A DNA stretch of 64,000 bases from Candidatus Dormiibacterota bacterium. Lineage in GTDB: Bacteria; Chloroflexota; Dormibacteria; CF-121. Below the pieces are notes generated by a model that made no database searches, was not told where the DNA came from, and worked only from the letters and a program-made list of their open reading frames with translations. Numbering within the stretch: the first letter of the stretch is position 1; the number at the start of each line of letters is the position of its first letter. Positions 1-64,000 of this stretch are shown here, one piece after another. A program made the translations under genes and the position numbers. Location: positions 6,708 to 70,707 of the forward strand of contig DATCOB010000025.1 in the NCBI GenBank assembly GCA_036564925.1, in the 5' to 3' direction.

Positions 1-1
1 C

Positions 2-115
2 AACGATCAGATTGGGCAAAAAATGGCCCAGGCGCAGGCGCACGCAGCGGCCTGGAACCAGAAGACCGTCCAGCCCCTGCTGGTCACGCTCGCCAAAGAG
101 CTCGCCGCCGCCAGC
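2..115 (+). CDS. 3' end of an upstream CDS (partial, unknown product)
   Basis: Open frame running in from the window edge ending ...LVTLAKELAAAS-TGA at 113-115; no start in window; product not recognisable. Confidence 0.3.
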
Positions 116-208
116 TGATCCTCAGCCGAAAAACACTTGTCATTGCCCGCTGCGTGGTAAGTTCCTGCTTGCCGTTTACCGGTTCGCGTCCGTCCTGAGG
201 AGGGAGCT

Positions 209-721
209 ATGAAGAAGCTGCTGGCTTCTGCTGCCGCCAGTGCCATGTTCGCGCTGTTCGCGTTGCCGGTTTTCGCCGATTCGGCATCCGCGCCGCAATG
301 CGGGCCACCCACGCCGGGCCAGACGTACACGTGCACCATGCATGTGAGTGACCTCACCATGGGACCGCTGCCCGTCACCCCCATCACCTGTCCTGACGGC
401 TCCACGGTGCCCGGCGGCTTCCTGACAACCACGGTCCAGAATGGCGTGCTCCATATCACGATCAACAAGGCCGGCGATCTGTGGGACACCGGCACGTTCG
501 AAGGGTCCTTTACGTTCGTGGCGGATACCGGCACCGTCTACACGGGCCACTTTGCGGAGTGGTTTGGCGATTCCATCAACAACAAGAATATGGTGAGCCA
601 TGCGACGCTTAACTTCGTCGGCTCCAGCACCAGCGGGGCCCAGATAAACTTGCACCTCGAGTTTCACGTGAGTGTCAGCGCCAGTGGTCAGGTGGAGATG
701 TTCTTCAAGACCCACTGCTAG
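209..721 (+). CDS. small secreted protein of unknown function (signal peptide)
   Basis: Strong SD GAGGAGGGAGCT 6 nt before ATG; N-terminus MKKLLASAAASAMFALFALPVFA is a classic signal peptide; 170 aa; followed by hairpin terminator. Confidence 0.6.
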   Translation: MKKLLASAAASAMFALFALPVFADSASAPQCGPPTPGQTYTCTMHVSDLTMGPLPVTPITCPDGSTVPGGFLTTTVQNGVLHITINKAGDLWDTGTFEGSFTFVADTGTVYTGHFAEWFGDSINNKNMVSHATLNFVGSSTSGAQINLHLEFHVSVSASGQVEMFFKTHC

Positions 722-736
722 GCTTTTTGCGAAAAA

Positions 737-762
737 GGGGCGGCCGAGAGGCCGCCTTTTTT
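737..762. terminator. bidirectional rho-independent terminator
   Basis: GGGGCGGCC-GAGA-GGCCGCC stem-loop flanked by AAAAA and TTTTTT, between convergent genes ending at 721 (+) and 761 (-). Confidence 0.55.
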
Positions 763-1882
763 ATTGCTTGACTAGCAGGTCTTCGCTGAGCTCGCTCAGG
801 CTGTTGACGCCAAGCAGGCTCATCGACACCGTGATCTCCAGCCGCATCAGGTCGAGGAGTTTCGTGACGCCCGCCTGCCCATCCACCGCCAGCGCCCAGA
901 GGTAGGGGCGGCCGATGAGCACGCTTCGGGCGCCGAGGCAGAGCGCCTTGAGGACGTCCGTTCCGCGCCGGACGCCGCCGTCCACCAACACCGGCACGTC
1001 CCTGGCGACGGCCTGGACAACCTCGGGCAGGGCGTCCAGCGTCGCGATCGAGTAGTCGAGTTGCCGCCCGCCGTGGTTGCTGACGATCACGGCGCGAACT
1101 CCCGACCCGACGGCGTGGCGTGCGTCATCGCCGCGGACCACCCCTTTCGCCATCACCGGCAGCCGGCTGTGGCCCACCAGCCATTCCAGGTCCTTCCACG
1201 AGAGCCAGGAGTCGAGCTGGTCGGTGAAGTATTTGGACAGGGCCGACTGTCCAACCTCTGCGCCCTCGGTCCTGGTCAGGGCGCCGGCAAGATTCTCGTA
1301 GCGCATCCCTTCGGGCAGGCCGAAGCCATTGCGAAAGTCCCGTTCCCGGCGGCCGAGCCGAGGCGTGTCGACCGTTAGCATCACCGCCGCGTAGCCGGCC
1401 GCCGCCGCGCGCTCGATGAGATCGATCGTGATCCCGCGATCGCGGTACATGTAGAGCTGGAACCATTTCGAACCGGCGCAGGCGGCCCCCACCTCCTCGA
1501 TCGACATCGTCGACAGGGTGCTCAGGGCGTAGGCGACGCCGGCGTCGGCGGCCGCCCGGGCCGCCGCGATCTCACCATCCGTGTGCGCCATCTTCTGGGT
1601 CGCCGTGGGCGCAAGCTGGACCGGCATCGTGAAGCGTTCGCCGAGGATCTCGCAGGCGAGATCGGGCTGGGCCACCGACGACAGCACCTTGAACCGGAAC
1701 CGATAGCGTGAGTAGGCGGCGCGGTTGGCCGCCAGGCTGGCCTCGTCCTCGGCGCCGCCGGCGAAGTAGTCGTAGATGCTCCGCGGCAGCAGCTGGCGGG
1801 CCCGCGGTTCATAGTCATCCAGCCGGACGGGTGGCGCGAGGCCCGCCGTTGCGGCCGGCACGTCGGTTGTCATATCCGCCAT
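761..1882 (-). CDS. FMN-dependent alpha-hydroxy-acid dehydrogenase/oxidase (L-lactate oxidase / LldD family)
   Basis: SIYDYFAGGAEDE... N-terminal motif, TIM-barrel FMN family signature ...VSNHGGRQLD, 374 aa from MADMTTD start; longer ORF start (1957) would collide with divergent permease. Confidence 0.85.
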   Translation of the reverse strand: MADMTTDVPAATAGLAPPVRLDDYEPRARQLLPRSIYDYFAGGAEDEASLAANRAAYSRYRFRFKVLSSVAQPDLACEILGERFTMPVQLAPTATQKMAHTDGEIAAARAAADAGVAYALSTLSTMSIEEVGAACAGSKWFQLYMYRDRGITIDLIERAAAAGYAAVMLTVDTPRLGRRERDFRNGFGLPEGMRYENLAGALTRTEGAEVGQSALSKYFTDQLDSWLSWKDLEWLVGHSRLPVMAKGVVRGDDARHAVGSGVRAVIVSNHGGRQLDYSIATLDALPEVVQAVARDVPVLVDGGVRRGTDVLKALCLGARSVLIGRPYLWALAVDGQAGVTKLLDLMRLEITVSMSLLGVNSLSELSEDLLVKQ

Positions 1883-1955
1883 TGTGGCGCGTCGGTTCCG
1901 GTGTGTGTAGGCTAGACGGTGGAGTATCGATTCCGGGAGGAGGGGAGGTCTCAAC

Positions 1956-3869
1956 ATGCTGCATGGGGCGATTGGTTTCCTGGCGTTCCACCATAGCTAC
2001 CAGCCGATCGGCGACAGCATCGTCTTGTCGGCGCTCGTCGCCGGCATTCCGCTTTACGTTCTCTTCGTCATGCTGGCGGTGCTTCGGCTCCCGGCATGGA
2101 TCTCGGCCCTGACGACCATGCTGTCGGCGGCCGTCCTGGCTGCGGTCGGCTGGCATATGCCGGTCGGGCTGACGGTCTCGACTACCACGGAAGGGATGGC
2201 CTTCGGCCTCTGGCCGATCAGCTGGATCGTCCTCAACGCCGTCTTCTTCCACAACCTGACGATTGCCAGTGGCGACTTCGACGTCATCCGACGATCCCTG
2301 ACTCGCCTGACCGAGGATCGCCGGGTGCAGGCGCTGCTGGTCGCCTTTTGCTTCGGGGCGCTGATGGAGGGGATTGCCGGCTTCGGCGCGCCCGTGGCGA
2401 TCTCAGCCGCGATCCTCGCCAGCCTCGGCTTCGAACCGATCACCGCGGCAGTCCTGGCCCTGCTGGCCAACACCGCGCCCGTTGCCTTTGGCTCGATAGG
2501 AATCCCGGTGGTCACACTTGGCTTACTGACTACCGGCATCATCGGCCACGGACCCCAGGACCAGACCCAGGTGACGCTTCTCCTTTCCGCCATGGTGGGG
2601 CGCCAGTTACCGCTTTTCTCCGTGCTCATCCCCGGCTTTCTCATCGTGGTACTGGCCGGCTGGAAGCGAATGGTCGAGGTGCTCCCGGCCGTGCTCACCG
2701 CGGGCGTCACCTTCGCCGTCGTGCAGTTTGCCGTGTCCAACTTCATCGGCCCGGAGTTGACCGACGTCCTGGCGGCCCTGGTTTCGATGGGGGCGGTCGC
2801 CGTCCTCCTTCGTTTCTGGCGTCCCCGCGAAATCTGGGGCTTTGCCGAGGACCGGCCCGGGGCCAGACCGCCGGTGGCCCGCAGCCTGGGGGCCGCCGTC
2901 GCCAAAGTGGTCGACTCGCCCAGCCGGGTCACCCGAGCCTACCTGATGTACGTCATCCTGGTGGCGGTGATCCTGGTCGGCCAGATGGGCAACCTCCCGT
3001 TCTTTTCTGGAAGCCCGGCGGGCAATGTCAAGAACGCCCTGCACACCCCCGCCAACATCACCGCTGACCTGAAGTGCGGCGCGCCCCTCTTCAAGCTGTG
3101 TCCGAAACCCTGGATCGGCCCGACTGTGACGGAGAACGCGCAGGCGTTCAAGTTCCCGTACTGGAGTTTTCAGTGGCCGGGAAGCTATTCCGGCACGGAC
3201 GCCAAGCCGAAACCACAGATCATCCGTGAGCCCCCGATCGTCGGCAAGTCCACTCCTTTTCCATTGACTTTCAACTGGGACTTCCTGGCCGCCGCCGGGT
3301 CGCTCGTCCTCTACGCGGCCATCCTTGCCTTCATCGTCATGGCGATCCGTGGCGCTCCCGTTCGACTCTTCTTAACGACCTATGGGCGAACGCTGCGGCA
3401 GCTGGCCCTGCCCATCTTGACGATCGCGTTCATCCTGGCCATCGCCCAGGTGATGAACTACTCTGGCATGACGTCGACGCTGGCCTTGCTGATGGCGAAG
3501 ACGGGCCCGGTGTTCCCATTCTTCTCGGCCGTCATCGGGATGCTCGGCGTGTTCCTGACCGGCAGTGACACGGCGTCCAACACGTTGTTCGGTCCGATGC
3601 AGGCACTGACCGCCAAGCAGATCGTGATCGGCGGTCACCACCTGAGCCCCGTTTTGACCGCGGGCACCAACTCCTCCGGCGGGGTCATGGGGAAGATGAT
3701 CAGTCCCCAGAATCTCTCGGTCGGGGCGGCTGGCGTCAACCGGGTGGGTTCGGAGGGCGAGATCTTCCGCCGCACGCTCGGCTACAGCCTTATCCTCACG
3801 GCCGCCGTCGGGTTCGTGGCCATCATTCAGGCCTACCTGCTCCCGGGGATGATCCCAACCTTCGGCTGA
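1956..3869 (+). CDS. L-lactate permease (LctP family), long form with ~90 aa insertion
   Basis: GGGAGGAGGGGAGG SD before ATG; LctP-family motifs (MEGIAGFGAPVAISAAILASLGFEP, ANTAPVAFGSIGIPV); 637 aa vs ~550 typical, extra loop around aa 350-440. Confidence 0.88.
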   Translation: MLHGAIGFLAFHHSYQPIGDSIVLSALVAGIPLYVLFVMLAVLRLPAWISALTTMLSAAVLAAVGWHMPVGLTVSTTTEGMAFGLWPISWIVLNAVFFHNLTIASGDFDVIRRSLTRLTEDRRVQALLVAFCFGALMEGIAGFGAPVAISAAILASLGFEPITAAVLALLANTAPVAFGSIGIPVVTLGLLTTGIIGHGPQDQTQVTLLLSAMVGRQLPLFSVLIPGFLIVVLAGWKRMVEVLPAVLTAGVTFAVVQFAVSNFIGPELTDVLAALVSMGAVAVLLRFWRPREIWGFAEDRPGARPPVARSLGAAVAKVVDSPSRVTRAYLMYVILVAVILVGQMGNLPFFSGSPAGNVKNALHTPANITADLKCGAPLFKLCPKPWIGPTVTENAQAFKFPYWSFQWPGSYSGTDAKPKPQIIREPPIVGKSTPFPLTFNWDFLAAAGSLVLYAAILAFIVMAIRGAPVRLFLTTYGRTLRQLALPILTIAFILAIAQVMNYSGMTSTLALLMAKTGPVFPFFSAVIGMLGVFLTGSDTASNTLFGPMQALTAKQIVIGGHHLSPVLTAGTNSSGGVMGKMISPQNLSVGAAGVNRVGSEGEIFRRTLGYSLILTAAVGFVAIIQAYLLPGMIPTFG

Positions 3870-3915
3870 TGACGCGCGACCTGACGGCGGGCAAGGACCG
3901 CGTAGGCTAGGGTCC

Positions 3916-5391
3916 ATGGACGCGGGCGCCCGGGAACGACTCGTGCAACGCCTGCGCGAGGTGGTCGGGCCCCGCTATGCCTTCGACGATCCCTACGAGA
4001 TGCGGCTCTACCAGTACGACGCCAGTCCCGAGACGGCCCTCCCGGATGTCGTCGTCCTGCCCGGGAATGCCGACGAGGTGGCCCGCGTGTTGAAGATCTG
4101 CTCGGACGAGGGCGTGCCGATCGTGGCCCGCGCCGCGGCCAGCAGCCTGGCGGGGGGGACGGTGCCGGTACACGGCGGCGTCGTCGTCACCTTTCCGCGC
4201 ATGGATCGCATCCTGGAGATCGACCCGGACAACCTGCGGGCGGTGCTCGAGCCGGGGGTTGTCAACCTTTCCTTGAGCCAGGCGCTCCGACCGGGCGGCT
4301 ACTACTACGTTCCCGATCCGTCCAGCCAGGGGGCCTGCACCATCGGCGGCAACGTCGCCACCAATGCCGGTGGGCCGCACACGTTGTTGTATGGCGTCAC
4401 CGTCAACCATGTCACCGGTCTCGAGGTGGCGCTCGCCAGTGGCGAACTGGTGCGCGTCGGCGGAGCCAAAGCCGCCGAGAGCACCGGATACGACCTGACC
4501 GGGCTGGTCGTCGGTTCCGAGGGGACGATGGGGATCGTGACCAAGATCTGGGTCAAGCTGACCCCGATCCCACCGCTGCAAAAGACGCTGCTGGCCATTT
4601 ACCCCGACATCGAGAGTGCCAGCAACGGCGTTTCCGCCATCATCCGCAGTGGCATCTTGCCTGCGGCGATGGAGATGCTCGATAAGATCTCGATCCAGGC
4701 GATCGAGGCGGCGTCGCACGCCGGCTACCCACTCGATGCCGGCGCGGTCCTCCTGCTCGAGGTCGATGGGATCGAACCAGTCGTCGAGGACCTGGCCGAG
4801 CGGATGGGGTCCATCTGTCGTGACCACGGTGCGACCGAGGTCCGGGTGGCGCGAACGGAGGCCGAGCGGCAGGCCCTGTGGAAGGGGCGCAAGGGGGCAT
4901 TCTCGGCGATGGGTCGCCTCTCACCCGACTTTTACGTCATGGACGGCGTGGTGCCCCGGACGAAGCTGCCCGAGACGCTCAAGAAGATCGATGCCATCAG
5001 CGAGCGTACCGGGTACACCATCTGCAACGTCTTCCACGCGGGTGATGGGAACCTGCATCCGCTGGTGCTGTTCGACGGCTTCGTCCCAGGCCAGTATGAG
5101 GCGGTTCTCAAGATCGGCGACGAGATCCTGAAACTGTGTGCCGACGCCGGCGGCTCGGTGACCGGGGAGCACGGCATCGGCCTCGAGAAGCGCGAGAACA
5201 TCCGGTACGTCTTCTCCGATGATGACCTGGAAGTGATGGATCGGGTTCGAAGGGTCTTCGATCCACGTGGCCTGATGAATCCGGGCAAGATTTTCCCGGG
5301 CCATGGACTGAAACCCTCGACTCCCCGGTACCCGCCCGGATATCCGCGTCAGCCGGCTGCGAACGGCGGAGGCGATGACCTGTGGGTGTGA
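3916..5391 (+). CDS. glcD: glycolate oxidase / D-lactate dehydrogenase FAD-linked subunit GlcD
   Basis: FAD-binding PCMH domain (GGNVATNAGG), FAD-oxidase C-terminal domain; 491 aa; followed by glcE/glcF. Confidence 0.85.
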   Translation: MDAGARERLVQRLREVVGPRYAFDDPYEMRLYQYDASPETALPDVVVLPGNADEVARVLKICSDEGVPIVARAAASSLAGGTVPVHGGVVVTFPRMDRILEIDPDNLRAVLEPGVVNLSLSQALRPGGYYYVPDPSSQGACTIGGNVATNAGGPHTLLYGVTVNHVTGLEVALASGELVRVGGAKAAESTGYDLTGLVVGSEGTMGIVTKIWVKLTPIPPLQKTLLAIYPDIESASNGVSAIIRSGILPAAMEMLDKISIQAIEAASHAGYPLDAGAVLLLEVDGIEPVVEDLAERMGSICRDHGATEVRVARTEAERQALWKGRKGAFSAMGRLSPDFYVMDGVVPRTKLPETLKKIDAISERTGYTICNVFHAGDGNLHPLVLFDGFVPGQYEAVLKIGDEILKLCADAGGSVTGEHGIGLEKRENIRYVFSDDDLEVMDRVRRVFDPRGLMNPGKIFPGHGLKPSTPRYPPGYPRQPAANGGGDDLWV

Positions 5392-6647
5392 AGGCGCGCG
5401 CGCAACCTCTGCCCGGCCACCAGATCAGCATCGAGCAGCAGCATGGCATGAGCGTTGACGGTCTCCTCCCGACAAAGAGCATGCATCCGAGCGATGCCGA
5501 GGACGCGGCGCGAGAGCTTCGCTTGTGCGAGCTGGCGCGGGCGTCGGTCGTTGTCTGGGGTGGCGGCACCCAGATGCAGTTGGGGTCGGAGCCGCGGGGC
5601 TACGATGTCGCCTTCTCCACGGAACGGATGACGCGACTGCTCGAGTATGAGCCGGCCGACCTCACCTGCCGGGTCGAGGCCGGCATGCGCGTCGCCGATC
5701 TGCAGGCAACGCTCGAGGCCAACGGCCAGCGCCTGCCGCTGGATCCGCCGCATCCGGATCACGCGACGGTCGGCGGGATGGTCGCCGCCAACACCAACGG
5801 GCTCAACCGCGCACGCCACGGGACCGTCCGCGATTGGGTGATCGGGATGGCCGTCGCGTATCCCTCGGGGAAGGTGGCGCGGGCGGGCGGGAAGGTCGTC
5901 AAGAATGTCGCGGGCTACGACCTGATGAAGCTGCATACGGGGGCGCTCGGCACGCTGGGGGTGATCGTCGAGGTCAACTTCAAGGTGCAGACCCGGCCGG
6001 AGGCGGATGTTACCCTGCTGGGACATTTCGAGGACCCGTCGGCCGCGCTGAAGGCGGGCATCGACCTGGCGCACCACTATCTGGCCCCCGCCGCCATGAT
6101 CCTCGTCGACCGCGCCACGCTCTGGAAATGCGGGTTGACGGCCGACTGGCGCTGGACGCTGGCGATGAAGCTCGAAGGGTACGCCCGCGAGATCCAACCC
6201 ACCCAGGAGGCGGCGGCCTCCATCGTGCGCGGCGCGGGCGGCCGCATCGAAGGGCAGGCCCTGCCGGCCACCTTTTGGGATAACGCCCGGGACTGGTCGT
6301 CGTCCACCGAGGACACGGACGTCGTCTTCTCCGGCATGAGCTCGCTGACCGGCCTCCAGACGTTGCTTCCCCTCGCCGCCGCGGCGGGACCGCTGATGGT
6401 CCAGCCTGGGGCCGGCATTTTTCACGTCCGGGTGGCGCCCGATGCCGCCGCGCCGGCACTCGACCGGCTGCGCCGCGCCGCAGGCGATGACGGCCAGGTC
6501 GTGGTGACGAGGGCACCCGTTTCGCTCAAGAAGAGTCTCGACGTCTGGGGACCGACCCCCCCCGGCTTTCCCCTGATGCGGTCGCTCAAGGAGGCGCTGG
6601 ATCCCCATGCCACGCTGAATCCCGGTCGCTTCGTCGGAGGGCTCTAA
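5382..6647 (+). CDS. glcE: glycolate oxidase FAD-binding subunit GlcE
   Basis: FAD_binding_4-like (VVWGGGTQMQLG, NVAGYDLMKLHTGALGTLGVI); GTG start overlapping glcD stop by 10 nt (start uncertain; internal ATG at MSVDG possible). Confidence 0.75.
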   Translation: MGVKARAQPLPGHQISIEQQHGMSVDGLLPTKSMHPSDAEDAARELRLCELARASVVVWGGGTQMQLGSEPRGYDVAFSTERMTRLLEYEPADLTCRVEAGMRVADLQATLEANGQRLPLDPPHPDHATVGGMVAANTNGLNRARHGTVRDWVIGMAVAYPSGKVARAGGKVVKNVAGYDLMKLHTGALGTLGVIVEVNFKVQTRPEADVTLLGHFEDPSAALKAGIDLAHHYLAPAAMILVDRATLWKCGLTADWRWTLAMKLEGYAREIQPTQEAAASIVRGAGGRIEGQALPATFWDNARDWSSSTEDTDVVFSGMSSLTGLQTLLPLAAAAGPLMVQPGAGIFHVRVAPDAAAPALDRLRRAAGDDGQVVVTRAPVSLKKSLDVWGPTPPGFPLMRSLKEALDPHATLNPGRFVGGL

Positions 6648-8005
6648 TGCACCGCGTTCCGGATCTGGACTTCAAGCATGCGGTGGACCAGGGCGGCGCC
6701 GCCGCCCCGGACCGCTCAATGGATATCGACCTCGTGCGTGACTGCATCCACTGCGGGCTCTGCCTGCCAAAGTGCCCGACCTTCCGCGTCTTGCGCCACG
6801 AGGGCGACAGCCCTCGCGGGCGGATGTGGCAGATCAAGGAAGCGACGCTCGGGCTGATCGACTTCGACGACCCCCGGTTCCAGGCGCACATCTATCAATG
6901 CCTCAATTGTCGGGCCTGCGAGACTGCCTGTCCTTCGGGGGTTCAGTTCGGGTCGGTGATGGAGATGGCCCGCGCCAGGACGCCGCCGCAGAATCGGCGT
7001 GATCGAATGGTCCGCGCCCTCCTTCTGAACGGCCTCCTCCCACACCCCTCAAGGCTCCGGCTGGCCGGCCGGATCTATCGGTCGGTTCAGGCGCTGCGGC
7101 TTCCGGCCCTGCTTCGGCGCACCGGTGCCTGGAAGGTCATCCCCCTCGGAAAGTTCGCCGCCTTTCCGCCGTTTGCCGATCGCGCCGCCCGGCGGCCGTC
7201 GTTTCCCGCGGTGACAGCGGCGGATGGCAACGCCAGGGGCCGGGTCGGCCTCCTCACCGGGTGCATCCAGGACGAGATGTTCCACGGGACCAACCGCCGC
7301 ACCGCGCTGGCCCTCGCCATGAACGGGTACGAGGTGGTGACGCCGGTCGAGCGCGTCTGCTGTGGGGCGCTGCCCTCGCACGCCGGCGAGGCTGGGACCG
7401 CGCATCGACTCGCGGCGCACACCCTTGGTGCCTTCGACCGGCTGGACGTCGAGGCCATCGTGGTGAATGCCGCCGGCTGCGGATCGAACATGAAGGAGTA
7501 CGCGCTGCAGCTTCGAGGTGACCCGGCCCGGATGGAGGCGGCTGCGGAATTCTCCCGAAAGGTCCGGGACGCTGCTGAGCTCCTGCTGGCCCATGGCATG
7601 CGGCCTCCCGCGCGCCGGATCGCCGTCCGGGTCGTCTACCAGGATCCGTGCCATCTCCTTCATGGGCAGAAGATCCGCGAGCAACCGCGCCAGGCGCTCA
7701 AGATGATTCCCGGCCTGCAGCTGGTCGAGATGCAAGAGCCGGATTGGTGCTGCGGCTCGGCCGGGATCTACAACCTGACGCAGCCGGCCATCGCGGAGGA
7801 GGCCCTCTCCTGGAAGGTCCGGCACATCGTGGAGTCCGGCGCGCAGGTCGTCGCGTCGGCCAATCCCGGGTGCATTCTGCAGATCTCGATGGGATTGCAG
7901 CGGGCCGGCCACGATATTCCCGTGGTCCACGTGATGGACCTGGTCGGCTGGGCCTACGGGGATGACGGCGCGCCGCCGCCCGTGATCCGGCGAGCCCTGA
8001 GCTGA
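6647..8005 (+). CDS. glcF: glycolate oxidase iron-sulfur subunit GlcF (4Fe-4S + CCG domains)
   Basis: Two ferredoxin-type Cys clusters CIHCGLCLPKCP / CLNCRACETACP and two CCG cysteine-rich domains; ATG overlaps glcE stop. Confidence 0.85.
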   Translation: MHRVPDLDFKHAVDQGGAAAPDRSMDIDLVRDCIHCGLCLPKCPTFRVLRHEGDSPRGRMWQIKEATLGLIDFDDPRFQAHIYQCLNCRACETACPSGVQFGSVMEMARARTPPQNRRDRMVRALLLNGLLPHPSRLRLAGRIYRSVQALRLPALLRRTGAWKVIPLGKFAAFPPFADRAARRPSFPAVTAADGNARGRVGLLTGCIQDEMFHGTNRRTALALAMNGYEVVTPVERVCCGALPSHAGEAGTAHRLAAHTLGAFDRLDVEAIVVNAAGCGSNMKEYALQLRGDPARMEAAAEFSRKVRDAAELLLAHGMRPPARRIAVRVVYQDPCHLLHGQKIREQPRQALKMIPGLQLVEMQEPDWCCGSAGIYNLTQPAIAEEALSWKVRHIVESGAQVVASANPGCILQISMGLQRAGHDIPVVHVMDLVGWAYGDDGAPPPVIRRALS

Positions 8006-8118
8006 CGGCCCTGGCCAAACCGAGCACCTTTGGCGACAGCTGGCTCGACGAACTCTCGGCGGCGATCTGGGCCAAGCCAGAGTTCTCGATGGTGCCGATC
8101 GACTACGAGGTGGTTCCC

Positions 8119-9048
8119 ATGCAGCCCTATACCGGGCGTCGCGGTGCGCCGGCCGGCCTGCGGGTCGTCTTTATGGGCATCCCATCCGACTACGGGACCG
8201 CGTTCTTCCTTCACCTGATCGAAAGGCAGGTCAACGTCGTGGCCGCCGTCTGCAGCACCCGGTGGCAGCGGACGCATCCGAAGGCGGATCTGATCGCGCG
8301 CATCGCCGGTCATATCGGCCGCCCGGTGGAGGTCACCTCGAACGCCAATGCCGAGGCCTTTACGCGATGCCTGCACGCCTACGAGCCAGACGTGGTCGTG
8401 ATGGCGAGCTTCGACCAGATCCTGGCTGCCGAGACGATCGCCGTCCCGTCCAAAGGCTGGTTGAACATTCATCCCTCGTTGCTTCCACGACACCGCGGGC
8501 CCGAGCCCATTTACTGGACGATCGTCAACGGCGACCAGCAGGCGGGGATCACCGTGCACCTGACCGTCCCTCGGATCGACGCGGGTCCTATCCTGGCCCA
8601 ACGGCGGGTGCCGGTTCGCCCCGATGACACTGCCGGCACCCTCTGCAAGCGACTTGTGGCCGAGGGCCTGAAGGCGCTCGACCAAACCCTCGCCGACCTC
8701 GTCAGGGGCCGGGCGCGCCCCGTTATCCCCGCCATCGATGAGGGCAGCTACGAGCCTCCGGTGCGGCACACCGCCCTGGAGTGGGATCAGTCCTACGAGC
8801 AGATCGACCGGCTCGTGCGCGCCGGCGACCCGGACCAGCCGCCGCACTTCGACTTCCAGGGCGAGCGCCGCTTCGTCCTGGCCCTGCGGAAGCTCCGCCA
8901 GCGGGCTGGGGAGCCGCTCGGGGTGCTGGATGCCCTACCCCCGGATCAGATGCTCGCGGTCACCCGCGACGCCGTCGTGGCCGCGCACTGGCGGCGATTC
9001 GGGCACACCCACGCCGTGCCCCCGCTGCGCAAACAGCAATTCCCGTAA
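8119..9048 (+). CDS. methionyl-tRNA formyltransferase-like formyltransferase
   Basis: LRVVFMG...; formyl-transferase core IHPSLLPRHRGPEPIYWTIVNGDQQAGITVH; C-terminal Fmt-like domain; start chosen at MQPYTG (alternative 8089). Confidence 0.65.
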   Translation: MQPYTGRRGAPAGLRVVFMGIPSDYGTAFFLHLIERQVNVVAAVCSTRWQRTHPKADLIARIAGHIGRPVEVTSNANAEAFTRCLHAYEPDVVVMASFDQILAAETIAVPSKGWLNIHPSLLPRHRGPEPIYWTIVNGDQQAGITVHLTVPRIDAGPILAQRRVPVRPDDTAGTLCKRLVAEGLKALDQTLADLVRGRARPVIPAIDEGSYEPPVRHTALEWDQSYEQIDRLVRAGDPDQPPHFDFQGERRFVLALRKLRQRAGEPLGVLDALPPDQMLAVTRDAVVAAHWRRFGHTHAVPPLRKQQFP

Positions 9049-9076
9049 CGCGACCGTTACAGGGGCTGGCCCTATA

Positions 9077-9481
9077 ATGGAAACTGTCATGGCTCAGGAA
9101 ATGATCGAAAACGACACCAGTCTGATCAGCATCACCGACTCCGCGCTCACCCAGCTCCGCGATCTGCTCGGCAAGCAGGAGCGCCCGGAGATGGGCTTGC
9201 GGGTGTTCGTTCAGCCCGGCGGCTGCTCCGGGATGTCCTACGGCATGGGCTTCGAGGATCACGCCGAGGAGGGCGACGCCATCACCGAGTTTGGCGGGGT
9301 TCGTCTCTTCGTCGATTCGGTCAGCGCCCAGTACATCAAGGGCGCCGAGATCGACTTCGTTGACAGCCTGATGGGCGGCGGCTTCACGGTGCACAACCCG
9401 AACGCCGTCTCGAGTTGCTCCTGTGGCAGCTCGTTCGACACCGGCGCGGACGCCGGCACCGCCCGCGGCTGCAGCCACTAG
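9077..9481 (+). CDS. erpA: iron-sulfur cluster insertion protein (ErpA/IscA, HesB family)
   Basis: A-type carrier fold with the three conserved Cys (QPGGCSGMSYG ... SSCSCGSSF); 134 aa. Confidence 0.8.
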   Translation: METVMAQEMIENDTSLISITDSALTQLRDLLGKQERPEMGLRVFVQPGGCSGMSYGMGFEDHAEEGDAITEFGGVRLFVDSVSAQYIKGAEIDFVDSLMGGGFTVHNPNAVSSCSCGSSFDTGADAGTARGCSH

Positions 9482-9630
9482 GCCGGGCAAGTACAGAACC
9501 TGACACGGGCTGCTGCTCGCTCGTGTCGGCCCTCGAGCCGGCGCCTCGCGCGAAATTCCAACGCGCTCGGCCTGCCAAACTCGGGCCTACTCGCTCGCCA
9601 GCCCTACGCTAAAGCTCGCCTGCGGCGCGT

Positions 9631-9666
9631 GTCGGTCCGCGCCAAAACGCGGCCCGACCTTTTTTA
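9631..9666 (+). terminator. rho-independent terminator after erpA
   Basis: GTCGGTCCGCG-CCAAAA-CGCGGCCCGAC stem (one mismatch) followed by TTTTTT. Confidence 0.45.
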
Positions 9667-9800
9667 GCGGAACCGCCTGCGCGTGCTGAGCGCGGCCCTC
9701 GAACGTGAGTCCCATCCGGGGTCATTTTCTACTCTAGCTCGTGCATTGACGGACTTTCGGACCATTGATACGCTGATGCTCCGAAATCGTAAAGGTCAAC

Positions 9801-10217
9801 ATGGCACCCCAAGCCCGCATCCTGATGGTCGAGGACAATCCGGATCTGGTTGACCTTTACCGGCTGAAGCTCCAACTGGAGGGCTACCGGGTGGCGGTGG
9901 CCGCCGACGGGGCTGCCGGACTCGAGTTGGCCCGTTCCCTTCGGCCGGATGCCATCCTTCTTGACGTCCACATGCCCCGCCTGGATGGGCTGCAGATGCT
10001 CGCCGCGCTTCGCGCCGATGAGGCGACCCGCGCCGTCCCCGTCGTCATGTTCAGCGATGACGACAGCCAGGAGGTCATTGCCGAGGCCCGCCGGCTGAGC
10101 GCAGCGGCCTATCTGGTCAAGTCGCGGCTGCTGCCGAGCGGCGTGAGCCAGGCCATCGCCGCCGTCCTCAGGGAAACGGTCGAGCCCAGTCAGGCCGCGG
10201 CCGTAAAAGCCTCCTGA
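9801..10217 (+). CDS. stand-alone response-regulator receiver (CheY-like) protein
   Basis: ILMVEDNPDL...DAILLDVHMPRLDG...VPVVMFSDDD; conserved Asp pocket; 138 aa; no output domain. Confidence 0.8.
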   Translation: MAPQARILMVEDNPDLVDLYRLKLQLEGYRVAVAADGAAGLELARSLRPDAILLDVHMPRLDGLQMLAALRADEATRAVPVVMFSDDDSQEVIAEARRLSAAAYLVKSRLLPSGVSQAIAAVLRETVEPSQAAAVKAS

Positions 10218-10222
10218 TCAGG

Positions 10223-10747
10223 CTACGGCTCGAGGATGTGCACCGCCGGGAGGTTCCGGTAAAGCTCGTCGTAGTCGAGCCCATATCCGACCACGAACTG
10301 GTTGGGGATGTCGAAGCCCTTGTAGCTGATCGGGACCGCCTTCTCGCGCCGCTCCTCCTTGTCGAGGAGGACGCAGAGTTTCAACGACGCGGGCTGGTGC
10401 CGCTGCACGTGCTCGAATAAAAAGGCGGTCGTCAGGCCGGTGTCGATGATGTCTTCGATCATCAGCACGTGGCGCGCCGCGACGTCCATGCCGAGATCCT
10501 TCATCAGTTGGACGTGGCCGGAGGAGACCGTGCCATGGCCGTAACTGCTGACGGCGACGTAGTCGAAGTTCACCGGTACGGTCAGGTGCCGGCTCAGGTC
10601 GGTGGCGAAACAGACCGACCCTTTAAGGACCGACAGCAGGATGAGCGGGCGATCGATCTCCGTGTAGTCGGCCGACACCTCCGCGGCCATCTCTCGCACC
10701 CGGCGCTGGATGTCGTCCGCACTGACGAGCTCACGACCCAGCTTCAA
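10223..10747 (-). CDS. hpt: hypoxanthine phosphoribosyltransferase
   Basis: PRT motif HVLMIEDIIDTGLTTAFL, 174 aa. Confidence 0.9.
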   Translation of the reverse strand: MKLGRELVSADDIQRRVREMAAEVSADYTEIDRPLILLSVLKGSVCFATDLSRHLTVPVNFDYVAVSSYGHGTVSSGHVQLMKDLGMDVAARHVLMIEDIIDTGLTTAFLFEHVQRHQPASLKLCVLLDKEERREKAVPISYKGFDIPNQFVVGYGLDYDELYRNLPAVHILEP

Positions 10748-10775
10748 AACGCGGCTAATTCTAACGGCCCAGCCG

Positions 10776-11378
10776 TCACTCGGTCGGGGCGATGAGAAAG
10801 ATCCAGATGTCCCAGGCCACGTGGCTGATGATCAGCGGGGCCATCCGTTGCTCGGCGGCGTAGACGAGGCCCCAAAAGACCCCCGCGGTCGCGGCCGCCC
10901 CGGTCAGGGTGAGGTTTTCTGAGACGAGGTGGATGCCACCGTAGATGGAGGACGCCACCAGCGCGGCGCCCACCCGCCCGAAACGGGGCTGCAGGCCGCG
11001 TTGCACCAACCCGCGCCAGAAGAGTTCCTCGCCCGGGCCAATGGCCAGGGCCAGCGCGGTCGCGATGGCCGCCTTCGGCGCCTGGGCGCGCAGCTCATAA
11101 ATCTGGCCGATCTCACGCTCGCCCGCCGGCATGATTCGCCGGGCCAGCCGATCGCCGACCTGAAACACGACATACAGGGCTCCGGCCGAGCCAAGCCCGG
11201 AGGCCAGATCACGCCAGCGTGGTCGCTCCCGCCGCAACGCCCGGTCGGTCAACAGCGCGAAGAGGCCGAGGCTGCCTACCCCGACCGTCATCCGCGGCCA
11301 GAACTGCGTCTTTGGGCCCCGAAAGGCGGCCGTCCACACGATGCCGGCCAGCCCGAGCCCCACCAGTAGCCGCCTCAT
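10776..11378 (-). CDS. CPBP-family intramembrane metalloprotease (CAAX protease-like)
   Basis: EELFWRG (EExxxR), FGGIHL (FxxxH), HVAWD motifs; ATGA overlap with upstream LLM-UbiA gene. Confidence 0.8.
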   Translation of the reverse strand: MRRLLVGLGLAGIVWTAAFRGPKTQFWPRMTVGVGSLGLFALLTDRALRRERPRWRDLASGLGSAGALYVVFQVGDRLARRIMPAGEREIGQIYELRAQAPKAAIATALALAIGPGEELFWRGLVQRGLQPRFGRVGAALVASSIYGGIHLVSENLTLTGAAATAGVFWGLVYAAEQRMAPLIISHVAWDIWIFLIAPTE

Positions 11379-13348
11379 TGCAGCATGGGCCCTGCGACCA
11401 GGCCGACCAGCAGCAGGGCGCCGAAGGCGGTGTGCAGCCGGGCCGTCATCAGGTCGATCATGGCGATCGCACGGAGACTGCCGCCGGCACCAAGCTCGGC
11501 GGCACGGAGGATCCAGGCCATCAACGGCAGGCTGAAGAGCGTGAGCAACGCAAGCCGCGGCAGCGTGCCGACCATCACCCCCACGCCGACGGCAACGTAG
11601 GCCCCGAGGACGAGCATCACGTAGATCCAGTGGGCCGCGTCCCGACCCACCTGCGCGGACAGGGTAGTGAATCCATGGCGGGTGTCCTCAGCGACGTCGC
11701 GCCACTCGTTGCCGTGGAGAATCGCCGTAACGAGCAGTCCCACCGGAAGCGACACGACCAGCAGACGTGCATCGAAGAGCCCGGTCACCGCGAAGTAGGC
11801 ACCCAGCACGATCAGCGGACCCATCAGTACGAAGACCAGGGGCAAGCCGAGGGCGCGGTACTTGTACTGGAATGGTGGGGCCGTGTAGAAATAGCCACCG
11901 ACGAACCCGATGATCCCCAGGACGAGGATCGGCCAGCCTCGGTTGACCAGCAGGTAAAGCCCGAGCATCGCCGCGATGAGAAAACCGGCCCACGCCGTGA
12001 TGAAGGCGCCGCGCTCGGTGATCCGGCCCTTCAAGATAGCCATGGACATGCGGGGTGACGTGATCGAGTCGATCCCATGCCGGACGTCGTAGATCTCGTT
12101 GATCACGTTGGTACCGATGTGGAGCCCCAGCGCACCGAACAACGCAGCCAGGAAGAGCAGCCAGTGCATCCGCCCCTGCCGTAGCGCGATCGCGCCGCCC
12201 ACCGCGACGGGGAGGAGGGAGGCGGTGAAGCTGAACGGCCGAACGAGTTCCCAGGCGCCCGCGGCGCGGCGGCCGAATCGAGCGACCGGCCCCAGCCGAT
12301 CGAGGGCGCCCGCCGCGGCAGCTGCCGGGACGACGCCGCCGGAGGCGCCCCGGGCGCCGTACTCGACGGCGGCCGCCAGCACCGCGGTCACCTGCGCCTC
12401 CTCCTGCAGGATCGGCTGCAACAACGGCACGGTCATCCCCGCCTCGTGGTAGGCGGCGGCACGCGCGGCCACGTCGGAGACAGTGCCACAGAGGATAAAA
12501 GCGTCCAGCAGCTCGTCCGGGATCAATGCCCCGGCCTTGTGGTAATCCTCGGCCCGCCACGCTGCCGCGATCTCGTTGCGCAGGGCGGGATCGAAGCCGA
12601 CGCGCTTCAGCGATACGTCGCTCAGCACGGAGATCATGTAGATGACGAACGGCTCGCGCTTGGCCCGGTTCAGCGCGTCGCGCCGGCTGCTGTCGATCAG
12701 GGCGAGCAGGTAGCCCCGGAAATCGATGTCGTCGGGCGAGCGACCGTGGCTCGCGGCGGTCTCCAGGATCCGCGCCCGCATCTTCTGGAAGGCGGGCAGC
12801 GACTCGGCGGGTCGGGCCAGGTAGCCGTCGGCCTTTTGGCCGCATAGATCGAGGAACGGCGTGCGGTAGGCGGCGATGTAGATCGGGATTCGATGGGGCG
12901 GCTGAAACATTGGTTGCAGGGGGGGGACCCTGTCGTTGAGCACCAGGCGCTCGCCGCGCCAGAGGGCGCGGACCTGGTCGATCGCGTCCGAGACGCGGGC
13001 GACCGTGTCGTCGTATGGGATCGCCATCTGGGAGAGGCGAAGCGGGAGGCCGCTGCCGACGGCGAGGGTGCAGCGCCGCGGCGCGAGGTCGTCCAGCGCG
13101 GACATGGTCATGGCCAGCACGACCGGATGCCGCGTGTAGGGATTCAGCGCCCCGGCTGCGAGGCCGACCCGGTTGGTCTCGAGCCCCATGGCCGAGAGGT
13201 AGGTGATGGGATCCCGCTCGAAATAGCTGTCATGGACCCAGACCGAATCGAGTCCGAGCTCCTCGGCGCGGCGGGCCCATCGCGCGGCCTCGCGGACGTC
13301 CCCCCGAGCCGCGAGCCCCAACCCGACTCGGAACGCGAGCTCTGCCAC
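11375..13348 (-). CDS. fusion protein: N-terminal LLM-class (luciferase-like) flavin/F420-dependent oxidoreductase + C-terminal UbiA/MenA-family prenyltransferase
   Basis: Single 657-aa ORF. aa 1-~340 LLM fold (FRVGLGLAARG...LDSVWVHDSYFERDPITYLSAM...); aa ~370-657 polytopic UbiA-family with Asp-rich NVINEIYDVRHGID motif and MenA-like TM pattern. Confidence 0.75.
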   Translation of the reverse strand: MAELAFRVGLGLAARGDVREAARWARRAEELGLDSVWVHDSYFERDPITYLSAMGLETNRVGLAAGALNPYTRHPVVLAMTMSALDDLAPRRCTLAVGSGLPLRLSQMAIPYDDTVARVSDAIDQVRALWRGERLVLNDRVPPLQPMFQPPHRIPIYIAAYRTPFLDLCGQKADGYLARPAESLPAFQKMRARILETAASHGRSPDDIDFRGYLLALIDSSRRDALNRAKREPFVIYMISVLSDVSLKRVGFDPALRNEIAAAWRAEDYHKAGALIPDELLDAFILCGTVSDVAARAAAYHEAGMTVPLLQPILQEEAQVTAVLAAAVEYGARGASGGVVPAAAAAGALDRLGPVARFGRRAAGAWELVRPFSFTASLLPVAVGGAIALRQGRMHWLLFLAALFGALGLHIGTNVINEIYDVRHGIDSITSPRMSMAILKGRITERGAFITAWAGFLIAAMLGLYLLVNRGWPILVLGIIGFVGGYFYTAPPFQYKYRALGLPLVFVLMGPLIVLGAYFAVTGLFDARLLVVSLPVGLLVTAILHGNEWRDVAEDTRHGFTTLSAQVGRDAAHWIYVMLVLGAYVAVGVGVMVGTLPRLALLTLFSLPLMAWILRAAELGAGGSLRAIAMIDLMTARLHTAFGALLLVGLVAGPMLQ

Positions 13349-13415
13349 CGCTTCACCGTACCCCAGCGCGCCTCAACCCTGCAATCGGGATTGCGCTTGA
13401 TCTCATAATCGACTC

Positions 13416-14114
13416 ATGGGTCAGGAGGCTCGTGCCGACCGTATCCGCGAGATGTTTGACCAGATCGCGCAGGGGTACGACCGGCGGAACCGGCTCTTCA
13501 GCCTTGACCGGGATGGGGGCTGGCGCCGGCGTGCTGCCCGGCTTGCCAACCTGAATCCGGGCGGCACGGCACTGGACCTGTGTTGCGGGACGGGCAAGCT
13601 GGCGCACGAACTGCTGCCCTACGTCCGCCCGGGGGGCCGGGTGATCGGCATGGACTTCTCGACCGCCATGCTCGACCTGGCGCGCGGACTCGAACCCGAC
13701 GTGGAGTTCGTGCTGGGGGACGCCAGCCACCTTTCCTATCCGGACGCGAGCGTCGATGCGGTCACCATCGGCTTCGGGCTACGCAATCTCGTCGACCGTG
13801 ACGGCGCGCTGAAGGAAATGTTTCGCGTCCTCCGGCCCGGTGGCCGGCTGGTGGTGCTCGAGCTTCCACCTCCGCCTCGCGGACCGTTGCTGCGACCGTA
13901 CCGCTTTTACCTGACGCGGGTCATGCCGGCGATCGCGGGGGCGCTCAAGCGGGGGGAGGACCAGGCCTACCGGTACCTGTCGGAGAGCGTCCAGGCGTTC
14001 CCGACCCCATCGGAACTTCGCGAGCAGATGCGCGCCCTGGGATTTGGGCCGGTCGTGGTCGAACGAATGACATTTGGCATCGCCGCCATCCACGTGGCCA
14101 CCCGTCCGTCGTAG
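13416..14114 (+). CDS. menG: demethylmenaquinone/ubiquinone C-methyltransferase (MenG/UbiE)
   Basis: Class I SAM MTase; UbiE signature N-terminus RIREMFDQIAQGYDRRNRLFS, LDLCCGTGKL; 232 aa. Confidence 0.85.
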   Translation: MGQEARADRIREMFDQIAQGYDRRNRLFSLDRDGGWRRRAARLANLNPGGTALDLCCGTGKLAHELLPYVRPGGRVIGMDFSTAMLDLARGLEPDVEFVLGDASHLSYPDASVDAVTIGFGLRNLVDRDGALKEMFRVLRPGGRLVVLELPPPPRGPLLRPYRFYLTRVMPAIAGALKRGEDQAYRYLSESVQAFPTPSELREQMRALGFGPVVVERMTFGIAAIHVATRPS

Positions 14115-14137
14115 TCGCACCGCCCTAGACTGAGCGC

Positions 14138-14785
14138 ATGCCCTCGCTCTGGGCGGCGCCCAACTTGTTGAGCTTCTCGCGCATCGTTGCCGCGCCCATC
14201 ATCTACGCGCTCATCGTGTCCTCTGCCCGCTACGGTTTTCTGCTCGCCCTCATCCTCTTCATCGCCGCGTCCCTGACCGATACGGTCGATGGCGAGATCG
14301 CCCGACGGCGGGGCCTCGTCTCTGCGCTGGGCATCTACCTCGACACGACCTCCGACAAGATCCTGATCGCGGTGCTTCTCATTGGGCTCGCCGTCGAGCA
14401 CCTGGCTCCCGGATGGATGGCGGCCGTCATCATCGCGCGCGAGTTCCTCGTCACGGGGCTCCGCAGTTACGCGGCGGCGCTGGGCGTGGTCATTCCCGCG
14501 GGCGGCTGGGGTAAGGCGAAGACCCTGATCACGATCGTGGCGCTGATCATGGTCCTCCTCGCCGGGGATGCGCAGCACGGCGGACTGCTATCGGCCAACG
14601 CGCCACCGGGCAGCGCGCTGCTCAGTCCGCTCGGCCCGTTCACAGCGCCGGTCTGGGCCTTGCTCATCGCCGTCATCTGGACGATCGGATCGGGGCTCGA
14701 ATACATTCGTGGGGCGATCCCCCTGCTGACCCGACCCGCTCCGCCGACGCCGCGCGCCGTGGCCCGCGCGGCTGAAGACCCCTGA
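14138..14785 (+). CDS. pgsA: CDP-alcohol phosphatidyltransferase (PgsA-like)
   Basis: PNLLSFSRIV...DTVDGEIARRRGLVSALGIYLDTTSDKIL (DG..AR...G..LD...D motif). Confidence 0.8.
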   Translation: MPSLWAAPNLLSFSRIVAAPIIYALIVSSARYGFLLALILFIAASLTDTVDGEIARRRGLVSALGIYLDTTSDKILIAVLLIGLAVEHLAPGWMAAVIIAREFLVTGLRSYAAALGVVIPAGGWGKAKTLITIVALIMVLLAGDAQHGGLLSANAPPGSALLSPLGPFTAPVWALLIAVIWTIGSGLEYIRGAIPLLTRPAPPTPRAVARAAEDP

Positions 14786-14797
14786 TCGTTCGACCTT

Positions 14798-15868
14798 TTA
14801 GAGGCGGGTGGCGGTTCGCAACAACTCCTTGAGGCGATCAGGGTGGCGGCGGTATCGTTCCCGCTCGGATGGCGATTTGGTTGCCTTTTCCAGCAGGGCC
14901 CAGAGCACGGAGTTGACCGGCGTTGGAACCTCGCAACGACGGCCGGCGTCGACCACCGCGCCGTTCAGGAATGCCGCCTCCGTCTGGCCCTTCCCCCGAC
15001 TGAGGTCCCACCATAGCGAGGGCATCTTGTTGCCGCGGGCGCCCCCGACCCGGGGCTCGAGGATCATCTGCGCCAGCAACGGTGGCAGGTTCATGACGCG
15101 GCGGACGGTCGGCACCGGAAAGCCAGGTAGAGCGACCACGGGCAGCCGCATCCGTTCCATCACGCCGGCCGCCTCCAAAAACGCCGCGCGCTCATAGCGG
15201 AACAGCTCGCGGTCGGCAAAGACGTGGCTCGGCGGGAGGTCGAGGATGGCGCTCTGGGCGTTGCCCAGGATGTTGAGCAGCAGCTTTGACCACTTCATGG
15301 CGCGAAAATCGGTGTACCGTCGGGCCTTCAGGCCCGCGTCGCTGAGTTTGCGGACCAGCGGACCGACGTTGACCTCGGGCGAGACGGGAGCCAGGGCGAC
15401 CCCGCCGCGGCGGGAATGCTGGTGAACGAGGCCGGGCTCGTCGAGGCTGACCGGCAGGGTCAGGCTGCCGGCGAGCAGGGCCTGATCGGGAAGTGCCGTC
15501 GCGATCGTCTCTTCGTTACCGACCCCGTTCTGGAAGCTGCCCAGGATGGTCCGTGCTCGCAGTAGCGGCTCCAGCTGCTCGATCGCATCCAGGGTGTCGT
15601 AGCCCTTGACCGTCAGGAAGATGTAGTCGAATGGACCTCCGGCCTCGGCCACACTCTGCCGGGCGGCGCGAACCGATTGGTTGCTGACCTTGCCCGCCAC
15701 CATGGTGCGGACGCCTTCCCGCGTCACCGCCTCGACGTGTGAGGGGCGACCGACCAGGGTGACCTCGCTCCCGCCGGCGGCCAGCCGGGCCCCGAGGAGG
15801 GAGCCGACCGCGCCGGCACCAAAGAAGAGGAACCGCGGCACCGGGGCAGGGCCCCGTCGGTCGGTCAT
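14798..15868 (-). CDS. panE: 2-dehydropantoate 2-reductase (ApbA/PanE family)
   Basis: Rossmann FFGAGAVGSLLGARLA; ApbA_C domain; 356 aa. Confidence 0.8.
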   Translation of the reverse strand: MTDRRGPAPVPRFLFFGAGAVGSLLGARLAAGGSEVTLVGRPSHVEAVTREGVRTMVAGKVSNQSVRAARQSVAEAGGPFDYIFLTVKGYDTLDAIEQLEPLLRARTILGSFQNGVGNEETIATALPDQALLAGSLTLPVSLDEPGLVHQHSRRGGVALAPVSPEVNVGPLVRKLSDAGLKARRYTDFRAMKWSKLLLNILGNAQSAILDLPPSHVFADRELFRYERAAFLEAAGVMERMRLPVVALPGFPVPTVRRVMNLPPLLAQMILEPRVGGARGNKMPSLWWDLSRGKGQTEAAFLNGAVVDAGRRCEVPTPVNSVLWALLEKATKSPSERERYRRHPDRLKELLRTATRL

Positions 15869-16492
15869 CTAGGGCGTGGTGATCTTGAGTTCGCGGCCCG
15901 TGGCCAGCCGTCCGATGTTGCTCCGATGACGGTAGAAGACCAGTCCGGCCAGGGCGATGCCCAGCAAGATCACCGACCATCCGACGGGACGCCACGCCTG
16001 CCATCCGATCAGGTGGAGAATGACGAGGCTGACGAATGCGATGGACACGGCGACCAGCGAGGCCAGCGAGGCCAGCCTCGTGAGCCGGATCACAAAGACC
16101 CAGGCGAGGGCGCTCAGGATCAGGGCGACCGGTGCCAGGACCAACATCACGCCACCGGAGGTGGCCACCCCCTTCCCGCCGCGGAACCCAAGGTACAGCG
16201 ACCAGGTATGCCCGATAACGGCCGCAAGCCCGATCAGCGGCAGCGTCACCTCGGGCGCATCCGCACCGACGATGATCCCGGTCAACACGGGAATGACGCC
16301 TTTCAGCCCATCGGCGATCAGGGTCGTGGCGAAGGCCCCGGCTCCGCCGGCGCGGTACACGTTGGCGGCCCCGATATTGCCGCTGCCCAGGGTGCGAACA
16401 TCCTGGTTTCGGTAGATTTTCATCACGAGCCAGCCCGAAGGCACCGAGCCAAGAAGGTAGCCGAAGGCCAGCAGGGCGAGCACTTTCACCAT
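15869..16492 (-). CDS. plsY: glycerol-3-phosphate acyltransferase PlsY
   Basis: LLGSVPSGWL...GSGNIGAANVYRAGG signature; 207 aa. Confidence 0.9.
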   Translation of the reverse strand: MVKVLALLAFGYLLGSVPSGWLVMKIYRNQDVRTLGSGNIGAANVYRAGGAGAFATTLIADGLKGVIPVLTGIIVGADAPEVTLPLIGLAAVIGHTWSLYLGFRGGKGVATSGGVMLVLAPVALILSALAWVFVIRLTRLASLASLVAVSIAFVSLVILHLIGWQAWRPVGWSVILLGIALAGLVFYRHRSNIGRLATGRELKITTP

Positions 16493-16557
16493 GGGGCGTC
16501 CGCGAACGGACGCCTTCCACTATACCGCCGACCTCTCTCGATTTCAGTGGTTCCGGG

Positions 16558-17682
16558 TTACTGTCCCGAGGCGAGGACGGCCGGCAATTCCAGAATGAAT
16601 TCGCTCCCGGCGGCAGGCCGGCTGTGGACGGCGACCCGGCCCTGGTGGGCCAGCGCAACCTCCGAAACCAGGTAGAGGCCAATTCCCATCCCGACCAGGT
16701 GCCGGTTCTGCTCGGTCTCGATCCGGCTGAAGCGTTTGAAGAGGAGCCCCTGGTCCGAAGGATGGATGCCGAAGCCATCGTCCACCACGCTGACACGCCA
16801 ACGTTCGTCCGCGCGGGTGACCGCTAGGTCGATGCGCCCGGTCGGTCCCGGTCGGAACCGGATGGCATTGTCGAGAAGCTCACGCAAAGCCAGCCCGAGC
16901 CAGTAATCGCTGCCCGGCACCCACGCGGCGGCTGCGGCGAACTGCAGATCGATGGCCAGGTCGCCAAACCGCCGTCGCAACTCGTCGACCATCGGGCCCA
17001 GCAGGCCGATGAGGTCGACCGCATCGGTGGGTAGCGACGGGCCGAGCTCGTCGATACGGGCCATCAATGACATGTCCATGATGAGCCGGCTCAGTTGCTT
17101 GGCCTTCTCGTAGATGCGCAGGCCGGCAAGTCGCTGGTGTTCGGGGCTCAGGCCGCCGGGCGCCAGCAACGAGGCGTATCCGTGGATCACCGCCAGCGGT
17201 GTCCGCAACTCGTGCGCGGCCATGTGGAGAAACTCGGTCTTGGTCGCGTTCGCCTCATAAAGCCGCCCCAGCTCGTTATCGGGCAGGGTCGGCGCACTGA
17301 CGACGAGTCCCACCAGCAGGTGCTCGACAGCCTGGTCGTTTCCCGTGAGCGGGCGGATGAACCACAGCCATTGCCGGGTGCCGATGACCACGGTCGTCTC
17401 GAACGGGCGATGCCGGCGGGCGACGGCGCGGTAAGGCCGAGGGTCGGAGAGGGGATGGGCCGGGGGTGTCAGATCCACCACCGGCAGACCCACCGCGTCC
17501 CGAGGGTCGCGACTCAAGGCGTTACCCATCAGTTCGTTCAGGGTCAGCACCCGCAGGTCGGTCGCCTGCACGATCGCCACCGGGATCGGCATGGCCTGGA
17601 GCAGCTCGGTAACGGGTGTGGCGAAGCGCTCGGACAGGGCCGTTTCAAGCAGTTGCGCGAGCGCTTCGGAGCGGCGGTCCAC
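16558..17682 (-). CDS. cytoplasmic sensor histidine kinase (PAS-like + HisKA + HATPase)
   Basis: H-box FLHMAAHELRTPLAVIHGY, HATPase_c C-terminus; start set at GTG 17682 (GGAGG 10 nt upstream) because the longer ORF would run through the divergent PaaI gene. Confidence 0.7.
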   Translation of the reverse strand: MDRRSEALAQLLETALSERFATPVTELLQAMPIPVAIVQATDLRVLTLNELMGNALSRDPRDAVGLPVVDLTPPAHPLSDPRPYRAVARRHRPFETTVVIGTRQWLWFIRPLTGNDQAVEHLLVGLVVSAPTLPDNELGRLYEANATKTEFLHMAAHELRTPLAVIHGYASLLAPGGLSPEHQRLAGLRIYEKAKQLSRLIMDMSLMARIDELGPSLPTDAVDLIGLLGPMVDELRRRFGDLAIDLQFAAAAAWVPGSDYWLGLALRELLDNAIRFRPGPTGRIDLAVTRADERWRVSVVDDGFGIHPSDQGLLFKRFSRIETEQNRHLVGMGIGLYLVSEVALAHQGRVAVHSRPAAGSEFILELPAVLASGQ

Positions 17683-17724
17683 TGATCGATCGCCTCCAGA
17701 TCGGCTGATAGACTGGTCCAGCCC

Positions 17725-18198
17725 GTGCGAGACCCCGACCGACTCAATGATGAAAGCACATATCAGCGGTGTTACGCCTGCGGTCACCGAAATCCGAGCG
17801 GTCTCCAAATGGTCTTCCGGCGAGAAGGTGACCGGGTGGTCGCCGACTTCACCCCGGAGGAACGGCACCAGGGGTTCCCGGGCGTGCTTCACGGCGGGGT
17901 CATCGCTACCCTCCTGGACGAGACCATGGGCCGGACCGGCGCGCTTCGGCAGGAGTGGCTGATGACGGGAAAGCTGGATATTCGTTACCGGAAGCCGGCC
18001 CCCATCGACCGGACCCTGCGGGTCTGGGGCGAGATCGTTCGCGAGCGCGCCGGCGCGGTCGATGCCGTGGGAGCGGTGGAGCTCGTGGATGGCACCGTCG
18101 TGGCGGACGCGCGAGGGATGTTCCTGCGACTTCCCGAGCCGCTCCTGGCAGAGACCGTGGCCCAGTACCCGGAATTCATCAACTACTGGCAACGATAG
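17725..18198 (+). CDS. PaaI-family hotdog-fold thioesterase
   Basis: GFPGVLHGGVIATLLDETMG hotdog signature; N-terminal CxxC...H zinc-ribbon-like segment; GTG start. Confidence 0.8.
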   Translation: MRDPDRLNDESTYQRCYACGHRNPSGLQMVFRREGDRVVADFTPEERHQGFPGVLHGGVIATLLDETMGRTGALRQEWLMTGKLDIRYRKPAPIDRTLRVWGEIVRERAGAVDAVGAVELVDGTVVADARGMFLRLPEPLLAETVAQYPEFINYWQR

Positions 18199-18199
18199 G

Positions 18200-19348
18200 G
18201 TGCCTCGGTCCCACCTCTTCGGTCCGGAACACGACGAGTTCCGGGGTACCGTCCGGCGTATCGTTGAGAAAGAGATTCGGCCGCACGTCGAGGCCTGGGA
18301 AGAGGCGCAGCAATTCCCTCGCGATCTCTTCGCCAGATTTGGCGCGCTCGACCTTCTCGGTCTGAAGTACCCCGAGCCGTATGGCGGAACCGACGCCGGC
18401 GTCCTCTACGAAGCGGTGCTCTTCGAGGAGCTGGCCCGGTGTGGGTCGGCCGGTGTGGCGGCCGGCATCGGCGCGCATGTGGCGATCGCCACGCCTCCCC
18501 TGTTCCAGTTCGGGACCGAGGAGCAGCGGCGCCGATGGCTGGCGCCGGCCATCAAGGGCGAGAAGATCGTGGCGCTTGGCGTGACCGAGCCCTCCGGCGG
18601 TTCGGACATCGCGCATGTGGAGATGACGGCCCGGCGGGACGGCGACGCCTACGTCGTCAACGGCAGCAAGATGTTCATCACCAACGGGGTGCAGGCCGAC
18701 GTGGTGGTGCTGCTGGCTCGCACGATGCCCGAAGGTGGGCATCATGGGCTGTCCATGCTCGTGGCCGAGCGCGGCACTCCCGGCTTTTCCGTGGGGCGCA
18801 AGTTGAACAAGCTGGGCTGGCGCGCGTCGGACACCGCCGAGCTGGTCTTCCAGGACTGCCGGATCCCGGTGGACAACCGCCTTGGCGAGGAGAACCGCGG
18901 GTTCTACCTGGCGGTCGCCAACTTCGAGTGGGAGCGGTTGTGGATCGCCCTCGGCGCCGTCGAGGCGGCCCAGCGCAGCATGGAGCTGGCCATCGATTAT
19001 GCGGGCAACCGCGTGCAGTTCGGCAAGACGCTCAGCTCGATGCCGATCATCCGCCACAAGCTCGCCGATATGGCGCTGATGATCGAGCAAGCCCGGCAGC
19101 TGACCTACCACGCCGTGTGGTTGCACACCCAGAAGGTCCCCTGCGGGAAAGAGGTGGCGATGGCCAAGGTCGCGGCCACCGAGGCGGACGTCAAAGCCGC
19201 GGACCAGTCGCTCCAGATCCATGGCGGCTACGGCTACATGATGGAGTATCCGATCCAGCGCGCCTGGCGCGATGCCCGGCTGGGCCCCATCGGAGCCGGG
19301 ACCAACGAAATCATGCGCGAGATCATCGCCAAAGAAATGGACCTCTAA
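18200..19348 (+). CDS. acyl-CoA dehydrogenase
   Basis: ACAD N/M/C domains (GVTEPSGGSDIAHVEMTA, YVVNGSKMFITNG, QIHGGYGYMMEYPIQRAWRDARL); GTG start 2 nt after PaaI stop. Confidence 0.85.
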   Translation: MPRSHLFGPEHDEFRGTVRRIVEKEIRPHVEAWEEAQQFPRDLFARFGALDLLGLKYPEPYGGTDAGVLYEAVLFEELARCGSAGVAAGIGAHVAIATPPLFQFGTEEQRRRWLAPAIKGEKIVALGVTEPSGGSDIAHVEMTARRDGDAYVVNGSKMFITNGVQADVVVLLARTMPEGGHHGLSMLVAERGTPGFSVGRKLNKLGWRASDTAELVFQDCRIPVDNRLGEENRGFYLAVANFEWERLWIALGAVEAAQRSMELAIDYAGNRVQFGKTLSSMPIIRHKLADMALMIEQARQLTYHAVWLHTQKVPCGKEVAMAKVAATEADVKAADQSLQIHGGYGYMMEYPIQRAWRDARLGPIGAGTNEIMREIIAKEMDL

Positions 19349-19373
19349 AACGGTCGCCGTCCAGCAGGAGATC

Positions 19374-19784
19374 GTGATCGCGCGCAGCGCCGAGGACGTC
19401 TTTGCGGAGCTCATTGATTTCGGCCCCGGGTCCTGCTGGTACACGGCGGTCACGCGGGAGGAGCACACGCCACCTGGACTCATCATCGCGGGGACCCAGA
19501 TCACCCAGTTCCGTGACGAGCGCGGCCGGGAGGCGATGACGCGGTATCTGGTCCGGGAGCTCGCGCCGGGCCGCCTGCTGACCCTGGAGTCAGTCGCGGC
19601 GAGCCCCGAGTCGTCGATTCATTACGTGCTCTCCGAGGTGCCCGAGGGGGTTCGGCTCATGTGCTCCATCGCCGTCCAGACCGGCGGACTCCTCAAGCTG
19701 GTGGAGTCACGGCTGCGCCGCGACCTCGATGGCAAGCTGGCGCAGACACTGGAAACGTTTCGCTCTGCCGTCGAGCACCCGTAG
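19374..19784 (+). CDS. SRPBCC (START/polyketide-cyclase-like) family protein
   Basis: SRPBCC-like N-terminus [20 protein letters not shown]; start uncertain (GTG 19374 or upstream ATG overlapping ACAD). Confidence 0.55.
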
Positions 19785-19827
19785 CGAGAGGTTTCCGGCC
19801 AAGGAGAGCTGGCTAGACTCAAGAGCG

Positions 19828-21915
19828 ATGCCCTTCGAAGCCACGCTTCCATTCAGTGCCCTGGTCGGGCAGGATCCGATGAAGCGAGCCCTACTCCTCA
19901 ACGCCGTCGACCCCGCCATTGGTGGGGTCCTGATCCGGGGCGACCGCGGCACGGCCAAATCGTCGGCGGTCCGTGGGCTGGCTCGTCTCCTTCCCGAGTA
20001 CGACGCGGTCGAGGGCTGCCCCTACCGCTGCGATCCGGCCTTGCCATCCCGGTACTGTGATAGTTGTCGGGAGCGCGCCAAGGCCGGTGCGCTGCCGGTG
20101 ACCCGACATTCCATGCGCATCGTCGAACTCCCGATCAACGCCTCGGAAGACCGGCTGGTGGGCTCCATCGACATCGAGGCGGCGGTGCGCTCCGGTACCC
20201 GTCGTTTCCAGCCGGGCGTGCTGGCCGAAGCGAATCGCAACATCCTGTACGTCGACGAGGTGAACCTGCTGGATGATCACCTGGTCGACGTTTTGCTCGA
20301 CGCGGCGGCCATGGGGGTCAATGTGGTCGAACGGGAGGGGATGTCGGTCATCCATCCAGCTCATTTCATCCTGGTCGGCACCATGAATCCGGAAGAAGGC
20401 GAGCTGCGTCCCCAACTCCTGGATCGCTTCGGGCTCTGCGTCGACGTGGAGACCCTGACCGACATCGACCAGCGTCTCCAGGTGATGGAACTGGAGCGCG
20501 ACTTCCTGATCGACGCCGGCCAGGTCGTGCGAACGGCGTCGTCGAATGAGGCCCGGCTTCGCGAGGCGATCCAGACGGCGCGAGCCCGGCTGCCGCAGGT
20601 CGGCCTTGCGGAAGCGATCCGCGCCCTGATTGCCCGGTTGTGCCTCGAAGACGCGGTGGCCGGACACCGGGCGGACCTGGTGGTGGCCAGGACAGCGCGC
20701 GCCATCTGCGCCCTGCGTGGGGGCGAGACGGTAGAGCTGCCGGACGTCCTTGAAGCCCTCGAATTGGGCCTTGCCCACCGCCGGCGTGAGCGGGCGGTCA
20801 ACGCCCCCGCCCAGGCGCAGAACCTGGCGGTGCGCGCCGCCGAGCAACTGGCGCAGATCCAGTCGACCACACCCAGCGAGAAGGGTCAGGACGTGCTTGG
20901 AGAAGCCACGCAAAGCGAAGGCGCCTCGGGCGGCGAGGCGACGGAAGGCTGGACCACCTCGCAAACGCGCGAGTCGCAGGCGACCGACGTGGCGGATGCG
21001 GAACCGGAAACCGTGATCCAGCTTCCTACCTTCAACGTCAGGAAGCTGGACCTTCCTCGAGAGCGCCAGGCACGGCGGGCTGCCGGGAAGAGAACGGCGA
21101 CCAAAAGTGAGACCAAGCGCGGCCGCTACGTCCGCAGCGCCCAGGCGGAGAAGGTGACGGATCTCGCCTTCGATGCGACGGTCCGTGCTGCGGCGCCGTA
21201 CCAACTGGGACGACGCAAGGCCGCGGTTACCGGCGGTCCGCACCTCCAGCTCGAGCGGCATGATCTCCGGCAGAAAGTCCGCGAGCGGAAGACCGGCAAC
21301 CTGATCGTCTTCGTGGTCGATGCCAGTGCCTCGATGGACGCCGAGCAGCGCATGCTGGCGACCAAGGGCGCCATCCTGTCGCTCCTGCGCCATGCGTATG
21401 TACGTCGCGACAAGGTCGCGCTGGTCGCTTTCAGTGGCCGCAGCGCCCGCGTGGTCCTGCGGCCAACGTCGAGCGTCGACCTGGCGGAACGCCGCCTCGA
21501 GCGGCTCAGCATCGGGGGGACGACGCCGCTGACGCACGGGCTGGTGACCGCCCTCAAGCTGGTCAAGACCGAACGGCTCCGCGATCCGCGCGTGTATCCG
21601 CTGGTCGTCTTGATCAGCGACGGCCGGGGGAACATCAGCCTGTTTGGCGAGGAGCCGTTGTTGGAAGCGCAGCGTGCCGCCGCCCAGGTCAAGCAGGAGG
21701 GCATCCGCGCGATCGTGATCGACTCGACCCGCGATTTCGGCAGCCAGCCCGGTCACCCGCGCAGCCGGGTGATGAGCCTGTACGGCGCCTATGCCTTCAA
21801 TGTGTGTGCCGATCTCGCGGAACGCCTCGGCGGCCGCTACTACGGCCTCTTCGACCTGTCGCAGACGGCCATCGTCGATACCGTCCAGCGTGAGATGCTT
21901 AGAACGGGTGCTTAG
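19828..21915 (+). CDS. magnesium-chelatase subunit D-like protein (degenerate AAA+ domain + acidic/Pro linker + C-terminal vWA)
   Basis: ChlI-like N-terminus (PFSALVGQD...[15 protein letters not shown], Walker A Gly to Ala), Cys-rich insert CPYRCDP...CDSCRER, C-terminal vWA with [14 protein letters not shown]; start at MPFEATL. Confidence 0.8.
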
Positions 21916-22105
21916 CAGAACAGCGAGGCCGCAGGCCGGACGCCTCAAACGCTCGCATCGCACTAAAGCGCGGCTCGCGTGGGCCGGCGGGCCCGGCTTT
22001 CGCGCGGATAGCGCCGGCGCCCCATGCGGCCTGTACGCGCAGGGCGAGGGCATTGGAATTTTGCCCGAGCCGCGCATGGGCCGCTGGACGGCGCACCGGC
22101 GCGAG

Positions 22106-22140
22106 AAAGTCTCTGTGCTCGAAGGGCAATAGAGGTAGCC
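22106..22140 (+). repeat. copy A of a ~35-nt intergenic motif AAGTCTCTGTG-N3-GAAG-N5-TAGAGGTAGCC
   Basis: AAAGTCTCTGTGCTCGAAGGGCAATAGAGGTAGCC immediately 5' of chlI-like TTG start; related to 37129..37167 and 58043..58078. Confidence 0.55.
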
Positions 22141-23172
22141 TTGGAGCGATTTACGTATCCGTTCAGCGCGATAGTCGGGCAGGACAAGATGAAGCTCGCG
22201 CTCGTCTTGAACGCGATCCACCCGGCGATCGGTGGCGTGCTGATCCGCGGTGAGAAGGGGACCGGGAAGTCCACCGCGGTCCGGGCGCTGGCCCGGCTCC
22301 TTCCCGAGCAGAACGTCGTGGCCGATTGCGTCTATCGGTGCGACCCGAATGCGCCCGAGGCGCTCTGCTCCGACTGCCGGGACCGGATCGCACGAGGCGA
22401 GACCCTGCCGAGGGCGCGCCGCCGAATGCGGGTCGTCGAACTGCCCATCAACGCGTCCGAGGATCGGGTTGTCGGGGCGATCGACATCGAGGCCGCCATC
22501 AAGAGTGGCGAGCGTCGCTTCGAGCCGGGGGTGCTGGCCGAGGCGAACCGCAATATCCTCTACGTCGACGAGGTGAACCTCCTCGACGATCACCTCGTGG
22601 ACGTGCTGCTGGACGCCGCGGCGATGGGCGTGAACGTGGTCGAACGCGAGGGGATCTCCATCTGGCACCCGGCGCGATTCATTCTGGTCGGCACCATGAA
22701 CCCCGAGGAGGGCGACCTGCGCCCACAGTTGCTGGACCGGTTTGGTCTCGCGGTCGACGTCGAAGGGATCAAGGACATCGGCCAGCGCGTGCAGATCGTG
22801 GAACGCCGCGAAGAATGGGAGTCTGACCCGGCTGGGTTCAGCCAGCGCTTCGCGGACGAGGATGCGCAGATCGGCCAGCGTATCGCGGAGGGGATCGTGC
22901 GCTTCCCGAAGGTCACCGTGCCGGTGGCGATCCTTCGGGGGCTGGCGGAGCTCAACGTCAGCCTCCAGGTGGATGGGCACCGGGCCGACCTCGTGGGCCG
23001 CAAGGCGGCCCAAGGCCTCGCCGCGTACCGTGGCGTTGGCGAGGTGGGCGTGAACGAGGTTAACGAGGTCGCCGACATGGTGCTGGCCCATCGAGTGAAG
23101 GCCGGGGGACGGCGCGAGCTTGGCTCCATCGGTCAGAGCATCTCGGGGGCATCGCGAGCGTCCAGAAGCTAG
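22141..23172 (+). CDS. magnesium-chelatase subunit I-like AAA+ ATPase
   Basis: TTG start with GAGG SD; [10 protein letters not shown], intact Walker [10 protein letters not shown], Walker [13 protein letters not shown], Cys-rich insert CVYRCDP...CSDCRDR; 344 aa. Confidence 0.8.
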
Positions 23173-23199
23173 CCGGGCGCGAAGGGAGTCGCAAGCTCC

Positions 23200-24456
23200 T
23201 TGGCTCGGCTTGCGCGGGAACACCGTCTCATTTTTCAATACTTGACGCGGTCGATCGCAGGCGATGACCGGACACTGCTGACGCGACTGAACGCGATCAT
23301 CGACGAGCTGCCGGCCAGCCTCCTCCGAGTCAAGGATGCCGAGCTGGGCGAGCACCTGATCCAGATCCATGAGGCGGTCGACCGGCTGGAGGCGGTCTTT
23401 GGCGGCGGTTTGCGCCGCTTTGACCGGTCCGGGGACTGCAAGGCCGACGGGGCACTGTCGTCGGTGGCCTGGCTGCGCTGGCGATGCAAGCTCTCCGGTG
23501 GTGCGGCGGCCGAACGGGTGAACATGGCCCGCCAGCTCGAGCAACTGCCCGAAACCAGGAAGGCCTTCGCCGGCGGCGAGGTCGGGTACCAGCATGTCGC
23601 GCGGCTGGCGCGGACGGCCGAGAACGTCGGCGTGGCCGCGGTTCGCCAGCAGGAGGGGAATCTGCTGCAGGCCGCCCGCACCATGGATGCCAGCCAGTTT
23701 GCCGGGGTAGCGCGGCGCTTCGAGTACCAGCTCGATCAGGCGGCGGCGCTGACGGAGGCGAACCGCGCCCATACGCGACGCTACCTGCACCTGAGTGAGC
23801 CGACCAACGGGCTCGTCCATCTCGAGGGGCTGCTCGATGCCGAGGGAGGCGCCACGTTGAAGACCGCCCTGAATGCCCTGCTGCCGCCGCCGAAGCAGGA
23901 CGACGACCGCACCGCGGGGCAGCGACGCGCCGACGCCCTGGTCGACCTGTGCCGGCAGCGGCTGGATGGCCGCCACGCGGGCCAGGTGGGCGGGCAGCGG
24001 CCGCACCTCGTCATCACGGCGAGTGCCGAGGCCCTGGCCGGCCTCCCCGGCGCCCCGCCGGCGGAGCTCGCCGGGGTGGGCGCGATCCCCCTCGAGACGG
24101 CGCAGCGCCACGCCTGCGACGCGTCGGTAAGCCTGATTCTCGCCCAGGGCGAGCTGGACCGCGAGCGAGCGGGCCACGCCAGCCAGAAGATCCCGCCGGC
24201 GACGCGCCGGGCGCTGGTCGCCCGCGACCGTGGCTGCGTCGTCAATGGCTGTCAGCGGCCGCCGGCCTGGTGCGATGGACATCACGTGGTCTGGTGGACG
24301 CGGGGTGGCCGGACGGAGCTGTCCAACCTGGCGCTGGTCTGCGGGCGCCATCACCGCATGATCCACGAAGAAGGCTGGAGCCTGAGCCGGAACGTGGGTC
24401 AGTGGGTCACCACGCCACCGGCCAGCAGGGTCGCGGCGCATGCCCGGTCCGCCTGA
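23200..24456 (+). CDS. DUF222 + HNH endonuclease domain protein (actinobacterial '13E12-like' family)
   Basis: C-terminal HNH motif CVVNGCQRP..CDGHHVVWW..GG.T...NLALVCGRHHRMIH; long alpha-helical DUF222-like N-terminus; 418 aa. Confidence 0.8.
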   Translation: MARLAREHRLIFQYLTRSIAGDDRTLLTRLNAIIDELPASLLRVKDAELGEHLIQIHEAVDRLEAVFGGGLRRFDRSGDCKADGALSSVAWLRWRCKLSGGAAAERVNMARQLEQLPETRKAFAGGEVGYQHVARLARTAENVGVAAVRQQEGNLLQAARTMDASQFAGVARRFEYQLDQAAALTEANRAHTRRYLHLSEPTNGLVHLEGLLDAEGGATLKTALNALLPPPKQDDDRTAGQRRADALVDLCRQRLDGRHAGQVGGQRPHLVITASAEALAGLPGAPPAELAGVGAIPLETAQRHACDASVSLILAQGELDRERAGHASQKIPPATRRALVARDRGCVVNGCQRPPAWCDGHHVVWWTRGGRTELSNLALVCGRHHRMIHEEGWSLSRNVGQWVTTPPASRVAAHARSA

Positions 24457-24492
24457 CCCCGGGAAATTCTGATCTGCAGATAAACTCCGTTC

Positions 24493-26295
24493 GTGTCCAC
24501 GCCCACCCACTTGATCCGTGCCATCTCGGTTATCGCCCATGTGGACCACGGCAAGACGACATTGTCGGACCGCCTCCTCGAGTTCACCGGGACCGTTGCG
24601 CCCCGCGACATGGTGGAGCAGGTCCTCGATCAACTCGATCTCGAGCGCGAGCGCGGCATCACGATCAAGGCGCAGGCCGTCCGCATGCTGTACCAGGCGG
24701 ACGATGGCAATACCTACCAGATCAACCTCATCGACACGCCCGGCCACGTGGATTTTTCCTACGAGGTCTCGCGGGCCCTGGCGGCCTGTGACGGCGCCAT
24801 CCTGGTGGTGGACGCATCGCAGGGGATCGAGGCGCAGACGCTCGCCAACGTCCACCAGGCGCTCGACCACCACCTGACGATCGTGCCGGTCGTCAACAAG
24901 ATCGACCTGCCGCATGCCGATCCCGAGCTAGTGCGCGAGGAGATCCAGAAGGTGATCGGGCTTCCGGCCGAGTCCGTCATCTTCGCCAGTGCGCGGCAGG
25001 GCATTGGCACCAAAGAGATCCTGGAGGCGGTCGTCCGCGAGGTGCCGCCCCCGACCGGCGACCGGTCATCTCCGCTGCAGGCGCTGATCTTCGATGCCAA
25101 GTTCGACGCCTACCGCGGCGTGGTCACCTATGTGCGTGTGCTCGAAGGAACGCTCCGCCCCAAGATGCGGATCCAGATGATGCAGACCGGCAGGAGCTTC
25201 GAAGTCGACGAAGTGGGGGTCTTTCGGCCCCACCGCACCGAGGTGGAGGACCTCTCCGCCGGCGAGGTCGGATACCTGATCGCCAACATTCGCAACGTTC
25301 GCGATTCCCGGGTCGGCGATACCGTGACCGATGAGGCGAGGCCTGCCGCCGCCCCGCTGCCGGGCTATCGCCACGTGACGCCGATGGTCTTTGCCGGGCT
25401 GTTCCCGACCGACACCGACCAGTACCAGCAGTTGAAGGAGGCGCTCGAGCGGCTGCAACTCAACGATGCCTCGCTCGTGTACGAGCCGGAGTCCTCGGCA
25501 GCGCTGGGCTTCGGATATCGGTGCGGCTTCCTCGGGCTGCTTCACATGGACATCGTCCAGGAGCGGCTCGAGCGCGAGTTCAACCTCACGCTGCTCGCCA
25601 CCGCGCCCACGGTCGAGTATCGGGTCCGGCTCCGGAATGGTGAGGAGGTGCCGGTCGACAACCCTGACAAACTGCCGGATCCCGCCGAGATCGAGTCGAT
25701 CAGCGAGCCGATGGTGCTGGCTACGGTCGTGGTGCCGAGCACCTACGTGGGCAACATGATGGAGTTGAGCCAGGAGCGTCGGGGACAGTTCTTGAACATG
25801 GAGTACCAGCCGGGCGACCGGGTCGTGATCACCTATCGGATGCCGCTGGCGGAGATCATCCACGACTACAACGACCAGCTCAAGTCCCGCAGCAAGGGCT
25901 ATGCCTCGCTGGACTACGAACTCGTCGGCTTCGAGGAAGCGAACCTCGTCAAGCTCGACATCCTGGTTGCGGGGTCGCCGGTCGATGCCCTCTCGATGAT
26001 CGTGGAGCGGAGCAAGGCGCATCAGCAGGGGCGGCGGCTGAGCGAGAAACTGAAGACCCTCATTCCGCGTCAGCTCTTCGAGGTCCCCATCCAGGCGGCG
26101 ATCGGCGGCAAGATCGTCGCCCGCGAAACGGTGCCCGCCCTGCGCAAGGACGTGATCGCCAAGTGCTACGGCGGTGATGTGACCCGCAAACGCAAGCTGC
26201 TCGAAAAGCAAAAAGAGGGAAAGAAGCGCATGAAGCGGGTCGGGAACGTCGAGATCCCGCAGGAGGCTTTCATGGCCGTATTGAGCCTGGACTGA
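24493..26295 (+). CDS. lepA: elongation factor 4 (LepA)
   Basis: [23 protein letters not shown]-domain, LepA C-terminal domain; 600 aa. Confidence 0.95.
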
Positions 26296-27416
26296 TGATG
26301 GAACGGATTCGCAGCCTGTACCTGCACGTGCCGTTCTGCACCTGGCTGTGCAAGTACTGTGACTTCAATACCTACGCCGTGCTCCAGGGTTTGATCCCGA
26401 GCTATGTGGAGGCGCTCAGCCGGGAAATCGACGTGCAATCCGCGATGATGCCGATCGGACCACTCGAGACCGTCTTCATCGGCGGCGGTACACCCAGCTT
26501 GCTGAGCGGCGACCAGTTGCAACGCGTGATGGCGCCGGTCTTCCGCATCGGGCTCCAGCCGGGCGCGGAGGTCACCATGGAGGCGAATCCGAGCAACGTC
26601 ACGAGCGAGCACGTCGCGGCCTGGCTGGCCGCCGGCGTGACCCGCCTCAGTCTCGGGGTGCAGAGCCTCCAGCCGGGCGCGCTGCGCTTTCTCGAGCGGC
26701 TACATTCCGGGGACGATGCCATTGCGGCCATCCGTGTCGCGCGGGCCGGTGGATTCGACAACATCAACGGGGACCTGCTGTATGGCGTCCCGGGCGTGGA
26801 CCTCAGTTCCTGGATGGAAACGCTTGATGCGGTGGTGGCCGAGGGGATCGAACACGTTTCGGCCTACGAACTCACCGTCGAGTCGGGGACTCGCCTGGGA
26901 CAGGAGGTGCGGACGGGGTTGGTCACGATGCCCGATGCCGAGGCGCAGCTCGATCAATACTGGGCGGCGGTCGATCGTCTTAAGGTGGCCGGCTTTTGTC
27001 ATTACGAGATCTCCAACTGGGCGCGTGAAGGCTATCGCTGCCGGCACAACCTCGCCGGCTGGCATTATCAGCCCTACCTTGGGTGCGGCGCCGGCGCGCA
27101 TTCGATGCTTCGCCTGGAGGATGGCACGACGGAGCGGCGCTGGAATGTGAAGGGGCCGCACGCCTACATCAAGGCCGTTGGCGAGGCGGGTCGGGCAGTC
27201 GACGGCCGGGAAACGCTGTCGCCGGAGCGCGCGCGCGGGGAGGCCGCGATGATCGGCGTTCGCGTGCTGGAGGGCACGACGGCAACCCAGGCCTTCCCTG
27301 ACCAGCGGCGTCAGCTGGTTGGCGCCGGCCTGCTGGTGGAGGACGCCGGACGGGTGCACCTCACCCGTCGTGGGGTCGAACTCGCCAACCAGGTTGGCGC
27401 CGCCTTCCTCCGCTAG
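26295..27416 (+). CDS. hemW: radical-SAM heme chaperone HemW (HemN-like)
   Basis: LYLHVPFCTWLCKYCDF CxxxCxxC radical SAM motif; conserved lepA-hemW synteny; start overlaps lepA stop. Confidence 0.9.
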   Translation: MMERIRSLYLHVPFCTWLCKYCDFNTYAVLQGLIPSYVEALSREIDVQSAMMPIGPLETVFIGGGTPSLLSGDQLQRVMAPVFRIGLQPGAEVTMEANPSNVTSEHVAAWLAAGVTRLSLGVQSLQPGALRFLERLHSGDDAIAAIRVARAGGFDNINGDLLYGVPGVDLSSWMETLDAVVAEGIEHVSAYELTVESGTRLGQEVRTGLVTMPDAEAQLDQYWAAVDRLKVAGFCHYEISNWAREGYRCRHNLAGWHYQPYLGCGAGAHSMLRLEDGTTERRWNVKGPHAYIKAVGEAGRAVDGRETLSPERARGEAAMIGVRVLEGTTATQAFPDQRRQLVGAGLLVEDAGRVHLTRRGVELANQVGAAFLR

Positions 27417-28012
27417 CCGCGTGGTGGGATGCCGGCCGTTGCCATCACTCGTTCGAAGACCTCGTAGGGTTGCGCGCCCATCACGAGGTACCGGTCGGCG
27501 ACGACGTGCGCCGGGATCCCGCTGATCATGAGCTCCTCGGCCTCCGCTCGCCGCGTGTCGAGGTAGTCTCCGAAACGATCCGTCCTGACCGCCTCGTCCA
27601 TGGCATCGGCGTCGACGCCGGCACGGATCGCCAGCTCTTTAAGGACGGCCATGGTCGAGATATCGCGACCCTCATCCCAGTAGGCGCGAAACAGCTCGCG
27701 GTGCATCGGCTCGAAGCGACCCTGCTCCCGGGCGAACTCCGCCGCCTGCAAGGCAGGACGGGAGTTGATCAACCGCTCGTGCAGCCGCAGCTCCAGGCCC
27801 ACCTGGGCAGCCATCCGGTTCAGCCCGGTCTCGACCTGCGTTCGGTAGGCGGCGGGCAGCACCTCGTCGCGTGGCCGGCCTTCCGGCGGAATTTCGGGAT
27901 GGAGCTCGTAGGGTACCCAATCGATCGCCACGTCGTATTCCCGGACGAGCTGCTCGACCCGGACCAGGTCGATGTAGCAGAAGGGTCAGACGTAGTCCGA
28001 GTAGATCCGCAC
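27413..28012 (-). CDS. DsbA/FrnE-family thiol:disulfide oxidoreductase with in-frame TGA at the first Cys position of the CPxC motif (candidate selenoprotein; alternatively 5'-truncated pseudogene)
   Basis: Annotated ORF (GTG at 27931) lacks the thioredoxin active site; extending upstream in frame gives GTG(28012)-RIYSDYV-TGA(27986-27988)-PFCYIDLVRVEQLVREYDVAIDWVPYELHPE, matching FrnE consensus I.SD..CPWCYIG...W..FELHP with TGA exactly at the first Cys. Confidence 0.55.
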
Positions 28013-28052
28013 CGGGCTGGCCACCCCGCAAGGATAGCCCGTACAATGGGCG

Positions 28053-28079
28053 TTAGCACTCGCGGACCGCGACTGCCAA
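28053..28079 (+). promoter_or_regulatory. CIRCE operator (HrcA binding site) upstream of hrcA
   Basis: TTAGCACTC-N9-GACTGCCAA vs consensus TTAGCACTC-N9-GAGTGCTAA (left arm 9/9, right arm 7/9), ending 1 nt before hrcA ATG. Confidence 0.7.
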
Positions 28080-28080
28080 C

Positions 28081-29121
28081 ATGCTAGAACCAAGCCAGCT
28101 GGACGAACGCAAGCAACGGATCCTCAAGGCGGTGGTCTCGGACTACACGCTGACCGGGATCCCGGTCGGGTCGCAGGTGCTGGCCGCCAAGTATTTTTTG
28201 GCCCTGTCGTCCGCCACGATCCGAAACGAGCTGGCCGACCTGGTGGGGACCGGCTACCTCCAGCAGCCGCATACCTCGGCGGGTCGCATTCCGACCGACC
28301 GCGGGTACCGCTATTTTGTCGACTTCTTGATGCAGCCGGAGGCGGCCCCGAGCGCGGTGCGGCGCGCCGTCAAGCAGGAGTTCGAGATCGCGCCGCACAA
28401 CCTTGAGGGCATCCTGGAGAAGGCCGCCATGGTCCTCGCCCAAATAACTGAGAATGTCTCGCTGGTCACCGCCCCGGAGACCAGTGAGTCCCGGATCAAG
28501 CACATCGACCTCGTTTCCCTCGAAGCCCAGTCGGTGCTGATCATCCTCGTTCTCGAGGGGAACTTGATCAAGCAACAGGTGGTCGGCCTCGAACGGCCCA
28601 CAACCCAGGACGACCTCAGCCGGATGGCGGCCATGTTGAACCGGAAGGTGCGGGGCCAGTCTGCGAATGAGCTGACGACCCGGCTCAGTCAGCTCGGACC
28701 GGACCGCGGGGAGCAACGACGGATCCTGGAACGGCTGGTCGACTCCATCAAGAGCCACCAGGCGCAGCGTCAGACCGTCGTGTTGCACGATGGGTTCCGC
28801 AACCTACTGCGCCACCCCGAGTTCGTCGACGTGACCCGGCTCGAGGAATTGCTCGAACTGATCGAACAGGGCGCCCAACTGGCCGGCATCCTGCAGCAGG
28901 TCGCCTTCGAGAAGGATGTCGAGGTCATCATCGGACGGGAAAACACGAGCAGCGGCCTGCGGGAGTGCAGCCTGGTACTGACGACCTACAAAATGGCGGA
29001 CCGGATCCGGGGGACGGTGGGCGTGGTGGGACCGACGCGCATGCCATACGGGCAGATCGTGGCCCGTGTTCGGCTCGTCAGCCAGATGACCTCGGAAGCG
29101 CTCGGCAACCTGGGCAACTGA
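28081..29121 (+). CDS. hrcA: heat-inducible transcription repressor HrcA
   Basis: Winged-helix N-terminus RKQRILKAVVSDYTLTGIPVGSQVLA, HrcA C-terminal domain; 346 aa. Confidence 0.9.
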   Translation: MLEPSQLDERKQRILKAVVSDYTLTGIPVGSQVLAAKYFLALSSATIRNELADLVGTGYLQQPHTSAGRIPTDRGYRYFVDFLMQPEAAPSAVRRAVKQEFEIAPHNLEGILEKAAMVLAQITENVSLVTAPETSESRIKHIDLVSLEAQSVLIILVLEGNLIKQQVVGLERPTTQDDLSRMAAMLNRKVRGQSANELTTRLSQLGPDRGEQRRILERLVDSIKSHQAQRQTVVLHDGFRNLLRHPEFVDVTRLEELLELIEQGAQLAGILQQVAFEKDVEVIIGRENTSSGLRECSLVLTTYKMADRIRGTVGVVGPTRMPYGQIVARVRLVSQMTSEALGNLGN

Positions 29122-29155
29122 TTTAGGCGGCGCGGCGAGGGGTAAGAAGCAAGGC

Positions 29156-29740
29156 ATGTCCCGCAAGCACGAGCCGGAAGACGATCCGGCGGCCGGCCTT
29201 CATGAGGGGCCGGAACCTGGCGTGATCGACGGCCGGGCCAGCGCCAGCAGCGGCGGGGCGGCGGAAAAGCCCGCTGATCCGGATCGCCAGGCCGCCCTGG
29301 ATGAAGCCCAGGCGATGCTCGCACGCTACCAGCGATTGGCCGCCGACTTCGAGAACTACAAGCGGCGGACCATAAAGGACCTGGCCGACCGGACGCAGTA
29401 TGCGAACGAGGAACTCCTGCGCAAGCTGCTCCCAATCCTGGACAATTTCCAGCGCGCCCTTTCCCACCCGCCCGGCGACGTTGACCCGGGATGGTTGGAA
29501 GGCATCAAGCTCGTCGCGCGGCAATTCGAAGGCACGCTCGCGCAGCAGGGGTTGACCACCATCCCGGCGGTGGGCGAGAAGTTCGACCCTTCGCAGCATG
29601 AGGCGATCGCCAGCCAGGAGACCGAGGAGCACGAAGAGGGCACCATCGTCGAAGAGATGCAGCCGGGCTACCGGCTTCACGACCGTGTCCTGCGGCCCAC
29701 CCTGGTCAAGGTTGCCCAACCTCCCGCGTTGACACAGTAA
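29156..29740 (+). CDS. grpE: nucleotide exchange factor GrpE
   Basis: GrpE coiled-coil and core (YQRLAADFENYKRRTIKDL, LLPILDNFQRAL). Confidence 0.9.
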   Translation: MSRKHEPEDDPAAGLHEGPEPGVIDGRASASSGGAAEKPADPDRQAALDEAQAMLARYQRLAADFENYKRRTIKDLADRTQYANEELLRKLLPILDNFQRALSHPPGDVDPGWLEGIKLVARQFEGTLAQQGLTTIPAVGEKFDPSQHEAIASQETEEHEEGTIVEEMQPGYRLHDRVLRPTLVKVAQPPALTQ

Positions 29741-29743
29741 ACG

Positions 29744-30868
29744 ATGGCGATCAAGCGGGACTACTACGAGGTGCTGGGCGTCGGACGCAACGCCAGCGCC
29801 GAGGAACTGAAGCGGGCGTATCGCAAGCTGGCTCTCCAGTACCATCCGGACCGTAACCCCGATGATCCGCAGGCCGAGTCCCGCTTCAAGGAGATCAACG
29901 AAGCCTACGAGGTGCTGAGCGACCAGTCGAAGCGACAACGGTATGACACCTTCGGCCACGCGGGTACCCAGGGACAACCCGGCTTCGACTTCGGCGGGGC
30001 CGGATTCGGGGGCAGCGTCAATGACATCTTCGACATGTTCTTTGGGGCCGCGGCCGGCCAACGAAGCCGAACGGGGCCCCGTCGCGGGACCGATCTTCGG
30101 CTGGACCTGAAGATCAGCTTCGAAGACGCGGTCTTCGGCGTCGCCCGCGAGCTGACCATCCCCCGGGCCGAGGCGTGTGACGCGTGTCGGGGCAGCGGCG
30201 CCGAGGCCGGGACCACGGCACAGACCTGCTCCCAGTGCCGCGGGAGCGGCCAGGTTCGTCGGGCGAGCCAATCCATCTTCGGCCAGATCGTCAACGTCGC
30301 GGCCTGTCCGCGATGCAATGGCGAGGGCAAGGTCATCGAGAAGCCCTGCCGGAAGTGCGCCGGGAGCGGGCACCTCCCGGGTGAGAAGAAGATCCGCGTG
30401 AACATTCCCGCCGGCGTCGATTCGGGGTCGCAAATCCGGCTCTCCGGGGAAGGTGAAGCCGGCCCGCGCAACGGCGAGCCCGGCGATCTCTACATCGTCA
30501 TCCAGGTCAAGCCGCACGCGGTGCTTCGCCGCAACGGGACCGACGTCGTCTACGAACTGCCGCTCAGCGTCGCTCAGGCGGCGCTCGGCGACACCATCGA
30601 AATTCCGACCGTGGACGGGCCTGAGACGCTCGAGATCCCGGCGGGGACGCAGTATGGAAAGACGTTTAAGATTCACGGCCGAGGCGTGCCACACGTGCGT
30701 TCGGGACGGCGGGGCGATCAGATCATCTTCGTTCGCGTGGTGATCCCGACCAATCTGACCGAGGACCAAAAAGACGCGCTCCGGCAACTCGGCGGGGTCA
30801 GCGGCAAGCCGCAGCACATCGAGAAGGGCTTCTTCGACAAGTTCAAGCACGCGATCGGTCTCGAGTAA
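29744..30868 (+). CDS. dnaJ: molecular chaperone DnaJ
   Basis: J domain DYYEVLGV...HPDRNP, G/F region, four CxxCxGxG zinc-finger repeats, C-terminal domains. Confidence 0.95.
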
Positions 30869-30887
30869 CCCGCCTAGACTGAACCGC

Positions 30888-31088
30888 GTGTCGACGGCTT
30901 TTCGGATTCTGCTCGGCCTCGGGGTTGCCGCCGCGGCCCTGGTGATCATCATGGGGCCCGCGTGGCGCGGAAGCTTTTACCGAAGCTGGGTCCGGCCTCG
31001 CATGGTGGCCTTTGGCATCGTCGTGGTGGTGATGGCGACGGTTGCCTACCTCTATCGGGTGGTCAATGCGCTGCGAGCGCATGGATGA
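30888..31088 (+). CDS. small two-TM membrane protein (hypothetical)
   Basis: GTG start; two hydrophobic helices; stop overlaps start of downstream ferredoxin (coupling). Confidence 0.35.
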   Translation: MSTAFRILLGLGVAAAALVIIMGPAWRGSFYRSWVRPRMVAFGIVVVVMATVAYLYRVVNALRAHG

Positions 31089-31351
31089 GCCGCCGATTTC
31101 GCGTGACGTTCATCCGAAGCGGGACCACCGTCGAGGTGGGAGAGGATGAGGGCGTCCTGGGCGCGGGCCTCCGCGCGGGTCTGCGCCTCGCCTTTGATTG
31201 CCGGAAAGGGCGGTGCAAGACCTGCATGGTCAAGGTCGATGGCATCATCGACCAGGCGGATGCGTGGTTGATCAGTAACCAGGAGCTGGCCCAGGGCTAT
31301 GCGCTGATCTGCGTCGGCAAGCCCCGTAGCGACCTCACCGTCCACGCGTGA
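31085..31351 (+). CDS. plant-type [2Fe-2S] ferredoxin-like protein
   Basis: CRKGRCKTCMV (C-x4-C-x2-C) plus distal Cys in ALICVGKP; 88 aa. Confidence 0.65.
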   Translation: MSRRFRVTFIRSGTTVEVGEDEGVLGAGLRAGLRLAFDCRKGRCKTCMVKVDGIIDQADAWLISNQELAQGYALICVGKPRSDLTVHA

Positions 31352-31362
31352 GGACCAGGTAA

Positions 31363-32541
31363 ATGCGGTTCACCCTCGTCGACCTGGTCATCCTGGCGGC
31401 CGTGGTGTTCGCGATCGGTAGCGGATACCGCCGCGGCCTGTCACTCTCGCTTTCGCAATACGCGGGGCTCGTCATCGGCGTCGTGGTGGGCGCCGCCCTG
31501 GCGCCGATCGTCCTGCGGATGCTGCACGTGACCGATCCCACGTCGCGATCGCTGGGCGGCATCCTGGTGCTGGTCCTCTTCGGGGCGGTCGGCAGCAGCA
31601 TCGGCTATGGGGTTGGCGAGCCGATCCGTCTCCGGGTCCTGGCCCGGGCGGATCGGGGGCGTCGCGACAGCATCCTTGGCGCCGGATTTTCGGCGATCGC
31701 GCTGTTATCGGTCTCCTGGTTTCTCGGCCTCAGCCTGGGCCGGGTGCCAAGTCCTGAACTCTCCCAGGCGATTCAGCGCTCGGTCGTCCTGCGGGCGCTG
31801 GATGCCGTCGCGCCCCGGCCCCCCGGCTTTCTCGCCCAGGTCCAGGTGATCGTCTCCGGGGTGCGGTTCCCGTCGGCGTTTTCCGGCTTCGAGCCGCTGC
31901 TTCCCTCGTCACAACCGGTGCCGACCACGGTGGATACGCCGGGCATCCGCATGGCCGCGGGCGAGACGGTAAAGGTAGTGGGCTATGGGTGCGGCGGCAT
32001 CGTCTTCGGCAGCGGGTTTCCGGTCGCCCCCGGCATGATCCTGACCAACGCGCACGTGGTGGCGGGGACGCAGGGCACGACGGTCCGTGCCCTTGACGGC
32101 CGCACGCTCAGTGCCCGCGTCGTCCTCTTCGACCCCGATCGTGACGTGGCCATCCTCTACGTGCCCCGCCTGGCCATGGCTCCGCTTGGCATGGCCCTCG
32201 GGCAGCGCGGGACGCAGGGCGCCGCCATCGGCTATCCCGGCGGGGGACCGGAGGCGGTGTCACCGGCGGTGATCGACGGTGAGGTGCAGGCGGAAGGACG
32301 GGACATCTACGGCCAGAACCTGGTCGTCCGCCAGATCTGGATCACGGAGGCTGGCGTCAAGCCGGGGAACTCGGGCGGCCCGTTGGTCGATCGTGACGGG
32401 AACGTCCTGGGCGTCATCTTCGCCGCCTCGACCAGCCAGCCGGGGCAGGCCTACGCGCTCACCGATGCGGCGGTCCAGCCGGACATCACGGCGGCGGAAG
32501 GCCGGCGCCAGGGCGTCGGCGTCGGCGACTGCGCCCTCTAG
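31363..32541 (+). CDS. MarP-family membrane serine protease (CvpA-like TM domain + trypsin-like domain)
   Basis: AGGTAA SD; N-terminal 4-TM CvpA-like; trypsin triad context TNAHVV, DVAIL, GNSGGPLV. Confidence 0.8.
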   Translation: MRFTLVDLVILAAVVFAIGSGYRRGLSLSLSQYAGLVIGVVVGAALAPIVLRMLHVTDPTSRSLGGILVLVLFGAVGSSIGYGVGEPIRLRVLARADRGRRDSILGAGFSAIALLSVSWFLGLSLGRVPSPELSQAIQRSVVLRALDAVAPRPPGFLAQVQVIVSGVRFPSAFSGFEPLLPSSQPVPTTVDTPGIRMAAGETVKVVGYGCGGIVFGSGFPVAPGMILTNAHVVAGTQGTTVRALDGRTLSARVVLFDPDRDVAILYVPRLAMAPLGMALGQRGTQGAAIGYPGGGPEAVSPAVIDGEVQAEGRDIYGQNLVVRQIWITEAGVKPGNSGGPLVDRDGNVLGVIFAASTSQPGQAYALTDAAVQPDITAAEGRRQGVGVGDCAL

Positions 32542-32578
32542 TGTCGAATGACATAACAGGTAACATCTTTTCCCACAA

Positions 32579-33790
32579 ATGAAATCATCGATCGACGAAC
32601 CGATGGATCGACGGAAAGATGAGCCGGTGAGCCACTGGAGAGAGCTCCTGCGGCCGGTCGAGGTCCTGGTCTGGCTCCTGATCGCGGTGGTCGTGGTCGA
32701 GCTCTATACCCGGGCCGGGTTCCTGATCACGCACCTGTTCAGCGTGCTCCTGCTCTTCGTCTTCGCCGCCATCATCGCCCTGCTGCTGACGCCGGTGGTG
32801 GATCGGATCGAGACCGTCTGGATCTTTCGCAAGCGGCGCGGGCTCGCCGTGATCGCGCTCCTGCTGGTGGTGATCGCCGTGATCGCGGGCCTCATCCTGC
32901 TGATCGCCCCGTCCCTGACGGCGCAGGCTCGTCAGATCCCATCTTTGATCGGCAAGGCTCAGGGCACCCTGATCGACCTCCAGAACCAGCTCAACAGCCA
33001 CGGCATCCCCTTTCGGTTCGATCTGAAGACGGGACCCTCGAATGGCGCGGTGATCGGCTCCGCGCTCGGCATCCTTTCCGGCACGTTGACCACCGTCATT
33101 GACATCCTGCTGGTGACCGTGATCACGGTCTACCTGCTGGCGCAGGGGCGCGAGTTGATCGCCGCTCTGCGCAAGCTCTTTCCCGGGCACCACGCGGTCT
33201 TCGACTTCGCCATGCTGGCGGTGGGCACCACCATGGCCGGCTACGCCCGCGGCCAGTTGATCATGTCGGTCCTGATGGGCCTCTACACGGGGATCGGCAT
33301 GAGTATCGTGGGCGTCCACTACGCCATCGTCCTTGGGATCCTGACCTTTTTCCTTGAGTTCATCCCGTTGGTCGGCGCCCCTCTCGGGATGGCCACCGCG
33401 GTCGTGGTGGCCCTCTTTCAAAGCCCGTTCACCGCTTTGTTGGCTGCGGTCGTGGGGGTTGGGGGTCACGCCATCGAGGCCTACATCGTCGGACCGCGGG
33501 TCAGCGGGCACGCCACCCGCCTGCATCCGCTCGCGGCCATGGCGGCGTTACTGGTGGGGGCGGAGCTCGGCGGTGTGCTGGGTGCCCTCTTCGCCATCCC
33601 CCTGGCCGCGATCGCGAACGTGTTTCTGGGCGCCATGTACCGCGCCGGACGCGGCCAGGAGGCGCTGACCACCAGCGAGGACGGCGTGGTCAAACCGGTC
33701 GCCCTGCCCCGGCTCGGGGAGGAGATCGGCGAAGTCAAGGAGGAAGGCGCGCTCGAAGGCGACGTCCCCCACACCGCCGGCGACGCTTAA
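32579..33790 (+). CDS. AI-2E family transporter (PerM/UPF0118)
   Basis: 8-TM topology and AI-2E family conserved C-terminal segment. Confidence 0.8.
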   Translation: MKSSIDEPMDRRKDEPVSHWRELLRPVEVLVWLLIAVVVVELYTRAGFLITHLFSVLLLFVFAAIIALLLTPVVDRIETVWIFRKRRGLAVIALLLVVIAVIAGLILLIAPSLTAQARQIPSLIGKAQGTLIDLQNQLNSHGIPFRFDLKTGPSNGAVIGSALGILSGTLTTVIDILLVTVITVYLLAQGRELIAALRKLFPGHHAVFDFAMLAVGTTMAGYARGQLIMSVLMGLYTGIGMSIVGVHYAIVLGILTFFLEFIPLVGAPLGMATAVVVALFQSPFTALLAAVVGVGGHAIEAYIVGPRVSGHATRLHPLAAMAALLVGAELGGVLGALFAIPLAAIANVFLGAMYRAGRGQEALTTSEDGVVKPVALPRLGEEIGEVKEEGALEGDVPHTAGDA

Positions 33791-33811
33791 CCCCGTAGGC
33801 CGCCGCCTGGT

Positions 33812-35188
33812 CTACGGCGTGCTGGCCGGCGCCGGTGACGGATGCGGCTCCTGGATGTTTTGCTGTCCCTGGATCTGCATCTGCCCCGCGATCAGGTCGG
33901 GCGCGCGGCCGTTCTCGCGGATGTAGGCCATGGTCACGATCATCGCCATGGTCAGCACGGTCATGACCATCAACAGGCGCTGCTCGCCGCGCCGGGCGCT
34001 CCCCCATACGACGCCGGGCAAGCCACGCAGGTACCAGACGACCGCCGCGATGGCGATCAACGTGTAGGTCATCAAGGCGAGGACCTTCCAGGGGATCATG
34101 GCTCCCAGCGGATTGATCAAGCCGCCCTGCCAGAAGGGACGGTCGAGCCCAGCCGCCTGCACCTGGTCCAGGGTGAAGGCGAGATGGTAGGGCATCGCCG
34201 CGAGCAGGGTGGTGAGGACCATGCCCGCCGCCATCAGCTTCAGCAGACCTGCGCCGCGGGCCTCGTTCGTCCGTAGCCGCCGGGCGAAGTAGAAGGTCGC
34301 CGTGAGGAACATGATGCCGAGCAGGGTCATCTGCCACAGGAAAACGGTGCTGAGGCTTCCCCGCATCATCTTGTACCAGCTGCCGTAGGTGTGGAGCTGG
34401 ATCTCCTTGGCGTATGAGTAGCCGATGATGGGCTGGAGCAGAGTCATCGCCACGCCCCAGATCAGTCCAAAGCTGCCGGCCCAATCGTAGAAGGCTTTGT
34501 CCTCGGCGGTCTTCGCCCGGAGGAACTTGATGGCGCAGAACCCGCCGAAGGCGAAGCCGATATAGGCGAGGTTGCCGACCGTCCGGTGAAGGGTCAGCGG
34601 ATACGACGTCGGGTTGAGCACCAGGCGGATGGGATTGGTCGGATTGGTCGGGGTCAACATGTAGCTGGCCACGATGTCGATCATGTAGACCTGGATGAAG
34701 GAGGCGATCGCGAGCAGGCCGCCCAGCGCCATGTGCACACCTTTGAACGACCGCAACGGATCCCAGGTGTAGTACCAGAGATAGGCGAGAACCACCTGCA
34801 GGACGAATGACCAGGCCTCGATGAACAGGGGCCACCAGGCAATCGTCACCATCGTCGTCCAGAAATGGCCCCAGAGTCCGACCAGCAAAACCGTGATCAG
34901 CAGGATGGCGATAAAGGAGCTGAAGCTGAAGTAAACCGTGATGAACCGGCCCAGGCCATGGGCCAGGCGATCGTAACGCGGACGTTGGCGCATGTAGCCG
35001 AGCCACTCGATCGCCGGGCCGAGCTCGGCGGCTCCACTGATCAGACCAGCGATCAGGATATGGATCGAAAAGAGGCCGCCGATCGCCGCCCGCGCCGCCA
35101 CGCTGTTGCTGCCCTGGGGCGCGGTCGCCGGAAGCTGGGTCGCGAGAAGGTGGAACCAGGGTGCGATGACCGCGATCAACCCGCTCAC
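33812..35188 (-). CDS. polytopic membrane protein of unknown function, paralogous to 37152..38408 (last gene of Rieske/cyt b operon)
   Basis: GTG start overlapping cyt b stop (GTGA); >10 TM; shares N-terminal signature SIHILIAGL...LGPAIEWLGYMR with the 418-aa protein (LIHIIFGSF...LGPTFEWIGVVR); longer 755-aa ORF rejected. Confidence 0.6.
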   Translation of the reverse strand: MSGLIAVIAPWFHLLATQLPATAPQGSNSVAARAAIGGLFSIHILIAGLISGAAELGPAIEWLGYMRQRPRYDRLAHGLGRFITVYFSFSSFIAILLITVLLVGLWGHFWTTMVTIAWWPLFIEAWSFVLQVVLAYLWYYTWDPLRSFKGVHMALGGLLAIASFIQVYMIDIVASYMLTPTNPTNPIRLVLNPTSYPLTLHRTVGNLAYIGFAFGGFCAIKFLRAKTAEDKAFYDWAGSFGLIWGVAMTLLQPIIGYSYAKEIQLHTYGSWYKMMRGSLSTVFLWQMTLLGIMFLTATFYFARRLRTNEARGAGLLKLMAAGMVLTTLLAAMPYHLAFTLDQVQAAGLDRPFWQGGLINPLGAMIPWKVLALMTYTLIAIAAVVWYLRGLPGVVWGSARRGEQRLLMVMTVLTMAMIVTMAYIRENGRAPDLIAGQMQIQGQQNIQEPHPSPAPASTP

Positions 35189-36351
35189 AGGTTGAACAAC
35201 CGCCCTGACCCGAGCAGGGTGAGGATCACCATAAACAGCACCGCGAACGCGCCCGGCACCATGACGGCCGGTCGCTCGAACGGGTTGCGTTCCGGTCCCC
35301 GGTCGATGAACGGCAGCGCGAGAAGCAGCAGGACGCCGCCGGCCGGCAGAACCAGGACCAGTGGGATCAACTGCTTGGGCACGACCACCAGAAGCTGGTC
35401 CAGCGGGAGGTAGAACCACTGCGGGACGGGCGTATAGCTCGTGGTCGCCGGGTCCGCGGTCGCCTCCAGGGGTGCGCCGATCGTGACCGCCAGGATGAAC
35501 ACCAACAAGACCAGGGCGGCGGACACCACGCCATCCTTGAAGGTCTGGTGGGGGTAGAAGTCCTCGGTCTCGAGTGGTGCGGCCCACAGCTCGTCGGATG
35601 GGGTGGCTGGATACGGTGGCTCGATGCGCCGCTGCTGCGGAGCCGGCGGGACCTCGACGCCCTCGCGCGTCCGGTAGGCGCCGCGGTAGTTGACGTACGA
35701 TCCGAATTCCCCGTGCTTGCGGAGCAGCGCCAGGTGCGCGCCGATCAACGGGAAAAGAATGGCCGGCAGCAACCAGATATGAATGCCGAAGGTTCGGACG
35801 AGCGTGATGGGGCCGACAACATCGCCCCCCCGCCAGAGGGCGCGAATGAAGGAGCCGATCACCGGCGTATACGCGGGAATATTGGTCACGACGACGGCCG
35901 TCCAGTAGGCCGCCTGATCCCAGGGAAGGAATGCTCCCGTGATGGCCATCCCCAGCACGAGCACGAGCAACCCGACCCCGGTCACCCAGTTGAGCTCGCG
36001 TGGGCGCTTGTACGAGCCCGAAAAAAACGTTCGGACCATGTGCAGGCCGATCATGAATAGGAGGATGTACGCCGACCACAGGTGAATGCCGCGCACGATC
36101 GAGCCGAACGCGTCGTGCTCCTTGATGTAGTCCAGGCTCTCCCAGGCCTCCTTGACCGACGGGACGTACAGGAGCGTGAGGAAGATGCCCGTGATCAGTT
36201 GCAGAATGATCAGAACAAGGGTCGCGCTTCCAAGCGTGTAGAACCAGGCCCCTTTAACGGGCACCGCCTCGTAGAGCCCCTTCCGCAGCAGGCTCCGGAT
36301 CGCCGACCGCTCGTCGAGCCAGTTGTACGCCGAGCCGAGCCAGCGCCGCAT
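35185..36351 (-). CDS. cytochrome b (b6-like N-terminal + subunit-IV-like C-terminal, fused)
   Basis: Heme-ligand His pairs in helices B and D (GIHLWSAYILLFMIGLHMVRTF; FGIHIWLLPAILFPLIGAHLALLRKH), PWDQ motif, C-terminal PQWF (PEWY-type) segment; ATG 5 nt after Rieske stop. Confidence 0.9.
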   Translation of the reverse strand: MRRWLGSAYNWLDERSAIRSLLRKGLYEAVPVKGAWFYTLGSATLVLIILQLITGIFLTLLYVPSVKEAWESLDYIKEHDAFGSIVRGIHLWSAYILLFMIGLHMVRTFFSGSYKRPRELNWVTGVGLLVLVLGMAITGAFLPWDQAAYWTAVVVTNIPAYTPVIGSFIRALWRGGDVVGPITLVRTFGIHIWLLPAILFPLIGAHLALLRKHGEFGSYVNYRGAYRTREGVEVPPAPQQRRIEPPYPATPSDELWAAPLETEDFYPHQTFKDGVVSAALVLLVFILAVTIGAPLEATADPATTSYTPVPQWFYLPLDQLLVVVPKQLIPLVLVLPAGGVLLLLALPFIDRGPERNPFERPAVMVPGAFAVLFMVILTLLGSGRLFNL

Positions 36352-36355
36352 GGCC

Positions 36356-36847
36356 TCAGATGTCCTCGGTGAATCGGTTTTCGATGTACAGCGTCGTGCC
36401 GTCGATCCGGTGCACGAACTCAGGCAGTGGTTTAGGCGGCGGACCTCCCACGTTGTGACCGCTGATGTCGTAGAGGCCGCCATGGCAGGGACAGAGGAAC
36501 TGGCCGAGCGTCTTTTCCCAGCGCACCGGACACTGCATGTGCGAGCAGACGTTGGAGAGCACCTTCGTCTGGCCGTTCACCCTGACCACGTACACCGCCT
36601 GCTTGACCTCGGGCACGTCCCACGCATTCTGGGGAAAAGCCACTTCGAATTTGGTTGGTTCGCGATCCGGCACGCCGCTGATGTCACCGACCATTCGCTC
36701 CACGTACTGCTGGCGGCGAAACAACGGTGACAGTAGGAAGCCGATGATCGGAATTCCCAGGGCGAGCCCGACGATGGCGCCGGAGAGCTGGGTGCCGAGG
36801 ATGCCGAACTGGCGACGGCTCAGCCGCCGGGGATCAGGAAGCGCCAT
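36356..36847 (-). CDS. Rieske [2Fe-2S] iron-sulfur protein
   Basis: Tat signal SRRQFGILG; Rieske boxes CSHMQC ... CPCHGG; 163 aa. Confidence 0.9.
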   Translation of the reverse strand: MALPDPRRLSRRQFGILGTQLSGAIVGLALGIPIIGFLLSPLFRRQQYVERMVGDISGVPDREPTKFEVAFPQNAWDVPEVKQAVYVVRVNGQTKVLSNVCSHMQCPVRWEKTLGQFLCPCHGGLYDISGHNVGGPPPKPLPEFVHRIDGTTLYIENRFTEDI

Positions 36848-37070
36848 AGCGGATGAATCCGTAGAGCACCCCGGCCGTGCCGAGGACGATGAACAGCAGG
36901 GTGACCGTGATCGCGCCGCCCACCAGCCAGAAGGTGAGCACCGACTGATCGTGGCCGCGCTTGAACCAGCGACGAAGCCCGGCGACGACGATCCCGATCA
37001 GGAGCAGCGTCAGCCCCACCATGAAGCCGCTGATCAGCGCCAAATAAAAAAATGTTTGCAGACTACCCAT
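36834..37070 (-). CDS. small two-TM membrane protein (hypothetical, operon with Rieske)
   Basis: 78 aa, two hydrophobic helices, overlaps Rieske start by 14 nt. Confidence 0.45.
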   Translation of the reverse strand: MGSLQTFFYLALISGFMVGLTLLLIGIVVAGLRRWFKRGHDQSVLTFWLVGGAITVTLLFIVLGTAGVLYGFIRYGAS

Positions 37071-37128
37071 TCGGGGTTCCCTTGAAAGGGAAGTTAGCGA
37101 GCCCGCAGGGCGAGCCGCGCTTTCGCGC

Positions 37129-37167
37129 GTGTAAGTCTCTGTGGAAGCAGGTCACGGGTAGTACCCC
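37129..37167 (+). repeat. copy B of the AAGTCTCTGTG...GAAG...GGTAG..CC motif
   Basis: GTGTAAGTCTCTGTGGAAGCAGGTCACGGGTAGTACCCC; straddles stop codon of the 418-aa membrane-protein gene. Confidence 0.55.
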
Positions 37168-38408
37168 TTGCTGGGTGACTGGAAGATGCCGTAGCTGTCG
37201 CCCTCTTTGAGCTGCCCGTAGATCGTGTAGTCGCTGCGGGCCGTCGTCCGGATCACGCCCATCAAGAGGAAGAGAAGCATGGCGCTCATCCCGGTCACCG
37301 CCAGGGTCACCTGGCTGCTGCGTCGAAGATCCTGTGTCACCACGCGCACCCGCGGCCGCGAGGCGAGCCAGTGCACGAGGCTGAGGAGCACCGCCACCGT
37401 CAGGGCGATGTACCGCAGCCAGAAAAGATGCTTCGGATACAGGGCGGCGGGGGTCATGGTGATCAGCGAGGCCACGATGACGATCACGGTGAGCGGGAGC
37501 CCGGGCGGGCTTGGACGCGACTGCCAGAAATAGAGGTTGGTGCCGATGAGGAGGATCGCGAGGAACGTCGCCTGGATCAGCCAGAGCCAGGCGAATGGCC
37601 CCTGCATCGAGTACTGGAAGGCGCCGGGCGATGCCTGCTTGACGCTCTCGACGAAGACTGCCCCCAGCACGATCTGGGGGATCAGGGTGAGGAATCCGAC
37701 CACCAGGCTGGTGCGGGCGGCCCAGTGGTGATAGAGGCGGTCGGCCGGCAACCGGCTGGCGGCCGCGTAGATCGCCGCGACCGCGGCGATGAAGAACGAT
37801 GCCCAGGAGAGGTTGCCGATGAAGCGATGGCCGAGTTCCGGCCAGTAGGAGGGGTTGAAGAAGGCACCCGATCCGCGGCCGGCCCCCGGGGTGAGCAAGA
37901 AGCTATCGAGGGCCACGATGATGAAAAGGAAGACGTGCTCGGTCGCCGCGGTGAAGTAGCCGATCCCGATGTGCAATCCCTTGCGTGTTGCGAACCGGTC
38001 CCAGCGCAGGTTGTAGGTCAAAAGGCCGATCAGGGTCAGGAACCAGATGCTGAACGCGATCACGGCCGGCCAGAAAAAGGTGGTGATCAGGATTACAAAG
38101 AACCTCGGATAAAGCCCGGTGACCACGATGACCGCGAAACCGCCGAGCGTCGCGCCCAGGCTGAAGATCTTGACGTTGACGTTGCCGAGCGCCCGGGCAT
38201 AGCGCTCGAACCGCGGGTCCTTGCGGACGACGCCGATCCACTCGAAAGTTGGGCCCAGCACGAGCGAGCCCATCGTGAAGGAGCCGAAGATGATGTGGAT
38301 CAGAAAGAAGATGCCAACGGTCCATCGGTTGGTGATGAAGGGGATCTGGACGCTCGGCTGATCGATCTTGTATGACTCGGCGAGCCATGCCAGCCCGGTC
38401 AGGACCAT
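37152..38408 (-). CDS. polytopic membrane protein of unknown function (paralog of 33812..35188)
   Basis: 418 aa, ~10-12 TM, aromatic-rich; start 2 nt after ABC-2 permease stop. Confidence 0.6.
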   Translation of the reverse strand: MVLTGLAWLAESYKIDQPSVQIPFITNRWTVGIFFLIHIIFGSFTMGSLVLGPTFEWIGVVRKDPRFERYARALGNVNVKIFSLGATLGGFAVIVVTGLYPRFFVILITTFFWPAVIAFSIWFLTLIGLLTYNLRWDRFATRKGLHIGIGYFTAATEHVFLFIIVALDSFLLTPGAGRGSGAFFNPSYWPELGHRFIGNLSWASFFIAAVAAIYAAASRLPADRLYHHWAARTSLVVGFLTLIPQIVLGAVFVESVKQASPGAFQYSMQGPFAWLWLIQATFLAILLIGTNLYFWQSRPSPPGLPLTVIVIVASLITMTPAALYPKHLFWLRYIALTVAVLLSLVHWLASRPRVRVVTQDLRRSSQVTLAVTGMSAMLLFLLMGVIRTTARSDYTIYGQLKEGDSYGIFQSPSKGYYP

Positions 38409-38410
38409 CC

Positions 38411-39121
38411 CTACTCGGACTCCAGGACCCGGCGGCCCATTCGCCCAATCACGCCGGCGGCACCGACCAGGAAACCGATGCCTCCCAGGACCGTCTCCCA
38501 GGGGAGCAGGTTGGGCTGGCCGCCGAGCGCCCCGAGGAGGGATTCATGAAGGTAGCTGAAGGGGAGCAACCGCGAGACGAGCAGCAGCGCGGGCTGGGTC
38601 AGGGGCGTAAAGACGCCAGAGAGGTAGAGCACGGGGAGGAGCGGGATGAACACGTAGAGCATGACCTCGCCCGGAGAGTCGGAGAGCACGCTGGCGGCTG
38701 CCCCCAGCAGGTTCCCGATCAGCAAGACGGCCGCTACTGTCAGCAGGAGGGCGGGCCACCAGGCGAAGGCGCCGGGGTGCCGAACCCCGATCAGGAGGAG
38801 CACGGGCCCGAGTTGCAGAAAGTCGATGGCCGCGTTCGTGGCGAGGCGCTCCAGCAAGAGGCGTCCGGGCGTCACGGGAAGGGTCCGATAGCGCAGCGTC
38901 AGGCCAGCCTGGCGTTCACGGGTCAGCACGGCTCCGGCGCCGAGCGCGCCGATGATCGCGACCAACATGCTGAGGGCCATGGCGGCGTAGAAGCCCGGGG
39001 CGCCACTGAACAGCAACGGGATCGCCACGAGCAAAGGGAAGAGCAGCTTGATGACCAGGGCACGCCGTCGCTGGGAGAATTCGACGAACTCGCGCTGCCA
39101 GATGGTGCCGGCCCGCATCAT
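38411..39121 (-). CDS. ABC-2 type transporter permease
   Basis: 6-TM ABC-2 family pattern; 4-nt overlap with upstream ATPase gene. Confidence 0.75.
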   Translation of the reverse strand: MMRAGTIWQREFVEFSQRRRALVIKLLFPLLVAIPLLFSGAPGFYAAMALSMLVAIIGALGAGAVLTRERQAGLTLRYRTLPVTPGRLLLERLATNAAIDFLQLGPVLLLIGVRHPGAFAWWPALLLTVAAVLLIGNLLGAAASVLSDSPGEVMLYVFIPLLPVLYLSGVFTPLTQPALLLVSRLLPFSYLHESLLGALGGQPNLLPWETVLGGIGFLVGAAGVIGRMGRRVLESE

Positions 39122-40074
39122 TCGTGGGCCGCGGGAAGCGCGATGCCGGTCAGCTTCAAGAACAGGTCACCCAGGTTCGGCCGTCGGACACGCATGGTGT
39201 TGACGAGATCGGCGGTTCCGTTGAGCACGGCGAGGACGTCGGCGGGGTTCGCCCCCTTGGCCAGGACGATGTGCACCGTATCCCCTTCCACGTTGGCGGC
39301 TTCCACCGACGCGAGCCCGCGCAGCTTATCGAGGGGGACCGGCGAGCTCACCTGGAGCTGCACCTCCTTGGACCCCGCCAGCTCGCTCAGCAATTCTGGG
39401 ACCCTGCCCTCGCGGATCACGCGGCCGTGGTGCAGGAAGAGGACCCGGTCGCAGAGCCGCTCGGCCAGGTGCACGTCGTTGGTGGCGAGCAGGATCGCCA
39501 CGCCGGTAAGGCTCAGGAGCTGCAGCCGCTCGATGAGTTCGAGCTCGGCCCGGTAATCGAGCGCCAGGGTCGGCTCGTCGAGCAGCAGGATCTCCGGGCG
39601 GTGAACGAGTGCCTCGATCAAGTTCAGCCTCCGCTTCATCCCCAGCGAGTACTCGGCGACGAGCTGATCGCGGGCATCCCAGAGGCCGGACCAGTGGAGC
39701 AGCTCGTCCAGGCGTGCCCGGGCGAGCTCCTGCGACAGGCCGAATTGGCGGGCGAAGAACCAGGCGTTCTGATAGCCGGACATCTGATCGAAGTGGGCCG
39801 CCTGATCGAGGACGATCCCCAGGCGGCGGCGGACTGATGGGTCGCGCGGGTTTTTATTGCCGAACCAGGTGATGGTGCCGGCGGTCGGCGTTGAGGCGGT
39901 CGCCAGCATGCGCAGCAGGGTCGTTTTCCCCGAGCCGTTGGGACCCATCAAGCCGACCACCTCGCCGGCGTCAAGGGTGATCGCCACGTCGAAGACACCC
40001 TTGCCGCCGCGGTAGCGGCGGCTCAGGTCGCTCGCGCGCAGGAGGCTATCCCTTGAAGCCGTATCGTCCTTCAT
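39118..40074 (-). CDS. ABC transporter ATP-binding protein
   Basis: Walker A GLMGPNGSGKTT, signature SLGMKRRL, Walker B LLLDEPT. Confidence 0.9.
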   Translation of the reverse strand: MKDDTASRDSLLRASDLSRRYRGGKGVFDVAITLDAGEVVGLMGPNGSGKTTLLRMLATASTPTAGTITWFGNKNPRDPSVRRRLGIVLDQAAHFDQMSGYQNAWFFARQFGLSQELARARLDELLHWSGLWDARDQLVAEYSLGMKRRLNLIEALVHRPEILLLDEPTLALDYRAELELIERLQLLSLTGVAILLATNDVHLAERLCDRVLFLHHGRVIREGRVPELLSELAGSKEVQLQVSSPVPLDKLRGLASVEAANVEGDTVHIVLAKGANPADVLAVLNGTADLVNTMRVRRPNLGDLFLKLTGIALPAAHE

Positions 40075-42568
40075 GGAAATCGCCGGTCTCGATCCATTTC
40101 TGGATCACGGCGTCCATTACGTGGCTGGTCACCCGGGCCTCACCCAGTTGGCGGGCATTCCCCTCGATCGCCTCCATCACCTGGCCTTTCACGAACGGCG
40201 GCATATTCTCGAGCCGTTTCTCCGCGTCTGGTTCCCACGGCATCTGCTGGCCCTTTTGCTGGAGGGCATCCGACACCTCACCCCACATCTCGAATTTGAC
40301 ATCCATGGCTTCCGGGGTGATGACCGGGCCGAGGCCCTTCTTCGCCGCCGTCCACTCGACGCGCCAGCGGCTCAGCTCGCGGCAGTACGAGGGAAGGTTG
40401 GCCAGCCTGGCCTCCGCCTCGGACGACCAGGTGAAACGATGCTCGAAGGTTTTCTGGCTGAGGGGATGCCCATAACCGATCTTGATGCCGAGCCGCTCCA
40501 GGAATGCGGCGTTGATCGCCTCCGAGGTCCGGGCAGCTCGCGACTCGGCGGCATGTTCGGCCAGTTCGCGGGCGCGGGCGGGATCGAATTTCTCCATCGC
40601 GCGGATCTCCACCTCGTTGAGCCGGCGGACGCCGTCCTCCGTCCAGCCGGGAGCGGTCTCCGGCGGCGCCTCGGCGGCCGACCCTCCGTGACCATGGGCG
40701 TGCATGGCCGCCTCGACGATGTCAGGCGAGTGAGCCTTGAGCGCCTGGTCCATCATCAGGCGGGCATCCACCAGGCCGCCTTCCACGACGTCCCGGGTGA
40801 TGGTCTCGGCATGGATCTTGCGGGCGAACTCCTCGACCTTGCTGCGGGCGAGCATCCGCATGAACCCCCCGGGGACGCGCTCCATGCGGCTGACCGCGTC
40901 GTCGGTCCAGGTGATCGGCGCCTCGCCATTCTTCGGCGCGCCCGGGGTCGGGATGTGATCCCCGACGGCCTCCGCGACCGGACCGTAGGCCTCGTCCAGG
41001 TTCGCGTCGGCGAAATCCCTCGTAATGCTGGGCAGGCGCTGCACCCGCGCGATCTTTTCGACGCGGGCCTTGACCCGACGCCGCTCGTAGCCCTTGGGCA
41101 CGCGGTTCAGGACCTCTTTCGCCTCGGCGGTCCATTTCACCTTGAACCCGTCGAACGCCTCCTCTTCCTCGATGCCGCCCTCCCGGGTGGCCATCGCGGC
41201 GATGGCCGCCTTGTCAACGGCCTGGAAGCTCATCCCCTCGCATACCGGGCAGGTGTCGGGTCGCTGTCCCTGGGAGGGCCTCCCGCAGCGGCGACAGATC
41301 CAGGTCTCGACGGCTTCCAGGCCGTCCATGGAGGCCCTCACCGTGATCGGCTCGACCCCCATCGCGCGGGCCGCGTGCTCGGGCATGACCTCGGAGACGG
41401 CCTGGTCGATGATCGAGGAACTGATGATCGAGTGGCCCCGCTCCATGGCGTATCGGCAGATGGCAGTGCGGGTGATCGCGCGGAAGGCGGCGGGCACCTT
41501 CTCCATTCGCACCTCGGCCTCCTCGGTCCACGCGACACTCGCCTCCGCCTGGACATCGATGGGTGGCACAAACGTTCGGCTGGAGAGCAGCACGCTGACC
41601 GGGGCCAGGCGGAGGAGGTTGTCGCTGTTGCTGCCGATGTCCATCGTGCCGGCGGAGTGGACGCCGATCCGGCCGATGACCAGCAGCCAGGGTGGATCCT
41701 GGCGGACGTACTGCAGGACCTTCTTGAACGCCTTGCCGTCGAAGAGCGTGGTCTTCAGCTCGACGCCCTGGTCGCGCGCCACGGACTGCGCGACCCGGAG
41801 ATGGGACTCGTAGATCTTGGCCAGTCCGGTGTCGATGATCTCCTCGTGAAGTTGCTCCTGCTCTTTGAAGCGGAAGATCTTGGAGGCCTCGGCGGAAAGG
41901 ACGTCCACGATCCCGTTGAACATCGCATAGTGGAGATAAGGGTCGTACACGGACACGGCTTCGACGCGCTTGTCGAGCGCAACCGCCAAATCCAGCGCGG
42001 TCTTGAGGCCGGCAAATGACTGGGGGCTGCCGTCGATCGCCACGACGATCCGATCCGAGGCGTCCTCGCGAAACGGGTGGGTGTCCCGAACGACGAGCGA
42101 ATCCACCCGGATCCGGCGCACCACCCGGTCAGTGACGCTGCCGATCATGCTGTCCTTGACCGCGCCCATGCCGAGGGCGCCCATCACCACCAGGTCGTAG
42201 TCGGACTCGCCGATGTCCTGGACCAAGCACTCCCAGTTCTTGCCGTCAAAGCTCTTGTACTCGACCGGAAGCCCAGCCCGGTCGCAGGCCACCTTCATCA
42301 CATCGAGGTAGGAATCCGAGATCAACTGCAACCCGCGAGTGATCAGGGAATCGTGGATTTTGCGCTGACGCTCCAGCTCCTGTTCCTGCTGATACTCCTC
42401 AGGCAGCGTGTACTCCATCTGCTTGAAGCGGACATCGTGCATGCGCGCGGCATAGATGTGGCTGCCGACCAGTGAGGCGCCGGTCGACTTGGCCAGCGCA
42501 ATGGCGACCTCGATTGCCGCATTGGAGTGGTCCGAGTTATCGAGGGGGACATAGATTTTCTCGTACAC
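40046..42568 (-). CDS. multidomain protein: 2x universal stress protein (UspA) domains + Cys4 zinc ribbon + six PCP_red-like (protochlorophyllide reductase 57 kDa C-terminal) repeats
   Basis: Usp starts MYEKIYVPLDNSDHS... and RIVVAIDGSPQS...; CRRCGRP...CPVCEG; repeated W[TS]xEAExRLxxVPxFVRxxxRxxxExxAR units (AWTEEAEVRMEKVPAAF, KWTAEAKEVLNRVPKGY, TWTDDAVSRMERVPGGF, GWTEDGVRRLNEV, TWSSEAEARLANLPSY, PWEPDAEKRLENMPPFVKG). Confidence 0.8.
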   Translation of the reverse strand: MYEKIYVPLDNSDHSNAAIEVAIALAKSTGASLVGSHIYAARMHDVRFKQMEYTLPEEYQQEQELERQRKIHDSLITRGLQLISDSYLDVMKVACDRAGLPVEYKSFDGKNWECLVQDIGESDYDLVVMGALGMGAVKDSMIGSVTDRVVRRIRVDSLVVRDTHPFREDASDRIVVAIDGSPQSFAGLKTALDLAVALDKRVEAVSVYDPYLHYAMFNGIVDVLSAEASKIFRFKEQEQLHEEIIDTGLAKIYESHLRVAQSVARDQGVELKTTLFDGKAFKKVLQYVRQDPPWLLVIGRIGVHSAGTMDIGSNSDNLLRLAPVSVLLSSRTFVPPIDVQAEASVAWTEEAEVRMEKVPAAFRAITRTAICRYAMERGHSIISSSIIDQAVSEVMPEHAARAMGVEPITVRASMDGLEAVETWICRRCGRPSQGQRPDTCPVCEGMSFQAVDKAAIAAMATREGGIEEEEAFDGFKVKWTAEAKEVLNRVPKGYERRRVKARVEKIARVQRLPSITRDFADANLDEAYGPVAEAVGDHIPTPGAPKNGEAPITWTDDAVSRMERVPGGFMRMLARSKVEEFARKIHAETITRDVVEGGLVDARLMMDQALKAHSPDIVEAAMHAHGHGGSAAEAPPETAPGWTEDGVRRLNEVEIRAMEKFDPARARELAEHAAESRAARTSEAINAAFLERLGIKIGYGHPLSQKTFEHRFTWSSEAEARLANLPSYCRELSRWRVEWTAAKKGLGPVITPEAMDVKFEMWGEVSDALQQKGQQMPWEPDAEKRLENMPPFVKGQVMEAIEGNARQLGEARVTSHVMDAVIQKWIETGDFHEGRYGFKG

Positions 42569-42673
42569 GGGCAGCTCCCTTCACACTGCGGCGCGGCCGC
42601 GAGCCCGACGGCAATCACGAGACGACGGCCCTTCCAGCCGCCGTTCCATCATATCTACCGTGCTCGAGCAACG

Positions 42674-43594
42674 CTAGGGCGAGATCCCCCAGGAGCTCAC
42701 CATCGAGGCTCCGGGTTCGAGGACCCGCAGGCCATCACCGGTGCGAAAGGCATTGGGGGCGCACGTCATGGGTTCGATCGCGACGCTCCGGCGTCGTCGA
42801 GCCGGGTCCGGGAGGGCGTCACCGGTGAAGACCATCAGGTAGGCATGGGTGGCGTCCATCCATAGCGTGAGTTTTGGATCACCGTCGGGTGCCTGCAGGT
42901 ACACCCGGATGATGCCGTCGGTGTCGGCAATCAGGTTGGCGAAGGCCGTATCCATCTGGAGGTCGCCGATGGCCCGCAGTTCGAGGAAATCGTAGGGGGT
43001 CCCTTCGATCGGAACAAGACGCCCGGTCGGGATCAGTCGATCATCCGCCTCAAGACGCATCAACGCGGGAATCCGGAGCATCGCCTCATCGATCCGGGCC
43101 GTTCCGACGGTGAAATACGGATGGTGACCCGCTCCATAGGGCAGCGGAGTGGTCCCGTTGTTGGTCGCCGTCGTGCGGACCGTGAGGCCCGACGCGTCGA
43201 GCCGGTACTCGATCCCGAGCGCGAGGCTGAACGGGTAACCATCCTGCGGATGGAGTGCCAGGGCCATCGTGACCTGGTCTGGCCGGTGGTCACCTGCCGT
43301 CCAGCTGACCCAACGCGCCAGTCCGTGGATGGCGTTGTGACGGCTCGGCTCGGTCAGGGCCGTCTGATAGGTCTGCCCCATGAACTCGTATCGCCCATCC
43401 TGGATCCGGTTTGGCCAGGGTAGCAGGGCGGCGCCACGGCAGGCATCGCAGATCTCCGCCTCACCGAACCCGTCAAGGACGTCCCGCTCGCCGATGGTAT
43501 AGCGACGCAGCCCGGCCCCCACCTCCGTGACGATGGCGCGCTGGGAGCCATGGCGCAGGACGTACTGTCGACCTGAGGGCGGGCTGGCAGGCAT
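42674..43594 (-). CDS. aldose 1-epimerase family protein
   Basis: Mutarotase-fold motifs (GFGEAE, PWPNRI, HPYF); start at MPASPPS. Confidence 0.75.
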   Translation of the reverse strand: MPASPPSGRQYVLRHGSQRAIVTEVGAGLRRYTIGERDVLDGFGEAEICDACRGAALLPWPNRIQDGRYEFMGQTYQTALTEPSRHNAIHGLARWVSWTAGDHRPDQVTMALALHPQDGYPFSLALGIEYRLDASGLTVRTTATNNGTTPLPYGAGHHPYFTVGTARIDEAMLRIPALMRLEADDRLIPTGRLVPIEGTPYDFLELRAIGDLQMDTAFANLIADTDGIIRVYLQAPDGDPKLTLWMDATHAYLMVFTGDALPDPARRRRSVAIEPMTCAPNAFRTGDGLRVLEPGASMVSSWGISP

Positions 43595-43614
43595 TCGTCT
43601 CGGATAATAGAACG

Positions 43615-43998
43615 GTGGCCACGCTGAAGCTGGGGCTGTTCGGAACGCCACGCGACGAGCTGGCGAGCACCGTCGATGGCGACGTCCCGGAGTGGATCGA
43701 GCGTCTCTATCAGAGCTACGGCACGACGGCGGAGGTCGCGCCCGCCAGCGTCTCGGTGATGGCGCTCGGCGAGTCGCTCAGCGTCCGGTTGCGCAAGCTC
43801 GCCCTGCTCCTCTCCAAGATGGAGGCGATGGGGTGGACGATCGAGCCACGACGCTGGCACCTGGTCGCCAGCACCAACCTCGATGAAGTCGAGGCCGAAC
43901 GGCAGCTGGATGCGGCCGGCGTCTGGGTGATCGCCCGCCAGCACGCGCCGCAGGACAAGGACGGGAACGTGCGCTGGTCGCGGGCGCTATTCCCGTGA
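43615..43998 (+). CDS. hypothetical protein (coupled to pdxH)
   Basis: 127-aa ORF, stop overlaps pdxH start; no recognisable domain. Confidence 0.4.
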   Translation: MATLKLGLFGTPRDELASTVDGDVPEWIERLYQSYGTTAEVAPASVSVMALGESLSVRLRKLALLLSKMEAMGWTIEPRRWHLVASTNLDEVEAERQLDAAGVWVIARQHAPQDKDGNVRWSRALFP

Positions 43999-44609
43999 GG
44001 GACGAGCCGGCGGCACTATCGGAGGACGCTGTCGATCCGGACCCGTTCAAGCAGTTTGCGGCCTGGTTTGCCGACGCCGGGACGGCGGGCGAAGTGTTGC
44101 CGGAGGCGATGACGCTCGCGACGGCCACGCGGGACGGTCGGCCTTCCGCCCGGATGGTCCTGCTCAAGGGGTTCGATGCACAGGGCTTCGGCTTCTTCAC
44201 CAACTACGAGAGCGGTAAAGGACGAGAGCTTGCCGAGAATCCGCGTGCGGCGCTGGTCCTCTACTGGTCCAAGCTCGGACGCCAGGTCCGGATCAGCGGC
44301 GATGTGGTGAAACAGACCTCGGAAGAGTCCGCGACGTACTTCCACAGCCGTCCGGCCTTGAGCCAGTTGAGCGCCTCCGTTTCCCAGCAGAGCGCGGTGA
44401 TCCCCAATCGGGCGGTCCTCGAGGAGGGCATGGCGGAGCTCGCCGCCCGATACCAGGGCACCCAGGTGCCCTTGCCGCCGACCTGGGGTGGCTATCGGGT
44501 CCGTCCGACGACGATCGAATTCTGGGTTCATCGCGACAACCGCCTGCATGATCGGATCCGGTACACCCGGACGACACCGGGCTGGCGGATCGAGCGCCTC
44601 AGCCCTTAG
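43995..44609 (+). CDS. pdxH: pyridoxamine 5'-phosphate oxidase PdxH
   Basis: PNPOx fold with C-terminal IEFWVHRDNRLHDRIRYTR signature. Confidence 0.9.
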   Translation: MRDEPAALSEDAVDPDPFKQFAAWFADAGTAGEVLPEAMTLATATRDGRPSARMVLLKGFDAQGFGFFTNYESGKGRELAENPRAALVLYWSKLGRQVRISGDVVKQTSEESATYFHSRPALSQLSASVSQQSAVIPNRAVLEEGMAELAARYQGTQVPLPPTWGGYRVRPTTIEFWVHRDNRLHDRIRYTRTTPGWRIERLSP

Positions 44610-44630
44610 TGTCTTAGAACGCCGACAGAC

Positions 44631-44659
44631 AAAAGCCCCGGCACAGCGCCGGGGCTTTT
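44631..44659. terminator. bidirectional rho-independent terminator
   Basis: AAAA-GCCCCGGC-ACAGC-GCCGGGGC-TTTT between convergent pdxH and 44674..45270. Confidence 0.6.
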
Positions 44660-44673
44660 GCGGGGCTGCCGAA

Positions 44674-45270
44674 CTATTTGACGCGGTAGACGACGAGCGC
44701 GGCATCGAAGTTGTGGCTGGCATCGTAGCTGCCCGCCGCGATGAGCCGCTCTCCCGCATGGATCTCGCTGAGCGAGCCGGCCTTGCGCGCCGCCTTGCCG
44801 TCGCGCTCGAAGTAACGGGTGTCGCTCGTCACCGTCAGCCTGACGTCCTTGCCGTCGCGCGTCTTTAGCGTGATGACGTTGCCGCTCACCGTCTCGACCT
44901 TGCCCGCGACGTGCGCCCGGCCGATGTGGATCCGCCTGGCGTAGGTTTTGCCGTCGCGCTCCTCGTACCGAACCGCGACGTGGCTGTTGATCTCGATCTC
45001 AGCCCAGCCGGCCTTGTCCTTGCGGCCCTTCACCACGATGGTCTTGTCCGTGCGAAGGAAGGTCTTGCTCTCGCCTGTGCGATTCTTGACGCTCAGCTGC
45101 GTCTCGTTGATCGCCGTGACGGTCCCCCGGAACACGTCCTTGGCCGCCTGCCGATGCTTCGCCGTTGGGACCGCCGTCTGGGCACCGGCCGGCGCCGCCA
45201 TGGCACCGGTCGCCAGCACGCCCATAAGTACCCCCGCCGCCGCGATTCCTGCGAACACTTTGCCGAACAT
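44674..45270 (-). CDS. secreted protein with two DUF5666-like beta-barrel repeats
   Basis: GGAGG SD; signal peptide MFGKVFAGIAAAGVLMGVLATGAMA; two ~70-aa repeats (GTVTAINETQLSVKNRTGESKTFL... / GKVETVSGNVITLKTRDGKDVRLTV...). Confidence 0.7.
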   Translation of the reverse strand: MFGKVFAGIAAAGVLMGVLATGAMAAPAGAQTAVPTAKHRQAAKDVFRGTVTAINETQLSVKNRTGESKTFLRTDKTIVVKGRKDKAGWAEIEINSHVAVRYEERDGKTYARRIHIGRAHVAGKVETVSGNVITLKTRDGKDVRLTVTSDTRYFERDGKAARKAGSLSEIHAGERLIAAGSYDASHNFDAALVVYRVK

Positions 45271-45527
45271 TTTTCTAACCTCCTGTATTTCGACGATCGC
45301 TATGGTCCCCAGTCTCGGGCCGGCCGCTGAGACGGACCGTTCGAAACCCTTAGAGGTGGCTGAGAGCGCCGGATTAAGGCCGAAGGAGGGTGGCTTAACG
45401 ATTCTTTCCTGCAAGCGAGCCGGTTTTTCGCATCCGTTACCGTTGCCCCCTGACAGTCCCATCAAGGGATGCGAAAGGGCTTACAGCGTTATGCCCGCCG
45501 TAGCCTTACGGCCGTATCGTCGCCAGC

Positions 45528-46700
45528 GTGGCATCCGTCGCGACACTCCACCTGGCGGAGGCAGAATTCCCGGCCGCGCCGCACCGCCTCGACGGCCACC
45601 ATTACGGCCCGATCACAGCCTTGCTCCACGACGACTCCATCAGCGAGGTCATGGTCAACGGCCCGGCCCAGGTCTACATCGAGCGCAAGGGCCAGCTGAC
45701 ACTGTCCGACGTGACCTTCGCCAACGAAGAGGAGCTGATCCGCGTGATCCGTGAGATCGCGGCCTTCGTCGGTCGCCGGATCGACGAGGACTCGCCGATG
45801 GTCGACTGCCGGCTTCCCGACGGCTCGCGCGTCAACGCCATCATCCCGCCGCTGGCCCTCGACGGCTCCTCCCTGACCATCCGCAAGTTCGCCAAGGACC
45901 CCTACACGGTGCAGGACCTGATCGGCTTTGGGACCCTGACCCTGGAGGCCGGCGCCTTCCTGGAGGCATGCGTCAAGGCGCACTTCAACATCCTGGTGGC
46001 GGGCGGAACCGGGTCCGGCAAGACGACCACCCTGAACGTCCTCTCCTCGTTCATCCCCGAAACCGAGCGCGTGGTCACGATCGAGGACGCGGCCGAACTG
46101 CAGCTTCGCCAGCCGCACAAGGTCCGGCTCGAATCTCGCCCGGCCCGCATCGATGGGACCGGCCGGATCAGCATCCGCGACCTGGTCGTCAACGCGCTGC
46201 GCATGCGGCCCGACCGGATCGTCATCGGCGAGTGCCGCAGCGGCGAGGCCCTGGACATGCTGCAGGCGATGAACACCGGCCACGACGGGTCCCTTACGAC
46301 CATCCATGCCAATACCCCTCGCGACACCCTCGCCCGGCTGGAAACCCTCGTCCTGATGTCGGGGGTCGACCTTCCCCAGCGGGCGATCCGCGAGCAGATC
46401 GCCTCGGCCATTCATTTGATCGTCCAGCAGTCGCGGATGCGCGATGGCTCACGACGGATCACCAATATCACCGAAGTGATTGGCCGAGAGGGCGACACCA
46501 TCACCCTGCAGGACGTCTTCCTGTTCGAAGAGACGGGCGTGGATGGCAACGGCAAGATCCTTGGCAAACTGAATCCGACCGGGATCCGACCCAACGCCAT
46601 GGCCAAGATCTATTCGCGAAAAGTCGCCATCGCGCCGGCCCTGGCGGCCCTCTTTCCCGATCGCAAAGCGCCTGATTTCACCGTGGGGGTGCGCCGATGA
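45528..46700 (+). CDS. cpaF: CpaF/TadA-family type II/IV secretion system ATPase
   Basis: Walker A LVAGGTGSGKTTTLN, Asp/His boxes, CpaF C-terminal region; GTG start. Confidence 0.85.
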   Translation: MASVATLHLAEAEFPAAPHRLDGHHYGPITALLHDDSISEVMVNGPAQVYIERKGQLTLSDVTFANEEELIRVIREIAAFVGRRIDEDSPMVDCRLPDGSRVNAIIPPLALDGSSLTIRKFAKDPYTVQDLIGFGTLTLEAGAFLEACVKAHFNILVAGGTGSGKTTTLNVLSSFIPETERVVTIEDAAELQLRQPHKVRLESRPARIDGTGRISIRDLVVNALRMRPDRIVIGECRSGEALDMLQAMNTGHDGSLTTIHANTPRDTLARLETLVLMSGVDLPQRAIREQIASAIHLIVQQSRMRDGSRRITNITEVIGREGDTITLQDVFLFEETGVDGNGKILGKLNPTGIRPNAMAKIYSRKVAIAPALAALFPDRKAPDFTVGVRR

Positions 46701-47002
46701 ACAGCGAGCAAATCGAGCGACTCGATCCCGAGGTCCTCTTAGACGTGGCGGCCGACATGCGGAGCGAACTCGACTCGGTCCAGGAGCAGATGGCGCAGTT
46801 GACCTGGGAGAACAAGCGCGCGCATACCCTGAAAACGATTTTCGGTACCGACCCGCTCACCCGTGAGCGCTTCAACATGCTGCACGACAGCATCGATCAG
46901 TTCGCGGGCAAGATGGCCGGGCTGCACGAGGAAGAGCGGTTGCTCACCACCTGGCTGGACCGCTGCCGCGAGCTCCTCCAGGCCGAGCGCAAAGCCGCCT
47001 GA
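46697..47002 (+). CDS. small coiled-coil protein (hypothetical), coupled to cpaF
   Basis: ATGA overlap with cpaF stop; 101 aa, helical/charged. Confidence 0.45.
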   Translation: MNSEQIERLDPEVLLDVAADMRSELDSVQEQMAQLTWENKRAHTLKTIFGTDPLTRERFNMLHDSIDQFAGKMAGLHEEERLLTTWLDRCRELLQAERKAA

Positions 47003-47011
47003 GCGCCGGCG

Positions 47012-47701
47012 CTAGATCTCGATCGCGCGGACGATGAAGTCGCGGCTGCCATCCCAGGTCCAGCACGTTTGCAGGGTAAGCGTCGAGGCTCCGGTGGCCC
47101 CGAGCGGCCAGAGCTGGGTGTTGCTGACGATCGTGGTCGAGCTCACCCGGTAGGTATGAACCCGGCCGGACGGGTCGCCGTACTGGACGATGTCACCCGC
47201 GTGCAGGGCCAGGATCGGCGTGAAGGTCCCCGGGTTGTGGGCCATGATGTAGGTGTTGTTGGCGCCGGCGCAGCTCCAGCGCCAGGCTCCCCAGCGTGGC
47301 ACGGCAAGCCGGCCAAGGCAGTCGCCGTACCAGCCGACCGGCAGGCTCAGGCCGAGCCGGGGGATGACGATCGAGTTGGCCCGAACGGCGGGGGCGGCCG
47401 GCCGCGGCGGCGCGATTGGCGCTGCAGGCCTGACGATGACCGACAGGGGAGCGGCAACCACCAACGGGACGGGCGACGCCGCAGCGACGGCGGCGACCGG
47501 CGCCTCCACGACGGGCTGCCGCGCGACGGCGAGCTGGCGAAGCAGACGGAGGTCACCCTGATCGGTCCTGGCCGAAACCTCGGCCGCGGCGACCGGCCTG
47601 GTCAGGATCGTCGGGTGCGAAGTCAGAAGCGGAAAGCTGAGGACCCAGAGACCGATCCCGGTCAGAAGCGGTGTGCGCCACCGCCGAAGGAGATGTGCCA
47701 T
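47012..47701 (-). CDS. sortase-family transpeptidase (class E/F-like)
   Basis: N-terminal TM anchor, Pro/Ala-rich linker, catalytic-domain motifs NTYIMAHN and TLQTCW (TLxTC), C-terminal Arg. Confidence 0.7.
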   Translation of the reverse strand: MAHLLRRWRTPLLTGIGLWVLSFPLLTSHPTILTRPVAAAEVSARTDQGDLRLLRQLAVARQPVVEAPVAAVAAASPVPLVVAAPLSVIVRPAAPIAPPRPAAPAVRANSIVIPRLGLSLPVGWYGDCLGRLAVPRWGAWRWSCAGANNTYIMAHNPGTFTPILALHAGDIVQYGDPSGRVHTYRVSSTTIVSNTQLWPLGATGASTLTLQTCWTWDGSRDFIVRAIEI

Positions 47702-47889
47702 TGGTCGAGAAACGACCGAGCGGCGGCGAGGTATGCGCCATTTACGCCATCGTCACGTTATGTAACGGGTTGAAATCGGTTCCACCATGACGGTGGCGTA
47801 CACCAGCGGTTTACGGCTTCTTGACAACAATGAACTCAGTTGAGTAGGGTTGACGGACTCGTCCACCGCGCTCAGTCCTGGGAGGGAAG

Positions 47890-49518
47890 ATGCTGAGAAG
47901 CAGGACTCGCACCATACGCAGGCGCGCTGTTGCGCGATTTGGAGTCCCCGCCGCCCTGACGGCCCTGGTCGTCGCCGCGTCTCCGGTGACGTCCGCGATC
48001 ACGGCGCATGCGACCGGCACGATGCAGAACTACATCGTTCTCTACAGCGCCTCGGCGGTACCCGCCGATGCCTCCGCCAGCATTGCCAGGGCGGGAGGGT
48101 CGCTCGTCTACAGTTACGGCCAGATCGGTGTGGCGATCGCCCGTTCCGATAGCACGACGTTCCGTTCGGACGTCATGAAGGACACCCGGATCGAGAACGC
48201 CTCGGCAACCGGTGGGTTCGCGACCAGGCTTCCGGACGAGCAGGCTCCGGCAAACGATGCATCCGGGCCCCTGCCAGGCGACCTGCCGAATGCGCCCGCC
48301 ACCGACGGTGACACGTTCTCGGGCCTCCAGTGGGACATGCGGCAGATCCACACACCCGAGGCGCATGCAATCACCGGCGGAAGTCCCTTAGTGCTGGCGG
48401 GTGACATCGATACCGGCATTGATTTCCACCACCCAGATCTCAGGCAGAACATCGACGTCGCGGACAGTGTCAATTGCACCAGTGGCGTGCCGGTTCCGGG
48501 CCTCGCTGCGCAGGACGACAACGGCCACGGGACGCACACCGCCGGCACCATCGCCGCCGCATCGAATGGGATCGGGATTGTCGGCGTAGCCCCCAACGTG
48601 AAGATCGCCGCCATCAAGGCGGGCGACGCGGCCGGATTCTTCTTTCCGGAATCTGTTGTCTGCGCCTTCGTGTGGGCGGGGACGCACCATGTCGACGTCA
48701 CCAACAACAGCTACTTCGCGGATCCGTTTCTCTTCAACTGCAGGAACGACCCGGTGCAGCGAGCCATCTGGAAGGCGGAGCAGCGTGCCATCCGGTTCGC
48801 CATGACCCAGGGGACGGTCGTGGTCGCCGCTGAGGGCAACGAAAGCGAGGATCTTTCCCATCCGACGGTGGACGCCACCAGCCCGGACAACACCACGCCG
48901 GTCACTCGGGAGGTGACCAACGCCTGCGTGGTCATCCCGGTTGAGATCTCGGGCGTCATCGGCGTCACCGCCGATGGGAGCGCCAGGCAGGTGGATAGCA
49001 ACGGCCAGCCGAACGGCTATCTCAAGTCGTTCTACTCAAATTTTGGCGTTGCGACAGCCAATGTTGTGGCCCCCGGTGGGGATAGCATCTTTGGCCGAAC
49101 TCCGCAAGCCGTTAACGGTCGGGTCCTGTCGACCTGGCCACCGGATCAATTTTGCCGCCGTAGTAAGACCGAGCACACTAGCGACCCTGAAGAGCCGACT
49201 GCCGTCTACTGCTACCTCCAGGGGACGTCAATGGCCTCGCCACACGTCGCCGGCGTCGCCGCGTTGATCATCAGCCGGTTCGGGAACCTCAGCTCGCCGC
49301 AGAACGGCAAGATGCGGCCGGGCCAGGTCCAGGCCTACATCGACCAGACCGCGGATCCGCAACCCTGCCCGGCGACGTTTCCTCCGGGGTACCTATTGTT
49401 CACCGGTCAAGACGACAACCAGGTGCAAACATGCCAGGGTGGCACAGGCCACAACTCCTGGTACGGGAATGGCCAGGTTAACGCCTTGAAAGCGATCACC
49501 CACACGCCGAGTAACTAG
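47890..49518 (+). CDS. S8-family (subtilisin-like) secreted serine peptidase
   Basis: Signal peptide; catalytic D (DIDTGID), H (DDNGHGTHTAG), S (GTSMASPHVAG). Confidence 0.9.
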   Translation: MLRSRTRTIRRRAVARFGVPAALTALVVAASPVTSAITAHATGTMQNYIVLYSASAVPADASASIARAGGSLVYSYGQIGVAIARSDSTTFRSDVMKDTRIENASATGGFATRLPDEQAPANDASGPLPGDLPNAPATDGDTFSGLQWDMRQIHTPEAHAITGGSPLVLAGDIDTGIDFHHPDLRQNIDVADSVNCTSGVPVPGLAAQDDNGHGTHTAGTIAAASNGIGIVGVAPNVKIAAIKAGDAAGFFFPESVVCAFVWAGTHHVDVTNNSYFADPFLFNCRNDPVQRAIWKAEQRAIRFAMTQGTVVVAAEGNESEDLSHPTVDATSPDNTTPVTREVTNACVVIPVEISGVIGVTADGSARQVDSNGQPNGYLKSFYSNFGVATANVVAPGGDSIFGRTPQAVNGRVLSTWPPDQFCRRSKTEHTSDPEEPTAVYCYLQGTSMASPHVAGVAALIISRFGNLSSPQNGKMRPGQVQAYIDQTADPQPCPATFPPGYLLFTGQDDNQVQTCQGGTGHNSWYGNGQVNALKAITHTPSN

Positions 49519-49537
49519 TCGTCAACCTCGATCTAGC

Positions 49538-49568
49538 GGCCGGGCGAGAGCCCGGCCGTTTTGCTTTT
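49538..49568. terminator. bidirectional rho-independent terminator
   Basis: GGCCGGGC-GAGA-GCCCGGCC followed by GTTTTGCTTTT. Confidence 0.55.
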
Positions 49569-49960
49569 CAGGCCGTGTTTGTCTGTGGCTGGGCGGGGCC
49601 GATGTACCGCTCGACCAGCGCAATCAGGTCGGCCAGCTCGTAGGGCTTGGTCAGGCACTCGGCGCACCCCGCCGCGATGGCGGCCTCGCGATCACCCACC
49701 ATGGCGTGCGCCGTGATCGCGACGACGGGAATGCCGGCCACGGTCGGGTCCGCCTTGAGCGCCCTGGTCGCTTCCCATCCATTCATCTCGGGCAGTGACA
49801 TGTCCATCAGGATCAGGGCGGGCTTCAGCGCGGTCGCCTTCGCCACCGCCTCGCGGCCGTTCGGTGCCAGGTCGCACACGAATCCGCGGGACCGGAGGAT
49901 CTTCAGCGCCATCTTTTGCATCATCGGGTCATCTTCAACGACGAGGATCAATGGGCTCAT
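49568..49960 (-). CDS. single-domain response regulator (receiver only)
   Basis: LILVVEDDPMM...LILMDMSLPEMNG...; ATGA overlap with upstream hybrid kinase. Confidence 0.8.
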   Translation of the reverse strand: MSPLILVVEDDPMMQKMALKILRSRGFVCDLAPNGREAVAKATALKPALILMDMSLPEMNGWEATRALKADPTVAGIPVVAITAHAMVGDREAAIAAGCAECLTKPYELADLIALVERYIGPAQPQTNTA

Positions 49961-52617
49961 GCCGCCGCCTCCCCTTGTTTTTTGCTCTGGCCGAGAACCT
50001 GGCGCACGGCCGCGGTCAGGCCCGCGGGTTCGATCGTGCCTTTGGCGATGAAGCGCTGGATGTGCCCGTTCAGGGTCAGCACGTCCTCGGCGCTGAGTTC
50101 CTTGGCGCTCACGATGATGACCGGGATTTGGGCCGCCGCAGGAAGCGCCCGCATCCGGGCGACCGTTTCGAAGCCGCTCATGCCCGGCATCATCAGATCC
50201 AGCAAGACGAGGTCGGGCGGAGCCTGCGTGATGGCGACCATCGCCTGATTTCCATCCGACGCCACCTCCACCCGGGCCCCCTCCTCGTCCAGGATCTTCG
50301 ACAGCATGGTGCGGGCTTCCGGGTCGTCGTCCACCACGAGCACGCGCTTGCCGGTCAGCTGCGGTAGCAGGTGATGGACCTTTTCCACGAGCGCGGCGCG
50401 GTCGTACGGCTTGGCCAGGTAATCGGACGCGCCCAGGGCAAAGACCAGCCGTTGATCCTCGACGATCGTAACCACCAGCACCGGCAACGCGGCCGTCTCG
50501 GGATCTTCCCGCAGCTTCTCCAGGACCCACCAGCCGGAGGCGTCGGGCATCATCATGTCGAGGGTCATCAGTACCGGCCGGCACTCGCGTGCGAGCTGCA
50601 GCGCGTCGGCGGCATTCGCGGCCTGCACGGTTTTCCAGCCCTCCTGCTCCAGGTGCCGCGCAATCAGCTTTCGAACACTCGCATCGTCGTCGACGACGAG
50701 GATGACGTTGCCGGGCAGCCCGTGGGCCGCCTTCGCGGCGAGGCGAGGCCGCGGGGTTGGGATTACGCCGACCGGCGCGGCGGCCCAGGCGGGCACCGTG
50801 AACATGAACGTGCTGCCCAGACCCGGCTCGCTCACCACGGTGATCGCGCCGCCATGCATCTCGACCAGCTTGCGCACGATGCTGAGCCCGAGGCCGGTGC
50901 CCCCGTGGCGCCGAGTGCTACTGCCGTCGCCCTGAACGAACTCCTCGAAGATCACCTTCTGCGATTCCGCCGACACGCCGATGCCGGTGTCCTTGACGGC
51001 GATCCGGACCATACGGCCGGATGGCTGGACAATGACCTCGATATGTCCCCGATCGGTGAACTTCACCGCATTCGACAGGAGGTTGATCAGGATCTGCTTG
51101 AGGCGCACGCCGTCGGCCTCGACCGCCGGAAGGTTGAACGGAAACCGCGTCTCGATCCGCAGACCCTTCTGCTGCGCCAGCGGCCGGATGCTGTCGAGGA
51201 CCGCGTTGATCAAGCCAGGCAACTCCAGCCGCTCGAGCGTCAGCTCCATTTTCCCGGCTTCGATCTTGCTCAGGTCCAGGATTTGATTGATGAGGTTGAG
51301 CAAGGACTGGCCGCTCCGATTCACCTGCTGGATGTCCTGCTGCTGCTCCTCGTTCAGGGGTCCGTCGATGCCGTCCAACAGGATCTGGGAGAACCCGATG
51401 ATCGCGGAGAGCGGCGTTCGCAACTCATGGGAGACGTTGGCCAGAAACTCCGATTTCAGCTTGTTGGCTCGCGCCAGCTCCTGGTTCGCCGTCTGCAATT
51501 CGCCGGTACGCTGTGACACCTTCTCTTCCAGGGTCTGGTAGGCGCCCGTCAGCTGGCGCGCCATCTGGTTGAAGGTCTGCGCCAGCGTGAGGAGCTCGCG
51601 GGCAGCGAATCCCTCGCGGACCCGAGCCGGGGTCGCAAAGTCGCCCTGGGCGATGCGGGCTGCCGCGCGATTCAGCTCGCCGACCGGACGGGAAAGCCAG
51701 CCAGCCGCAAGGAAGGCTAGCACCAGCGCGAGCACGACGGCCACCAGCAGCCATTCGAGGGTGCTGAGAATCAAGGGTGTCAATTCCGCCCGCAACTCGG
51801 CGACGGACTGCGAGACCCAGACCTTCCACCCGAGCACCGGCACGGTGGCAAAACCCGCGGCGCGGGGTACGTTCCCATCGAGATCCGTGTACCAGCTCAC
51901 GCCGCGTTCGTGGCCCAGTGACTGCTGGAAGATCGCCTCCGAGGAGAGGTCCTTGGCCCGCAGGCGCCAGTCGTCCCGCGGATGCGCGATCACCCGTCCC
52001 CGGCTGTCGACCACGATCGCCTGGCCGCTGACGCCGATCTGGCTGTAGATCGAGAGACGCTGAACCTCGGACAGGCCCACGGTCCCGGCCAGGAATCCGA
52101 TCAGGCGCCTCTGGCTGTCGAGGATGGGGACCGCGATCACGACCGCGGCGACGCTCGTGTCGCCTCGCGACCGCACGACATCCGAATACCTGGGCCCCAT
52201 CCGCCTGGGATTGAGCACCTCTCTGACATAATTCCACTCGCTGTAGTCGATACCCACGCCCGCCACCGGGTCCGAGGCAACCGCTCGTCCGGCCAGGTTC
52301 CCGACGTACAGTTGCAAGAGGGCCGGCTCGGCGGAATGGGCTGCGGCGAGCTCCTGGTTCAGGTGGGCCGGATTGAAACCGGGCCCATTGATGCGGCCGA
52401 TGCTGGAGTCGTTGTCGGATTCGATCTGCGAGGCGGTGCTCTGAAGGGCGGCCGTCTGAGCCAGCAGATAGCCGTACACCGCCTGGGCCAGCGTTTCCGC
52501 CATGGGCTCATGCTTCTGCTGGATAGTCTCGTTCTGCGTGGTGAACAACGACGAGATGCGTTGGGCGCCGAAGAATACGAGGGGCCCCACGGCGACCATC
52601 AAAAAGCCCACGCTCAT
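49957..52617 (-). CDS. hybrid sensor histidine kinase (periplasmic sensor + HAMP + HisKA + HATPase + two REC domains)
   Basis: H-box LANVSHELRTPLSAIIGFSQ, HATPase, two C-terminal receiver domains (VILVVDDD..., RVLVVDDD...); two TM segments flanking ~300-aa extracytoplasmic domain. Confidence 0.85.
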   Translation of the reverse strand: MSVGFLMVAVGPLVFFGAQRISSLFTTQNETIQQKHEPMAETLAQAVYGYLLAQTAALQSTASQIESDNDSSIGRINGPGFNPAHLNQELAAAHSAEPALLQLYVGNLAGRAVASDPVAGVGIDYSEWNYVREVLNPRRMGPRYSDVVRSRGDTSVAAVVIAVPILDSQRRLIGFLAGTVGLSEVQRLSIYSQIGVSGQAIVVDSRGRVIAHPRDDWRLRAKDLSSEAIFQQSLGHERGVSWYTDLDGNVPRAAGFATVPVLGWKVWVSQSVAELRAELTPLILSTLEWLLVAVVLALVLAFLAAGWLSRPVGELNRAAARIAQGDFATPARVREGFAARELLTLAQTFNQMARQLTGAYQTLEEKVSQRTGELQTANQELARANKLKSEFLANVSHELRTPLSAIIGFSQILLDGIDGPLNEEQQQDIQQVNRSGQSLLNLINQILDLSKIEAGKMELTLERLELPGLINAVLDSIRPLAQQKGLRIETRFPFNLPAVEADGVRLKQILINLLSNAVKFTDRGHIEVIVQPSGRMVRIAVKDTGIGVSAESQKVIFEEFVQGDGSSTRRHGGTGLGLSIVRKLVEMHGGAITVVSEPGLGSTFMFTVPAWAAAPVGVIPTPRPRLAAKAAHGLPGNVILVVDDDASVRKLIARHLEQEGWKTVQAANAADALQLARECRPVLMTLDMMMPDASGWWVLEKLREDPETAALPVLVVTIVEDQRLVFALGASDYLAKPYDRAALVEKVHHLLPQLTGKRVLVVDDDPEARTMLSKILDEEGARVEVASDGNQAMVAITQAPPDLVLLDLMMPGMSGFETVARMRALPAAAQIPVIIVSAKELSAEDVLTLNGHIQRFIAKGTIEPAGLTAAVRQVLGQSKKQGEAAA

Positions 52618-52759
52618 GTACCAGCGGAGGGTGTGGACCGACGACAGTCGCGGGTCCGAACCAGATTGGTGTGAAGGCGACCCCACACGGCAGTAACGTC
52701 CCACCGCCGCCAACTTTGCTGTCGCGGCGGCGTGCTCTCGTTACCGGCTCGTTACTCTT

Positions 52760-53464
52760 TTGGCCATGGCAGGCCTGCGGGCGCGAGATCGGGCTGGACT
52801 GGCGGTCGACCGGCTCAAGGCGACATACGTTGCCGCCTCCGAACTCGAGCATAAAAACCCCTTCCAGATGTTGATCGCCACCATCCTGTCGGCGCAGACC
52901 ACCGACCGCGCCGTCAACTCCGTGACACCGGCCCTGTTCGCGAGATACCCGGATGCGAGCGCGCTGGCGCACGCCGATCCCTCGGTTGTGGAGGCGATCG
53001 TCAAACCGACGGGCTTCTTCCATGTCAAAGCCAAAACGATCATCGCGGCTAGCGGGGTCCTCGTCGATCGCTTCGAGGGCCAGGTGCCGCCCCGGATGGA
53101 GGACCTCGTGACCCTGCCGGGGGTGGGCCGCAAGACCGCCAACGTCGTGCTCGGTGTCGCGTTTGGTATCCCGGGGTTCGCGGTCGACACCCATGTGACC
53201 CGGTTGAGCGCCCGCCTTGGCCTGACCAAGAGCGTGGATCCGGTGAAGATCGAGGCGGATGTGACGCGGATCGTGCCGCCGGCCGAGTGGACCGGCCTGA
53301 GCCTTCGGCTGATCCTCCACGGTCGCCGCGTGTGCGTGGCGCGGGCGCCCCGGTGTGCGGAATGTGTCATGAAGGACTTCTGCCCCTCCTCGACCGTCCG
53401 GCTGAATTCCCGGACGGCGGGACGGCGCCCGCGATCGGTGGCCGTCGCCATTGCGGATAATTGA
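52760..53464 (+). CDS. nth: endonuclease III
   Basis: HhH-GPD (LVTLPGVGRKTANVV), [4Fe-4S] Cys cluster CVARAPRCAECVMKDFC. Confidence 0.9.
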   Translation: MAMAGLRARDRAGLAVDRLKATYVAASELEHKNPFQMLIATILSAQTTDRAVNSVTPALFARYPDASALAHADPSVVEAIVKPTGFFHVKAKTIIAASGVLVDRFEGQVPPRMEDLVTLPGVGRKTANVVLGVAFGIPGFAVDTHVTRLSARLGLTKSVDPVKIEADVTRIVPPAEWTGLSLRLILHGRRVCVARAPRCAECVMKDFCPSSTVRLNSRTAGRRPRSVAVAIADN

Positions 53465-54515
53465 TGTCGTGCGCATAGGGGTGCTGACCGGTGGTGGCGA
53501 TGCCCCGGGGCTCAACGCCGCGATCCGTGGGGTCACGCGACGGGCCTTCGAGCACGGCATGCAGGTCACCGGCGTCAAGAACGGATGGGCGGGGACGTTG
53601 CAGGCGGGTGACTTCGAGGAACTCACCTTTGCCTCGGTCCGCGGCATTCTACCGCTCGGTGGCACAATCCTCGGCACGTCGCGGACGAATCCGCTCAAAG
53701 AGGCGGGTGGGGTCGGTGAGTCCATCCGCGTATTGCGAAGCAACGGTATCGACGGCCTGGTCGCCATCGGCGGTGACGACACGCTGTCGGTGGCCGCGGC
53801 GATGAGCGACGCCGGTTATCCGGTCGTTGGCGTCCCCAAGACCATCGACAATGACCTCTCGGCCACCGAGTTCTGCATCGGCTTCGATACGGCGGTCGGC
53901 GTCGTCGTGGAAGCGCTGGATCGCCTGCATACAACGGCCTCCGCCCACCATCGCGTGATGGTGGTCGAGGTTATGGGCCGGGACACGGGCTGGGTCGCCA
54001 TGGTCGGTGGTCTCGCCGGGGGCGCCGACCTGATTCTCATCCCCGAGTTCCCTGCCGCCCTGGAGGATGTGGTCCAGCATCTGCATCGTCGCCGCGGGGA
54101 GGGCAAGGACTTCAGCATCATCGTGGTGGCGGAGGGGGTCAAGATGCAGGCGCTTCAGCCTGCCGCGGTGGTGGCGGCAGCAGCCGCTGAGAAGCGGGAT
54201 GCCTTCGGCCACGTCCAATTAGCCAAGCAGGGTGTGGGCGATGCGCTCAGCACCCGCATCGAGGAGGCGACGGGCTTTGAGACGCGGGTCACCGTCCTGG
54301 GCCACCTGCAGCGGGGGGGCTCCCCGTCTCCGGTCGACCGCATTTGGGCGACCCGCCTGGGTGTCGCCGCGGCGGACCTCTTGGCGGCGAAGAAAAGTGG
54401 ACTGATTCCGGTGCGCCAGGATGGGGACGTCAAGATCGTGCCCTTACGCGAAGTCGTCGCGGAAACTCGACGTGTCCCACGGGACCTGTTCGAGTTGCAG
54501 GAGGTCTTCGGCTAG
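53451..54515 (+). CDS. pfkA: 6-phosphofructokinase
   Basis: RIGVLTGGGDAPGLNAAIRGV, GGDDT(L)S, PKTIDNDL motifs; TTG start. Confidence 0.9.
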   Translation: MRIIDVVRIGVLTGGGDAPGLNAAIRGVTRRAFEHGMQVTGVKNGWAGTLQAGDFEELTFASVRGILPLGGTILGTSRTNPLKEAGGVGESIRVLRSNGIDGLVAIGGDDTLSVAAAMSDAGYPVVGVPKTIDNDLSATEFCIGFDTAVGVVVEALDRLHTTASAHHRVMVVEVMGRDTGWVAMVGGLAGGADLILIPEFPAALEDVVQHLHRRRGEGKDFSIIVVAEGVKMQALQPAAVVAAAAAEKRDAFGHVQLAKQGVGDALSTRIEEATGFETRVTVLGHLQRGGSPSPVDRIWATRLGVAAADLLAAKKSGLIPVRQDGDVKIVPLREVVAETRRVPRDLFELQEVFG

Positions 54516-56929
54516 GCGCTTCGGCGTTTCTGCTTGTAGAGCGTCACGTCCGCCGCCGACAGCAACTCATCGGCCGTCCGGCCGTCCTGGGGGAAGGTCG
54601 CCACGCCGAGGCTGACGCCCGGAATGTGCAACAGCTCCCGCCCGGCCATGAAGCGATGACGGGCGATGCCATCTGTGATGCGCTGGGCGACCACGCTCGC
54701 CGCCGGGCCTGGCGTGGCTGGGAGAAGGACGACGAACTCGTCGCCACCGTAGCGCGCGACGACGTCGGCGCCGCGAACGGCATCGGTGAGCGCATTGGCG
54801 ACTTCCCTCAGCAAGGCGTCGCCGGCCAGGTGTCCATAGGTGTCGTTGATTCGCTTCAGATCGTTGACATCCAGGAAGACGACCGAAAAGCTTTCCTGCG
54901 CCGCGTCGGCGCGGGCGATCTCCTGATGAATCCGGTCAACGAACAGCCGGCGGTTGTTGAGGCGCGTCAGCGCGTCGTGGGTCGCCTCCCGCTTGAGCGT
55001 GTCGTGGAGTTGCGCCACCTCGACGCACGCGGCAAGTTGCGACCCGACGGCCGACATCAGCGCGATGTCGGATTCCGAGAAGGCGTTGACTGATTCGCTT
55101 TCAGCGTTGAGCACTCCGATCACCCGGCCGCGGCTGATCAGGGGGAAGGCCAGCTCAGAACGGACCTTGTCATCGAGGCCGACGTATCGCGGGTCAGCCT
55201 TGACGTCAGTGATGATCTGGGGTTTCCCGTGCTCGAAGACCCAGCCGGTGACCCCCTCGCCGATGCGAAGTGTCCGCCCGGTGATGTCGACCGCGTAACC
55301 GCTCTGGGCTCCCACGACCAGCTCGCCGAGGTTTTCGGCCGGCAACATGACCGCGACCATGTAGTAGCCCATGACTTCACGGATGATGTCGACGATGCGC
55401 TGGAGCAGGACATCGAGATCCAGGACGGCCGTGGTCTCCTGGGCGATCCGGTAGATGATGCGTAACTCTCGCGAATCGGCGACCGTGAGGACGTCGCGCG
55501 GTCCGCCGGGCGTCGCTGGTGTTTGTGGCTCGCGCATCGCCTTCTCGAATTGCAGGTACCACGGTGCCTGGCTGGCCTCTGCCTGCTCGCACATGCTGAC
55601 GAAGGCCTTCGTGAGATCCGGGTCAAGGCCAACGCCGGCAAACTGCACCAATTCCCGCAGTGCGTCACGGATTGTCGTCTCGGTTCGTGTCGGAAGGTCG
55701 AGCGTCACGTTGAAGAAAGCGTTGACGACCGCCACCACCCGAGCTTCCAGGGGGATGGCGTCGCCGGATAACCCGTCCGGATACCCGTGGCCGTTGAACC
55801 ACTCGTGGTGCGCGCGGACCAGCGGAGCCAGGTCTCTGAGCGGCGCGAAGCGACCGAGCAACTCAGCCGCGAGTACCGGGTGATTCATCATCACGGCCCG
55901 CTCTTCCGGGTCGAGCCGTTTTTGTTTCTTGATGATGCTGTCCGGCAGGCTCAGCTTGCCGAGGTCCTGCAGCAGGGCCGTGTATCGAACGCGAGCTCGG
56001 CGTGCCGGGTGGAGCTGAAGGTGCGTGACCAGTCGTTCCGCCAGCTCGGCGTGGGCGGACGCGCGGCTCTGAAGCGCCTCACGAACTTCGATCGCCCCCG
56101 CCAGCGTCAGAACGATCGCTTCCTCCATCTGCCGCGACTCGGCAAGCAGGCGGGCGGTCTCGATGGCGGCCGCCGTCTGGTTGGCGAAGGCCATGATCGC
56201 GGGCAGATCGCTCGCCTGCAGTCCGGGCCCGATGACGGTGATGGCTCCGACAACCCGGTCCTGGGTCACGAAAGGCGCCGACACCGCCGTGCGGAGATTG
56301 AGCGCGTCGACCACCTGGCGGGCGTTTCCGGCCCGGTCCGGTGACATGATCGCGGCGATCTTTCGGACCAACTCTTCGGGATCTCCGAGATACTGTGGCT
56401 CCCTCAGGTCACAGGCGCGACGCAGCGCCGGAATGCGATCCCACGGCAGGAACGGGGGCTCGGCACTATGGCCGAACAAGCGTTCGACCTCGGCCGCCTG
56501 AAGACCCACGTGCTGATGGGCGATCGTCAGGCCCGATCCATCCTCGCGGGAAAGGAAGAAGTAGGAAGCCAGGCCGACGCCGGCCAGTCGCTCCCCAACA
56601 GCGTGGAAAATCCGATCGCGGTCGAGGAGTTGCAGCGCCTCCAGGCCTGCGTGGCTGAGGGCGAGCAGCAGGGGGTCCGTGGGCGTGGGTGTGGCGGGGA
56701 TTAACGAACGAAACTGAACATAACCGGCCTCGACCAGGGATTCGGCGCGAAAGAACCAGACCCGCCCGATCTTCTCGGCCGGCAAGCGACCGGCACGCGC
56801 CTGGCGCCTGACGACCTCGGGGTGCCGTCCGATCCCGGCCGCGACCGCTTCGACCGAGAGAAGGCCGGGCAGCTTGAGCCCGGGCGTGGCTGGGGGTTGT
56901 ACGACGCGACGCTTCACTGCTCGATTCAA
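54512..56929 (-). CDS. c-di-GMP signalling protein: excisionase-type HTH + GAF + HD-GYP + GAF + GGDEF
   Basis: N-terminal HTH LSVEAVAAGIGRHPEVVRRQARAGRLPAEKIGRVWFF; HD-GYP HHEWFNGHGYPDGL; two GAF; GGDEF active site RYGGDEFVVLL. Confidence 0.85.
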   Translation of the reverse strand: MNRAVKRRVVQPPATPGLKLPGLLSVEAVAAGIGRHPEVVRRQARAGRLPAEKIGRVWFFRAESLVEAGYVQFRSLIPATPTPTDPLLLALSHAGLEALQLLDRDRIFHAVGERLAGVGLASYFFLSREDGSGLTIAHQHVGLQAAEVERLFGHSAEPPFLPWDRIPALRRACDLREPQYLGDPEELVRKIAAIMSPDRAGNARQVVDALNLRTAVSAPFVTQDRVVGAITVIGPGLQASDLPAIMAFANQTAAAIETARLLAESRQMEEAIVLTLAGAIEVREALQSRASAHAELAERLVTHLQLHPARRARVRYTALLQDLGKLSLPDSIIKKQKRLDPEERAVMMNHPVLAAELLGRFAPLRDLAPLVRAHHEWFNGHGYPDGLSGDAIPLEARVVAVVNAFFNVTLDLPTRTETTIRDALRELVQFAGVGLDPDLTKAFVSMCEQAEASQAPWYLQFEKAMREPQTPATPGGPRDVLTVADSRELRIIYRIAQETTAVLDLDVLLQRIVDIIREVMGYYMVAVMLPAENLGELVVGAQSGYAVDITGRTLRIGEGVTGWVFEHGKPQIITDVKADPRYVGLDDKVRSELAFPLISRGRVIGVLNAESESVNAFSESDIALMSAVGSQLAACVEVAQLHDTLKREATHDALTRLNNRRLFVDRIHQEIARADAAQESFSVVFLDVNDLKRINDTYGHLAGDALLREVANALTDAVRGADVVARYGGDEFVVLLPATPGPAASVVAQRITDGIARHRFMAGRELLHIPGVSLGVATFPQDGRTADELLSAADVTLYKQKRRSA

Positions 56930-56964
56930 CGAAGGAAGGTGGCGATTCCTACGTCGTACCTCGC

Positions 56965-57975
56965 GTGGATCCTCTGCCCTCAGGGCCGATGCCGGAGCGC
57001 CGTACCATCCTCGTTACGGACGACAGCAGCGCCAACCGGGACCTGCTCTCCGGCCAGCTGTCCACCCTGGGGTTCTGGACCGAAGCCGCCACCAACGGGG
57101 AGGAGGCCTACAATGCCGCCCGCCGGCTGATGCCGGACCTCATCTTGATGGACATCGAGATGCCCGTCATGAACGGGCACGACGCCTGCAAGCGTCTCAA
57201 GACCGATCCGAAAACTGCTGAGATCCCGATTCTCATGATGACGGGCTTCGATCCGCGGCCCGAACGCACGAAAATGGTCGAGTCTGGTGGCGACGACCTG
57301 ATCGTCAAGCCGGTCGCCATGCGCGACCTCCAGGTGCGGGTTCGGGCGTTGCTCCGGCTCAAAGAGTTGCGCCGTGACCTGCGGAGCACCCAGGAGAGCC
57401 TCCGCGAACTCGTCAAGAAAGAAGACCCGACCGGAGCCCGGACCCCTTTCGACGACCGGGTGGCCCTGACCGCGCAGGCGTTGGCGCGGCTCATCGGGCT
57501 GGATGCCGAGGATCAGGAGATCGCCTTTCACGCCGGACTGCTCCATGACATCGGTCAGATCGGGCTGCCCGAAGAGTTACTGAACCGCCAGGGGGCCCTG
57601 TCGCCAGAGGAGTTCGCCCGCATCCAGCAGCACACCATCCTCGGGGCCGAGCTCGCCGGGCCTTTCCGGCCGGCCACGGTCCTGGCGCCCGCCATCCGGC
57701 ACCACCACGAGCGCTGGGACGGTACCGGCTACCCGGACAAGCTGCAGGGCCCCGCGATCCCCATGATGGCCAGGATCGTCTCCGTGGCCGACGCCTTTCA
57801 TGCCCTGATCACAGACCGTCCCTACCGGCCCCGCTTCACGGTCGCCAAGGCGCTCGAGATCCTGGCGGCCGGCTCGGGAACGCAGTGGGACACGCGGCTC
57901 TGCGCCGCCTTCGCCAGCTCGTCCCTGCCCCAGCGGATCGCTGGCGTCCAGGAAGACTCGGCGAAGATCGCGTAG
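56965..57975 (+). CDS. response regulator with HD-GYP phosphodiesterase output (RpfG-like)
   Basis: REC domain (ILVTDDS...LILMDIEMPVMNG) + HD-GYP (HHHERWDGTGYPDKL). Confidence 0.9.
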   Translation: MDPLPSGPMPERRTILVTDDSSANRDLLSGQLSTLGFWTEAATNGEEAYNAARRLMPDLILMDIEMPVMNGHDACKRLKTDPKTAEIPILMMTGFDPRPERTKMVESGGDDLIVKPVAMRDLQVRVRALLRLKELRRDLRSTQESLRELVKKEDPTGARTPFDDRVALTAQALARLIGLDAEDQEIAFHAGLLHDIGQIGLPEELLNRQGALSPEEFARIQQHTILGAELAGPFRPATVLAPAIRHHHERWDGTGYPDKLQGPAIPMMARIVSVADAFHALITDRPYRPRFTVAKALEILAAGSGTQWDTRLCAAFASSSLPQRIAGVQEDSAKIA

Positions 57976-58042
57976 TCCTCTTCCTCTAAGAAAAGTCGGG
58001 CCGCGCCCGTGGGCCGCGGACCGACACGCGCCGCATGCACCC

Positions 58043-58078
58043 GTGTTAAGTCTCTGTGGCAGAAGGCCTTAGTAGGCC
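58043..58078 (+). repeat. copy C of the AAGTCTCTGTG...GAAG...TAGTAGGCC motif
   Basis: GTGTTAAGTCTCTGTGGCAGAAGGCCTTAGTAGGCC in the convergent spacer between the HD-GYP regulator and pilA. Confidence 0.55.
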
Positions 58079-58118
58079 AATGCGGAAGGGCTGGCTCATA
58101 CCAACTGCCTAGAAACGG

Positions 58119-58142
58119 AACGGCCGGCCCGAAGGCCGGCCG
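58119..58142 (-). terminator. terminator hairpin downstream of pilin gene
   Basis: Perfect 9-bp GC stem CGGCCGGCC-CGAA-GGCCGGCCG immediately 3' of the pilin gene on the minus strand. Confidence 0.5.
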
Positions 58143-58164
58143 TCTGGATGAGACGACTCGTCGG

Positions 58165-58596
58165 TCAGTTGTAGACGCAGGACGTAGTCGGCACGCCGGT
58201 GATAACGCCGTGGACGGTGCCGTTGCCGAAGGACGTGGTCGCCGGGTTGCCTTCGTAGGTGAAGACTTCCGTCGAGGGCGGCGCCTGGTGCAACAGGCTG
58301 CTGGTCAGGAGCTCCGTGATGGCAACGCCATCTAAGTTGGCCGGCTTGGCCGTGTCGCCGGTGGCGGCGGCATCCGGGTAGACACCCTTGCTGTTGTAGT
58401 AGAGGTCGGCGGCGGACTGGATCGTCGCGCCGTCCGTCTTCATCGCGTTGCACGCCGTGCTGGCGTTCACACCCGAGATGTTGAAGAGCACGATGGCGGC
58501 GAGGATACCAAGGATGGCGATGACGACGAGGAGTTCCACGAGGGTGAACCCACCCTGGTTGCGCCTGCGCGCCTCGGCGAGTCGTTGCATGATCAT
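58165..58596 (-). CDS. pilA: type IV pilin (prepilin-type N-terminal cleavage/methylation domain)
   Basis: Leader ...NQGG then FTLVELLVVIAILGILAAI class III signal; 143 aa. Confidence 0.85.
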   Translation of the reverse strand: MIMQRLAEARRRNQGGFTLVELLVVIAILGILAAIVLFNISGVNASTACNAMKTDGATIQSAADLYYNSKGVYPDAAATGDTAKPANLDGVAITELLTSSLLHQAPPSTEVFTYEGNPATTSFGNGTVHGVITGVPTTSCVYN

Positions 58597-58669
58597 ATTT
58601 TTTCGAATACCTCCTTAGTCACGTCGACTTTAGGGCGGTAACCTTGCGGTTTCTGTAAAGGTTTCCTCA

Positions 58670-58800
58670 GCGCAGTAGCAGCTGGGTCACGGCGACGAAA
58701 AGGGCGCCGAGTATCACGGTCACCACGATGATGGCCACCAGGCGCCGGGTGCCGCGCCGCGAGCGCGAGGGTGGAGCGAAATCGACGGCGACCTGCGGCA
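58670..58800 (-). CDS. small single-TM protein (possible PilN/PilO-like remnant or pilus accessory peptide)
   Basis: 43-aa ORF MPQVAVDFAPPSRSRRGTRRLVAIIVVTVILGALFVAVTQLLLR starting 5 nt after pilM stop. Confidence 0.3.
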
Positions 58801-58805
58801 TGTGC

Positions 58806-59717
58806 TCAGGCTGCGACACGGACGTCACCTCCCTGTGACGAGATCAAGCGATCGCGCCAGCCGGCCTGCTGAAGCAGCCCGAGCCCGGCCAGATGGGCCT
58901 GCCAGGGGAAGTCCGGGGCACATACCACGCGAGGCGCCGGAAGCCGGACGGCGAAATCAAACCGCCGCTGCGCGCGCGCGACGCCGTCCTCGATGAACGC
59001 GATCCGGCCTGCGATGAAGAGCGGAGTTGTCGGTCCGATGGCCGCATCCGGCGCCACGGTGCGCATGAATCGGACCAGCGTGTTCAGCGAGAAGGCCAGC
59101 TCGTCGAGCTGGGCGTCGACCTCCCCGGACGGCGCATCCAACAGGAACGTCCGAAAGAAGCGGGGACGCCCGCCCACCATCAGGACCAGGGTGGCTTCCG
59201 AGGCGCCCCACTCCAGGACCATCCCGTCGGACGCACCGGCACCGCGGGCAAGGGCCAGCGGCTTCAGGTCGATCCGCTCCACCTGGAGCCCGGCCGCGGA
59301 CACCGCGGCCTGGATCGCGTCGATCATGTCGCGCCGGGCCGCGACCAGGTACACGGCGTAGCCGGCCCCCGCCCGCTGCGCATGCCAGGCGTAGTACACA
59401 TCATTGGCATCCATGGGGACCAGCCGGCGGCTCTCGAACGCGACGGCGGCCCCGAGTTCGCGGTCGGGCACCTGCGGCAAGGAGAAGTCGCGAACTGCCA
59501 CGCCCGCGTCGGCGATGGCGATCCGGGCGATCCTCGCGTCAATTCCCGATTCCTCGATCGCTCCGCGCAGGGCGGCGGTCAGCAGCGGCGTTGGGACGCC
59601 GTCCTGAACAGCTCCTTCCGGAAGGGGGACCTCGACGTGCCGGGTCAGGCGGCGGCCATCACCCTGCACGATCTTGAGCTCGCGCACTCCCAGGTCGATG
59701 CCAAGTCTCGATTTCAT
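58806..59717 (-). CDS. pilM: type IV pilus assembly protein PilM (actin-like ATPase fold)
   Basis: GIDLGVRELKIVQ N-terminus, PilM-like ASKHA fold; 303 aa. Confidence 0.8.
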   Translation of the reverse strand: MKSRLGIDLGVRELKIVQGDGRRLTRHVEVPLPEGAVQDGVPTPLLTAALRGAIEESGIDARIARIAIADAGVAVRDFSLPQVPDRELGAAVAFESRRLVPMDANDVYYAWHAQRAGAGYAVYLVAARRDMIDAIQAAVSAAGLQVERIDLKPLALARGAGASDGMVLEWGASEATLVLMVGGRPRFFRTFLLDAPSGEVDAQLDELAFSLNTLVRFMRTVAPDAAIGPTTPLFIAGRIAFIEDGVARAQRRFDFAVRLPAPRVVCAPDFPWQAHLAGLGLLQQAGWRDRLISSQGGDVRVAA

Positions 59718-60151
59718 TGAAAGCTTTCCCAGTCGATCCCCATCCCAGCGAGTCCTTGCGTAACCTGGGCTTTCAGCGTGCGGGCGGTCCCGCTCGCGGT
59801 TGCGGTCAGGTTAAAGGTGGCCCCTACCCCACGGCACGGGCTGCCCTTCGCAATCGCCACATTGACCGTGATGGGCCCGCTCGGGTAATTGAGCGTTAAC
59901 GCGGTGGTGGCCGGGGCGTTGCAGCCGTTGCCACGCTTCGTGTCAATAGCTTGCAACCCGTAGGCGATCCCCGCGTCGAGCGCATAGGTACTGCGGGTGT
60001 CCGAGCGCACGCCGTCGAGACCGAGGAATGCCGCGCTGGCCAGGGTGAGGCCGGCCCAGATCACCAGAAGGAACGCCGCCACAAAGACGAGGATGAGCAG
60101 CAGTGCCTGGCCCCGCTGGGTGTGGGAGGGCTTCATCGCCATTAGAAGCAT
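59714..60151 (-). CDS. pilus-associated protein with N-terminal TM helix (PilX/minor-pilin-like)
   Basis: QRGQALLLILVFVAAFLLVIWAGLTLA hydrophobic N-terminus; no canonical G/F-T-L-x-E cleavage site. Confidence 0.5.
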   Translation of the reverse strand: MLLMAMKPSHTQRGQALLLILVFVAAFLLVIWAGLTLASAAFLGLDGVRSDTRSTYALDAGIAYGLQAIDTKRGNGCNAPATTALTLNYPSGPITVNVAIAKGSPCRGVGATFNLTATASGTARTLKAQVTQGLAGMGIDWESFQ

Positions 60152-60618
60152 CCCCCGGGTCGGTTGCTGACGTTTAGCGTCACGCTGGCAACTCCAGCGG
60201 CGGATGGCTGGATCGTCGCGGTCTCGTAGCAGCTGGCCGGAGGAACAGTGAGTACCACGCTGGTAATGCCTCGCGCCGCAACCTGCGCCGAGCCGGCCGC
60301 GGTCCGAATCAACTCGTTGCTGCCGTCGATGCTGTACACGACGGTGACCGGTGGCGACCCATAGCTGAGCGTGACGGTGCTGCCCGCGGCAATCGTGCCG
60401 GTTGGAATTGTGGTCGCACTCGCGAGGTCACGGGTCAAGCTAAAGCTGGCATGGCTGACGGCGGTGTCCGCAGCGATCAGCCGCGCCTCATTCGTCAGGG
60501 TGCGGGTGCCGACAAGAAAGGTCCCCACCATGGCCACCGTGATGACGGTGAAGAGGGCCATGCCGACCATCGCCTCGACGATGGTGAACCCACGCTGGGC
60601 CGCTGCCCGCCTGCTCAT
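60142..60618 (-). CDS. prepilin-type pseudopilin / minor pilin
   Basis: QRGFTIVEAMVGMALFTVI class III signal. Confidence 0.75.
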   Translation of the reverse strand: MSRRAAAQRGFTIVEAMVGMALFTVITVAMVGTFLVGTRTLTNEARLIAADTAVSHASFSLTRDLASATTIPTGTIAAGSTVTLSYGSPPVTVVYSIDGSNELIRTAAGSAQVAARGITSVVLTVPPASCYETATIQPSAAGVASVTLNVSNRPGGCF

Positions 60619-60998
60619 GGTTGGACCTTGAGAAAATCCAGCGTCTCGCTGGAGCCGTTGGGTCCGCTGACGGTCAATACCATCTGCTGCAGGCCGTTGT
60701 CGGCATTGCCTGTCGCGAAGGTTGGATTCCGCGCCGGATCGTAGTAGAGCACCTGATAAGAGAAGCCGAAGCCTGCCGCCGCCAGGTTCGCGTAGGGTGA
60801 CGCGCCGGTCGCGTAAGCCTGGCTCTTGATGAACTCGGCGTCCGAGCGAGTGAGCCGGTCGAGCGTCGTCTGCTGCTGGTGTCGCGTCGCGGCGATGGTC
60901 ACCGCAGAAAACGCGCTCAGGATGGTGACGACGATCACGCCCAGCAATGCCACCGCGACCGTGGTCTCGATCAGGCTAAAGCCGGCCCTTTTCTTCAT
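60615..60998 (-). CDS. prepilin-type pseudopilin / minor pilin
   Basis: KRAGFSLIETTVAVALLGVIV class III signal; ATGA overlap with pilC stop; longer 309-aa ORF rejected. Confidence 0.75.
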   Translation of the reverse strand: MKKRAGFSLIETTVAVALLGVIVVTILSAFSAVTIAATRHQQQTTLDRLTRSDAEFIKSQAYATGASPYANLAAAGFGFSYQVLYYDPARNPTFATGNADNGLQQMVLTVSGPNGSSETLDFLKVQP

Positions 60999-62218
60999 TT
61001 GAGCGCCCCGACCAGGCCGTACATGGCCGAAATCAAGGAGACGGCGATGAAGCCGACGACCACCCCGACGGCGACCGTCATGACGGGTTCGATCAGCGAC
61101 GTCATCGCGCGGATGCGGTACTCGAGTTCTTCTTCGTAGAACTCGGCGGCCTGCTCGAGGTAAGTATCGAGCGTGCCCGTTTCCTCGCCGACCCGCACCA
61201 TCTGCGTCATCATCGGTGGAAACAGCCGGGTGCGGACGAGTGGTCCGGCGAAGCCCTCGCCGCTGGTCATCTGCTCCTTGACGGTGCCCAGGCCGCGCTG
61301 GAAGACCCGGTTGGCGGTGGCAGCGATCACGGCATCGAACGTCTGCCCCAGCGGGACGCCCGCCTTGAGCACCATGGATAGCGTGCGGGCGAAACGATTG
61401 AGGATGGCGGAGAGCACGATCGGGCCCAGGATCGGAGCCTTCAGCGCGATGACGTCCTTGGCGTAGAGGCCGCGCTGGGTCCGCAATGACAGAACGATTC
61501 CGGCGCCGATCGCGGTGAGGGACCCGCCGATAGCGAGCGCCCACGTCTGAATGAAGTCGACCATCCCGATGAGAATTCGGGTCGGAAGCGGCAGCTGGAC
61601 CTTGAACTCGGCGAAGATCTTCACGAAGGCCGGCAGCGCGAAGAAGACCAGGATGATCACCACCACGGTCGCGACGACGAGAATGACGGCCGGATAGATC
61701 ATGGCCGTCCGCACCCGCCGTACCGTGTTGAGGTCGCGGCGCAGGTATCCCGCGAGCTCCTTCAGGGTGCCTTCGAGGTTACCGGTGAGTTCGGCGACCC
61801 GGACCAGGTCGATATAGAGCGTCGGAAACACCCTGGGGTGCTTGGCCAGCGCTTCGGAGAGGTTCTGACCGCGCTCGAGGTCATCCAGTACCGCCAGAAT
61901 GACTCGCTTGAAGAGCGGAGACCCCGTTTCCTCGGCGATGGTCGAGAGGGCCCGGCTCATGGGAACGCCTGCGTTCACGAAGGTCGCCAGTTGCCGGGTG
62001 AAGAGGATGATGTCCGCTTGAGAAATCCTGTAGAGGGACGGAAAGTAATCCGCCATCGTTTTCTTTGGGGGTACCGGTCGGAGTTGAACGATCTTGAGAC
62101 CCTGCAGCCACAACGCCTGCTCGGCGGCCGACGTCCCTCCGGCCTCGATCTGCCCTTCACGACGCTTGCCGGTGTCCGTATAGGCGCGGTAGGCAAAACT
62201 AGGCAAGCGGGGCCTCAC
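60995..62218 (-). CDS. pilC: type IV pilus / T2SS platform protein (PilC/GspF family)
   Basis: Two T2SSF domains, 407 aa. Confidence 0.9.
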   Translation of the reverse strand: MRPRLPSFAYRAYTDTGKRREGQIEAGGTSAAEQALWLQGLKIVQLRPVPPKKTMADYFPSLYRISQADIILFTRQLATFVNAGVPMSRALSTIAEETGSPLFKRVILAVLDDLERGQNLSEALAKHPRVFPTLYIDLVRVAELTGNLEGTLKELAGYLRRDLNTVRRVRTAMIYPAVILVVATVVVIILVFFALPAFVKIFAEFKVQLPLPTRILIGMVDFIQTWALAIGGSLTAIGAGIVLSLRTQRGLYAKDVIALKAPILGPIVLSAILNRFARTLSMVLKAGVPLGQTFDAVIAATANRVFQRGLGTVKEQMTSGEGFAGPLVRTRLFPPMMTQMVRVGEETGTLDTYLEQAAEFYEEELEYRIRAMTSLIEPVMTVAVGVVVGFIAVSLISAMYGLVGALK

Positions 62219-63929
62219 TGACGTGGACCGAGCGCATCACTTCTCCGATCGTGGTCAAACCCTGATCGATCTTGGTGAGGCCGGATTCCCGCAGGGTCGT
62301 CATCCCATCGGCGATGGCCTGCTGGCGGAGTAGCTCCGGTGAGGCATCACGGAGCAGCAGGCGTTTGACGGCATCCGTGATTTTGAGCACTTCGAAGATG
62401 CCGATCCGGCCGTGGAACCCCGTGTGCGAGCAGTTGGCGCAACCGGTGCCGTGCGTGAAGCTCGTGCCCGAGCCACCGATGGCGCGGTAGAAGGCCAACT
62501 CCTCCACTGGTGGGACGTACGCGGTGCAGCAACGGTCGCAGATCCGGCGCACCAGCCGTTGCGCCTGGACGCCGATGACGGCAGAGGTCACCATGAAGGG
62601 CTCGATGCCCATTTCCAGGAATCGGTAGATGGCGCCGACTGCGTCGGTCGCGTGCAGGGATGAGAGGACGAGGTGGCCGGTCATGGCCGACTGGACCGAG
62701 ATCTCGGCCGTCTCCTTGTCCCGGATCTCGCCGACCAGGATGGCGTCGGGGTCCTGGCGCAGGATGGCGCGCAGGCCATTCGCGAAGGTGATGCCGGCCA
62801 GCCGGTTGATCTGGATCTGGTTGACGTTCTCGAAGGTGTACTCGACCGGGTCTTCGATCGTCATGACATTCTGCTCCGAGCGATCCAGTTCGCTGAGCGC
62901 CGCGTAGAGTGTGGTCGTCTTGCCGCTGCCGGTCGGACCGGTGACGAGGATCATGCCGTAGGGCGAACGGATCAGTTCCATGAACGTGGTGAGCGATCCT
63001 TGCGAAAGGCCGAGGGTATTGAGGCCGAGGATGGAACGAGAGCGCTCGAGGAGCCGCAGAACGAGCTTCTCGCCCCAGATCGTCTCGATGGTGCCGACGC
63101 GAATGTCCAGCGGCCGTCCTTCGACGGTGGTCTGGATCTGCCCATCCTGGCTGTGATGGCGGTCGACGATGTCCAGGTTCGCCAGCAACTTGACCCGCGA
63201 CGCGACCGGTGCGGCGAGCGTCACCGGGAGGTGGGTCGCGTCGTGAAGGACCCCGTCGATGCGGAAGCGGATGCGCAGGTGATCGCTCTGAGGCTCGATG
63301 TGAATGTCCGAGGCGCGCTCTTCCGCGCCTTGCGCGATGATGAGGTCCACGATCTGGACGACCGGCGCGTCCTGTTTGACCTCGGCCAGGCGCCGCCGGG
63401 GACCACTGGGTTGGCGTTGCTCTTCGAACGATCGCACGTGGCGATCGACGCCCCCCTGCAGCTTGTAGAACTGCCCGATGGCGCCATCGATTTCCGACCG
63501 AACGCCGATCAGCGGCTTGATCCGCTTGCGGGTGAGGACCTTGAGCTCGGCAAGGAGCGCCAGGTCCCCGGGGTCCATCGTGGCGACTTCCAGCTCGTCC
63601 TTTTGCAACCGGATCGGGAGGATGGTGTGCTGGCGGGCGTATGACTCGGGGATGAGGGCGAGCGCCTCCTTTTCGACCCGGGCCCTGGCAAAGTCGATCA
63701 ACGGGACTTTGAAGTGCAGGCTCAGCACGCCGGCAAGCGCCTTCTCATCGACGACCCCTTCCGCCAGGAGGACCTGCCCGAGCGGAAGCCGGGTGCGCTT
63801 CTGTTCCTGGAGCGCCTCGTCGAGCTGGGAGGGCGTCAGGAGACCGTTTTCGACCAGCAGCTCTCCGAGGCGCTTATCCTGGCGAGGCCCGAGCCCCCGT
63901 TGGGGAAGCTCCCGCTCCATGGCGCTCAT
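62199..63929 (-). CDS. pilB: type IV pilus assembly ATPase (PilB/GspE family)
   Basis: N-terminal T2SSE_N domain, Walker A LVTGPTGSGKTTTL, C-terminal Cys4 motif (CDRCC...CANCSHTGF). Confidence 0.9.
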   Translation of the reverse strand: MSAMERELPQRGLGPRQDKRLGELLVENGLLTPSQLDEALQEQKRTRLPLGQVLLAEGVVDEKALAGVLSLHFKVPLIDFARARVEKEALALIPESYARQHTILPIRLQKDELEVATMDPGDLALLAELKVLTRKRIKPLIGVRSEIDGAIGQFYKLQGGVDRHVRSFEEQRQPSGPRRRLAEVKQDAPVVQIVDLIIAQGAEERASDIHIEPQSDHLRIRFRIDGVLHDATHLPVTLAAPVASRVKLLANLDIVDRHHSQDGQIQTTVEGRPLDIRVGTIETIWGEKLVLRLLERSRSILGLNTLGLSQGSLTTFMELIRSPYGMILVTGPTGSGKTTTLYAALSELDRSEQNVMTIEDPVEYTFENVNQIQINRLAGITFANGLRAILRQDPDAILVGEIRDKETAEISVQSAMTGHLVLSSLHATDAVGAIYRFLEMGIEPFMVTSAVIGVQAQRLVRRICDRCCTAYVPPVEELAFYRAIGGSGTSFTHGTGCANCSHTGFHGRIGIFEVLKITDAVKRLLLRDASPELLRQQAIADGMTTLRESGLTKIDQGLTTIGEVMRSVHVSEAPLA

Positions 63930-64000
63930 CGGAGGCCCAACGCCGGTGACTTGAGGCGTTGCCTGATCGCTTCCAGCTCGTCGAACGTGAAGCGGAGGTG
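63926..64000 (-). CDS. 3' end of an upstream minus-strand CDS (partial, unknown)
   Basis: Open frame ...FDELEAIRQRLKSPALGLR-TGA whose stop overlaps pilB ATG (ATGA). Confidence 0.3.
   Translation of the reverse strand, partial: HLRFTFDELEAIRQRLKSPALGLR

What the first reader, a model, noticed from the sequence alone, without database searches (positions are those of the whole stretch)
11375..14114. Single-polypeptide fusion of an LLM-class flavin/F420 oxidoreductase with a MenA/UbiA prenyltransferase, next to MenG/UbiE
A single uninterrupted 657-aa ORF joins a complete luciferase-like monooxygenase-family domain (aa ~1-340) to a complete polytopic UbiA/MenA-type prenyltransferase (aa ~370-657, Asp-rich NVINEIYDVRHGID). 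It is co-transcribed with a CPBP intramembrane protease (4-nt overlap) and sits beside the demethylmenaquinone methyltransferase. Prenyltransferases of quinone biosynthesis are normally stand-alone. Tethering a reductase/oxygenase-type flavoenzyme to MenA suggests a coupled modification of the naphthoquinone head group or the isoprenoid tail at the membrane, for example an F420/FMN-dependent reduction analogous to MenJ-type side-chain saturation, or a novel ring modification. I am not aware of a described LLM-UbiA fusion.
Basis: partly seen in the sequence, partly recalled or inferred. Interest (0 to 1): 0.65.

Follow-up and report, generated by a model that had tools for sequence, protein, structure and literature searches.

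The report
Reductase-fused menaquinone prenyltransferase with CPBP partner
One gene in an uncultured soil bacterium joins a probably F420-dependent reductase domain to MenA, the membrane enzyme that attaches the lipid tail of vitamin K2, and is always followed by a small membrane hydrolase gene; the fusion is real, widespread in its lineage, not found in the searchable literature, and probably couples quinone-ring reduction to vitamin K2 assembly.

Summary
ORF 11375..13348 (-) encodes 657 aa: a luciferase-like (LLM) TIM-barrel domain, a variable 30-residue linker, and a 9-helix UbiA/MenA prenyltransferase.

It is not an artefact. The identical protein occurs in three assemblies. Intact fusions occur in at least 272 species-level genomes of Candidatus Dormiibacterota and Chloroflexota class Limnocylindria, and both halves are equally conserved.

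New findings:
- A CPBP/Rce1-like gene follows the fusion in 76 of 76 loci, and follows stand-alone MenAs of the same subfamily in 46 of 65 loci, sometimes with MenG next.
- A second, independent family fuses a PPOX/FDOR-type flavin/deazaflavin domain to MenA, again followed by a CPBP.
- Other operons add a gene resembling NAD(P)H quinone oxidoreductases.

Best reading (inferred, not shown): an F420H2-dependent naphthoquinone head-group reductase tethered to MenA, analogous to NdbB/NDC1. MenJ-like side-chain saturation is less likely. I found no literature on it. It is a new variant of a known kind.

The parts
11375..13348 (-). Whole fusion ORF: 657 aa, GTG start, TGA stop
   Evidence: Identical protein in three assemblies. 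AF2 model with mean pLDDT 93.3 and pTM 0.77.
12344..13348 (-). N-terminal luciferase-like (LLM) TIM-barrel domain, aa 1-335. Mer-like and probably F420-dependent. No signal peptide or TM segment, so cytoplasmic.
12254..12343 (-). Variable Ala/Gly-rich interdomain linker, aa 336-365
   Evidence: Only 11-47% identity across the family, and no invariant column. The only low-confidence stretch in the model is residues 342-349.
11375..12253 (-). C-terminal UbiA-superfamily, MenA/UBIAD1-type polyprenyltransferase domain, aa 366-657, about 9 TM helices
12068..12109 (-). First Asp-rich motif, N414-x-x-N-E-x-x-D421-x-x-x-G-x-D427, in cytoplasmic loop TM2-3
   Evidence: Invariant in 61 fusions. Same pattern in stand-alone and PPOX-fused MenAs.
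11684..11710 (-). Second Asp-rich motif, N547-E-W-R-D551-x-x-x-D555, in cytoplasmic loop TM6-7
   Evidence: Invariant in 61 fusions.
10776..11378 (-). CPBP/Rce1-like intramembrane glutamic hydrolase, 200 aa. Its start overlaps the fusion's stop by 4 nt.
   Evidence: PF02517 E 6e-16. Directly downstream in 76 of 76 fusion loci, in the PPOX-MenA loci, and in 46 of 65 stand-alone MenA loci. Catalytic motifs EExxxR, His and HxxxD are invariant in 129 copies.
13416..14114 (+). UbiE/MenG demethylmenaquinone methyltransferase, transcribed divergently
   Evidence: NF001244 226.3 bits against a cutoff of 216. Divergently adjacent in 41 of 75 fusion loci, and within 5 kb in 48 of 80.
13349..13415 (.). 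67-nt divergent intergenic region between the fusion and MenG, presumed to hold shared promoters
   Evidence: Sequence read. The consensus scan found no sigma-70-like site, which is uninformative for this lineage.

Best explanation
The ORF encodes a genuine bifunctional membrane enzyme of menaquinone biosynthesis.

Shown:
- The C-terminal half is a catalytically intact MenA/UBIAD1-type prenyltransferase.
- Its two Asp-rich loops lie on the cytoplasmic face of the membrane.
- The N-terminal half is a cytoplasmic Mer-like TIM-barrel hydride transferase, joined by a flexible linker on that same face.
- Mer's own substrate residues have been replaced in it by a different, strictly conserved set.

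Inferred:
- The N-domain uses F420H2.
- It reduces the naphthoquinone head group, either oxidised DHNA (2-carboxy-1,4-naphthoquinone) or demethylmenaquinone. The quinol form would then be available for prenylation and for the subsequent MenG methylation.
- This is the job done by the unrelated NAD(P)H dehydrogenase NdbB/NDC1 in phylloquinone synthesis. The chemistry is the one done by F420H2-dependent FDOR-A/Ddn on menaquinone.

The enzyme works in a conserved operon with a catalytically intact CPBP-type intramembrane hydrolase. That hydrolase's role in the pathway is unknown.
For: The fusion is real and selected:
- Identical in three assemblies.
- Present in at least 272 species genomes.
- Both halves are equally conserved while the linker is free to vary.

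The MenA half:
- Best hits are only MenA models, and UBIAD1 in the PDB.
- Both Asp-rich motifs are invariant.
- Stand-alone relatives at 40-48% identity pass the curated menA cutoff.
- MenG is adjacent in 41 of 75 loci.
- MenA-CPBP-MenG operons exist among relatives.

The LLM half:
- All top sequence and structure matches are F420 enzymes, and Mer is clearly first.
- Mer belongs to the F420 'reductase' Type A clade, and cofactor use in this fold follows phylogeny (PMC8518648).
- The cis-peptide glycine is invariant (G66).
- Mer's Glu6, Asp96, residue 178 and His36 are replaced by invariant Gly11, Leu101, Arg179 and Ser41. The pocket is therefore new, and partly hydrophobic and cationic.

Topology: the hydropathy count puts the LLM domain and the prenyltransferase active site on the same side.

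Convergence:
- An independent family fuses a PPOX/FDOR-type domain to MenA, again with a CPBP downstream.
- Five stand-alone MenA-CPBP operons add a gene resembling PIG3-type NAD(P)H quinone oxidoreductases.

Precedent:
- The demethylphylloquinone ring must be reduced before MenG acts (Fatihi 2015, as cited in PMC5299476).
- F420H2-dependent menaquinone reduction by Ddn is established (PMC8498797).
Against: - No experiment exists, so cofactor and substrate are both inferred.
- All F420-LLM NCBIfam models score below their curated cutoffs, and NCBI names the protein only 'LLM class flavin-dependent oxidoreductase'.
- The residue after the cis-peptide glycine is Ala or Ser. The jMer study argues that small side chains there cannot press on F420 (PMC11094777).
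- No LLM-fold enzyme in the F420 review's tables is a quinone reductase. The known ones are FDOR-A and Fqo.
- F420 biosynthesis in this lineage was not tested. No such genes lie in the window, and no literature was found.
- Most MenAs of the subfamily lack any fused reductase, so the function is an add-on and not a requirement.
- MenG adjacency is absent in the Limnocylindria-type clade.
- The fusion's own UbiA half fails the curated menA cutoff, 69.5 against 102.15.
- Model coordinates could not be inspected, so the relative orientation of the two active sites is not verified.
Confidence: 0.45

Rival explanations
1. Side-chain saturation. The LLM domain reduces an isoprene double bond of the nascent (demethyl)menaquinone, as MenJ does in mycobacteria, and yields MK-n(H2).
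For: - The reductase-clade LLM is tethered to the enzyme that installs the tail.
- Type A LLMs include enzymes that act on lipids (fPKR) and on a C=C bond (LxmJ).
- The F420 review notes that some FDORs 'may be fatty acid saturases'.
Against: - MenJ is an FAD-dependent geranylgeranyl-reductase-type enzyme, unrelated to LLMs (own knowledge).
- F420H2 is an obligate hydride donor. Its characterised C=C substrates are activated (dehydroalanine, enones), not isolated isoprenoid alkenes.
- The parallel partners (PPOX/FDOR-type, PIG3-like quinone oxidoreductase) point to the quinone ring and not the tail.
- The invariant Arg179, Arg104 and Ser41 suggest a polar or anionic substrate moiety.
Confidence: 0.12
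2. A respiratory or antioxidant F420H2:menaquinone oxidoreductase. The LLM domain feeds electrons from F420H2 into the mature quinone pool, as Ddn does, and uses the MenA domain mainly as a quinone-binding membrane anchor.
For: - F420H2-dependent menaquinone reduction with a respiratory or antioxidant role is established for Ddn.
- The cytoplasmic domain is tethered at the membrane.
- The window also encodes several quinol-oxidising complexes.
Against: - The MenA catalytic motifs are strictly conserved, so the C-domain is not a mere anchor.
- The conserved partners are biosynthetic (MenG) or operonic with stand-alone MenA (CPBP).
- Fusion to a low-abundance biosynthetic enzyme suits substrate channelling better than bulk electron flux (inference).
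Confidence: 0.12
3. An FMN-dependent monooxygenase domain that modifies the ring, for example by hydroxylation or another oxygenation of the naphthoquinone, giving a non-canonical quinone.
For: - PF00296 is named for FMN monooxygenases.
- NCBI's label is 'flavin-dependent'.
- No curated F420 model passes its cutoff.
- The Ala/Ser at position 67 differs from Mer's Val/Ile.
Against: - The top 24 NCBIfam LLM hits are F420 families.
- No flavin reductase partner is conserved nearby.
Confidence: 0.08
4. Not menaquinone at all. The UbiA half prenylates a different aromatic or other acceptor, and the LLM and CPBP process that product as a specialised lipid or metabolite.
For: - The UbiA half fails every curated MenA cutoff.
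- MenG is not adjacent in the Limnocylindria-type clade.
- I could not check whether the genomes hold another MenA or the DHNA pathway.
Against: - All best hits are MenA or UBIAD1, and no other UbiA subfamily comes close.
- Close stand-alone relatives pass the menA cutoff and sit in MenA-CPBP-MenG operons.
- JGI annotates the fusions as DHNA prenyltransferase.
Confidence: 0.08
5. Assembly or gene-calling artefact that joins two separate genes.
For: - High-GC MAG sequence.
- Some database relatives have garbled C-termini, such as P0140 and P0462.
Against: - Identical ORF in three independent assemblies.
- 60 more intact ORFs at 55-85% identity with in-frame linkers of varying length.
- More than 120 clusters carry both domains.
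Confidence: 0.01

Closest known systems
MenA (1,4-dihydroxy-2-naphthoate polyprenyltransferase) and its eukaryotic homolog UBIAD1
   Same: UbiA fold with about 9 TM helices. Both Asp-rich motifs match the MenA/UBIAD1 pattern (NxxxDxxxGxD and NxxRDxxxD). Best sequence and structure matches. MenG is a neighbour.
   Different: It carries a 335-aa N-terminal redox domain. It scores below the curated menA cutoffs, 69.5 against 102.15. It is always paired with a CPBP gene.
Mer, F420-dependent methylene-tetrahydromethanopterin reductase (F420 LLM Type A 'reductase' clade)
   Different: Mer's catalytic Glu6, Asp96, residue 178 and His36 are replaced by invariant Gly, Leu, Arg and Ser. It is membrane-tethered, bacterial, and has no link to C1 metabolism.
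NdbB / NDC1, the type II NAD(P)H dehydrogenase of phylloquinone biosynthesis
   Same: The proposed role: reducing the demethyl-naphthoquinone ring between the MenA and MenG steps (PMC5299476).
   Different: Unrelated fold and cofactor (FAD/NAD(P)H), and a separate protein. The analogy is functional and inferred, not tested.
Ddn / FDOR-A F420H2-dependent menaquinone reductases
   Same: The proposed chemistry: F420H2 hydride transfer to a naphthoquinone at the membrane (PMC8498797).
   Different: Split beta-barrel fold, not fused to MenA, and acting on the mature quinone pool. The second fusion family found here (PPOX-type-MenA) is nearer to this fold.
MenJ (mycobacterial menaquinone side-chain reductase)
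   Same: A reductase genetically linked to late menaquinone biosynthesis genes (own knowledge).
   Different: FAD-dependent geranylgeranyl-reductase family, a stand-alone protein, acting on the tail. No homology to the LLM domain.
Rce1 / CPBP (type II CAAX prenyl endopeptidase family)
   Same: The downstream gene has the PF02517 domain, with the EExxxR, His and HxxxD motifs intact. Rce1 recognises prenylated substrates (own knowledge).
   Different: About 200 aa. It is operonic with a quinone prenyltransferase in several lineages. Its substrate is unknown, and I found no report of this association.

Membership tests
UbiA prenyltransferase superfamily (PF01040) | Pfam score above the gathering threshold | tested here: met
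   102.5 bits against 34.2, aa 378-613.
UbiA prenyltransferase superfamily (PF01040) | Two Asp-rich Mg2+/diphosphate-binding motifs in cytoplasmic loops, and a polytopic fold of about 9 TM helices | tested here: met
MenA (DHNA polyprenyltransferase) equivalog | Score above the curated NCBIfam equivalog cutoff | tested here: not met
   TIGR00751 gives 69.5 against 102.15, and NF004749 gives 167.3 against 277. Relatives at 40-48% identity (P0305, P0324, P0141, P0169) do pass TIGR00751. The fusion is therefore a divergent branch of a MenA subfamily, not a threshold-passing member.
MenA (DHNA polyprenyltransferase) equivalog | Genomic association with other menaquinone genes | tested here: met
   A UbiE/MenG that passes its equivalog cutoff lies 67 nt away. 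It is adjacent in 41 of 75 fusion loci. MenA-CPBP-MenG operons occur among relatives.
MenA (DHNA polyprenyltransferase) equivalog | Prenylates 1,4-dihydroxy-2-naphthoate, and is the genome's MenA | not testable with these tools
   This needs an enzyme assay or complementation.
Luciferase-like monooxygenase / LLHT superfamily (PF00296) | Pfam score above the gathering threshold, and a (beta/alpha)8 barrel | tested here: met
   187.1 bits against 27.9. AF2 pLDDT is above 90 across the domain. Foldseek TM-score is 0.86-0.90 to Mer.
F420-dependent LLM, Type A (Mer/fPKR/LxmJ 'reductase' clade) | Closest characterised relatives are F420 Type A enzymes and not FMN enzymes | tested here: met
F420-dependent LLM, Type A (Mer/fPKR/LxmJ 'reductase' clade) | Non-prolyl cis-peptide (Gly followed by a hydrophobic residue) after beta3, backing the deazaflavin | tested here: inconclusive
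   Gly66 is invariant at the aligned position. The next residue is Ala (54 of 61) or Ser (7 of 61), where Mer has Val or Ile (PMC11094777). The cis conformation could not be inspected.
F420-dependent LLM, Type A (Mer/fPKR/LxmJ 'reductase' clade) | Passes a curated F420-LLM family cutoff | tested here: not met
   The best is TIGR03841 at 99.9 against 213.65. All the others are also below cutoff.
F420-dependent LLM, Type A (Mer/fPKR/LxmJ 'reductase' clade) | Binds and uses F420, and the host makes F420 | not tested
   No F420 biosynthesis genes lie in the 64-kb window. No literature was found for this lineage. F420 production is confirmed in some Chloroflexi (PMC8498797).
Mer (methylene-H4MPT reductase) itself | Catalytic Glu6 and pterin-binding Asp96, residue 178 and Phe233 | tested here: not met
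   Invariant replacements are Gly11, Leu101 and Arg179. Only the aromatic position is kept, as Tyr237. The NF002619 and TIGR03555 cutoffs are also not met. It is not a Mer.
CPBP / Rce1-like intramembrane glutamic protease (downstream gene) | PF02517 above the gathering threshold, and catalytic motifs EExxxR, His and HxxxD/N | tested here: met
   58.9 bits against 22.4. The motifs are invariant in 129 MenA-linked copies. Substrate and activity are not testable here.
UbiE/MenG methyltransferase (divergent neighbour) | Curated equivalog cutoff | tested here: met
   NF001244 at 226.3 against 216, and TIGR01934 at 220.1 against 158.35.
MenJ-type menaquinone side-chain reductase | FAD-dependent geranylgeranyl-reductase-family fold | tested here: not met
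   The redox domain is an LLM TIM barrel. This rules out membership of the family. It does not by itself rule out a MenJ-like function.

The most novel reading that the evidence does not exclude
MenA plus a CPBP-type intramembrane hydrolase is an unrecognised two-protein core of late menaquinone biosynthesis, used across several bacterial phyla.

In this reading the CPBP performs a pathway step that has no assigned enzyme in these organisms. Candidates are hydrolysis of DHNA-CoA at the membrane, or handling and release of the prenylated quinol.

Hydride-transfer modules have been recruited to this core at least three separate times: the Mer-like LLM domain, the PPOX/FDOR-type domain, and the gene resembling NAD(P)H quinone oxidoreductases. 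The Dormibacteria fusion would then be an F420-driven 'menaquinone metabolon', and the first quinone-reducing enzyme of the LLM fold.
Probability: 0.2. Interest if true: 0.8.

Novelty: new variant of a known kind. Interest (0 to 1): 0.6.

Why it matters
Candidatus Dormiibacterota and Limnocylindria are abundant, uncultured soil and freshwater lineages, and their respiratory biochemistry is known only from genomes.

- A reductase hard-wired to MenA would identify how these aerobes keep the oxygen-sensitive naphthoquinol intermediates reduced between prenylation and methylation. That step has a known enzyme only in cyanobacteria and plants (NdbB/NDC1).
- It would add a new physiological role for F420 in bacteria, and a new substrate class for the LLM fold.
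- The strictly conserved MenA-CPBP pairing, found here also around stand-alone MenAs, points to an unassigned accessory factor of vitamin K2 biosynthesis.
- The independent fusions and operons are a natural experiment. They make the hypothesis directly testable by expression and quinone profiling.

Tried and rejected
Modelling:
- The first AF2 model, built from 28 sequences at about 80% identity, was poor (pLDDT 59.8) and was not interpreted. A deeper 81-sequence alignment fixed this.
- Model coordinates are not exposed to scripts, so I could not measure the distance or orientation between the two active sites.
- The afdb50 library was unavailable.

Search for a 'split' version with a separate LLM gene next to MenA:
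- The nearest stand-alone LLM, P0137, sits beside another LLM and an amidohydrolase, not a MenA.
- Its closest relatives are nearly all fusions or fragments of fusions.
- The closest stand-alone MenA, P0141, is on a 1.5-kb contig with no LLM upstream.

Context of distant fusions:
- The P0121 contig had no DNA on file.
- Beyond the CPBP and MenG, neighbours in distant loci are unrelated: thiolase, TetR, an ABC transporter, FTHFS.

Rest of the window:
- It holds no men, mqn or F420 biosynthesis genes.
- One look-up failed because of a start-codon mismatch.

Literature:
- Six searches gave nothing on an LLM-UbiA fusion, on MenA-CPBP, or on F420 or menaquinone in Dormibacterota.
- The Mer-F420 structure paper was not held, so I used the jMer paper instead.

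Other:
- The promoter and terminator scan was uninformative.
- P0140 and P0462 have an LLM half with a non-matching, Arg/Ala-rich C-terminus. I judge them to be frame-shifted gene calls and not alternative architectures.
- I considered and set aside the analogy to eukaryotic CAAX processing (prenylation, Rce1 cleavage, methylation). The methyltransferase here is a threshold-passing UbiE/MenG, and the prenyltransferase is a small-molecule UbiA-type enzyme.

Full report
**Observation**

The window holds an uninterrupted ORF at 11375..13348 on the minus strand, 657 aa with a GTG start.
- Pfam places a luciferase-like domain (PF00296) at aa 7-306 (E 6.8e-55). It places a UbiA prenyltransferase domain (PF01040) at aa 378-613 (E 2.9e-29).
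- The next gene downstream, 10776..11378 (-), is Rce1-like/CPBP (PF02517). It overlaps the fusion's stop codon by 4 nt.
- 67 nt upstream, on the other strand, lies a methyltransferase (13416..14114). It passes NCBI's curated cutoff for UbiE/MenG, 226.3 against 216 bits.

**Is the fusion real?** Yes.
- The identical protein is encoded in two NCBI MAG assemblies and one ENA assembly. The window is contig DAIRGT010000011.1 of GCA_036794385.1, a Candidatus Dormibacteraeota MAG.
- More than 120 protein clusters at about 80% identity carry both Pfam domains.
- A scan of one genome per species found relatives in 272 genomes. The 80 best were all full-length, at 55-82% identity. They are labelled Dormiibacterota, Limnocylindria or generic Chloroflexota (taxonomy).
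- I extracted 60 further intact ORFs from those loci. The LLM half is 59-85% identical to the window's and the UbiA half 58-86%. The 30-residue linker (aa 336-365) is only 11-47% identical and has no invariant column.
- That pattern is what two functional domains joined by a flexible tether look like. It excludes a frameshift at about 12300-12400.
- In a library clustered at 50% identity the full-length fusion collapses to essentially one other cluster (P0121). It is therefore a lineage-specific invention and not an ancient architecture.

**The prenyltransferase half**
- Every significant NCBIfam hit for aa 365-652 is a MenA model. All are below their curated cutoffs: TIGR00751 gives 69.5 against 102.15, and NF004749 gives 167 against 277.
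- Both Asp-rich motifs are invariant in all 61 fusions (N414xxNExxD421xxxGxD427 and N547ExRD551xxxD555). So is the YTAPPFxYKYRA loop.
- Stand-alone relatives at 40-48% identity (P0305, P0324, P0141) do pass the curated menA cutoff.
- I therefore treat this half as a divergent but catalytically intact member of a MenA subfamily. I note plainly that the fusion itself fails the curated threshold.

**The redox half**
- All top NCBIfam hits for aa 1-330 are F420-type LLM families: Mer, Rv3093c, Rv3520c, NP1902A and others. The first FMN-type family appears only at E 8e-10. None passes its cutoff.
- Against the PDB, five Mer entries lead (E 2.7e-32 to 3.5e-21). F420-dependent FGD1 follows at 3e-12, and FMN monooxygenases come at 1e-8 or worse.
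- The second AF2 model (81-sequence alignment, mean pLDDT 93.3, pTM 0.77, only residues 342-349 disordered) gives Foldseek TM-scores of 0.86-0.90 to Mer. The top 20 Foldseek hits are all F420 enzymes.
- In the published classification Mer belongs to 'Type A', the F420 reductase clade, together with fPKR and LxmJ. Cofactor choice in this fold tracks phylogeny (PMC8518648).
[quoted passage not shown] Mer's catalytic Glu6, Asp96, residue 178 and His36 are replaced by invariant Gly11, Leu101, Arg179 and Ser41. Phe233 becomes invariant Tyr237.
- So the domain has a Mer-like scaffold and cofactor site with a new, strictly conserved substrate pocket. It is not a Mer.
- One caveat: the residue after Gly66 is Ala or Ser. 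The jMer authors argue that small residues there cannot press on F420.

**Topology**

The N-terminal domain has no signal peptide or TM segment, and the linker is positively charged. Counting nine hydrophobic helices from a cytoplasmic N-terminus places both Asp-rich loops, and the YKYR loop, on the cytoplasmic side. The redox domain and the prenyltransferase active site therefore face the same compartment. I could not check their mutual orientation because model coordinates are not exposed.

**Surroundings: the conserved partner is the CPBP, not MenG**
- Across the 80 fusion loci, a CPBP gene lies directly downstream on the same strand in 76 of the 76 loci with enough sequence.
- MenG is divergently adjacent in 41 of 75, and within 5 kb in 48 of 80. 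It is absent nearby in the Limnocylindria-type clade.
- Other neighbours are not conserved. The rest of the window has no men, mqn or F420 biosynthesis genes.

**The pairing extends beyond the fusion**
- I used the single metagenome scan with an alignment of stand-alone MenAs of the same subfamily. Of the 65 loci with at least 500 nt downstream, 46 have a CPBP directly downstream.
- Clustering all flanking ORFs showed CPBP as the only strongly recurrent partner (49 loci). A UbiE/MenG family came next, in 9 loci. For example, L146 is MenA-CPBP-MenG, and its third gene passes the UbiE cutoff.
- The CPBP catalytic motifs (EExxxR, the conserved His, HxxxD) are invariant in 129 MenA-linked copies. 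It is therefore presumably an active hydrolase.

**Convergent redox partners**
- The exhaustive search also turned up MenA-like proteins with other N-terminal extensions.
- One family of about 450 aa (P0169 and about 20 clusters) carries a 145-residue split-beta-barrel domain.
  - A profile of it hits PNPOx-like structures, including the F420-binding Rv2991, MSMEG_3380 and Rv1155.
  - NCBIfam's 'F420-dependent PPOX class' models match 9 of 10 members, below cutoff.
  - Cofactor choice in that fold cannot be read from sequence (PMC8518648).
- This second fusion is also followed by a CPBP with a 4-nt overlap.
- In a rough NJ tree its MenA domain sits among Planctomycetota-type stand-alone MenAs, far from the LLM-fused clade. 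The sister of the LLM-fused clade is a stand-alone MenA. This indicates independent fusion events (no bootstrap).
- In five stand-alone loci the CPBP is followed by an MDR-family gene. Its best NCBIfam match is the PIG3 family of putative NAD(P)H quinone oxidoreductases, 237 against 296.8, below cutoff.
- Three unrelated hydride-transfer modules are thus associated with the same MenA-CPBP core.

**Mechanism**

Shown:
- A conserved, intact MenA-type prenyltransferase.
- A conserved Mer-like barrel with a remodelled pocket.
- Placement of both on the same membrane face.
- An obligatory CPBP partner.
- Frequent MenG linkage.
- Independent recruitment of other reductase-type modules.

Established knowledge:
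- In phylloquinone synthesis the demethylnaphthoquinone ring must be reduced by NdbB/NDC1 before MenG methylates it (Fatihi 2015, as summarised in PMC5299476).
- F420H2-dependent FDOR-A enzymes reduce menaquinone (PMC8498797).
- DHNA and demethylmenaquinol are air-sensitive quinols (own knowledge).

Inference:
- The LLM domain is an F420H2-dependent reductase of the naphthoquinone head group. It acts on oxidised DHNA, on demethylmenaquinone, or on both, and is tethered to MenA so that the quinol form is produced where it is needed.
- The invariant Arg179 and Arg104 could bind the DHNA carboxylate or the quinone oxygens. This is speculative.
- I put this reading at about 0.45.

Rivals:
- MenJ-like tail saturation: 0.12.
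- A Ddn-like respiratory F420H2:MK oxidoreductase: 0.12.
- An FMN monooxygenase that modifies the ring: 0.08.
- A non-menaquinone substrate: 0.08.
- An artefact: 0.01.
- The remaining probability covers a non-catalytic domain or something not considered.

The CPBP's role is open. Its family acts on prenylated substrates, which fits a prenyl-quinone context. A role as a membrane thioesterase for DHNA-CoA or as a product-handling factor is only a hypothesis.

**Comparison and novelty**
- The parts belong to known superfamilies (UbiA/MenA, LLM, CPBP, UbiE).
- The combination was not found in any of six full-text searches.
- Databases label it either 'LLM class flavin-dependent oxidoreductase' or 'DHNA octaprenyltransferase'.
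- It is not a Mer, because the defining residues fail. It is not a MenJ, because the fold is different. It is only a sub-threshold MenA.
- I class it as a new variant of a known kind. The wider MenA-CPBP association and the triple recruitment of redox modules are the more novel elements.

**Verdict**

The finding is confirmed and the fusion is genuine. Interest is 0.6. The case is not categorically new and the function is not shown. It is, however, a specific, testable lead on an unassigned step of menaquinone biosynthesis, and on F420 use, in a major uncultured lineage.

Noticed in passing
L088:8001-9958 and L089:8001-9958 (proteins P0169, P0271-P0287, P0205, P0225): A second, independent fusion family of about 450 aa: a PPOX/FDOR-type split-beta-barrel domain of about 145 aa joined to a MenA that passes the curated menA cutoff. 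It is followed by an Rce1-like CPBP gene with a 4-nt overlap.
   Followed up: yes
L092-L171 (metagenome loci), e.g. L091:6001-8648 and L146:4001-6233: Stand-alone MenAs of the same subfamily have a CPBP gene directly downstream in 46 of 65 loci. In 9 loci a UbiE/MenG follows or lies nearby. In 5 loci a gene resembling PIG3-type NAD(P)H quinone oxidoreductases follows the CPBP.
   Followed up: yes
proteins P0188, P0144, P0222: Other N-terminal additions to MenA-like proteins: Cupin_2-MenA (456 aa), HTH_17-MenA (384 aa), and an ABC-permease (BPD_transp_1)-MenA (570 aa). Contexts and frequencies were not examined.
   Followed up: no
window 33812-38408 (-): An operon-like run of two CydA-like genes (Cyt_bd_oxida_I, 458 and 418 aa) flanking cytochrome b (388 aa), a Rieske protein (163 aa) and a 78-aa ORF. 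This is an unusual combination of quinol-oxidising modules (L085 coordinates plus 22578).
   Followed up: no
window 40046-42568 (-): An 840-aa protein combining a universal stress protein domain (Usp) with PF08369 (PCP_red, a protochlorophyllide-reductase-subunit-type domain), next to an ABC-2 transporter pair.
   Followed up: no
window 14138-16492: MenG is followed by three genes: a CDP-alcohol phosphatidyltransferase (14138-14785, +), a ketopantoate-reductase-like ApbA gene (14798-15868, -) and PlsY (15869-16492, -). The CDP-OH transferase follows MenG in most loci of the roughly 80%-identity clade, so lipid and quinone genes are linked there.
   Followed up: partly
L084:1-2502 (protein P0137): The rare stand-alone relative of the fusion's LLM domain (45% identity) sits between a second LLM gene and an amidohydrolase, with a 4-nt overlap. 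This may be a secondary escape of the domain into another pathway.
   Followed up: partly
proteins P0140, P0462, P0427: Database proteins with a fusion-type LLM half (about 59% identity) but an Arg/Ala-rich C-terminus that does not align with the UbiA half. Some are on very long contigs. They are most likely frame-shifted gene calls in long-read assemblies, but this was not verified.
   Followed up: partly
window 19891-24915 (-): the ORF listing reports a 1674-aa open frame that overlaps called genes on the opposite strand (AAA/VWA and DUF222 genes). It is almost certainly a spurious antisense ORF typical of 67% GC DNA.
   Followed up: no

What the first reader, a model, noticed from the sequence alone, without database searches (positions are those of the whole stretch)
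22106..22140. Recurring ~35-nt intergenic motif AAGTCTCTGTG-N3-GAAG-N4-6-(TAG/GG)TAG..CC in three copies, same orientation
Copies at 22106-22140 (AAAGTCTCTGTGCTCGAAGGGCAATAGAGGTAGCC), 37129-37167 (GTGTAAGTCTCTGTGGAAGCAGGTCACGGGTAGTACCCC) and 58043-58078 (GTGTTAAGTCTCTGTGGCAGAAGGCCTTAGTAGGCC) share an invariant AAGTCTCTGTG core, a GAAG box and a TAG..GG/GTAG..CC tail. Copies A and B additionally share GC-rich upstream boxes (CGCAGGGCGAG and GCTTTCGCGCG), in different order. Copy A ends exactly at the TTG start of the chlI-like gene. Copy B straddles the stop of a membrane-protein gene inside the Rieske operon. Copy C lies in a 3' convergent spacer. In B and C the motif is followed by an ATG/TTG and a 9-10 codon ORF containing G[DK]W. 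The varied contexts argue against a simple promoter. A small repeated regulatory or RNA element, or a REP/MITE-like genomic repeat, is more likely.
Basis: seen in the sequence. Interest (0 to 1): 0.5.

Follow-up and report, generated by a model that had tools for sequence, protein, structure and literature searches.

The report
Species-specific hairpin repeat inserted between genes
The recurring 11-base motif is the best-conserved end of a small, non-coding, hairpin-rich repeat that has been inserted into gene spacers of one uncultured Dormibacterota species, which is an ordinary kind of bacterial "junk/mobile" repeat (REP/MITE-like) but a family I found no description of.

Summary
The 11-mer AAGTCTCTGTG is real. 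It occurs three times exactly, all on the + strand, against 0.01 expected, and all three lie in the ~4% of the window that is non-coding.

It is not a free-standing 35-nt motif. In copy B the "GGTAGTACCCC" tail is the conserved C-terminal coding sequence of a minus-strand gene, kept in relatives that lack the motif. The 9-10-codon ORFs have no support.

Orthologous loci in related Dormibacterota MAGs and metagenome contigs show extra DNA at all three sites:
- chlD-chlI: −4 to +2 nt in relatives, 225 nt here.
- cyt-bd-like gene to 78-aa gene: 17-22 nt in relatives, 81 nt here.
- Response regulator to pilin: 85 nt in relatives, 189 nt here.

A fourth, diverged, inverted member (D, 9488-9690) has the motif degraded to 7/11. 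Modules of the family sit at other loci in sister genomes. Members share hairpins in mosaic order. A and D share a long hairpin with a conserved TTGGAATTT loop and compensatory stem changes.

There is no Rfam match, no sigma-70-like promoter, and no transposase in the window.

Best reading: a non-autonomous REP/BIME/MITE-like dispersed repeat, with the 11-mer block as its conserved right terminus. Genome-wide copy number could not be measured. Modest interest; a new member of a known kind.

The parts
21916..22140 (+). Element A: the whole 225-nt chlD-chlI spacer, extra relative to all relatives examined.
   Evidence: In relatives, chlD and chlI overlap by 4 nt or are 2 nt apart: L264 (92% ChlI identity), L124 (87%), L125 (85%) and L126 (74%). 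A is homologous to D (blast E 5e-7; 1/200 shuffles).
22107..22117 (+). 11-mer AAGTCTCTGTG, copy A. It is followed by CTC-GAAG and preceded by the 3' arm of the long hairpin plus GAGA.
22011..22102 (+). Central long imperfect hairpin of A, with apical loop TTGGAATTT at 22053-22061.
   Evidence: MFE fold. The same hairpin and loop occur in D, with compensatory stem changes (coordinates).
22132..22143 (+). GAGG Shine-Dalgarno (22132-22135) and the TTG start of chlI (22141). The SD lies inside element A. Relatives start the orthologous codon with ATG.
   Evidence: Gene call; junction alignment.
37086..37149 (+). Element B: about 64 nt extra inside the 81-nt spacer 37071-37151, between the minus-strand cyt-bd-like gene and the 78-aa membrane-protein gene. 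Boundaries are good to about +/-3 nt.
   Evidence: The spacer is 17 nt in L262/L263 (93% identity), 18 nt in L128 (91%) and 22 nt in L130-133 (79%). An inner module matches an inverted segment of A (14/14 exact; 1/500 shuffles).
37133..37143 (+). 11-mer, copy B. It is antisense to the operon. Immediately upstream is the hairpin CGCGC-TTTC-GCGCG (37116-37129), which has a GAAA loop on the operon strand.
37077..37092 (-). Hairpin TTCCCTT-TC-AAGGGAA on the operon strand. The end of element B pairs with the AAGGGAA ribosome-binding region of the 78-aa gene; relatives keep the corresponding CAGGGAAGG.
   Evidence: Fold; alignment.
57976..58106 (+). Element C: the part of the 189-nt spacer between the response-regulator and pilin genes that is not alignable to the 86%-identity relatives (L271/L272). 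Those relatives keep only the pilin terminator and GCCT(G)AGAAA.
   Evidence: It is identical in three independent assemblies of the same species. Its left module is 83% identical to D over 58 nt (0/500 shuffles).
58048..58058 (+). 11-mer, copy C. It is preceded by the stem ACACG..CGTGT plus T and followed by GCA-GAAGG.
57995..58025 (-). Left-module hairpin GTCGG(GCCGCG..CGCGG)ACCGAC. On the minus strand it is followed by ACTTTTCTTA, which is terminator-like and lies downstream of the pilin gene's own terminator.
   Evidence: One compensatory pair is seen against L270.
9488..9690 (-). Element D: a diverged, inverted, long family member lying 7 nt after the stop of the IscA-like gene. Its right end is CCCGTGTCAGGTTCTGTAC (9491-9509); the 11-mer equivalent at 9492-9502 matches 7/11. 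The TTGGAATTT loop is at 9553-9561.

Best explanation
The 11-mer is the most conserved block, at the right terminus, of a family of small (about 64-225 nt), non-coding, GC-rich, hairpin-rich mosaic repeats. These repeats have been inserted into intergenic spacers of this Dormibacterota species. The closest analogues are REP/BIME elements and MITEs.

Shown:
- At three loci the window carries extra DNA that the nearest available relatives lack.
- The extra segments are related to each other and to a fourth, inverted copy (D).
- Pieces of the same family sit at different loci in sister genomes.
- The hairpins are kept through compensatory changes.

Inferred:
- The family is, or recently was, mobilised in trans by an enzyme encoded elsewhere in the genome.
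- The hairpin plus the terminal block (CG[TA]G[TA]-N0-1-AAGTCTCTGTG-N0-3-GAAG) is what that enzyme recognises. This would explain why the block stays identical while the rest of each copy has diverged or been deleted.
- A hairpin-dependent single-strand (HUH/Y1, RAYT- or IS200/IS605-type) mechanism is my preferred guess, because no convincing terminal inverted repeats or target duplications are seen. This step is untested.

Once inserted, the copies act only as passive spacers with side effects:
- A uncouples chlD from chlI and supplies the GAGG ribosome-binding site of chlI.
- B places three hairpins in a respiratory operon, one of them pairing with the next gene's ribosome-binding site.
- The left modules of C and D form terminator-like hairpins on the opposite strand.
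For: (1) Non-chance. There are 3 exact copies against 0.01 expected, all within the 4.2% of the window that is non-coding.

(2) Presence/absence at orthologous sites:
- chlD/chlI are overlapping or 2 nt apart in four relatives with 74-92% ChlI identity, against 225 nt here.
- The cyt-bd-like to 78-aa spacer is 17-22 nt in three relative lineages with 79-93% identity, against 81 nt here.
- The response-regulator to pilin spacer is 85 nt in L271/L272 (86% identity), against 189 nt here.
- The exact 11-mer is absent from all 20 relatives' loci held, about 278 kb.

(3) Family relations beyond the 11-mer:
- D~C, 83% over 58 nt (E 1e-8; 0/500 shuffles).
- D~A over 199 nt (E 5e-7; 1/200 shuffles).
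- B inner module ~ inverted A segment (14/14 exact; 1/500 shuffles).
- D~L270 spacer (E 2e-8).
- A 29-82 is 91% identical to L264 5276-5328, which is a different locus.
- A 153-187 matches L128 14537-14571 at 29/35 positions, again a different locus.

(4) Structure. A and D share a central hairpin with an invariant TTGGAATTT loop and 5 pairs changed on both sides. The left-module hairpin is kept in D, C and L270.

(5) No coding capacity, no transposase in the window, no Rfam family and no sigma-70-like promoter.

(6) Copy C is identical in three independent assemblies of the same species, so it is not an assembly artefact.
Against: - Only four members were seen. Genome-wide copy number is unknown, because the source genome is not in the searchable genome collection and the metagenome scan was swamped by an unrelated gut gene.
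- Copies are only 60-83% alike outside the terminal block, which is not what very recent transposition from one master copy would give.
- Direct-orientation homology of B and C to A upstream of the 11-mer is not significant on its own (about 40/500 shuffles reach the observed score).
- No clear TIRs or target-site duplications were found. The possible CAGAAC/GTCTCTG ends are 6-7 nt, imperfect, and seen only in A and D.
- No mobilising enzyme was identified.
- The sister species L270 has the left module of C but not the 11-mer, so the block is not universally conserved in the family.
- Folding energies of whole elements are not exceptional (z -0.75 to -2.3).
- The polarity of the C difference (gain here versus loss in L271) rests on one comparison.
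Confidence: 0.6

Rival explanations
1. A multi-copy structured small RNA, or a cis-acting RNA element. The hairpins and the single-stranded 11-mer would function in RNA, for example as a seed or protein-binding site, an mRNA stabiliser or an attenuator. The copies would then be gene paralogs rather than mobile DNA.
For: - Hairpins are kept with compensatory changes and there is a conserved apical loop.
- B has a GAAA tetraloop on the operon strand.
- The left modules of C and D are terminator-like.
- A and B lie inside operons and would be transcribed.
Against: - A is sense and B is antisense to the surrounding operon, while D is inverted, so one RNA strand cannot be the functional one in all copies.
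- No promoter-like sites are present and no Rfam match was found.
- Length ranges from 64 to 225 nt, with whole hairpins missing in the short copies.
- The element is absent from orthologous sites in relatives at 92-93% protein identity, and the 11-mer is not kept in L270.
Confidence: 0.15
2. Not mobile. The spacers grew locally, by template switching or hairpin-primed repair, and exchanged segments by gene conversion between GC-rich hairpins. The 11-mer would be a passenger of that exchange.
For: - The module order and orientation are mosaic.
- Similarity outside short blocks is low.
- In L264 the module is flanked by a 20-nt imperfect duplication of the neighbouring gene's end, which looks more like repair or recombination than classical transposition.
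Against: - Sequence has moved between at least seven unlinked loci in three genomes.
- An identical 11-mer is retained at one end of three otherwise diverged copies, which suggests a recognised terminus.
Confidence: 0.12
3. A protein-binding operator or an alternative-sigma promoter that coordinates chlI, the Rieske/cyt b operon and the pilin locus.
For: - There is an exact 11-mer in three intergenic regions on one strand.
- Copy A lies directly upstream of a gene start.
Against: - The distance and orientation to genes differ: upstream and sense in A, antisense at a gene's 3' end in B, and in a convergent 3' spacer in C.
- No -35/-10 arrangement was found.
- The motif is not conserved at these loci in any relative, whereas regulons are normally conserved at this phylogenetic distance.
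- The motif arrives as part of larger extra DNA segments.
Confidence: 0.06
4. Chance recurrence of an 11-mer in a 64-kb window.
For: In Markov-3 simulations, some low-GC 11-mer occurs three times in about 0.37 of windows.
Against: - All three copies lie in the 4.2% of the window that is non-coding.
- Their flanks are related: hairpin, GAAG and family modules.
- 0 of 100 shuffles reach 3 copies.
Confidence: 0.02

Closest known systems
REP / BIME elements of Enterobacteria and Pseudomonas (repetitive extragenic palindromes, mobilised by RAYT HUH transposases)
   Same: - Short GC-rich imperfect palindromes confined to extragenic DNA.
- Located between genes of an operon and in convergent 3' spacers.
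- Combined in mosaic order and both orientations, as in BIMEs.
- No coding capacity.
- Can act as terminators or mRNA-stabilising hairpins.
- Species-specific in sequence.
   Different: - No conserved GT[AG]G head next to each palindrome.
- Long forms of about 200 nt with a central 90-nt hairpin.
- The conserved block is a non-palindromic 11-mer.
- Copy number and an associated RAYT gene are unknown.
MITEs, e.g. Correia elements of Neisseria and ERIC/IRU
   Same: - Small and non-coding.
- Presence/absence polymorphism between close relatives.
- Short copies (B, C) lack the central hairpin of the long copies (A, D) but keep the terminal block.
- Inserted next to or between genes, with effects on their expression signals. 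A supplies an RBS.
   Different: - No convincing terminal inverted repeats (at best 6-7 nt, imperfect).
- No target-site duplication.
- No parent IS known.
PATEs / IS200-IS605-derived miniature elements
   Same: - Ends carry hairpins rather than TIRs.
- No target-site duplication.
- A conserved short sequence follows the last hairpin at one end.
   Different: - No conserved target tetra- or pentanucleotide could be shown from four copies.
- No TnpA/TnpB found.
- No match to Rfam families, including the IS605-associated RNA motifs that I recall being in Rfam.
BOX elements of Streptococcus pneumoniae, SNR repeats of Deinococcus, and MIRUs of Mycobacterium
   Same: - Modular, mosaic intergenic repeats.
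- MIRUs likewise sit between genes of operons.
   Different: - No tandem unit structure.
- No small ORFs overlapping the flanking stop and start codons, unlike MIRUs.
- Sequences are unrelated.

Membership tests
REP/BIME (RAYT-associated) | Short imperfect palindromes restricted to extragenic DNA | tested here: met
   All four members are intergenic. Hairpins were found.
REP/BIME (RAYT-associated) | Conserved 5' GT[AG]G tetranucleotide adjoining the palindrome | tested here: not met
No GT[AG]G head adjoins the hairpins.
REP/BIME (RAYT-associated) | Tens to hundreds of copies per genome | not testable with these tools
   Only 74 kb of the source genome is reachable. There are 4 members per 64 kb here. 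The genome scan did not contain the species and the metagenome scan was truncated.
REP/BIME (RAYT-associated) | A RAYT (IS200-like Y1 transposase) gene flanked by the repeats | not testable with these tools
   No transposase was found among the window proteins scanned with Pfam. The rest of the genome was not seen.
MITE | Small, non-coding, multi-copy, with presence/absence differences between related genomes | tested here: met
   Elements are 64-225 nt, absent at orthologous sites of relatives, and family modules occur at other loci in relatives.
MITE | Terminal inverted repeats | tested here: inconclusive
   Only a 6-7 nt imperfect match is seen: CAGAAC at the left end of A, against GTCTCTG at the right end of A (reverse complement CAGAGAC) and CAGAAC as the reverse complement of the right end of D. 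It is not seen in B or C.
MITE | Target-site duplication | tested here: inconclusive
   None is evident for A, B or C. L264's module is flanked by a 20-nt imperfect direct repeat, which is atypically long.
IS200/IS605-derived PATE | Subterminal hairpins, no TIR or TSD, insertion 3' of a fixed 4-5-nt target | tested here: inconclusive
   A hairpin ends 1-4 nt before the terminal block in A, B and C. Left flanks are CTTAG (A), CTTGA (B) and CCTCT (C), so four copies show no fixed target.
Known structured RNA family (Rfam 15) | Covariance-model match at or near the gathering score | tested here: not met
   No hit at gathering threshold in the window. Only far sub-threshold chance hits appear in permissive scans of D, A and C. 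B was not scanned separately.
Sigma-70-type promoter | -35 and -10 hexamers at 16-18 nt spacing | tested here: not met
   No promoter-like sites were found around any of the four copies.
Intrinsic terminator | GC-rich hairpin followed by a T-run | tested here: inconclusive
   This is met only by the left module of C on the minus strand and, by eye, by that of D on the + strand. It is not met by the 11-mer block or by A or B.
MIRU-like operon spacers | Tandem 40-100-bp units with small ORFs overlapping the flanking stop and start codons | tested here: not met
There is no tandem unit structure.

The most novel reading that the evidence does not exclude
The family is a previously undescribed type of hairpin-guided element in Dormibacterota. 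A hairpin plus the invariant non-palindromic block AAGTCTCTGTG-GAAG would be the cleavage or recognition site of a single-strand (HUH/Y1 or other) transposase or a domesticated derivative. The element would preferentially land at stop-codon/start-codon junctions of tightly coupled genes (A, B, D and the L264 copy all abut a stop codon) and bring its own ribosome-binding site, so rewiring translational coupling. Alternatively, the long form (A/D, with the conserved UUGGAAUUU loop) is a new multi-copy structured RNA.
Probability: 0.12. Interest if true: 0.5.

Novelty: new member of a known kind. Interest (0 to 1): 0.3.

Why it matters
Small interspersed repeats have not, to my knowledge or in the literature searches run here, been described for Dormibacterota, a phylum known only from metagenomes.

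If the family is abundant it would have three uses:
- It would be a handy strain and species marker.
- It would be a source of assembly breaks in MAGs.
- It would be a handle for finding the mobilising enzyme.

The local consequences are concrete and testable:
- A 225-nt insert has split a translationally coupled chlD-chlI pair and now provides the RBS of chlI, whose start codon here is TTG.
- A second insert sits inside the Rieske/cytochrome b operon and can pair with the next gene's ribosome-binding site.

In this window the four members make up roughly a quarter of all non-coding DNA. None of this changes current concepts. It is a new example of a familiar phenomenon.

Tried and rejected
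- **Genome-wide count, genomes.** The genome-contig scan with CTTCN{0,3}CACAGAGACTTN{0,1}WCWCG gave 8 single hits in unrelated phyla. It found none of the window's own copies, so the source species is not in that collection.
- **Genome-wide count, metagenomes.** Both one-shot scans are therefore spent without a census.
- **Extending the contig.** Looking up the first window protein found nothing on record. The last protein gave 3 kb of new sequence from the same species, with no further copy.
- **Promoter reading.** Rejected: no sigma-70-like sites. Manual checks for ECF-type -35/-10 spacing found nothing consistent.
- **Known RNA.** Rejected.
- **Small peptide ORFs after the motif.** Rejected for B, where the ORF is antisense to conserved codons. 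Unsupported for C.
- **"B is an internally deleted A in direct orientation."** This was attractive by eye, but about 40 of 500 shuffles reach the observed score (p about 0.08), so I keep it only as a possibility. The inverted match between B and A is significant.
- **Possible fifth copy at ~49575-49600 (CCGTGTTTGTCTGTGGCTGG).** Not recovered by the right-end HMM at E<10, so dropped.
- **Similarity to annotated plasmids and phages.** Nothing meaningful.
- **Literature search** for the 11-mer and for REP elements in Dormibacterota. Only eukaryotic primers, or nothing.

Full report
**Source and setting**

The window is part of contig DAIRGT010000011.1 of MAG GCA_036794385.1. Homologues of its proteins are named Candidatus Dormibacteraeota, Dormibacter or Chloroflexi MAGs. 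G+C is 66%. A curated gene map leaves only about 2,656 nt (4.2%) non-coding.

**Check of the observation**

The three sequences are exactly as quoted. AAGTCTCTGTG occurs three times exactly, all on the + strand, and there are no additional one-mismatch copies. Shuffles expect 0.01.

I tested how impressive this is after the fact. In Markov-3 simulations, some 11-mer with <=5 G+C recurs three times in about 0.37 of windows. The count alone is therefore weak evidence. What makes it real is that all three copies lie in the 4% of the window that is non-coding, and that their flanks are related, as described below.

- Copy A fills the end of the chlD-chlI spacer and abuts the TTG start of chlI (22141).
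- Copy B lies between a minus-strand cytochrome-bd-subunit-I-like gene (37152-38408) and a 78-aa membrane-protein gene. The Rieske, cytochrome b and a second bd-like gene follow.
- Copy C lies between a response-regulator/HD-GYP gene and a convergent pilin gene.

**Comparison with relatives**

Using homologues of ChlI, the bd-like protein and the response regulator, I fetched orthologous loci from related MAGs and metagenome contigs.

| Locus | Relatives (protein identity) | Spacer in relatives | Spacer in window |
|---|---|---|---|
| chlD-chlI | L124 (87%), L126 (74%) | 4-nt overlap | 225 nt |
| chlD-chlI | L264 (92%), L125 (85%) | 2 nt | 225 nt |
| bd-like to 78-aa gene | L262/L263 (93%) | 17 nt | 81 nt |
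| bd-like to 78-aa gene | L128 (91%) | 18 nt | 81 nt |
| bd-like to 78-aa gene | L130-133 (79%) | 22 nt | 81 nt |
| Response regulator to pilin | L271/L272 (86%) | 85 nt | 189 nt |

Further details from these alignments:
- At chlD-chlI, the orthologous start codon is ATG in relatives and TTG here.
- At the bd-like junction, alignment places about 64 extra nt (37086-37149) between CC and TCAAGGGAA.
- In the response-regulator/pilin spacer, L271/L272 retain the pilin terminator hairpin and the adjacent GCCT(G)AGAAA but nothing alignable to the rest.
- Copy C is identical in three independent assemblies of the same species, so it is not an assembly artefact.
- None of the 20 relatives' loci held (about 278 kb) contains the exact 11-mer.

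**A family, not three isolated motifs**

Searching the three extra segments against the window and all Dormibacterota loci gave further members:
- **D**, a fourth copy in the window at 9488-9690 on the minus strand, 7 nt after the stop of an IscA-like gene. It matches the left part of C at 83% over 58 nt (E 1e-8) and A over 199 nt at 62% (E 5e-7). Its right end, CCCGTGTCAGGTTCTGTAC, is a degraded version (7/11) of the 11-mer region of C (CCCGTGTTAAGTCTCTGTGG).
- **The spacer after the response-regulator gene in the sister species L270** (95% identity). It carries the same left module, with the hairpin kept, but continues like D rather than with the 11-mer.
- **An 85-nt segment in L264 at a different locus**, after the acyl-CoA dehydrogenase gene. 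It is 91% identical to A 29-82.
- **The 35-nt convergent spacer L128 14537-14571**, which matches A 153-187 at 29/35 positions. The "AAGTCTC" that follows it in L128 is coding sequence of the neighbouring gene and is coincidental.

Shuffle tests gave the following:

| Comparison | Shuffles reaching the observed score | Reading |
|---|---|---|
| C vs D | 0/500 | significant |
| A vs D | 1/200 | significant |
| B vs inverted A | 1/500 | significant |
| B or C vs A, direct orientation, upstream of the 11-mer | about 40/500 | not significant |

The four window copies therefore form a connected but mosaic family. The modules are:
- a left hairpin module, in C and D;
- an alternative hairpin module, in A-left and B;
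- a long central hairpin, in A and D;
- a right-terminal block, in A, B and C, degraded in D.

A and D share the central hairpin with an invariant apical TTGGAATTT and five pairs changed on both sides. The left-module hairpin is kept in D, C and L270, with one compensatory pair. The short copies B and C lack the central hairpin but keep the terminal block.

**What it is not**

- No Rfam family matches at gathering thresholds or in permissive scans of D, A and C.
- No sigma-70-like promoter is predicted at any copy.
- The distance from the 11-mer to any -10-like string varies.
- The element is sense to the operon in A, antisense in B, and inverted in D.
- Whole-element folding energies are unremarkable (z -0.75 to -2.3).
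- The window encodes no transposase.
- There is no meaningful similarity in annotated plasmids or phages, and nothing in the literature.

**Most likely mechanism**

The pattern has five features:
- lineage-specific extra DNA at intergenic sites;
- related pieces at unlinked loci in several genomes;
- no coding capacity;
- mosaic hairpin modules in both orientations;
- short copies that keep the terminal block.

This is the pattern of REP/BIME- or MITE-like non-autonomous repeats. I infer that the terminal block, consisting of a hairpin, 1-4 nt, AAGTCTCTGTG, 0-3 nt and GAAG, is the part under constraint because it is recognised by the mobilising enzyme. Because I see no convincing TIRs or target duplications, a hairpin-dependent single-strand mechanism (RAYT or IS200/IS605-like) is my preferred guess, but it is untested. 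A possible 6-7-nt imperfect inverted repeat (CAGAAC...GTCTCTG) at the ends of A and D is noted but is not significant on its own.

The side effects that can be read from the sequence are:
- A carries the GAGG ribosome-binding site 5 nt (22136-22140) upstream of chlI's TTG start and breaks the ancestral translational coupling.
- B adds three hairpins to the operon mRNA, the last of which pairs with the AAGGGAA ribosome-binding region of the 78-aa gene.
- The left modules of C and D are hairpin-plus-T-run structures on the opposite strand.

**Limits**

- The source species is not in the searchable genome collection.
- The single metagenome scan was truncated at 120 rows by an unrelated gut sequence.

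The copy number, the exact ends and the mobilising enzyme therefore remain unknown. The polarity of the difference at locus C rests on one outgroup.

**Verdict**

This is a real, non-chance feature. Its 35-nt description is partly wrong, and its REP/MITE-like interpretation is right. It is a new family of a well-known kind of element, of modest interest.

Noticed in passing
L264 5225-5347 (sister species; orthologous to window ~19330-19375): The 85-nt family module is flanked by a 20-nt imperfect direct repeat, CCAAGGAACTCGATCTATGA / CCAAGGAACTGGATCTGTAA. This duplicates the last six codons plus the stop of the acyl-CoA dehydrogenase gene. The two copies differ only at synonymous positions and in the stop codon. 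It looks more like site-specific integration or repair than classical transposition.
   Followed up: partly
window 23200-24456: A DUF222 + HNH endonuclease gene (a REP13E12-like family) sits between chlI and lepA. Relatives carry different genes at this spot: CN_hydrolase in L264, a 156-aa ORF in L124, patatin in L126, and nothing in L125. This is therefore a variable hotspot 1 kb from element A.
   Followed up: partly
window 22024-22140: An ATG at 22024 is in frame with chlI and open through element A. It could give a 39-aa N-terminal extension encoded by the insert. Gene callers and ortholog alignment favour the TTG at 22141.
   Followed up: no
window 33812-38408 (minus strand): The Rieske / cytochrome b pair is bracketed by two cytochrome-bd-subunit-I-like membrane proteins (418 and 458 aa) and a 78-aa membrane protein. 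This five-gene order is conserved in the relatives whose loci span it (L128, L130, L133, L262, L263), which is an unusual respiratory module.
   Followed up: no
window 40046-42568 and 19828-23172: There is an 840-aa protein with Usp and PCP_red (protochlorophyllide-reductase 57-kDa subunit-like) domains, and a ChlD/ChlI-type chelatase pair without a ChlH/CobN gene in the window. The lineage is not known to be phototrophic.
   Followed up: no
window 47890-49518: A subtilase (Peptidase_S8) gene lies between the sortase and response-regulator genes. It is absent from the syntenic region of L128. L271/L272 have two S8 genes there.
   Followed up: no
window 49575-49600: CCGTGTTTGTCTGTGGCTGG, just after a terminator hairpin, resembles the right-end block of copy C by eye. 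It was not recovered by the family HMM.
   Followed up: yes
window 11375-13348 (minus strand): A single 657-aa ORF fuses a luciferase-like monooxygenase domain to a UbiA prenyltransferase domain.
   Followed up: no
L145-L252 (many human-gut metagenome contigs): A widespread gut-bacterial coding sequence (..TTCGAGAAAGTCTCTGTGCGGAAGTTCCTG..) happens to match the search pattern and saturated the metagenome scan. It is unrelated to the finding.
   Followed up: yes

Follow-up and report, generated by a model that had tools for sequence, protein, structure and literature searches.

A probable selenocysteine-containing FrnE-type DsbA protein encoded back to back with hrcA in Candidatus Dormibacterota

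Described relatives of the gene

Several DsbA-like proteins with selenocysteine in the redox motif have been described. DsbA-like selenoprotein form 1 (PF01323/COG2761, UxxC) dates from a 2005 prediction in Sargasso Sea metagenome data. DsbA-like UxxC proteins were later described in Anaeromyxobacter dehalogenans, Desulfovibrio desulfuricans and Desulfotomaculum reducens, and form 1 is included in a 2026 catalogue of prokaryotic selenoproteins. The literature agrees on this point with an earlier note on the DNA studied here, which called DsbA-like UxxC proteins an established selenoprotein family, anaerobes included. According to the review literature, selenoproteins are rarely kept by aerobes. 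Among the FrnE proteins, that of Deinococcus radiodurans (DR_0659) is cytoplasmic, is induced by radiation, desiccation and cadmium, and acts as a disulfide isomerase and reductase in vitro (PMC8945050).

The gene analysed here lies in a 64-kb stretch of DNA from Candidatus Dormibacterota (the window, i.e., the whole stretch that was analysed). Respiratory oxidase genes are also found in the window. Only with read-through of the in-frame TGA codon does the product contain a complete DSBA domain. With U written as C, the 203-aa read-through product exceeds the gathering score of Pfam DSBA PF01323 (E 4.6e-37), its residues 5-193 matching profile positions 2-189 of 191, and the alignment of the extended translation to PF01323 proposed in the earlier note thus gave a near full-length match. 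The best PDB matches are D. radiodurans FrnE (5cnw and 5cp1, E 3.9e-21), followed by SCO1869 (3gl5), and the protein fits the motif definition of the FrnE subfamily (cd03024/COG2761), with U-P-F-C. In JGI, the orthologues are named 'predicted DsbA family dithiol-disulfide isomerase', the name given to COG2761.

Other family models were considered. The Rcas_1661 family thioredoxin-like (seleno)lipoprotein model (NCBIfam NF041057) gave a weak match to the C-terminal half of the window protein (40 bits, E 3e-10). Membership was rejected, as the score is far under the 190-bit cut-off, the N-terminal part is unmatched and there is no lipoprotein signal.

Reading frame and conservation of the TGA codon

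Read on the minus strand, the frame that ends at 27413 gives ...GVASPVRIYSDYV, a stop codon, then PFCYIDLVRVEQLVREYDVAIDWVPYELHPE..., and the sole interruption of 28024..27413 is the TGA at 27988-27986 (Table 1). The coordinates and translation given in the earlier note for this TGA in a DsbA-like frame were reproduced, and the 172-aa GTG ORF (27413..27931) that it described is present in the mechanical ORF list. The note's start codon, GTG 28012, has to be moved. The actual start is GTG 28024-28022. All orthologues have ATG or GTG at the aligned position (ATG in 47 and GTG in 13 of the 60 distinct orthologous upstream sequences), and in several of them stop codons occur directly upstream of it. 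With this start codon, the intergenic region towards hrcA measures 56 bp instead of the 68 bp reported before.

Table 1 Features of the locus, with positions in the window
Feature	Position	Strand	Details and basis
hrcA	28081..29121	+	First gene of hrcA-grpE-dnaJ, divergent; Pfam HrcA
CIRCE operator	28053..28079	.	TTAGCACTC-N9-GACTGCCAA, 2 mismatches, between the divergent genes; the window's sole match, 0.01 expected
Promoter-like site for hrcA	28018..28047	+	TGGCCA-18-TACAAT; consensus match only (1 found, 0.1 expected)
TATCCT, TAnnnT (-10-like) hexamer	28031..28036	-	6 nt ahead of the start codon; ortholog conservation, putative function
FrnE-type DsbA-family CDS, probable selenoprotein	27413..28024	-	203 aa, MASPVRIYSDYV-U-PFCY...; GTG start, TAG stop; frame and Pfam DSBA
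Start codon GTG	28022..28024	-	12 codons ahead of the probable Sec codon; ortholog alignment
In-frame TGA, probably read as selenocysteine	27986..27988	-	Residue 13; ortholog conservation, FrnE 5cnw alignment
Redox motif U-P-F-C	27977..27988	-	Equals CPxC of the thioredoxin fold; translation and 5cnw alignment
Bacterial SECIS-type hairpin	27954..27972	-	Local fold, RNAalifold, covariation, frozen synonymous sites
G-I-P motif	27512..27520	-	Residues 169-171, cis-proline loop facing the active site in DsbA-type folds; homologue alignment

As the protein starts 4 residues ahead of beta-strand 1 (MASPVRIYSDYV), it probably has no room for a signal peptide and would be cytoplasmic. C16 is the sole Cys of the 203-aa product. 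The TGA had been placed at the first, nucleophilic Cys of CPxC, and the alignment to the CPWC of D. radiodurans FrnE agrees. The G-I-P motif (G138, I139 and P140 in the numbering of the 172-aa ORF) is invariant across 33 homologues and is matched to ITGVP of FrnE in the alignment; from what is known of the family, this loop presumably has the cis conformation in the window protein as well.

The TGA is present in 79/79 orthologous loci from soil metagenomes (70-78% aa identity). These loci comprise 68 distinct 165-nt sequences, and the conservation is far beyond chance. Third codon positions show just 61% identity in the median orthologue pair, despite the invariant TGA. The codon is also found in two Chloroflexota homologues and in 7/7 distant representatives (38-49% identity) whose DNA was fetched and whose public annotation is truncated at the N-terminus. 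Other homologues carry Cys at this codon, with CPFC in 77 aligned loci and, among the 150 nearest cluster representatives, CPFC, CPWC or CPYC in 65; the proposed check of Cys or TGA in relatives thus returned both forms. Close Cys-form orthologues were sought with a 60-aa N-terminal query, which gave just two truncated fragments. In a scan of genome contigs saturated by the DYVCPFCY pattern, the matches listed were all distant homologues (29-42% identity); they supplied the Cys controls and the two Chloroflexota Sec forms.

Selection on the codons ahead of the TGA is strong. In codons -7 to -1, the orthologues show 114 synonymous and 2 non-synonymous differences, and in codons -11 to -1, 201 synonymous and 27 non-synonymous differences from the consensus. 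Because these upstream codons vary almost solely synonymously, translation, as judged from the orthologue alignment, starts at GTG 28024 and continues through the UGA at 27988-27986. No start codon is conserved downstream of the TGA in this alignment. The Val codon taken as the start by gene callers is GTG in 40/70 sequences, and the downstream GTG of the window itself is GTG in 3/63.

The public annotation of the family begins past the active site. All of the 120 best homologues are annotated solely after the TGA (170-193 aa), around 70 of the 150 nearest cluster representatives are truncated, and the PGAP record of the window's own gene (HEY8677417.1) gives ATC as its start codon. As the truncated models leave out the active site, the Sec-FrnE subfamily is invisible in protein databases, where its members pass for DsbA fragments without CxxC. 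NCBIfam, which lacks a model recognising the window protein, would not rescue the truncated gene.

The downstream hairpin and the decoding of the UGA

The earlier note had found no convincing SECIS-like hairpin by eye. One is present at 27972-27954. Its 5' arm, UCGACCU (27972-27966), and 3' arm, GGGUCGA (27960-27954), enclose the loop GGUCC (27965-27961); the stem has 7 bp and begins 13 nt past the UGA, and the loop begins 20 nt past it. Across the orthologous forms, the loop (GGUCC or GGUCG) spans 5 nt, or 3 nt in some, and MFE values lie between -10 and -12 kcal/mol. The local 27-nt fold has -11.1 kcal/mol (z -2.4). The published bSECIS consensus (PMC13188914) comprises a loop of 3-9 nt, a stem of 4-16 bp, a G in the first two loop positions, a distance of 16-37 nt from the UGA and an MFE of at most -7.5 kcal/mol, and the window hairpin agrees with it in every respect.

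Comparative analysis supports the same structure. RNAalifold independently recovers the stem, and 97% of the hairpin cells are paired; with slid partners the figure falls to 27-55%. If the Dormibacterota clade is taken by itself, covariation is not significant, with one double change and a score that does not exceed shuffles. It became significant only once more distant Sec forms were added: the score was then reached by 0/500 shuffles, and pairs 22/30 and 23/29 each occur as four standard pair types across lineages. The synonymous-codon entropy in the hairpin is 0.19 bit, lower than in any other of 76 sliding windows (p = 3e-4), compared with 1.03 outside it. The lower stem is weakly supported. 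In 76 Cys-form homologues, 3.8 of the 7 positions are paired in the same register, with a mean MFE of -4.3. By these sequence comparisons, the hairpin is specific to the TGA forms and has no counterpart in the Cys forms. The wider 71-nt stretch after the UGA, folded as one, is no better than shuffled sequence (z -0.35). The hairpin is detectable solely by the local 27-nt fold together with comparative analysis. Rfam gave no match at the gathering threshold in the whole window, and none up to E 10 over 27880-28100.

These results make it highly probable that the window gene encodes a FrnE-type DsbA with Sec at the N-terminal nucleophilic Cys (U13-P-F-C16), an estimate that includes the presumed decoding and HrcA control. 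The proposal of a Sec-for-Cys UxxC protein, and not a decayed gene, is supported by the conservation of the TGA, the purifying selection upstream and the aligned Cys homologues. Further support comes from the conserved, covarying bSECIS-type hairpin missing from the Cys forms, and from the use of TGA as a normal stop by neighbouring genes.

Among the alternatives, reading of the UGA without selenocysteine survives best, but we consider it improbable. The UGA could be read by a near-cognate or suppressor tRNA as Trp, Cys or Gly, or be reassigned locally or globally. A search of the 64-kb window and around 760 kb of related loci by tblastn, ARAGORN and Pfam revealed no selA, selB, selD or tRNA-Sec, which is consistent with such a reading; tblastn with E. 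coli SelA, SelB and SelD matched solely the LepA GTPase domain and, weakly, one AIRS-family protein. An AIRS-domain gene adjoining the Sec form in one related locus (L173) was rejected as selD, as it is HypE (465 bits vs 49 for selD). A W is recorded at the U position in three related cluster representatives, and these records probably come from gene calls with TGA as Trp. The base following the TGA is always C in the orthologues, and in E. coli a C after UGA makes termination leaky. On the other hand, TGA closes 18/44 coding-like ORFs of the window, lepA and hrcA among them, and is the regular stop of at least 13 Pfam-supported genes. Trp or Gly in place of the CPxC nucleophile would abolish catalysis, and Cys would simply use TGC or TGT, as the 77 Cys forms do. 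The hairpin specific to the TGA forms, which fits the SelB-type bSECIS consensus, also argues against it. A GC3-based scan of the window for in-frame TGA codons with coding sequence on both sides gave seven candidates, the TGA at 27988 among them. Five others were judged unconvincing, being antisense to identified genes, and so was the one at 24401, in the gap between a DUF222 gene and lepA.

It is still less probable that the TGA terminates a conserved 12-codon uORF controlling a downstream DsbA-like protein with its own initiation, the hairpin being a regulatory or attenuator structure. A short peptide ahead of the TGA and a stable hairpin close behind the stop would suit such an arrangement. 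Nevertheless, the 12 residues align to beta-strand 1 and the xSDxx before CPxC of FrnE and Pfam DSBA, in the frame of the domain, and the Cys-form homologues carry the same residues fused within one ORF. Moreover, a uORF of this kind finds neither a conserved re-initiation codon nor a Shine-Dalgarno sequence behind it. Least credible of all is a nonsense-mutated DsbA/FrnE pseudogene, or a gene yielding solely a CxxC-less fragment re-initiated at a downstream GTG, the alternative named in the earlier note: gene callers and PGAP do annotate just the part after the TGA, and one contig (L162) has a 48-nt in-frame deletion removing the 3' arm of the hairpin, but the TGA is identical in all orthologues and in nine more distant lineages, the upstream codons are under strong purifying selection, no downstream start is conserved, there is no Shine-Dalgarno sequence, and the truncated product would be without beta-strand 1 and the entire active site.

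For the selenoprotein, a mechanism may be outlined. The UGA would be decoded by Sec-tRNA(Sec) delivered by SelB, a machinery that is assumed here, and SelB would be recruited by the hairpin beginning 13 nt downstream. By analogy with the Cys form of D. radiodurans FrnE, the product may serve cytoplasmic proteins as an oxidoreductase or isomerase of the thiol-disulfide (selenenylsulfide) type, and the selenolate would then be a more reactive nucleophile.

Putative promoter region shared with hrcA and comparison with known systems

The arrangement of the gene with hrcA is strictly conserved. The window HrcA is identical to HEY8677418.1 (Candidatus Dormibacteraeota bacterium), and in 60/60 loci with enough flank, hrcA and the selenoprotein gene diverge. 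The CIRCE consensus was taken as the inverted repeat TTAGCACTC-N9-GAGTGCTAA. The operator between hrcA and the divergent gene, already pointed out in the earlier note, is real and conserved. Of the 60 distinct orthologous upstream sequences, 59 contain it, at a constant 28 nt ahead of the start codon, and thus at -29 to -55 relative to the start of the selenoprotein gene. A TAnnnT hexamer is found at -12 to -7 in 60/60 of these sequences. An SD-like 4-mer occurs in 0/60 of them, and the window gene has no Shine-Dalgarno sequence, which makes the selenoprotein mRNA a candidate leaderless transcript. The -35 of the predicted hrcA promoter overlies the start of the selenoprotein gene.

This conserved geometry suggests that a leaderless mRNA may be made from a promoter back to back with that of hrcA, and that the single CIRCE operator may cover the -35 region of the selenoprotein gene. 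If CIRCE covers the -35 region, the gene would join the HrcA heat-shock regulon together with hrcA-grpE-dnaJ. Tentatively, and with somewhat more doubt than confidence, the idea can be extended to the lineage: the sampled Dormibacterota might all keep one selenoprotein, a tail-less FrnE-type disulfide oxidoreductase with Sec at position 13, made from a leaderless mRNA under a CIRCE/HrcA-controlled promoter.

The gene suggests that selenocysteine is used in Dormibacterota. The selenoproteome literature searched does not mention this lineage and contained nothing relevant linking it to selenocysteine. If the reading is true, this would be the first evidence of a Sec-decoding trait in the largely uncultured, oxygen-respiring Dormibacterota and the first selenoprotein assigned to a classical heat-shock regulon. 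The strict back-to-back layout with hrcA and CIRCE makes it testable whether a seleno-disulfide oxidoreductase is tied to protein-folding stress. These findings do not alter the established principles of Sec decoding.

Compared with described systems, the locus shows both common and distinct traits. Like the SECIS of E. coli fdhF, the paradigm for Sec insertion in bacteria, the window hairpin is located within the coding region immediately 3' of the UGA and has an apical loop containing GGUC, which starts 20 nt after the UGA here and 18 nt after it in fdhF. In contrast to the fdhF element, it has a shorter stem and lacks a bulged U, which the E. coli structure possesses. D. radiodurans FrnE aligns with residues 5-189, a span that takes in xSDxxCPWCYI and the G-[IV]-P loop, but has Cys instead of Sec and regenerates its active site through a C-terminal CxxxxC tail. 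The window protein lacks this tail, like the FrnE proteins of S. roseofulvus and D. maricopensis. Since it is missing in those two proteins as well, the tail is not obligatory in the FrnE subfamily. The Rcas_1661 family shares the DsbA/thioredoxin-like character, and some of its members have Sec.

The closest system is DsbA-like selenoprotein form 1, which likewise has the PF01323 domain, UxxC at the place of CPxC and a SECIS hairpin directly downstream with a G in the apical loop. The placement in form 1 is by domain and motif, the published representatives (NIP15863.1 and Sargasso AACY01178397) having been compared by description only. Unlike the described members, the window gene comes from Candidatus Dormibacterota, a soil lineage with respiratory oxidase genes, and is part of a fixed divergent pairing with hrcA and CIRCE not described for the family. 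The gene is thus a new member of an already known selenoprotein family; what is newly seen is the Dormibacterota host, the universal mis-annotation and the conserved back-to-back arrangement with hrcA sharing one CIRCE.

Reading frame and active site

The minus-strand frame ending with a TAG at 27413 reads ...GVASPVRIYSDYV*PFCYIDLVRVEQLVREYDVAIDWVPYELHPE..., and the TGA at 27988-27986 is its sole interruption. The mechanical ORF list only contains a 172-aa GTG ORF (27413..27931) for this frame. With the TGA translated as Cys, the 203-aa product matched nearly the full Pfam DSBA profile (PF01323; residues 5-193, profile positions 2-189 of 191, E 4.6e-37). The closest solved structure is FrnE of Deinococcus radiodurans (5cnw, 5cp1; E 3.9e-21), in which 'SDIACPWCYI' is aligned with 'sdyvCPFCyi' of the window protein. 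Therefore, the TGA falls on the first, nucleophilic Cys of CPxC. The profile match and the FrnE alignment confirm the earlier note, which had placed the TGA at the catalytic Cys.

C16 is the only Cys of the window protein, and the G-I-P loop, invariant among 33 homologues, is kept. In contrast to D. radiodurans FrnE, the protein has no C-terminal CxxxxC tail, as is also the case for FrnE from S. roseofulvus and D. maricopensis. Only four residues precede beta-strand 1, which would leave no room for a signal peptide. D. radiodurans FrnE is stress-induced, protects against cadmium and diamide, and has disulfide isomerase and reductase activity (PMC8945050). The window protein would perform the same chemistry via a selenenylsulfide intermediate.

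Conservation of the TGA and the SECIS-type hairpin

Among database homologues, the best 120 (72-90% identity) are without exception annotated as proteins of 170-193 aa starting after the motif, which suggested a common stop codon. A metagenome scan yielded 80 orthologous soil loci (70-78% aa identity), 79 of which contain the site. The state of the codon in relatives, a point raised in the earlier note, is TGA in all 79 (68 distinct 165-nt sequences), in the context (M/V)PTPVRIYSDYV-TGA-PFCYIDSVGVERLEREYDV. These orthologues are well diverged (pairwise third-codon-position identity: median 0.61, minimum 0.455). Differences from the consensus are 114 synonymous versus 2 non-synonymous in the seven codons ahead of the TGA, and 201 versus 27 in codons -11..-1.

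In 60 distinct upstream sequences, a start codon (ATG in 47, GTG in 13) precedes the TGA by exactly 12 codons, and in several orthologues stop codons lie shortly ahead of this start. Hence, the window gene starts at GTG 28024-28022, and the start assumed earlier, GTG 28012, is wrong. Downstream of the TGA, no conserved start codon was found among the clade sequences. The Val codon used as start by gene callers is GTG in 40 of 70 sequences, the position of the window's GTG 27931 is GTG in 3 of 63, and the PGAP start for the truncated protein is an ATC codon.

Folded as a whole, the 71 nt after the UGA were unremarkable (z -0.35). Nevertheless, a local hairpin begins 13 nt past the UGA (see table), where the earlier note had seen no SECIS-like structure. 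Its clade consensus is UCGACUC-GGUCG-GAGUCGA, with a stability of -10 to -11.1 kcal/mol (z -2.0 to -2.7); the Chloroflexota hairpins reach -12.2 kcal/mol. RNAalifold returned the same stem from 56 clade sequences and also from 12 diverse sequences. The published bSECIS consensus (PMC13188914) describes a loop of 3-9 nt with G in the first two loop positions, a stem of 4-16 bp, a UGA-to-loop distance of 16-37 nt, and an MFE of at most -7.5 kcal/mol. The hairpin agrees with it on every count, with a loop of 5 nt (3 nt in some) starting with GG or GU, a stem of 7 bp, a spacing of 20 nt, and an MFE of at most -10 kcal/mol. In E. coli fdhF, re-derived from the genome, the GGUC loop lies 18 nt past the UGA.

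Synonymous-codon entropy is 0.19 bit in the six hairpin codons versus 1.03 in 95 others (Mann-Whitney p = 3e-4), and none of the 76 sliding windows scores lower. The sole synonymous freedom is GGA/GGG, both pairing with the opposing U; the pair-breaking Gly codons GGC and GGU do not occur there among the clade sequences. Covariation is weak within the clade. Across ten lineages, pair 22/30 occurs as UA, CG, UG, and AU, and pair 23/29 as CG, AU, UA, and UG; 97.4% of the hairpin cells are paired versus 27-55% with the partners slid. The covariation score of 0.369, to be read with the relatedness of the sequences in mind, compares with 0.189 +/- 0.024 after shuffling and was reached by 0 of 500 shuffles. 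In the same register, 76 Cys-form homologues form 3.8 of 7 pairs (mean MFE -4.3 kcal/mol, 6.6% reaching -7.5), whereas the Sec forms have 6.8 of 7 (-10.1 kcal/mol, 96%). The frozen synonymous sites, the covariation, and the Cys-form control speak for selection on the hairpin RNA itself.

One metagenomic orthologue, L162 (Ga0209577_10008261), keeps the TGA and has a 48-nt in-frame deletion at ~8440-8560 (16 codons, GVERLEREYDVEIEW), so that its hairpin has lost the 3' arm; either decay of this copy or an error of assembly may account for it.

Outside the clade, IIVSDFI-TGA-PWCYVG is encoded by L001, from a sponge-type Chloroflexi MAG, and by L003, from a complete Dehalococcoidia chromosome (OZ242017.1); these two homologues have 36-37% identity. 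The post-UGA part, searched against 1.84 billion cluster representatives, gave 4427 relatives, of which the best 150 were inspected. Among these 150, an N-terminal CPFC, CPWC, or CPYC is present in 65, about 70 are annotated as starting past the motif, i.e., without the active site, and three have W recorded at the U position. In the DNA fetched for seven of the truncated representatives (38-49% identity), the aligned codon is TGA in every case, and a start codon lies 9-13 codons upstream. The Sec-for-Cys form of FrnE and its hairpin, in matching register, were observed in Chloroflexota (L001 and L003, at 6019-6078 in both) and in at least seven other clusters below 50% identity (L170-L177). 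The nearest full-length Cys form in the cluster representative search has ~43% identity, and CPFC stands at the motif in 77 of 80 genome loci. The window gene thus shows both features by which selenoprotein genes are classically recognised in comparisons, namely a UGA that is conserved and homologues with Cys in its place.

Genomic setting and the shared upstream region

The window hrcA product is identical to HEY8677418.1 (Candidatus Dormibacteraeota MAG), and GCA_036744675.1 carries the DsbA-like ORF as well. The DsbA-like gene has as neighbours lepA and a radical-SAM (hemW-like) gene, the latter convergent on its 3' end, and hrcA-grpE-dnaJ, divergent from its 5' end. Fer2, Rieske/cytochrome b, and cytochrome bd oxidase genes lie farther out. 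The G+C content of the window is 64-69%, and ORF length by itself is unreliable here, as the artefact frame in the table illustrates.

Features of the shared upstream region and of the rest of the window
Feature	Position	Strand	Remarks
SECIS-type hairpin	27972-27954	-	UCGACCU-GGUCC-GGGUCGA
TATCCT, -10-like	28036-28031	-	6 nt before GTG start of selenoprotein gene
hrcA promoter-like site	28018-28047	+	TGGCCA-18-TACAAT, ahead of CIRCE; TACAAT at 28042-28047
CIRCE element	28053-28079		in 56-bp intergenic region; 2 mismatches, 0.01 expected
Heat-shock operon	28081-30868	+	hrcA, grpE (29156-29740), then directly dnaJ (29744-30868); no dnaK between grpE and dnaJ, versus usual hrcA-grpE-dnaK-dnaJ
Lactate/glycolate utilisation cluster	761-8005		FMN-dependent dehydrogenase, L-lactate permease, two FAD-linked oxidase subunits (GlcD/GlcE-like), Fe-S/CCG-domain subunit (GlcF-like)
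665-codon stop-to-stop frame	11375-13372	-	luciferase-like monooxygenase (residues 14-314), then UbiA prenyltransferase (residues 386-621); either a fusion or two adjacent same-frame genes
1678-codon open frame	19891-24927	-	rejected as high-G+C artefact, antisense to VWA, AAA/Mg-chelatase-like, and DUF222 genes
844-aa ORF	40046-42580	-	unusual architecture: two Usp and four PCP_red domains (C-terminal domain of protochlorophyllide reductase 57 kD subunit)
Type IV pilus/type II secretion parts	45504-46700, 58806-59810, 60995-62236		T2SSE ATPase, PilM-like, T2SSF; scattered in right-hand third
Two HD-GYP/GGDEF-type signalling proteins	54512-57975		adjoining the pilus/secretion parts

The earlier note had described a CIRCE-containing shared promoter region of 68 bp; the CIRCE element is present, and the region measures 56 bp. 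In the divergent gene pair, the two -10-like boxes stand back-to-back, 5 nt apart. CIRCE occurs in 59 of 60 distinct orthologous upstream sequences, always 28 nt ahead of the start codon, and a TAnnnT hexamer at -12..-7 in all 60. hrcA is divergent in 60 of 60 loci, with a start-to-start distance of 53-61 nt in all but one. No Shine-Dalgarno-like motif was found in the 60 sequences, which suggests that the selenoprotein mRNA is leaderless. Judging from this geometry, the operator blocking hrcA would also cover the -35 region of the selenoprotein gene. No hrcA was found near the Chloroflexota Sec forms; the hrcA linkage is therefore specific to Dormibacterota.

Selenocysteine machinery and relation to known selenoproteins

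A reassignment of TGA was rejected, as 18 of the window's 44 coding-like ORFs end with TGA as an ordinary stop, among them lepA, hrcA, and at least 11 other Pfam-supported genes. No selA, selB, or selD (tblastn with E. coli proteins) and no tRNA-Sec were found in the window or in ~760 kb of related loci, and Pfam annotation elsewhere in the window gave nothing selenium-related. An AIRS-family gene beside one distant Sec form proved to be HypE, not SelD. In BSepDB, the Dehalococcoidia, in which the homologous TGA and hairpin also occur, rank among the bacteria richest in selenoproteins.

The window gene is very probably a genuine, well-supported selenoprotein gene. It would be the first sign that Dormibacterota use Sec, a group that no paper in the literature searched links to selenocysteine, and its coupling to the HrcA/CIRCE heat-shock operator is conserved and testable. 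Moreover, a large Sec-FrnE subfamily is systematically mis-annotated. The uniformity of this mis-annotation is explained by the lack of a model for the protein in NCBIfam (best match: the Rcas_1661 (seleno)lipoprotein family, 40 bits versus a 190-bit cut-off) and for the hairpin in Rfam.

In 2005, work on the Sargasso Sea metagenome predicted DsbA-like UxxC proteins (COG2761/PF01323) to be selenoproteins, and further cases followed in A. dehalogenans, D. desulfuricans, and D. reducens; a 2026 catalogue names them 'DsbA-like protein form 1'. The literature thus agrees with the earlier note, which regarded them as an established family. Since this published family has the same features, including those testable features that define it, the window gene works like its members. 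It belongs to a known selenoprotein family and is not a new kind of system.
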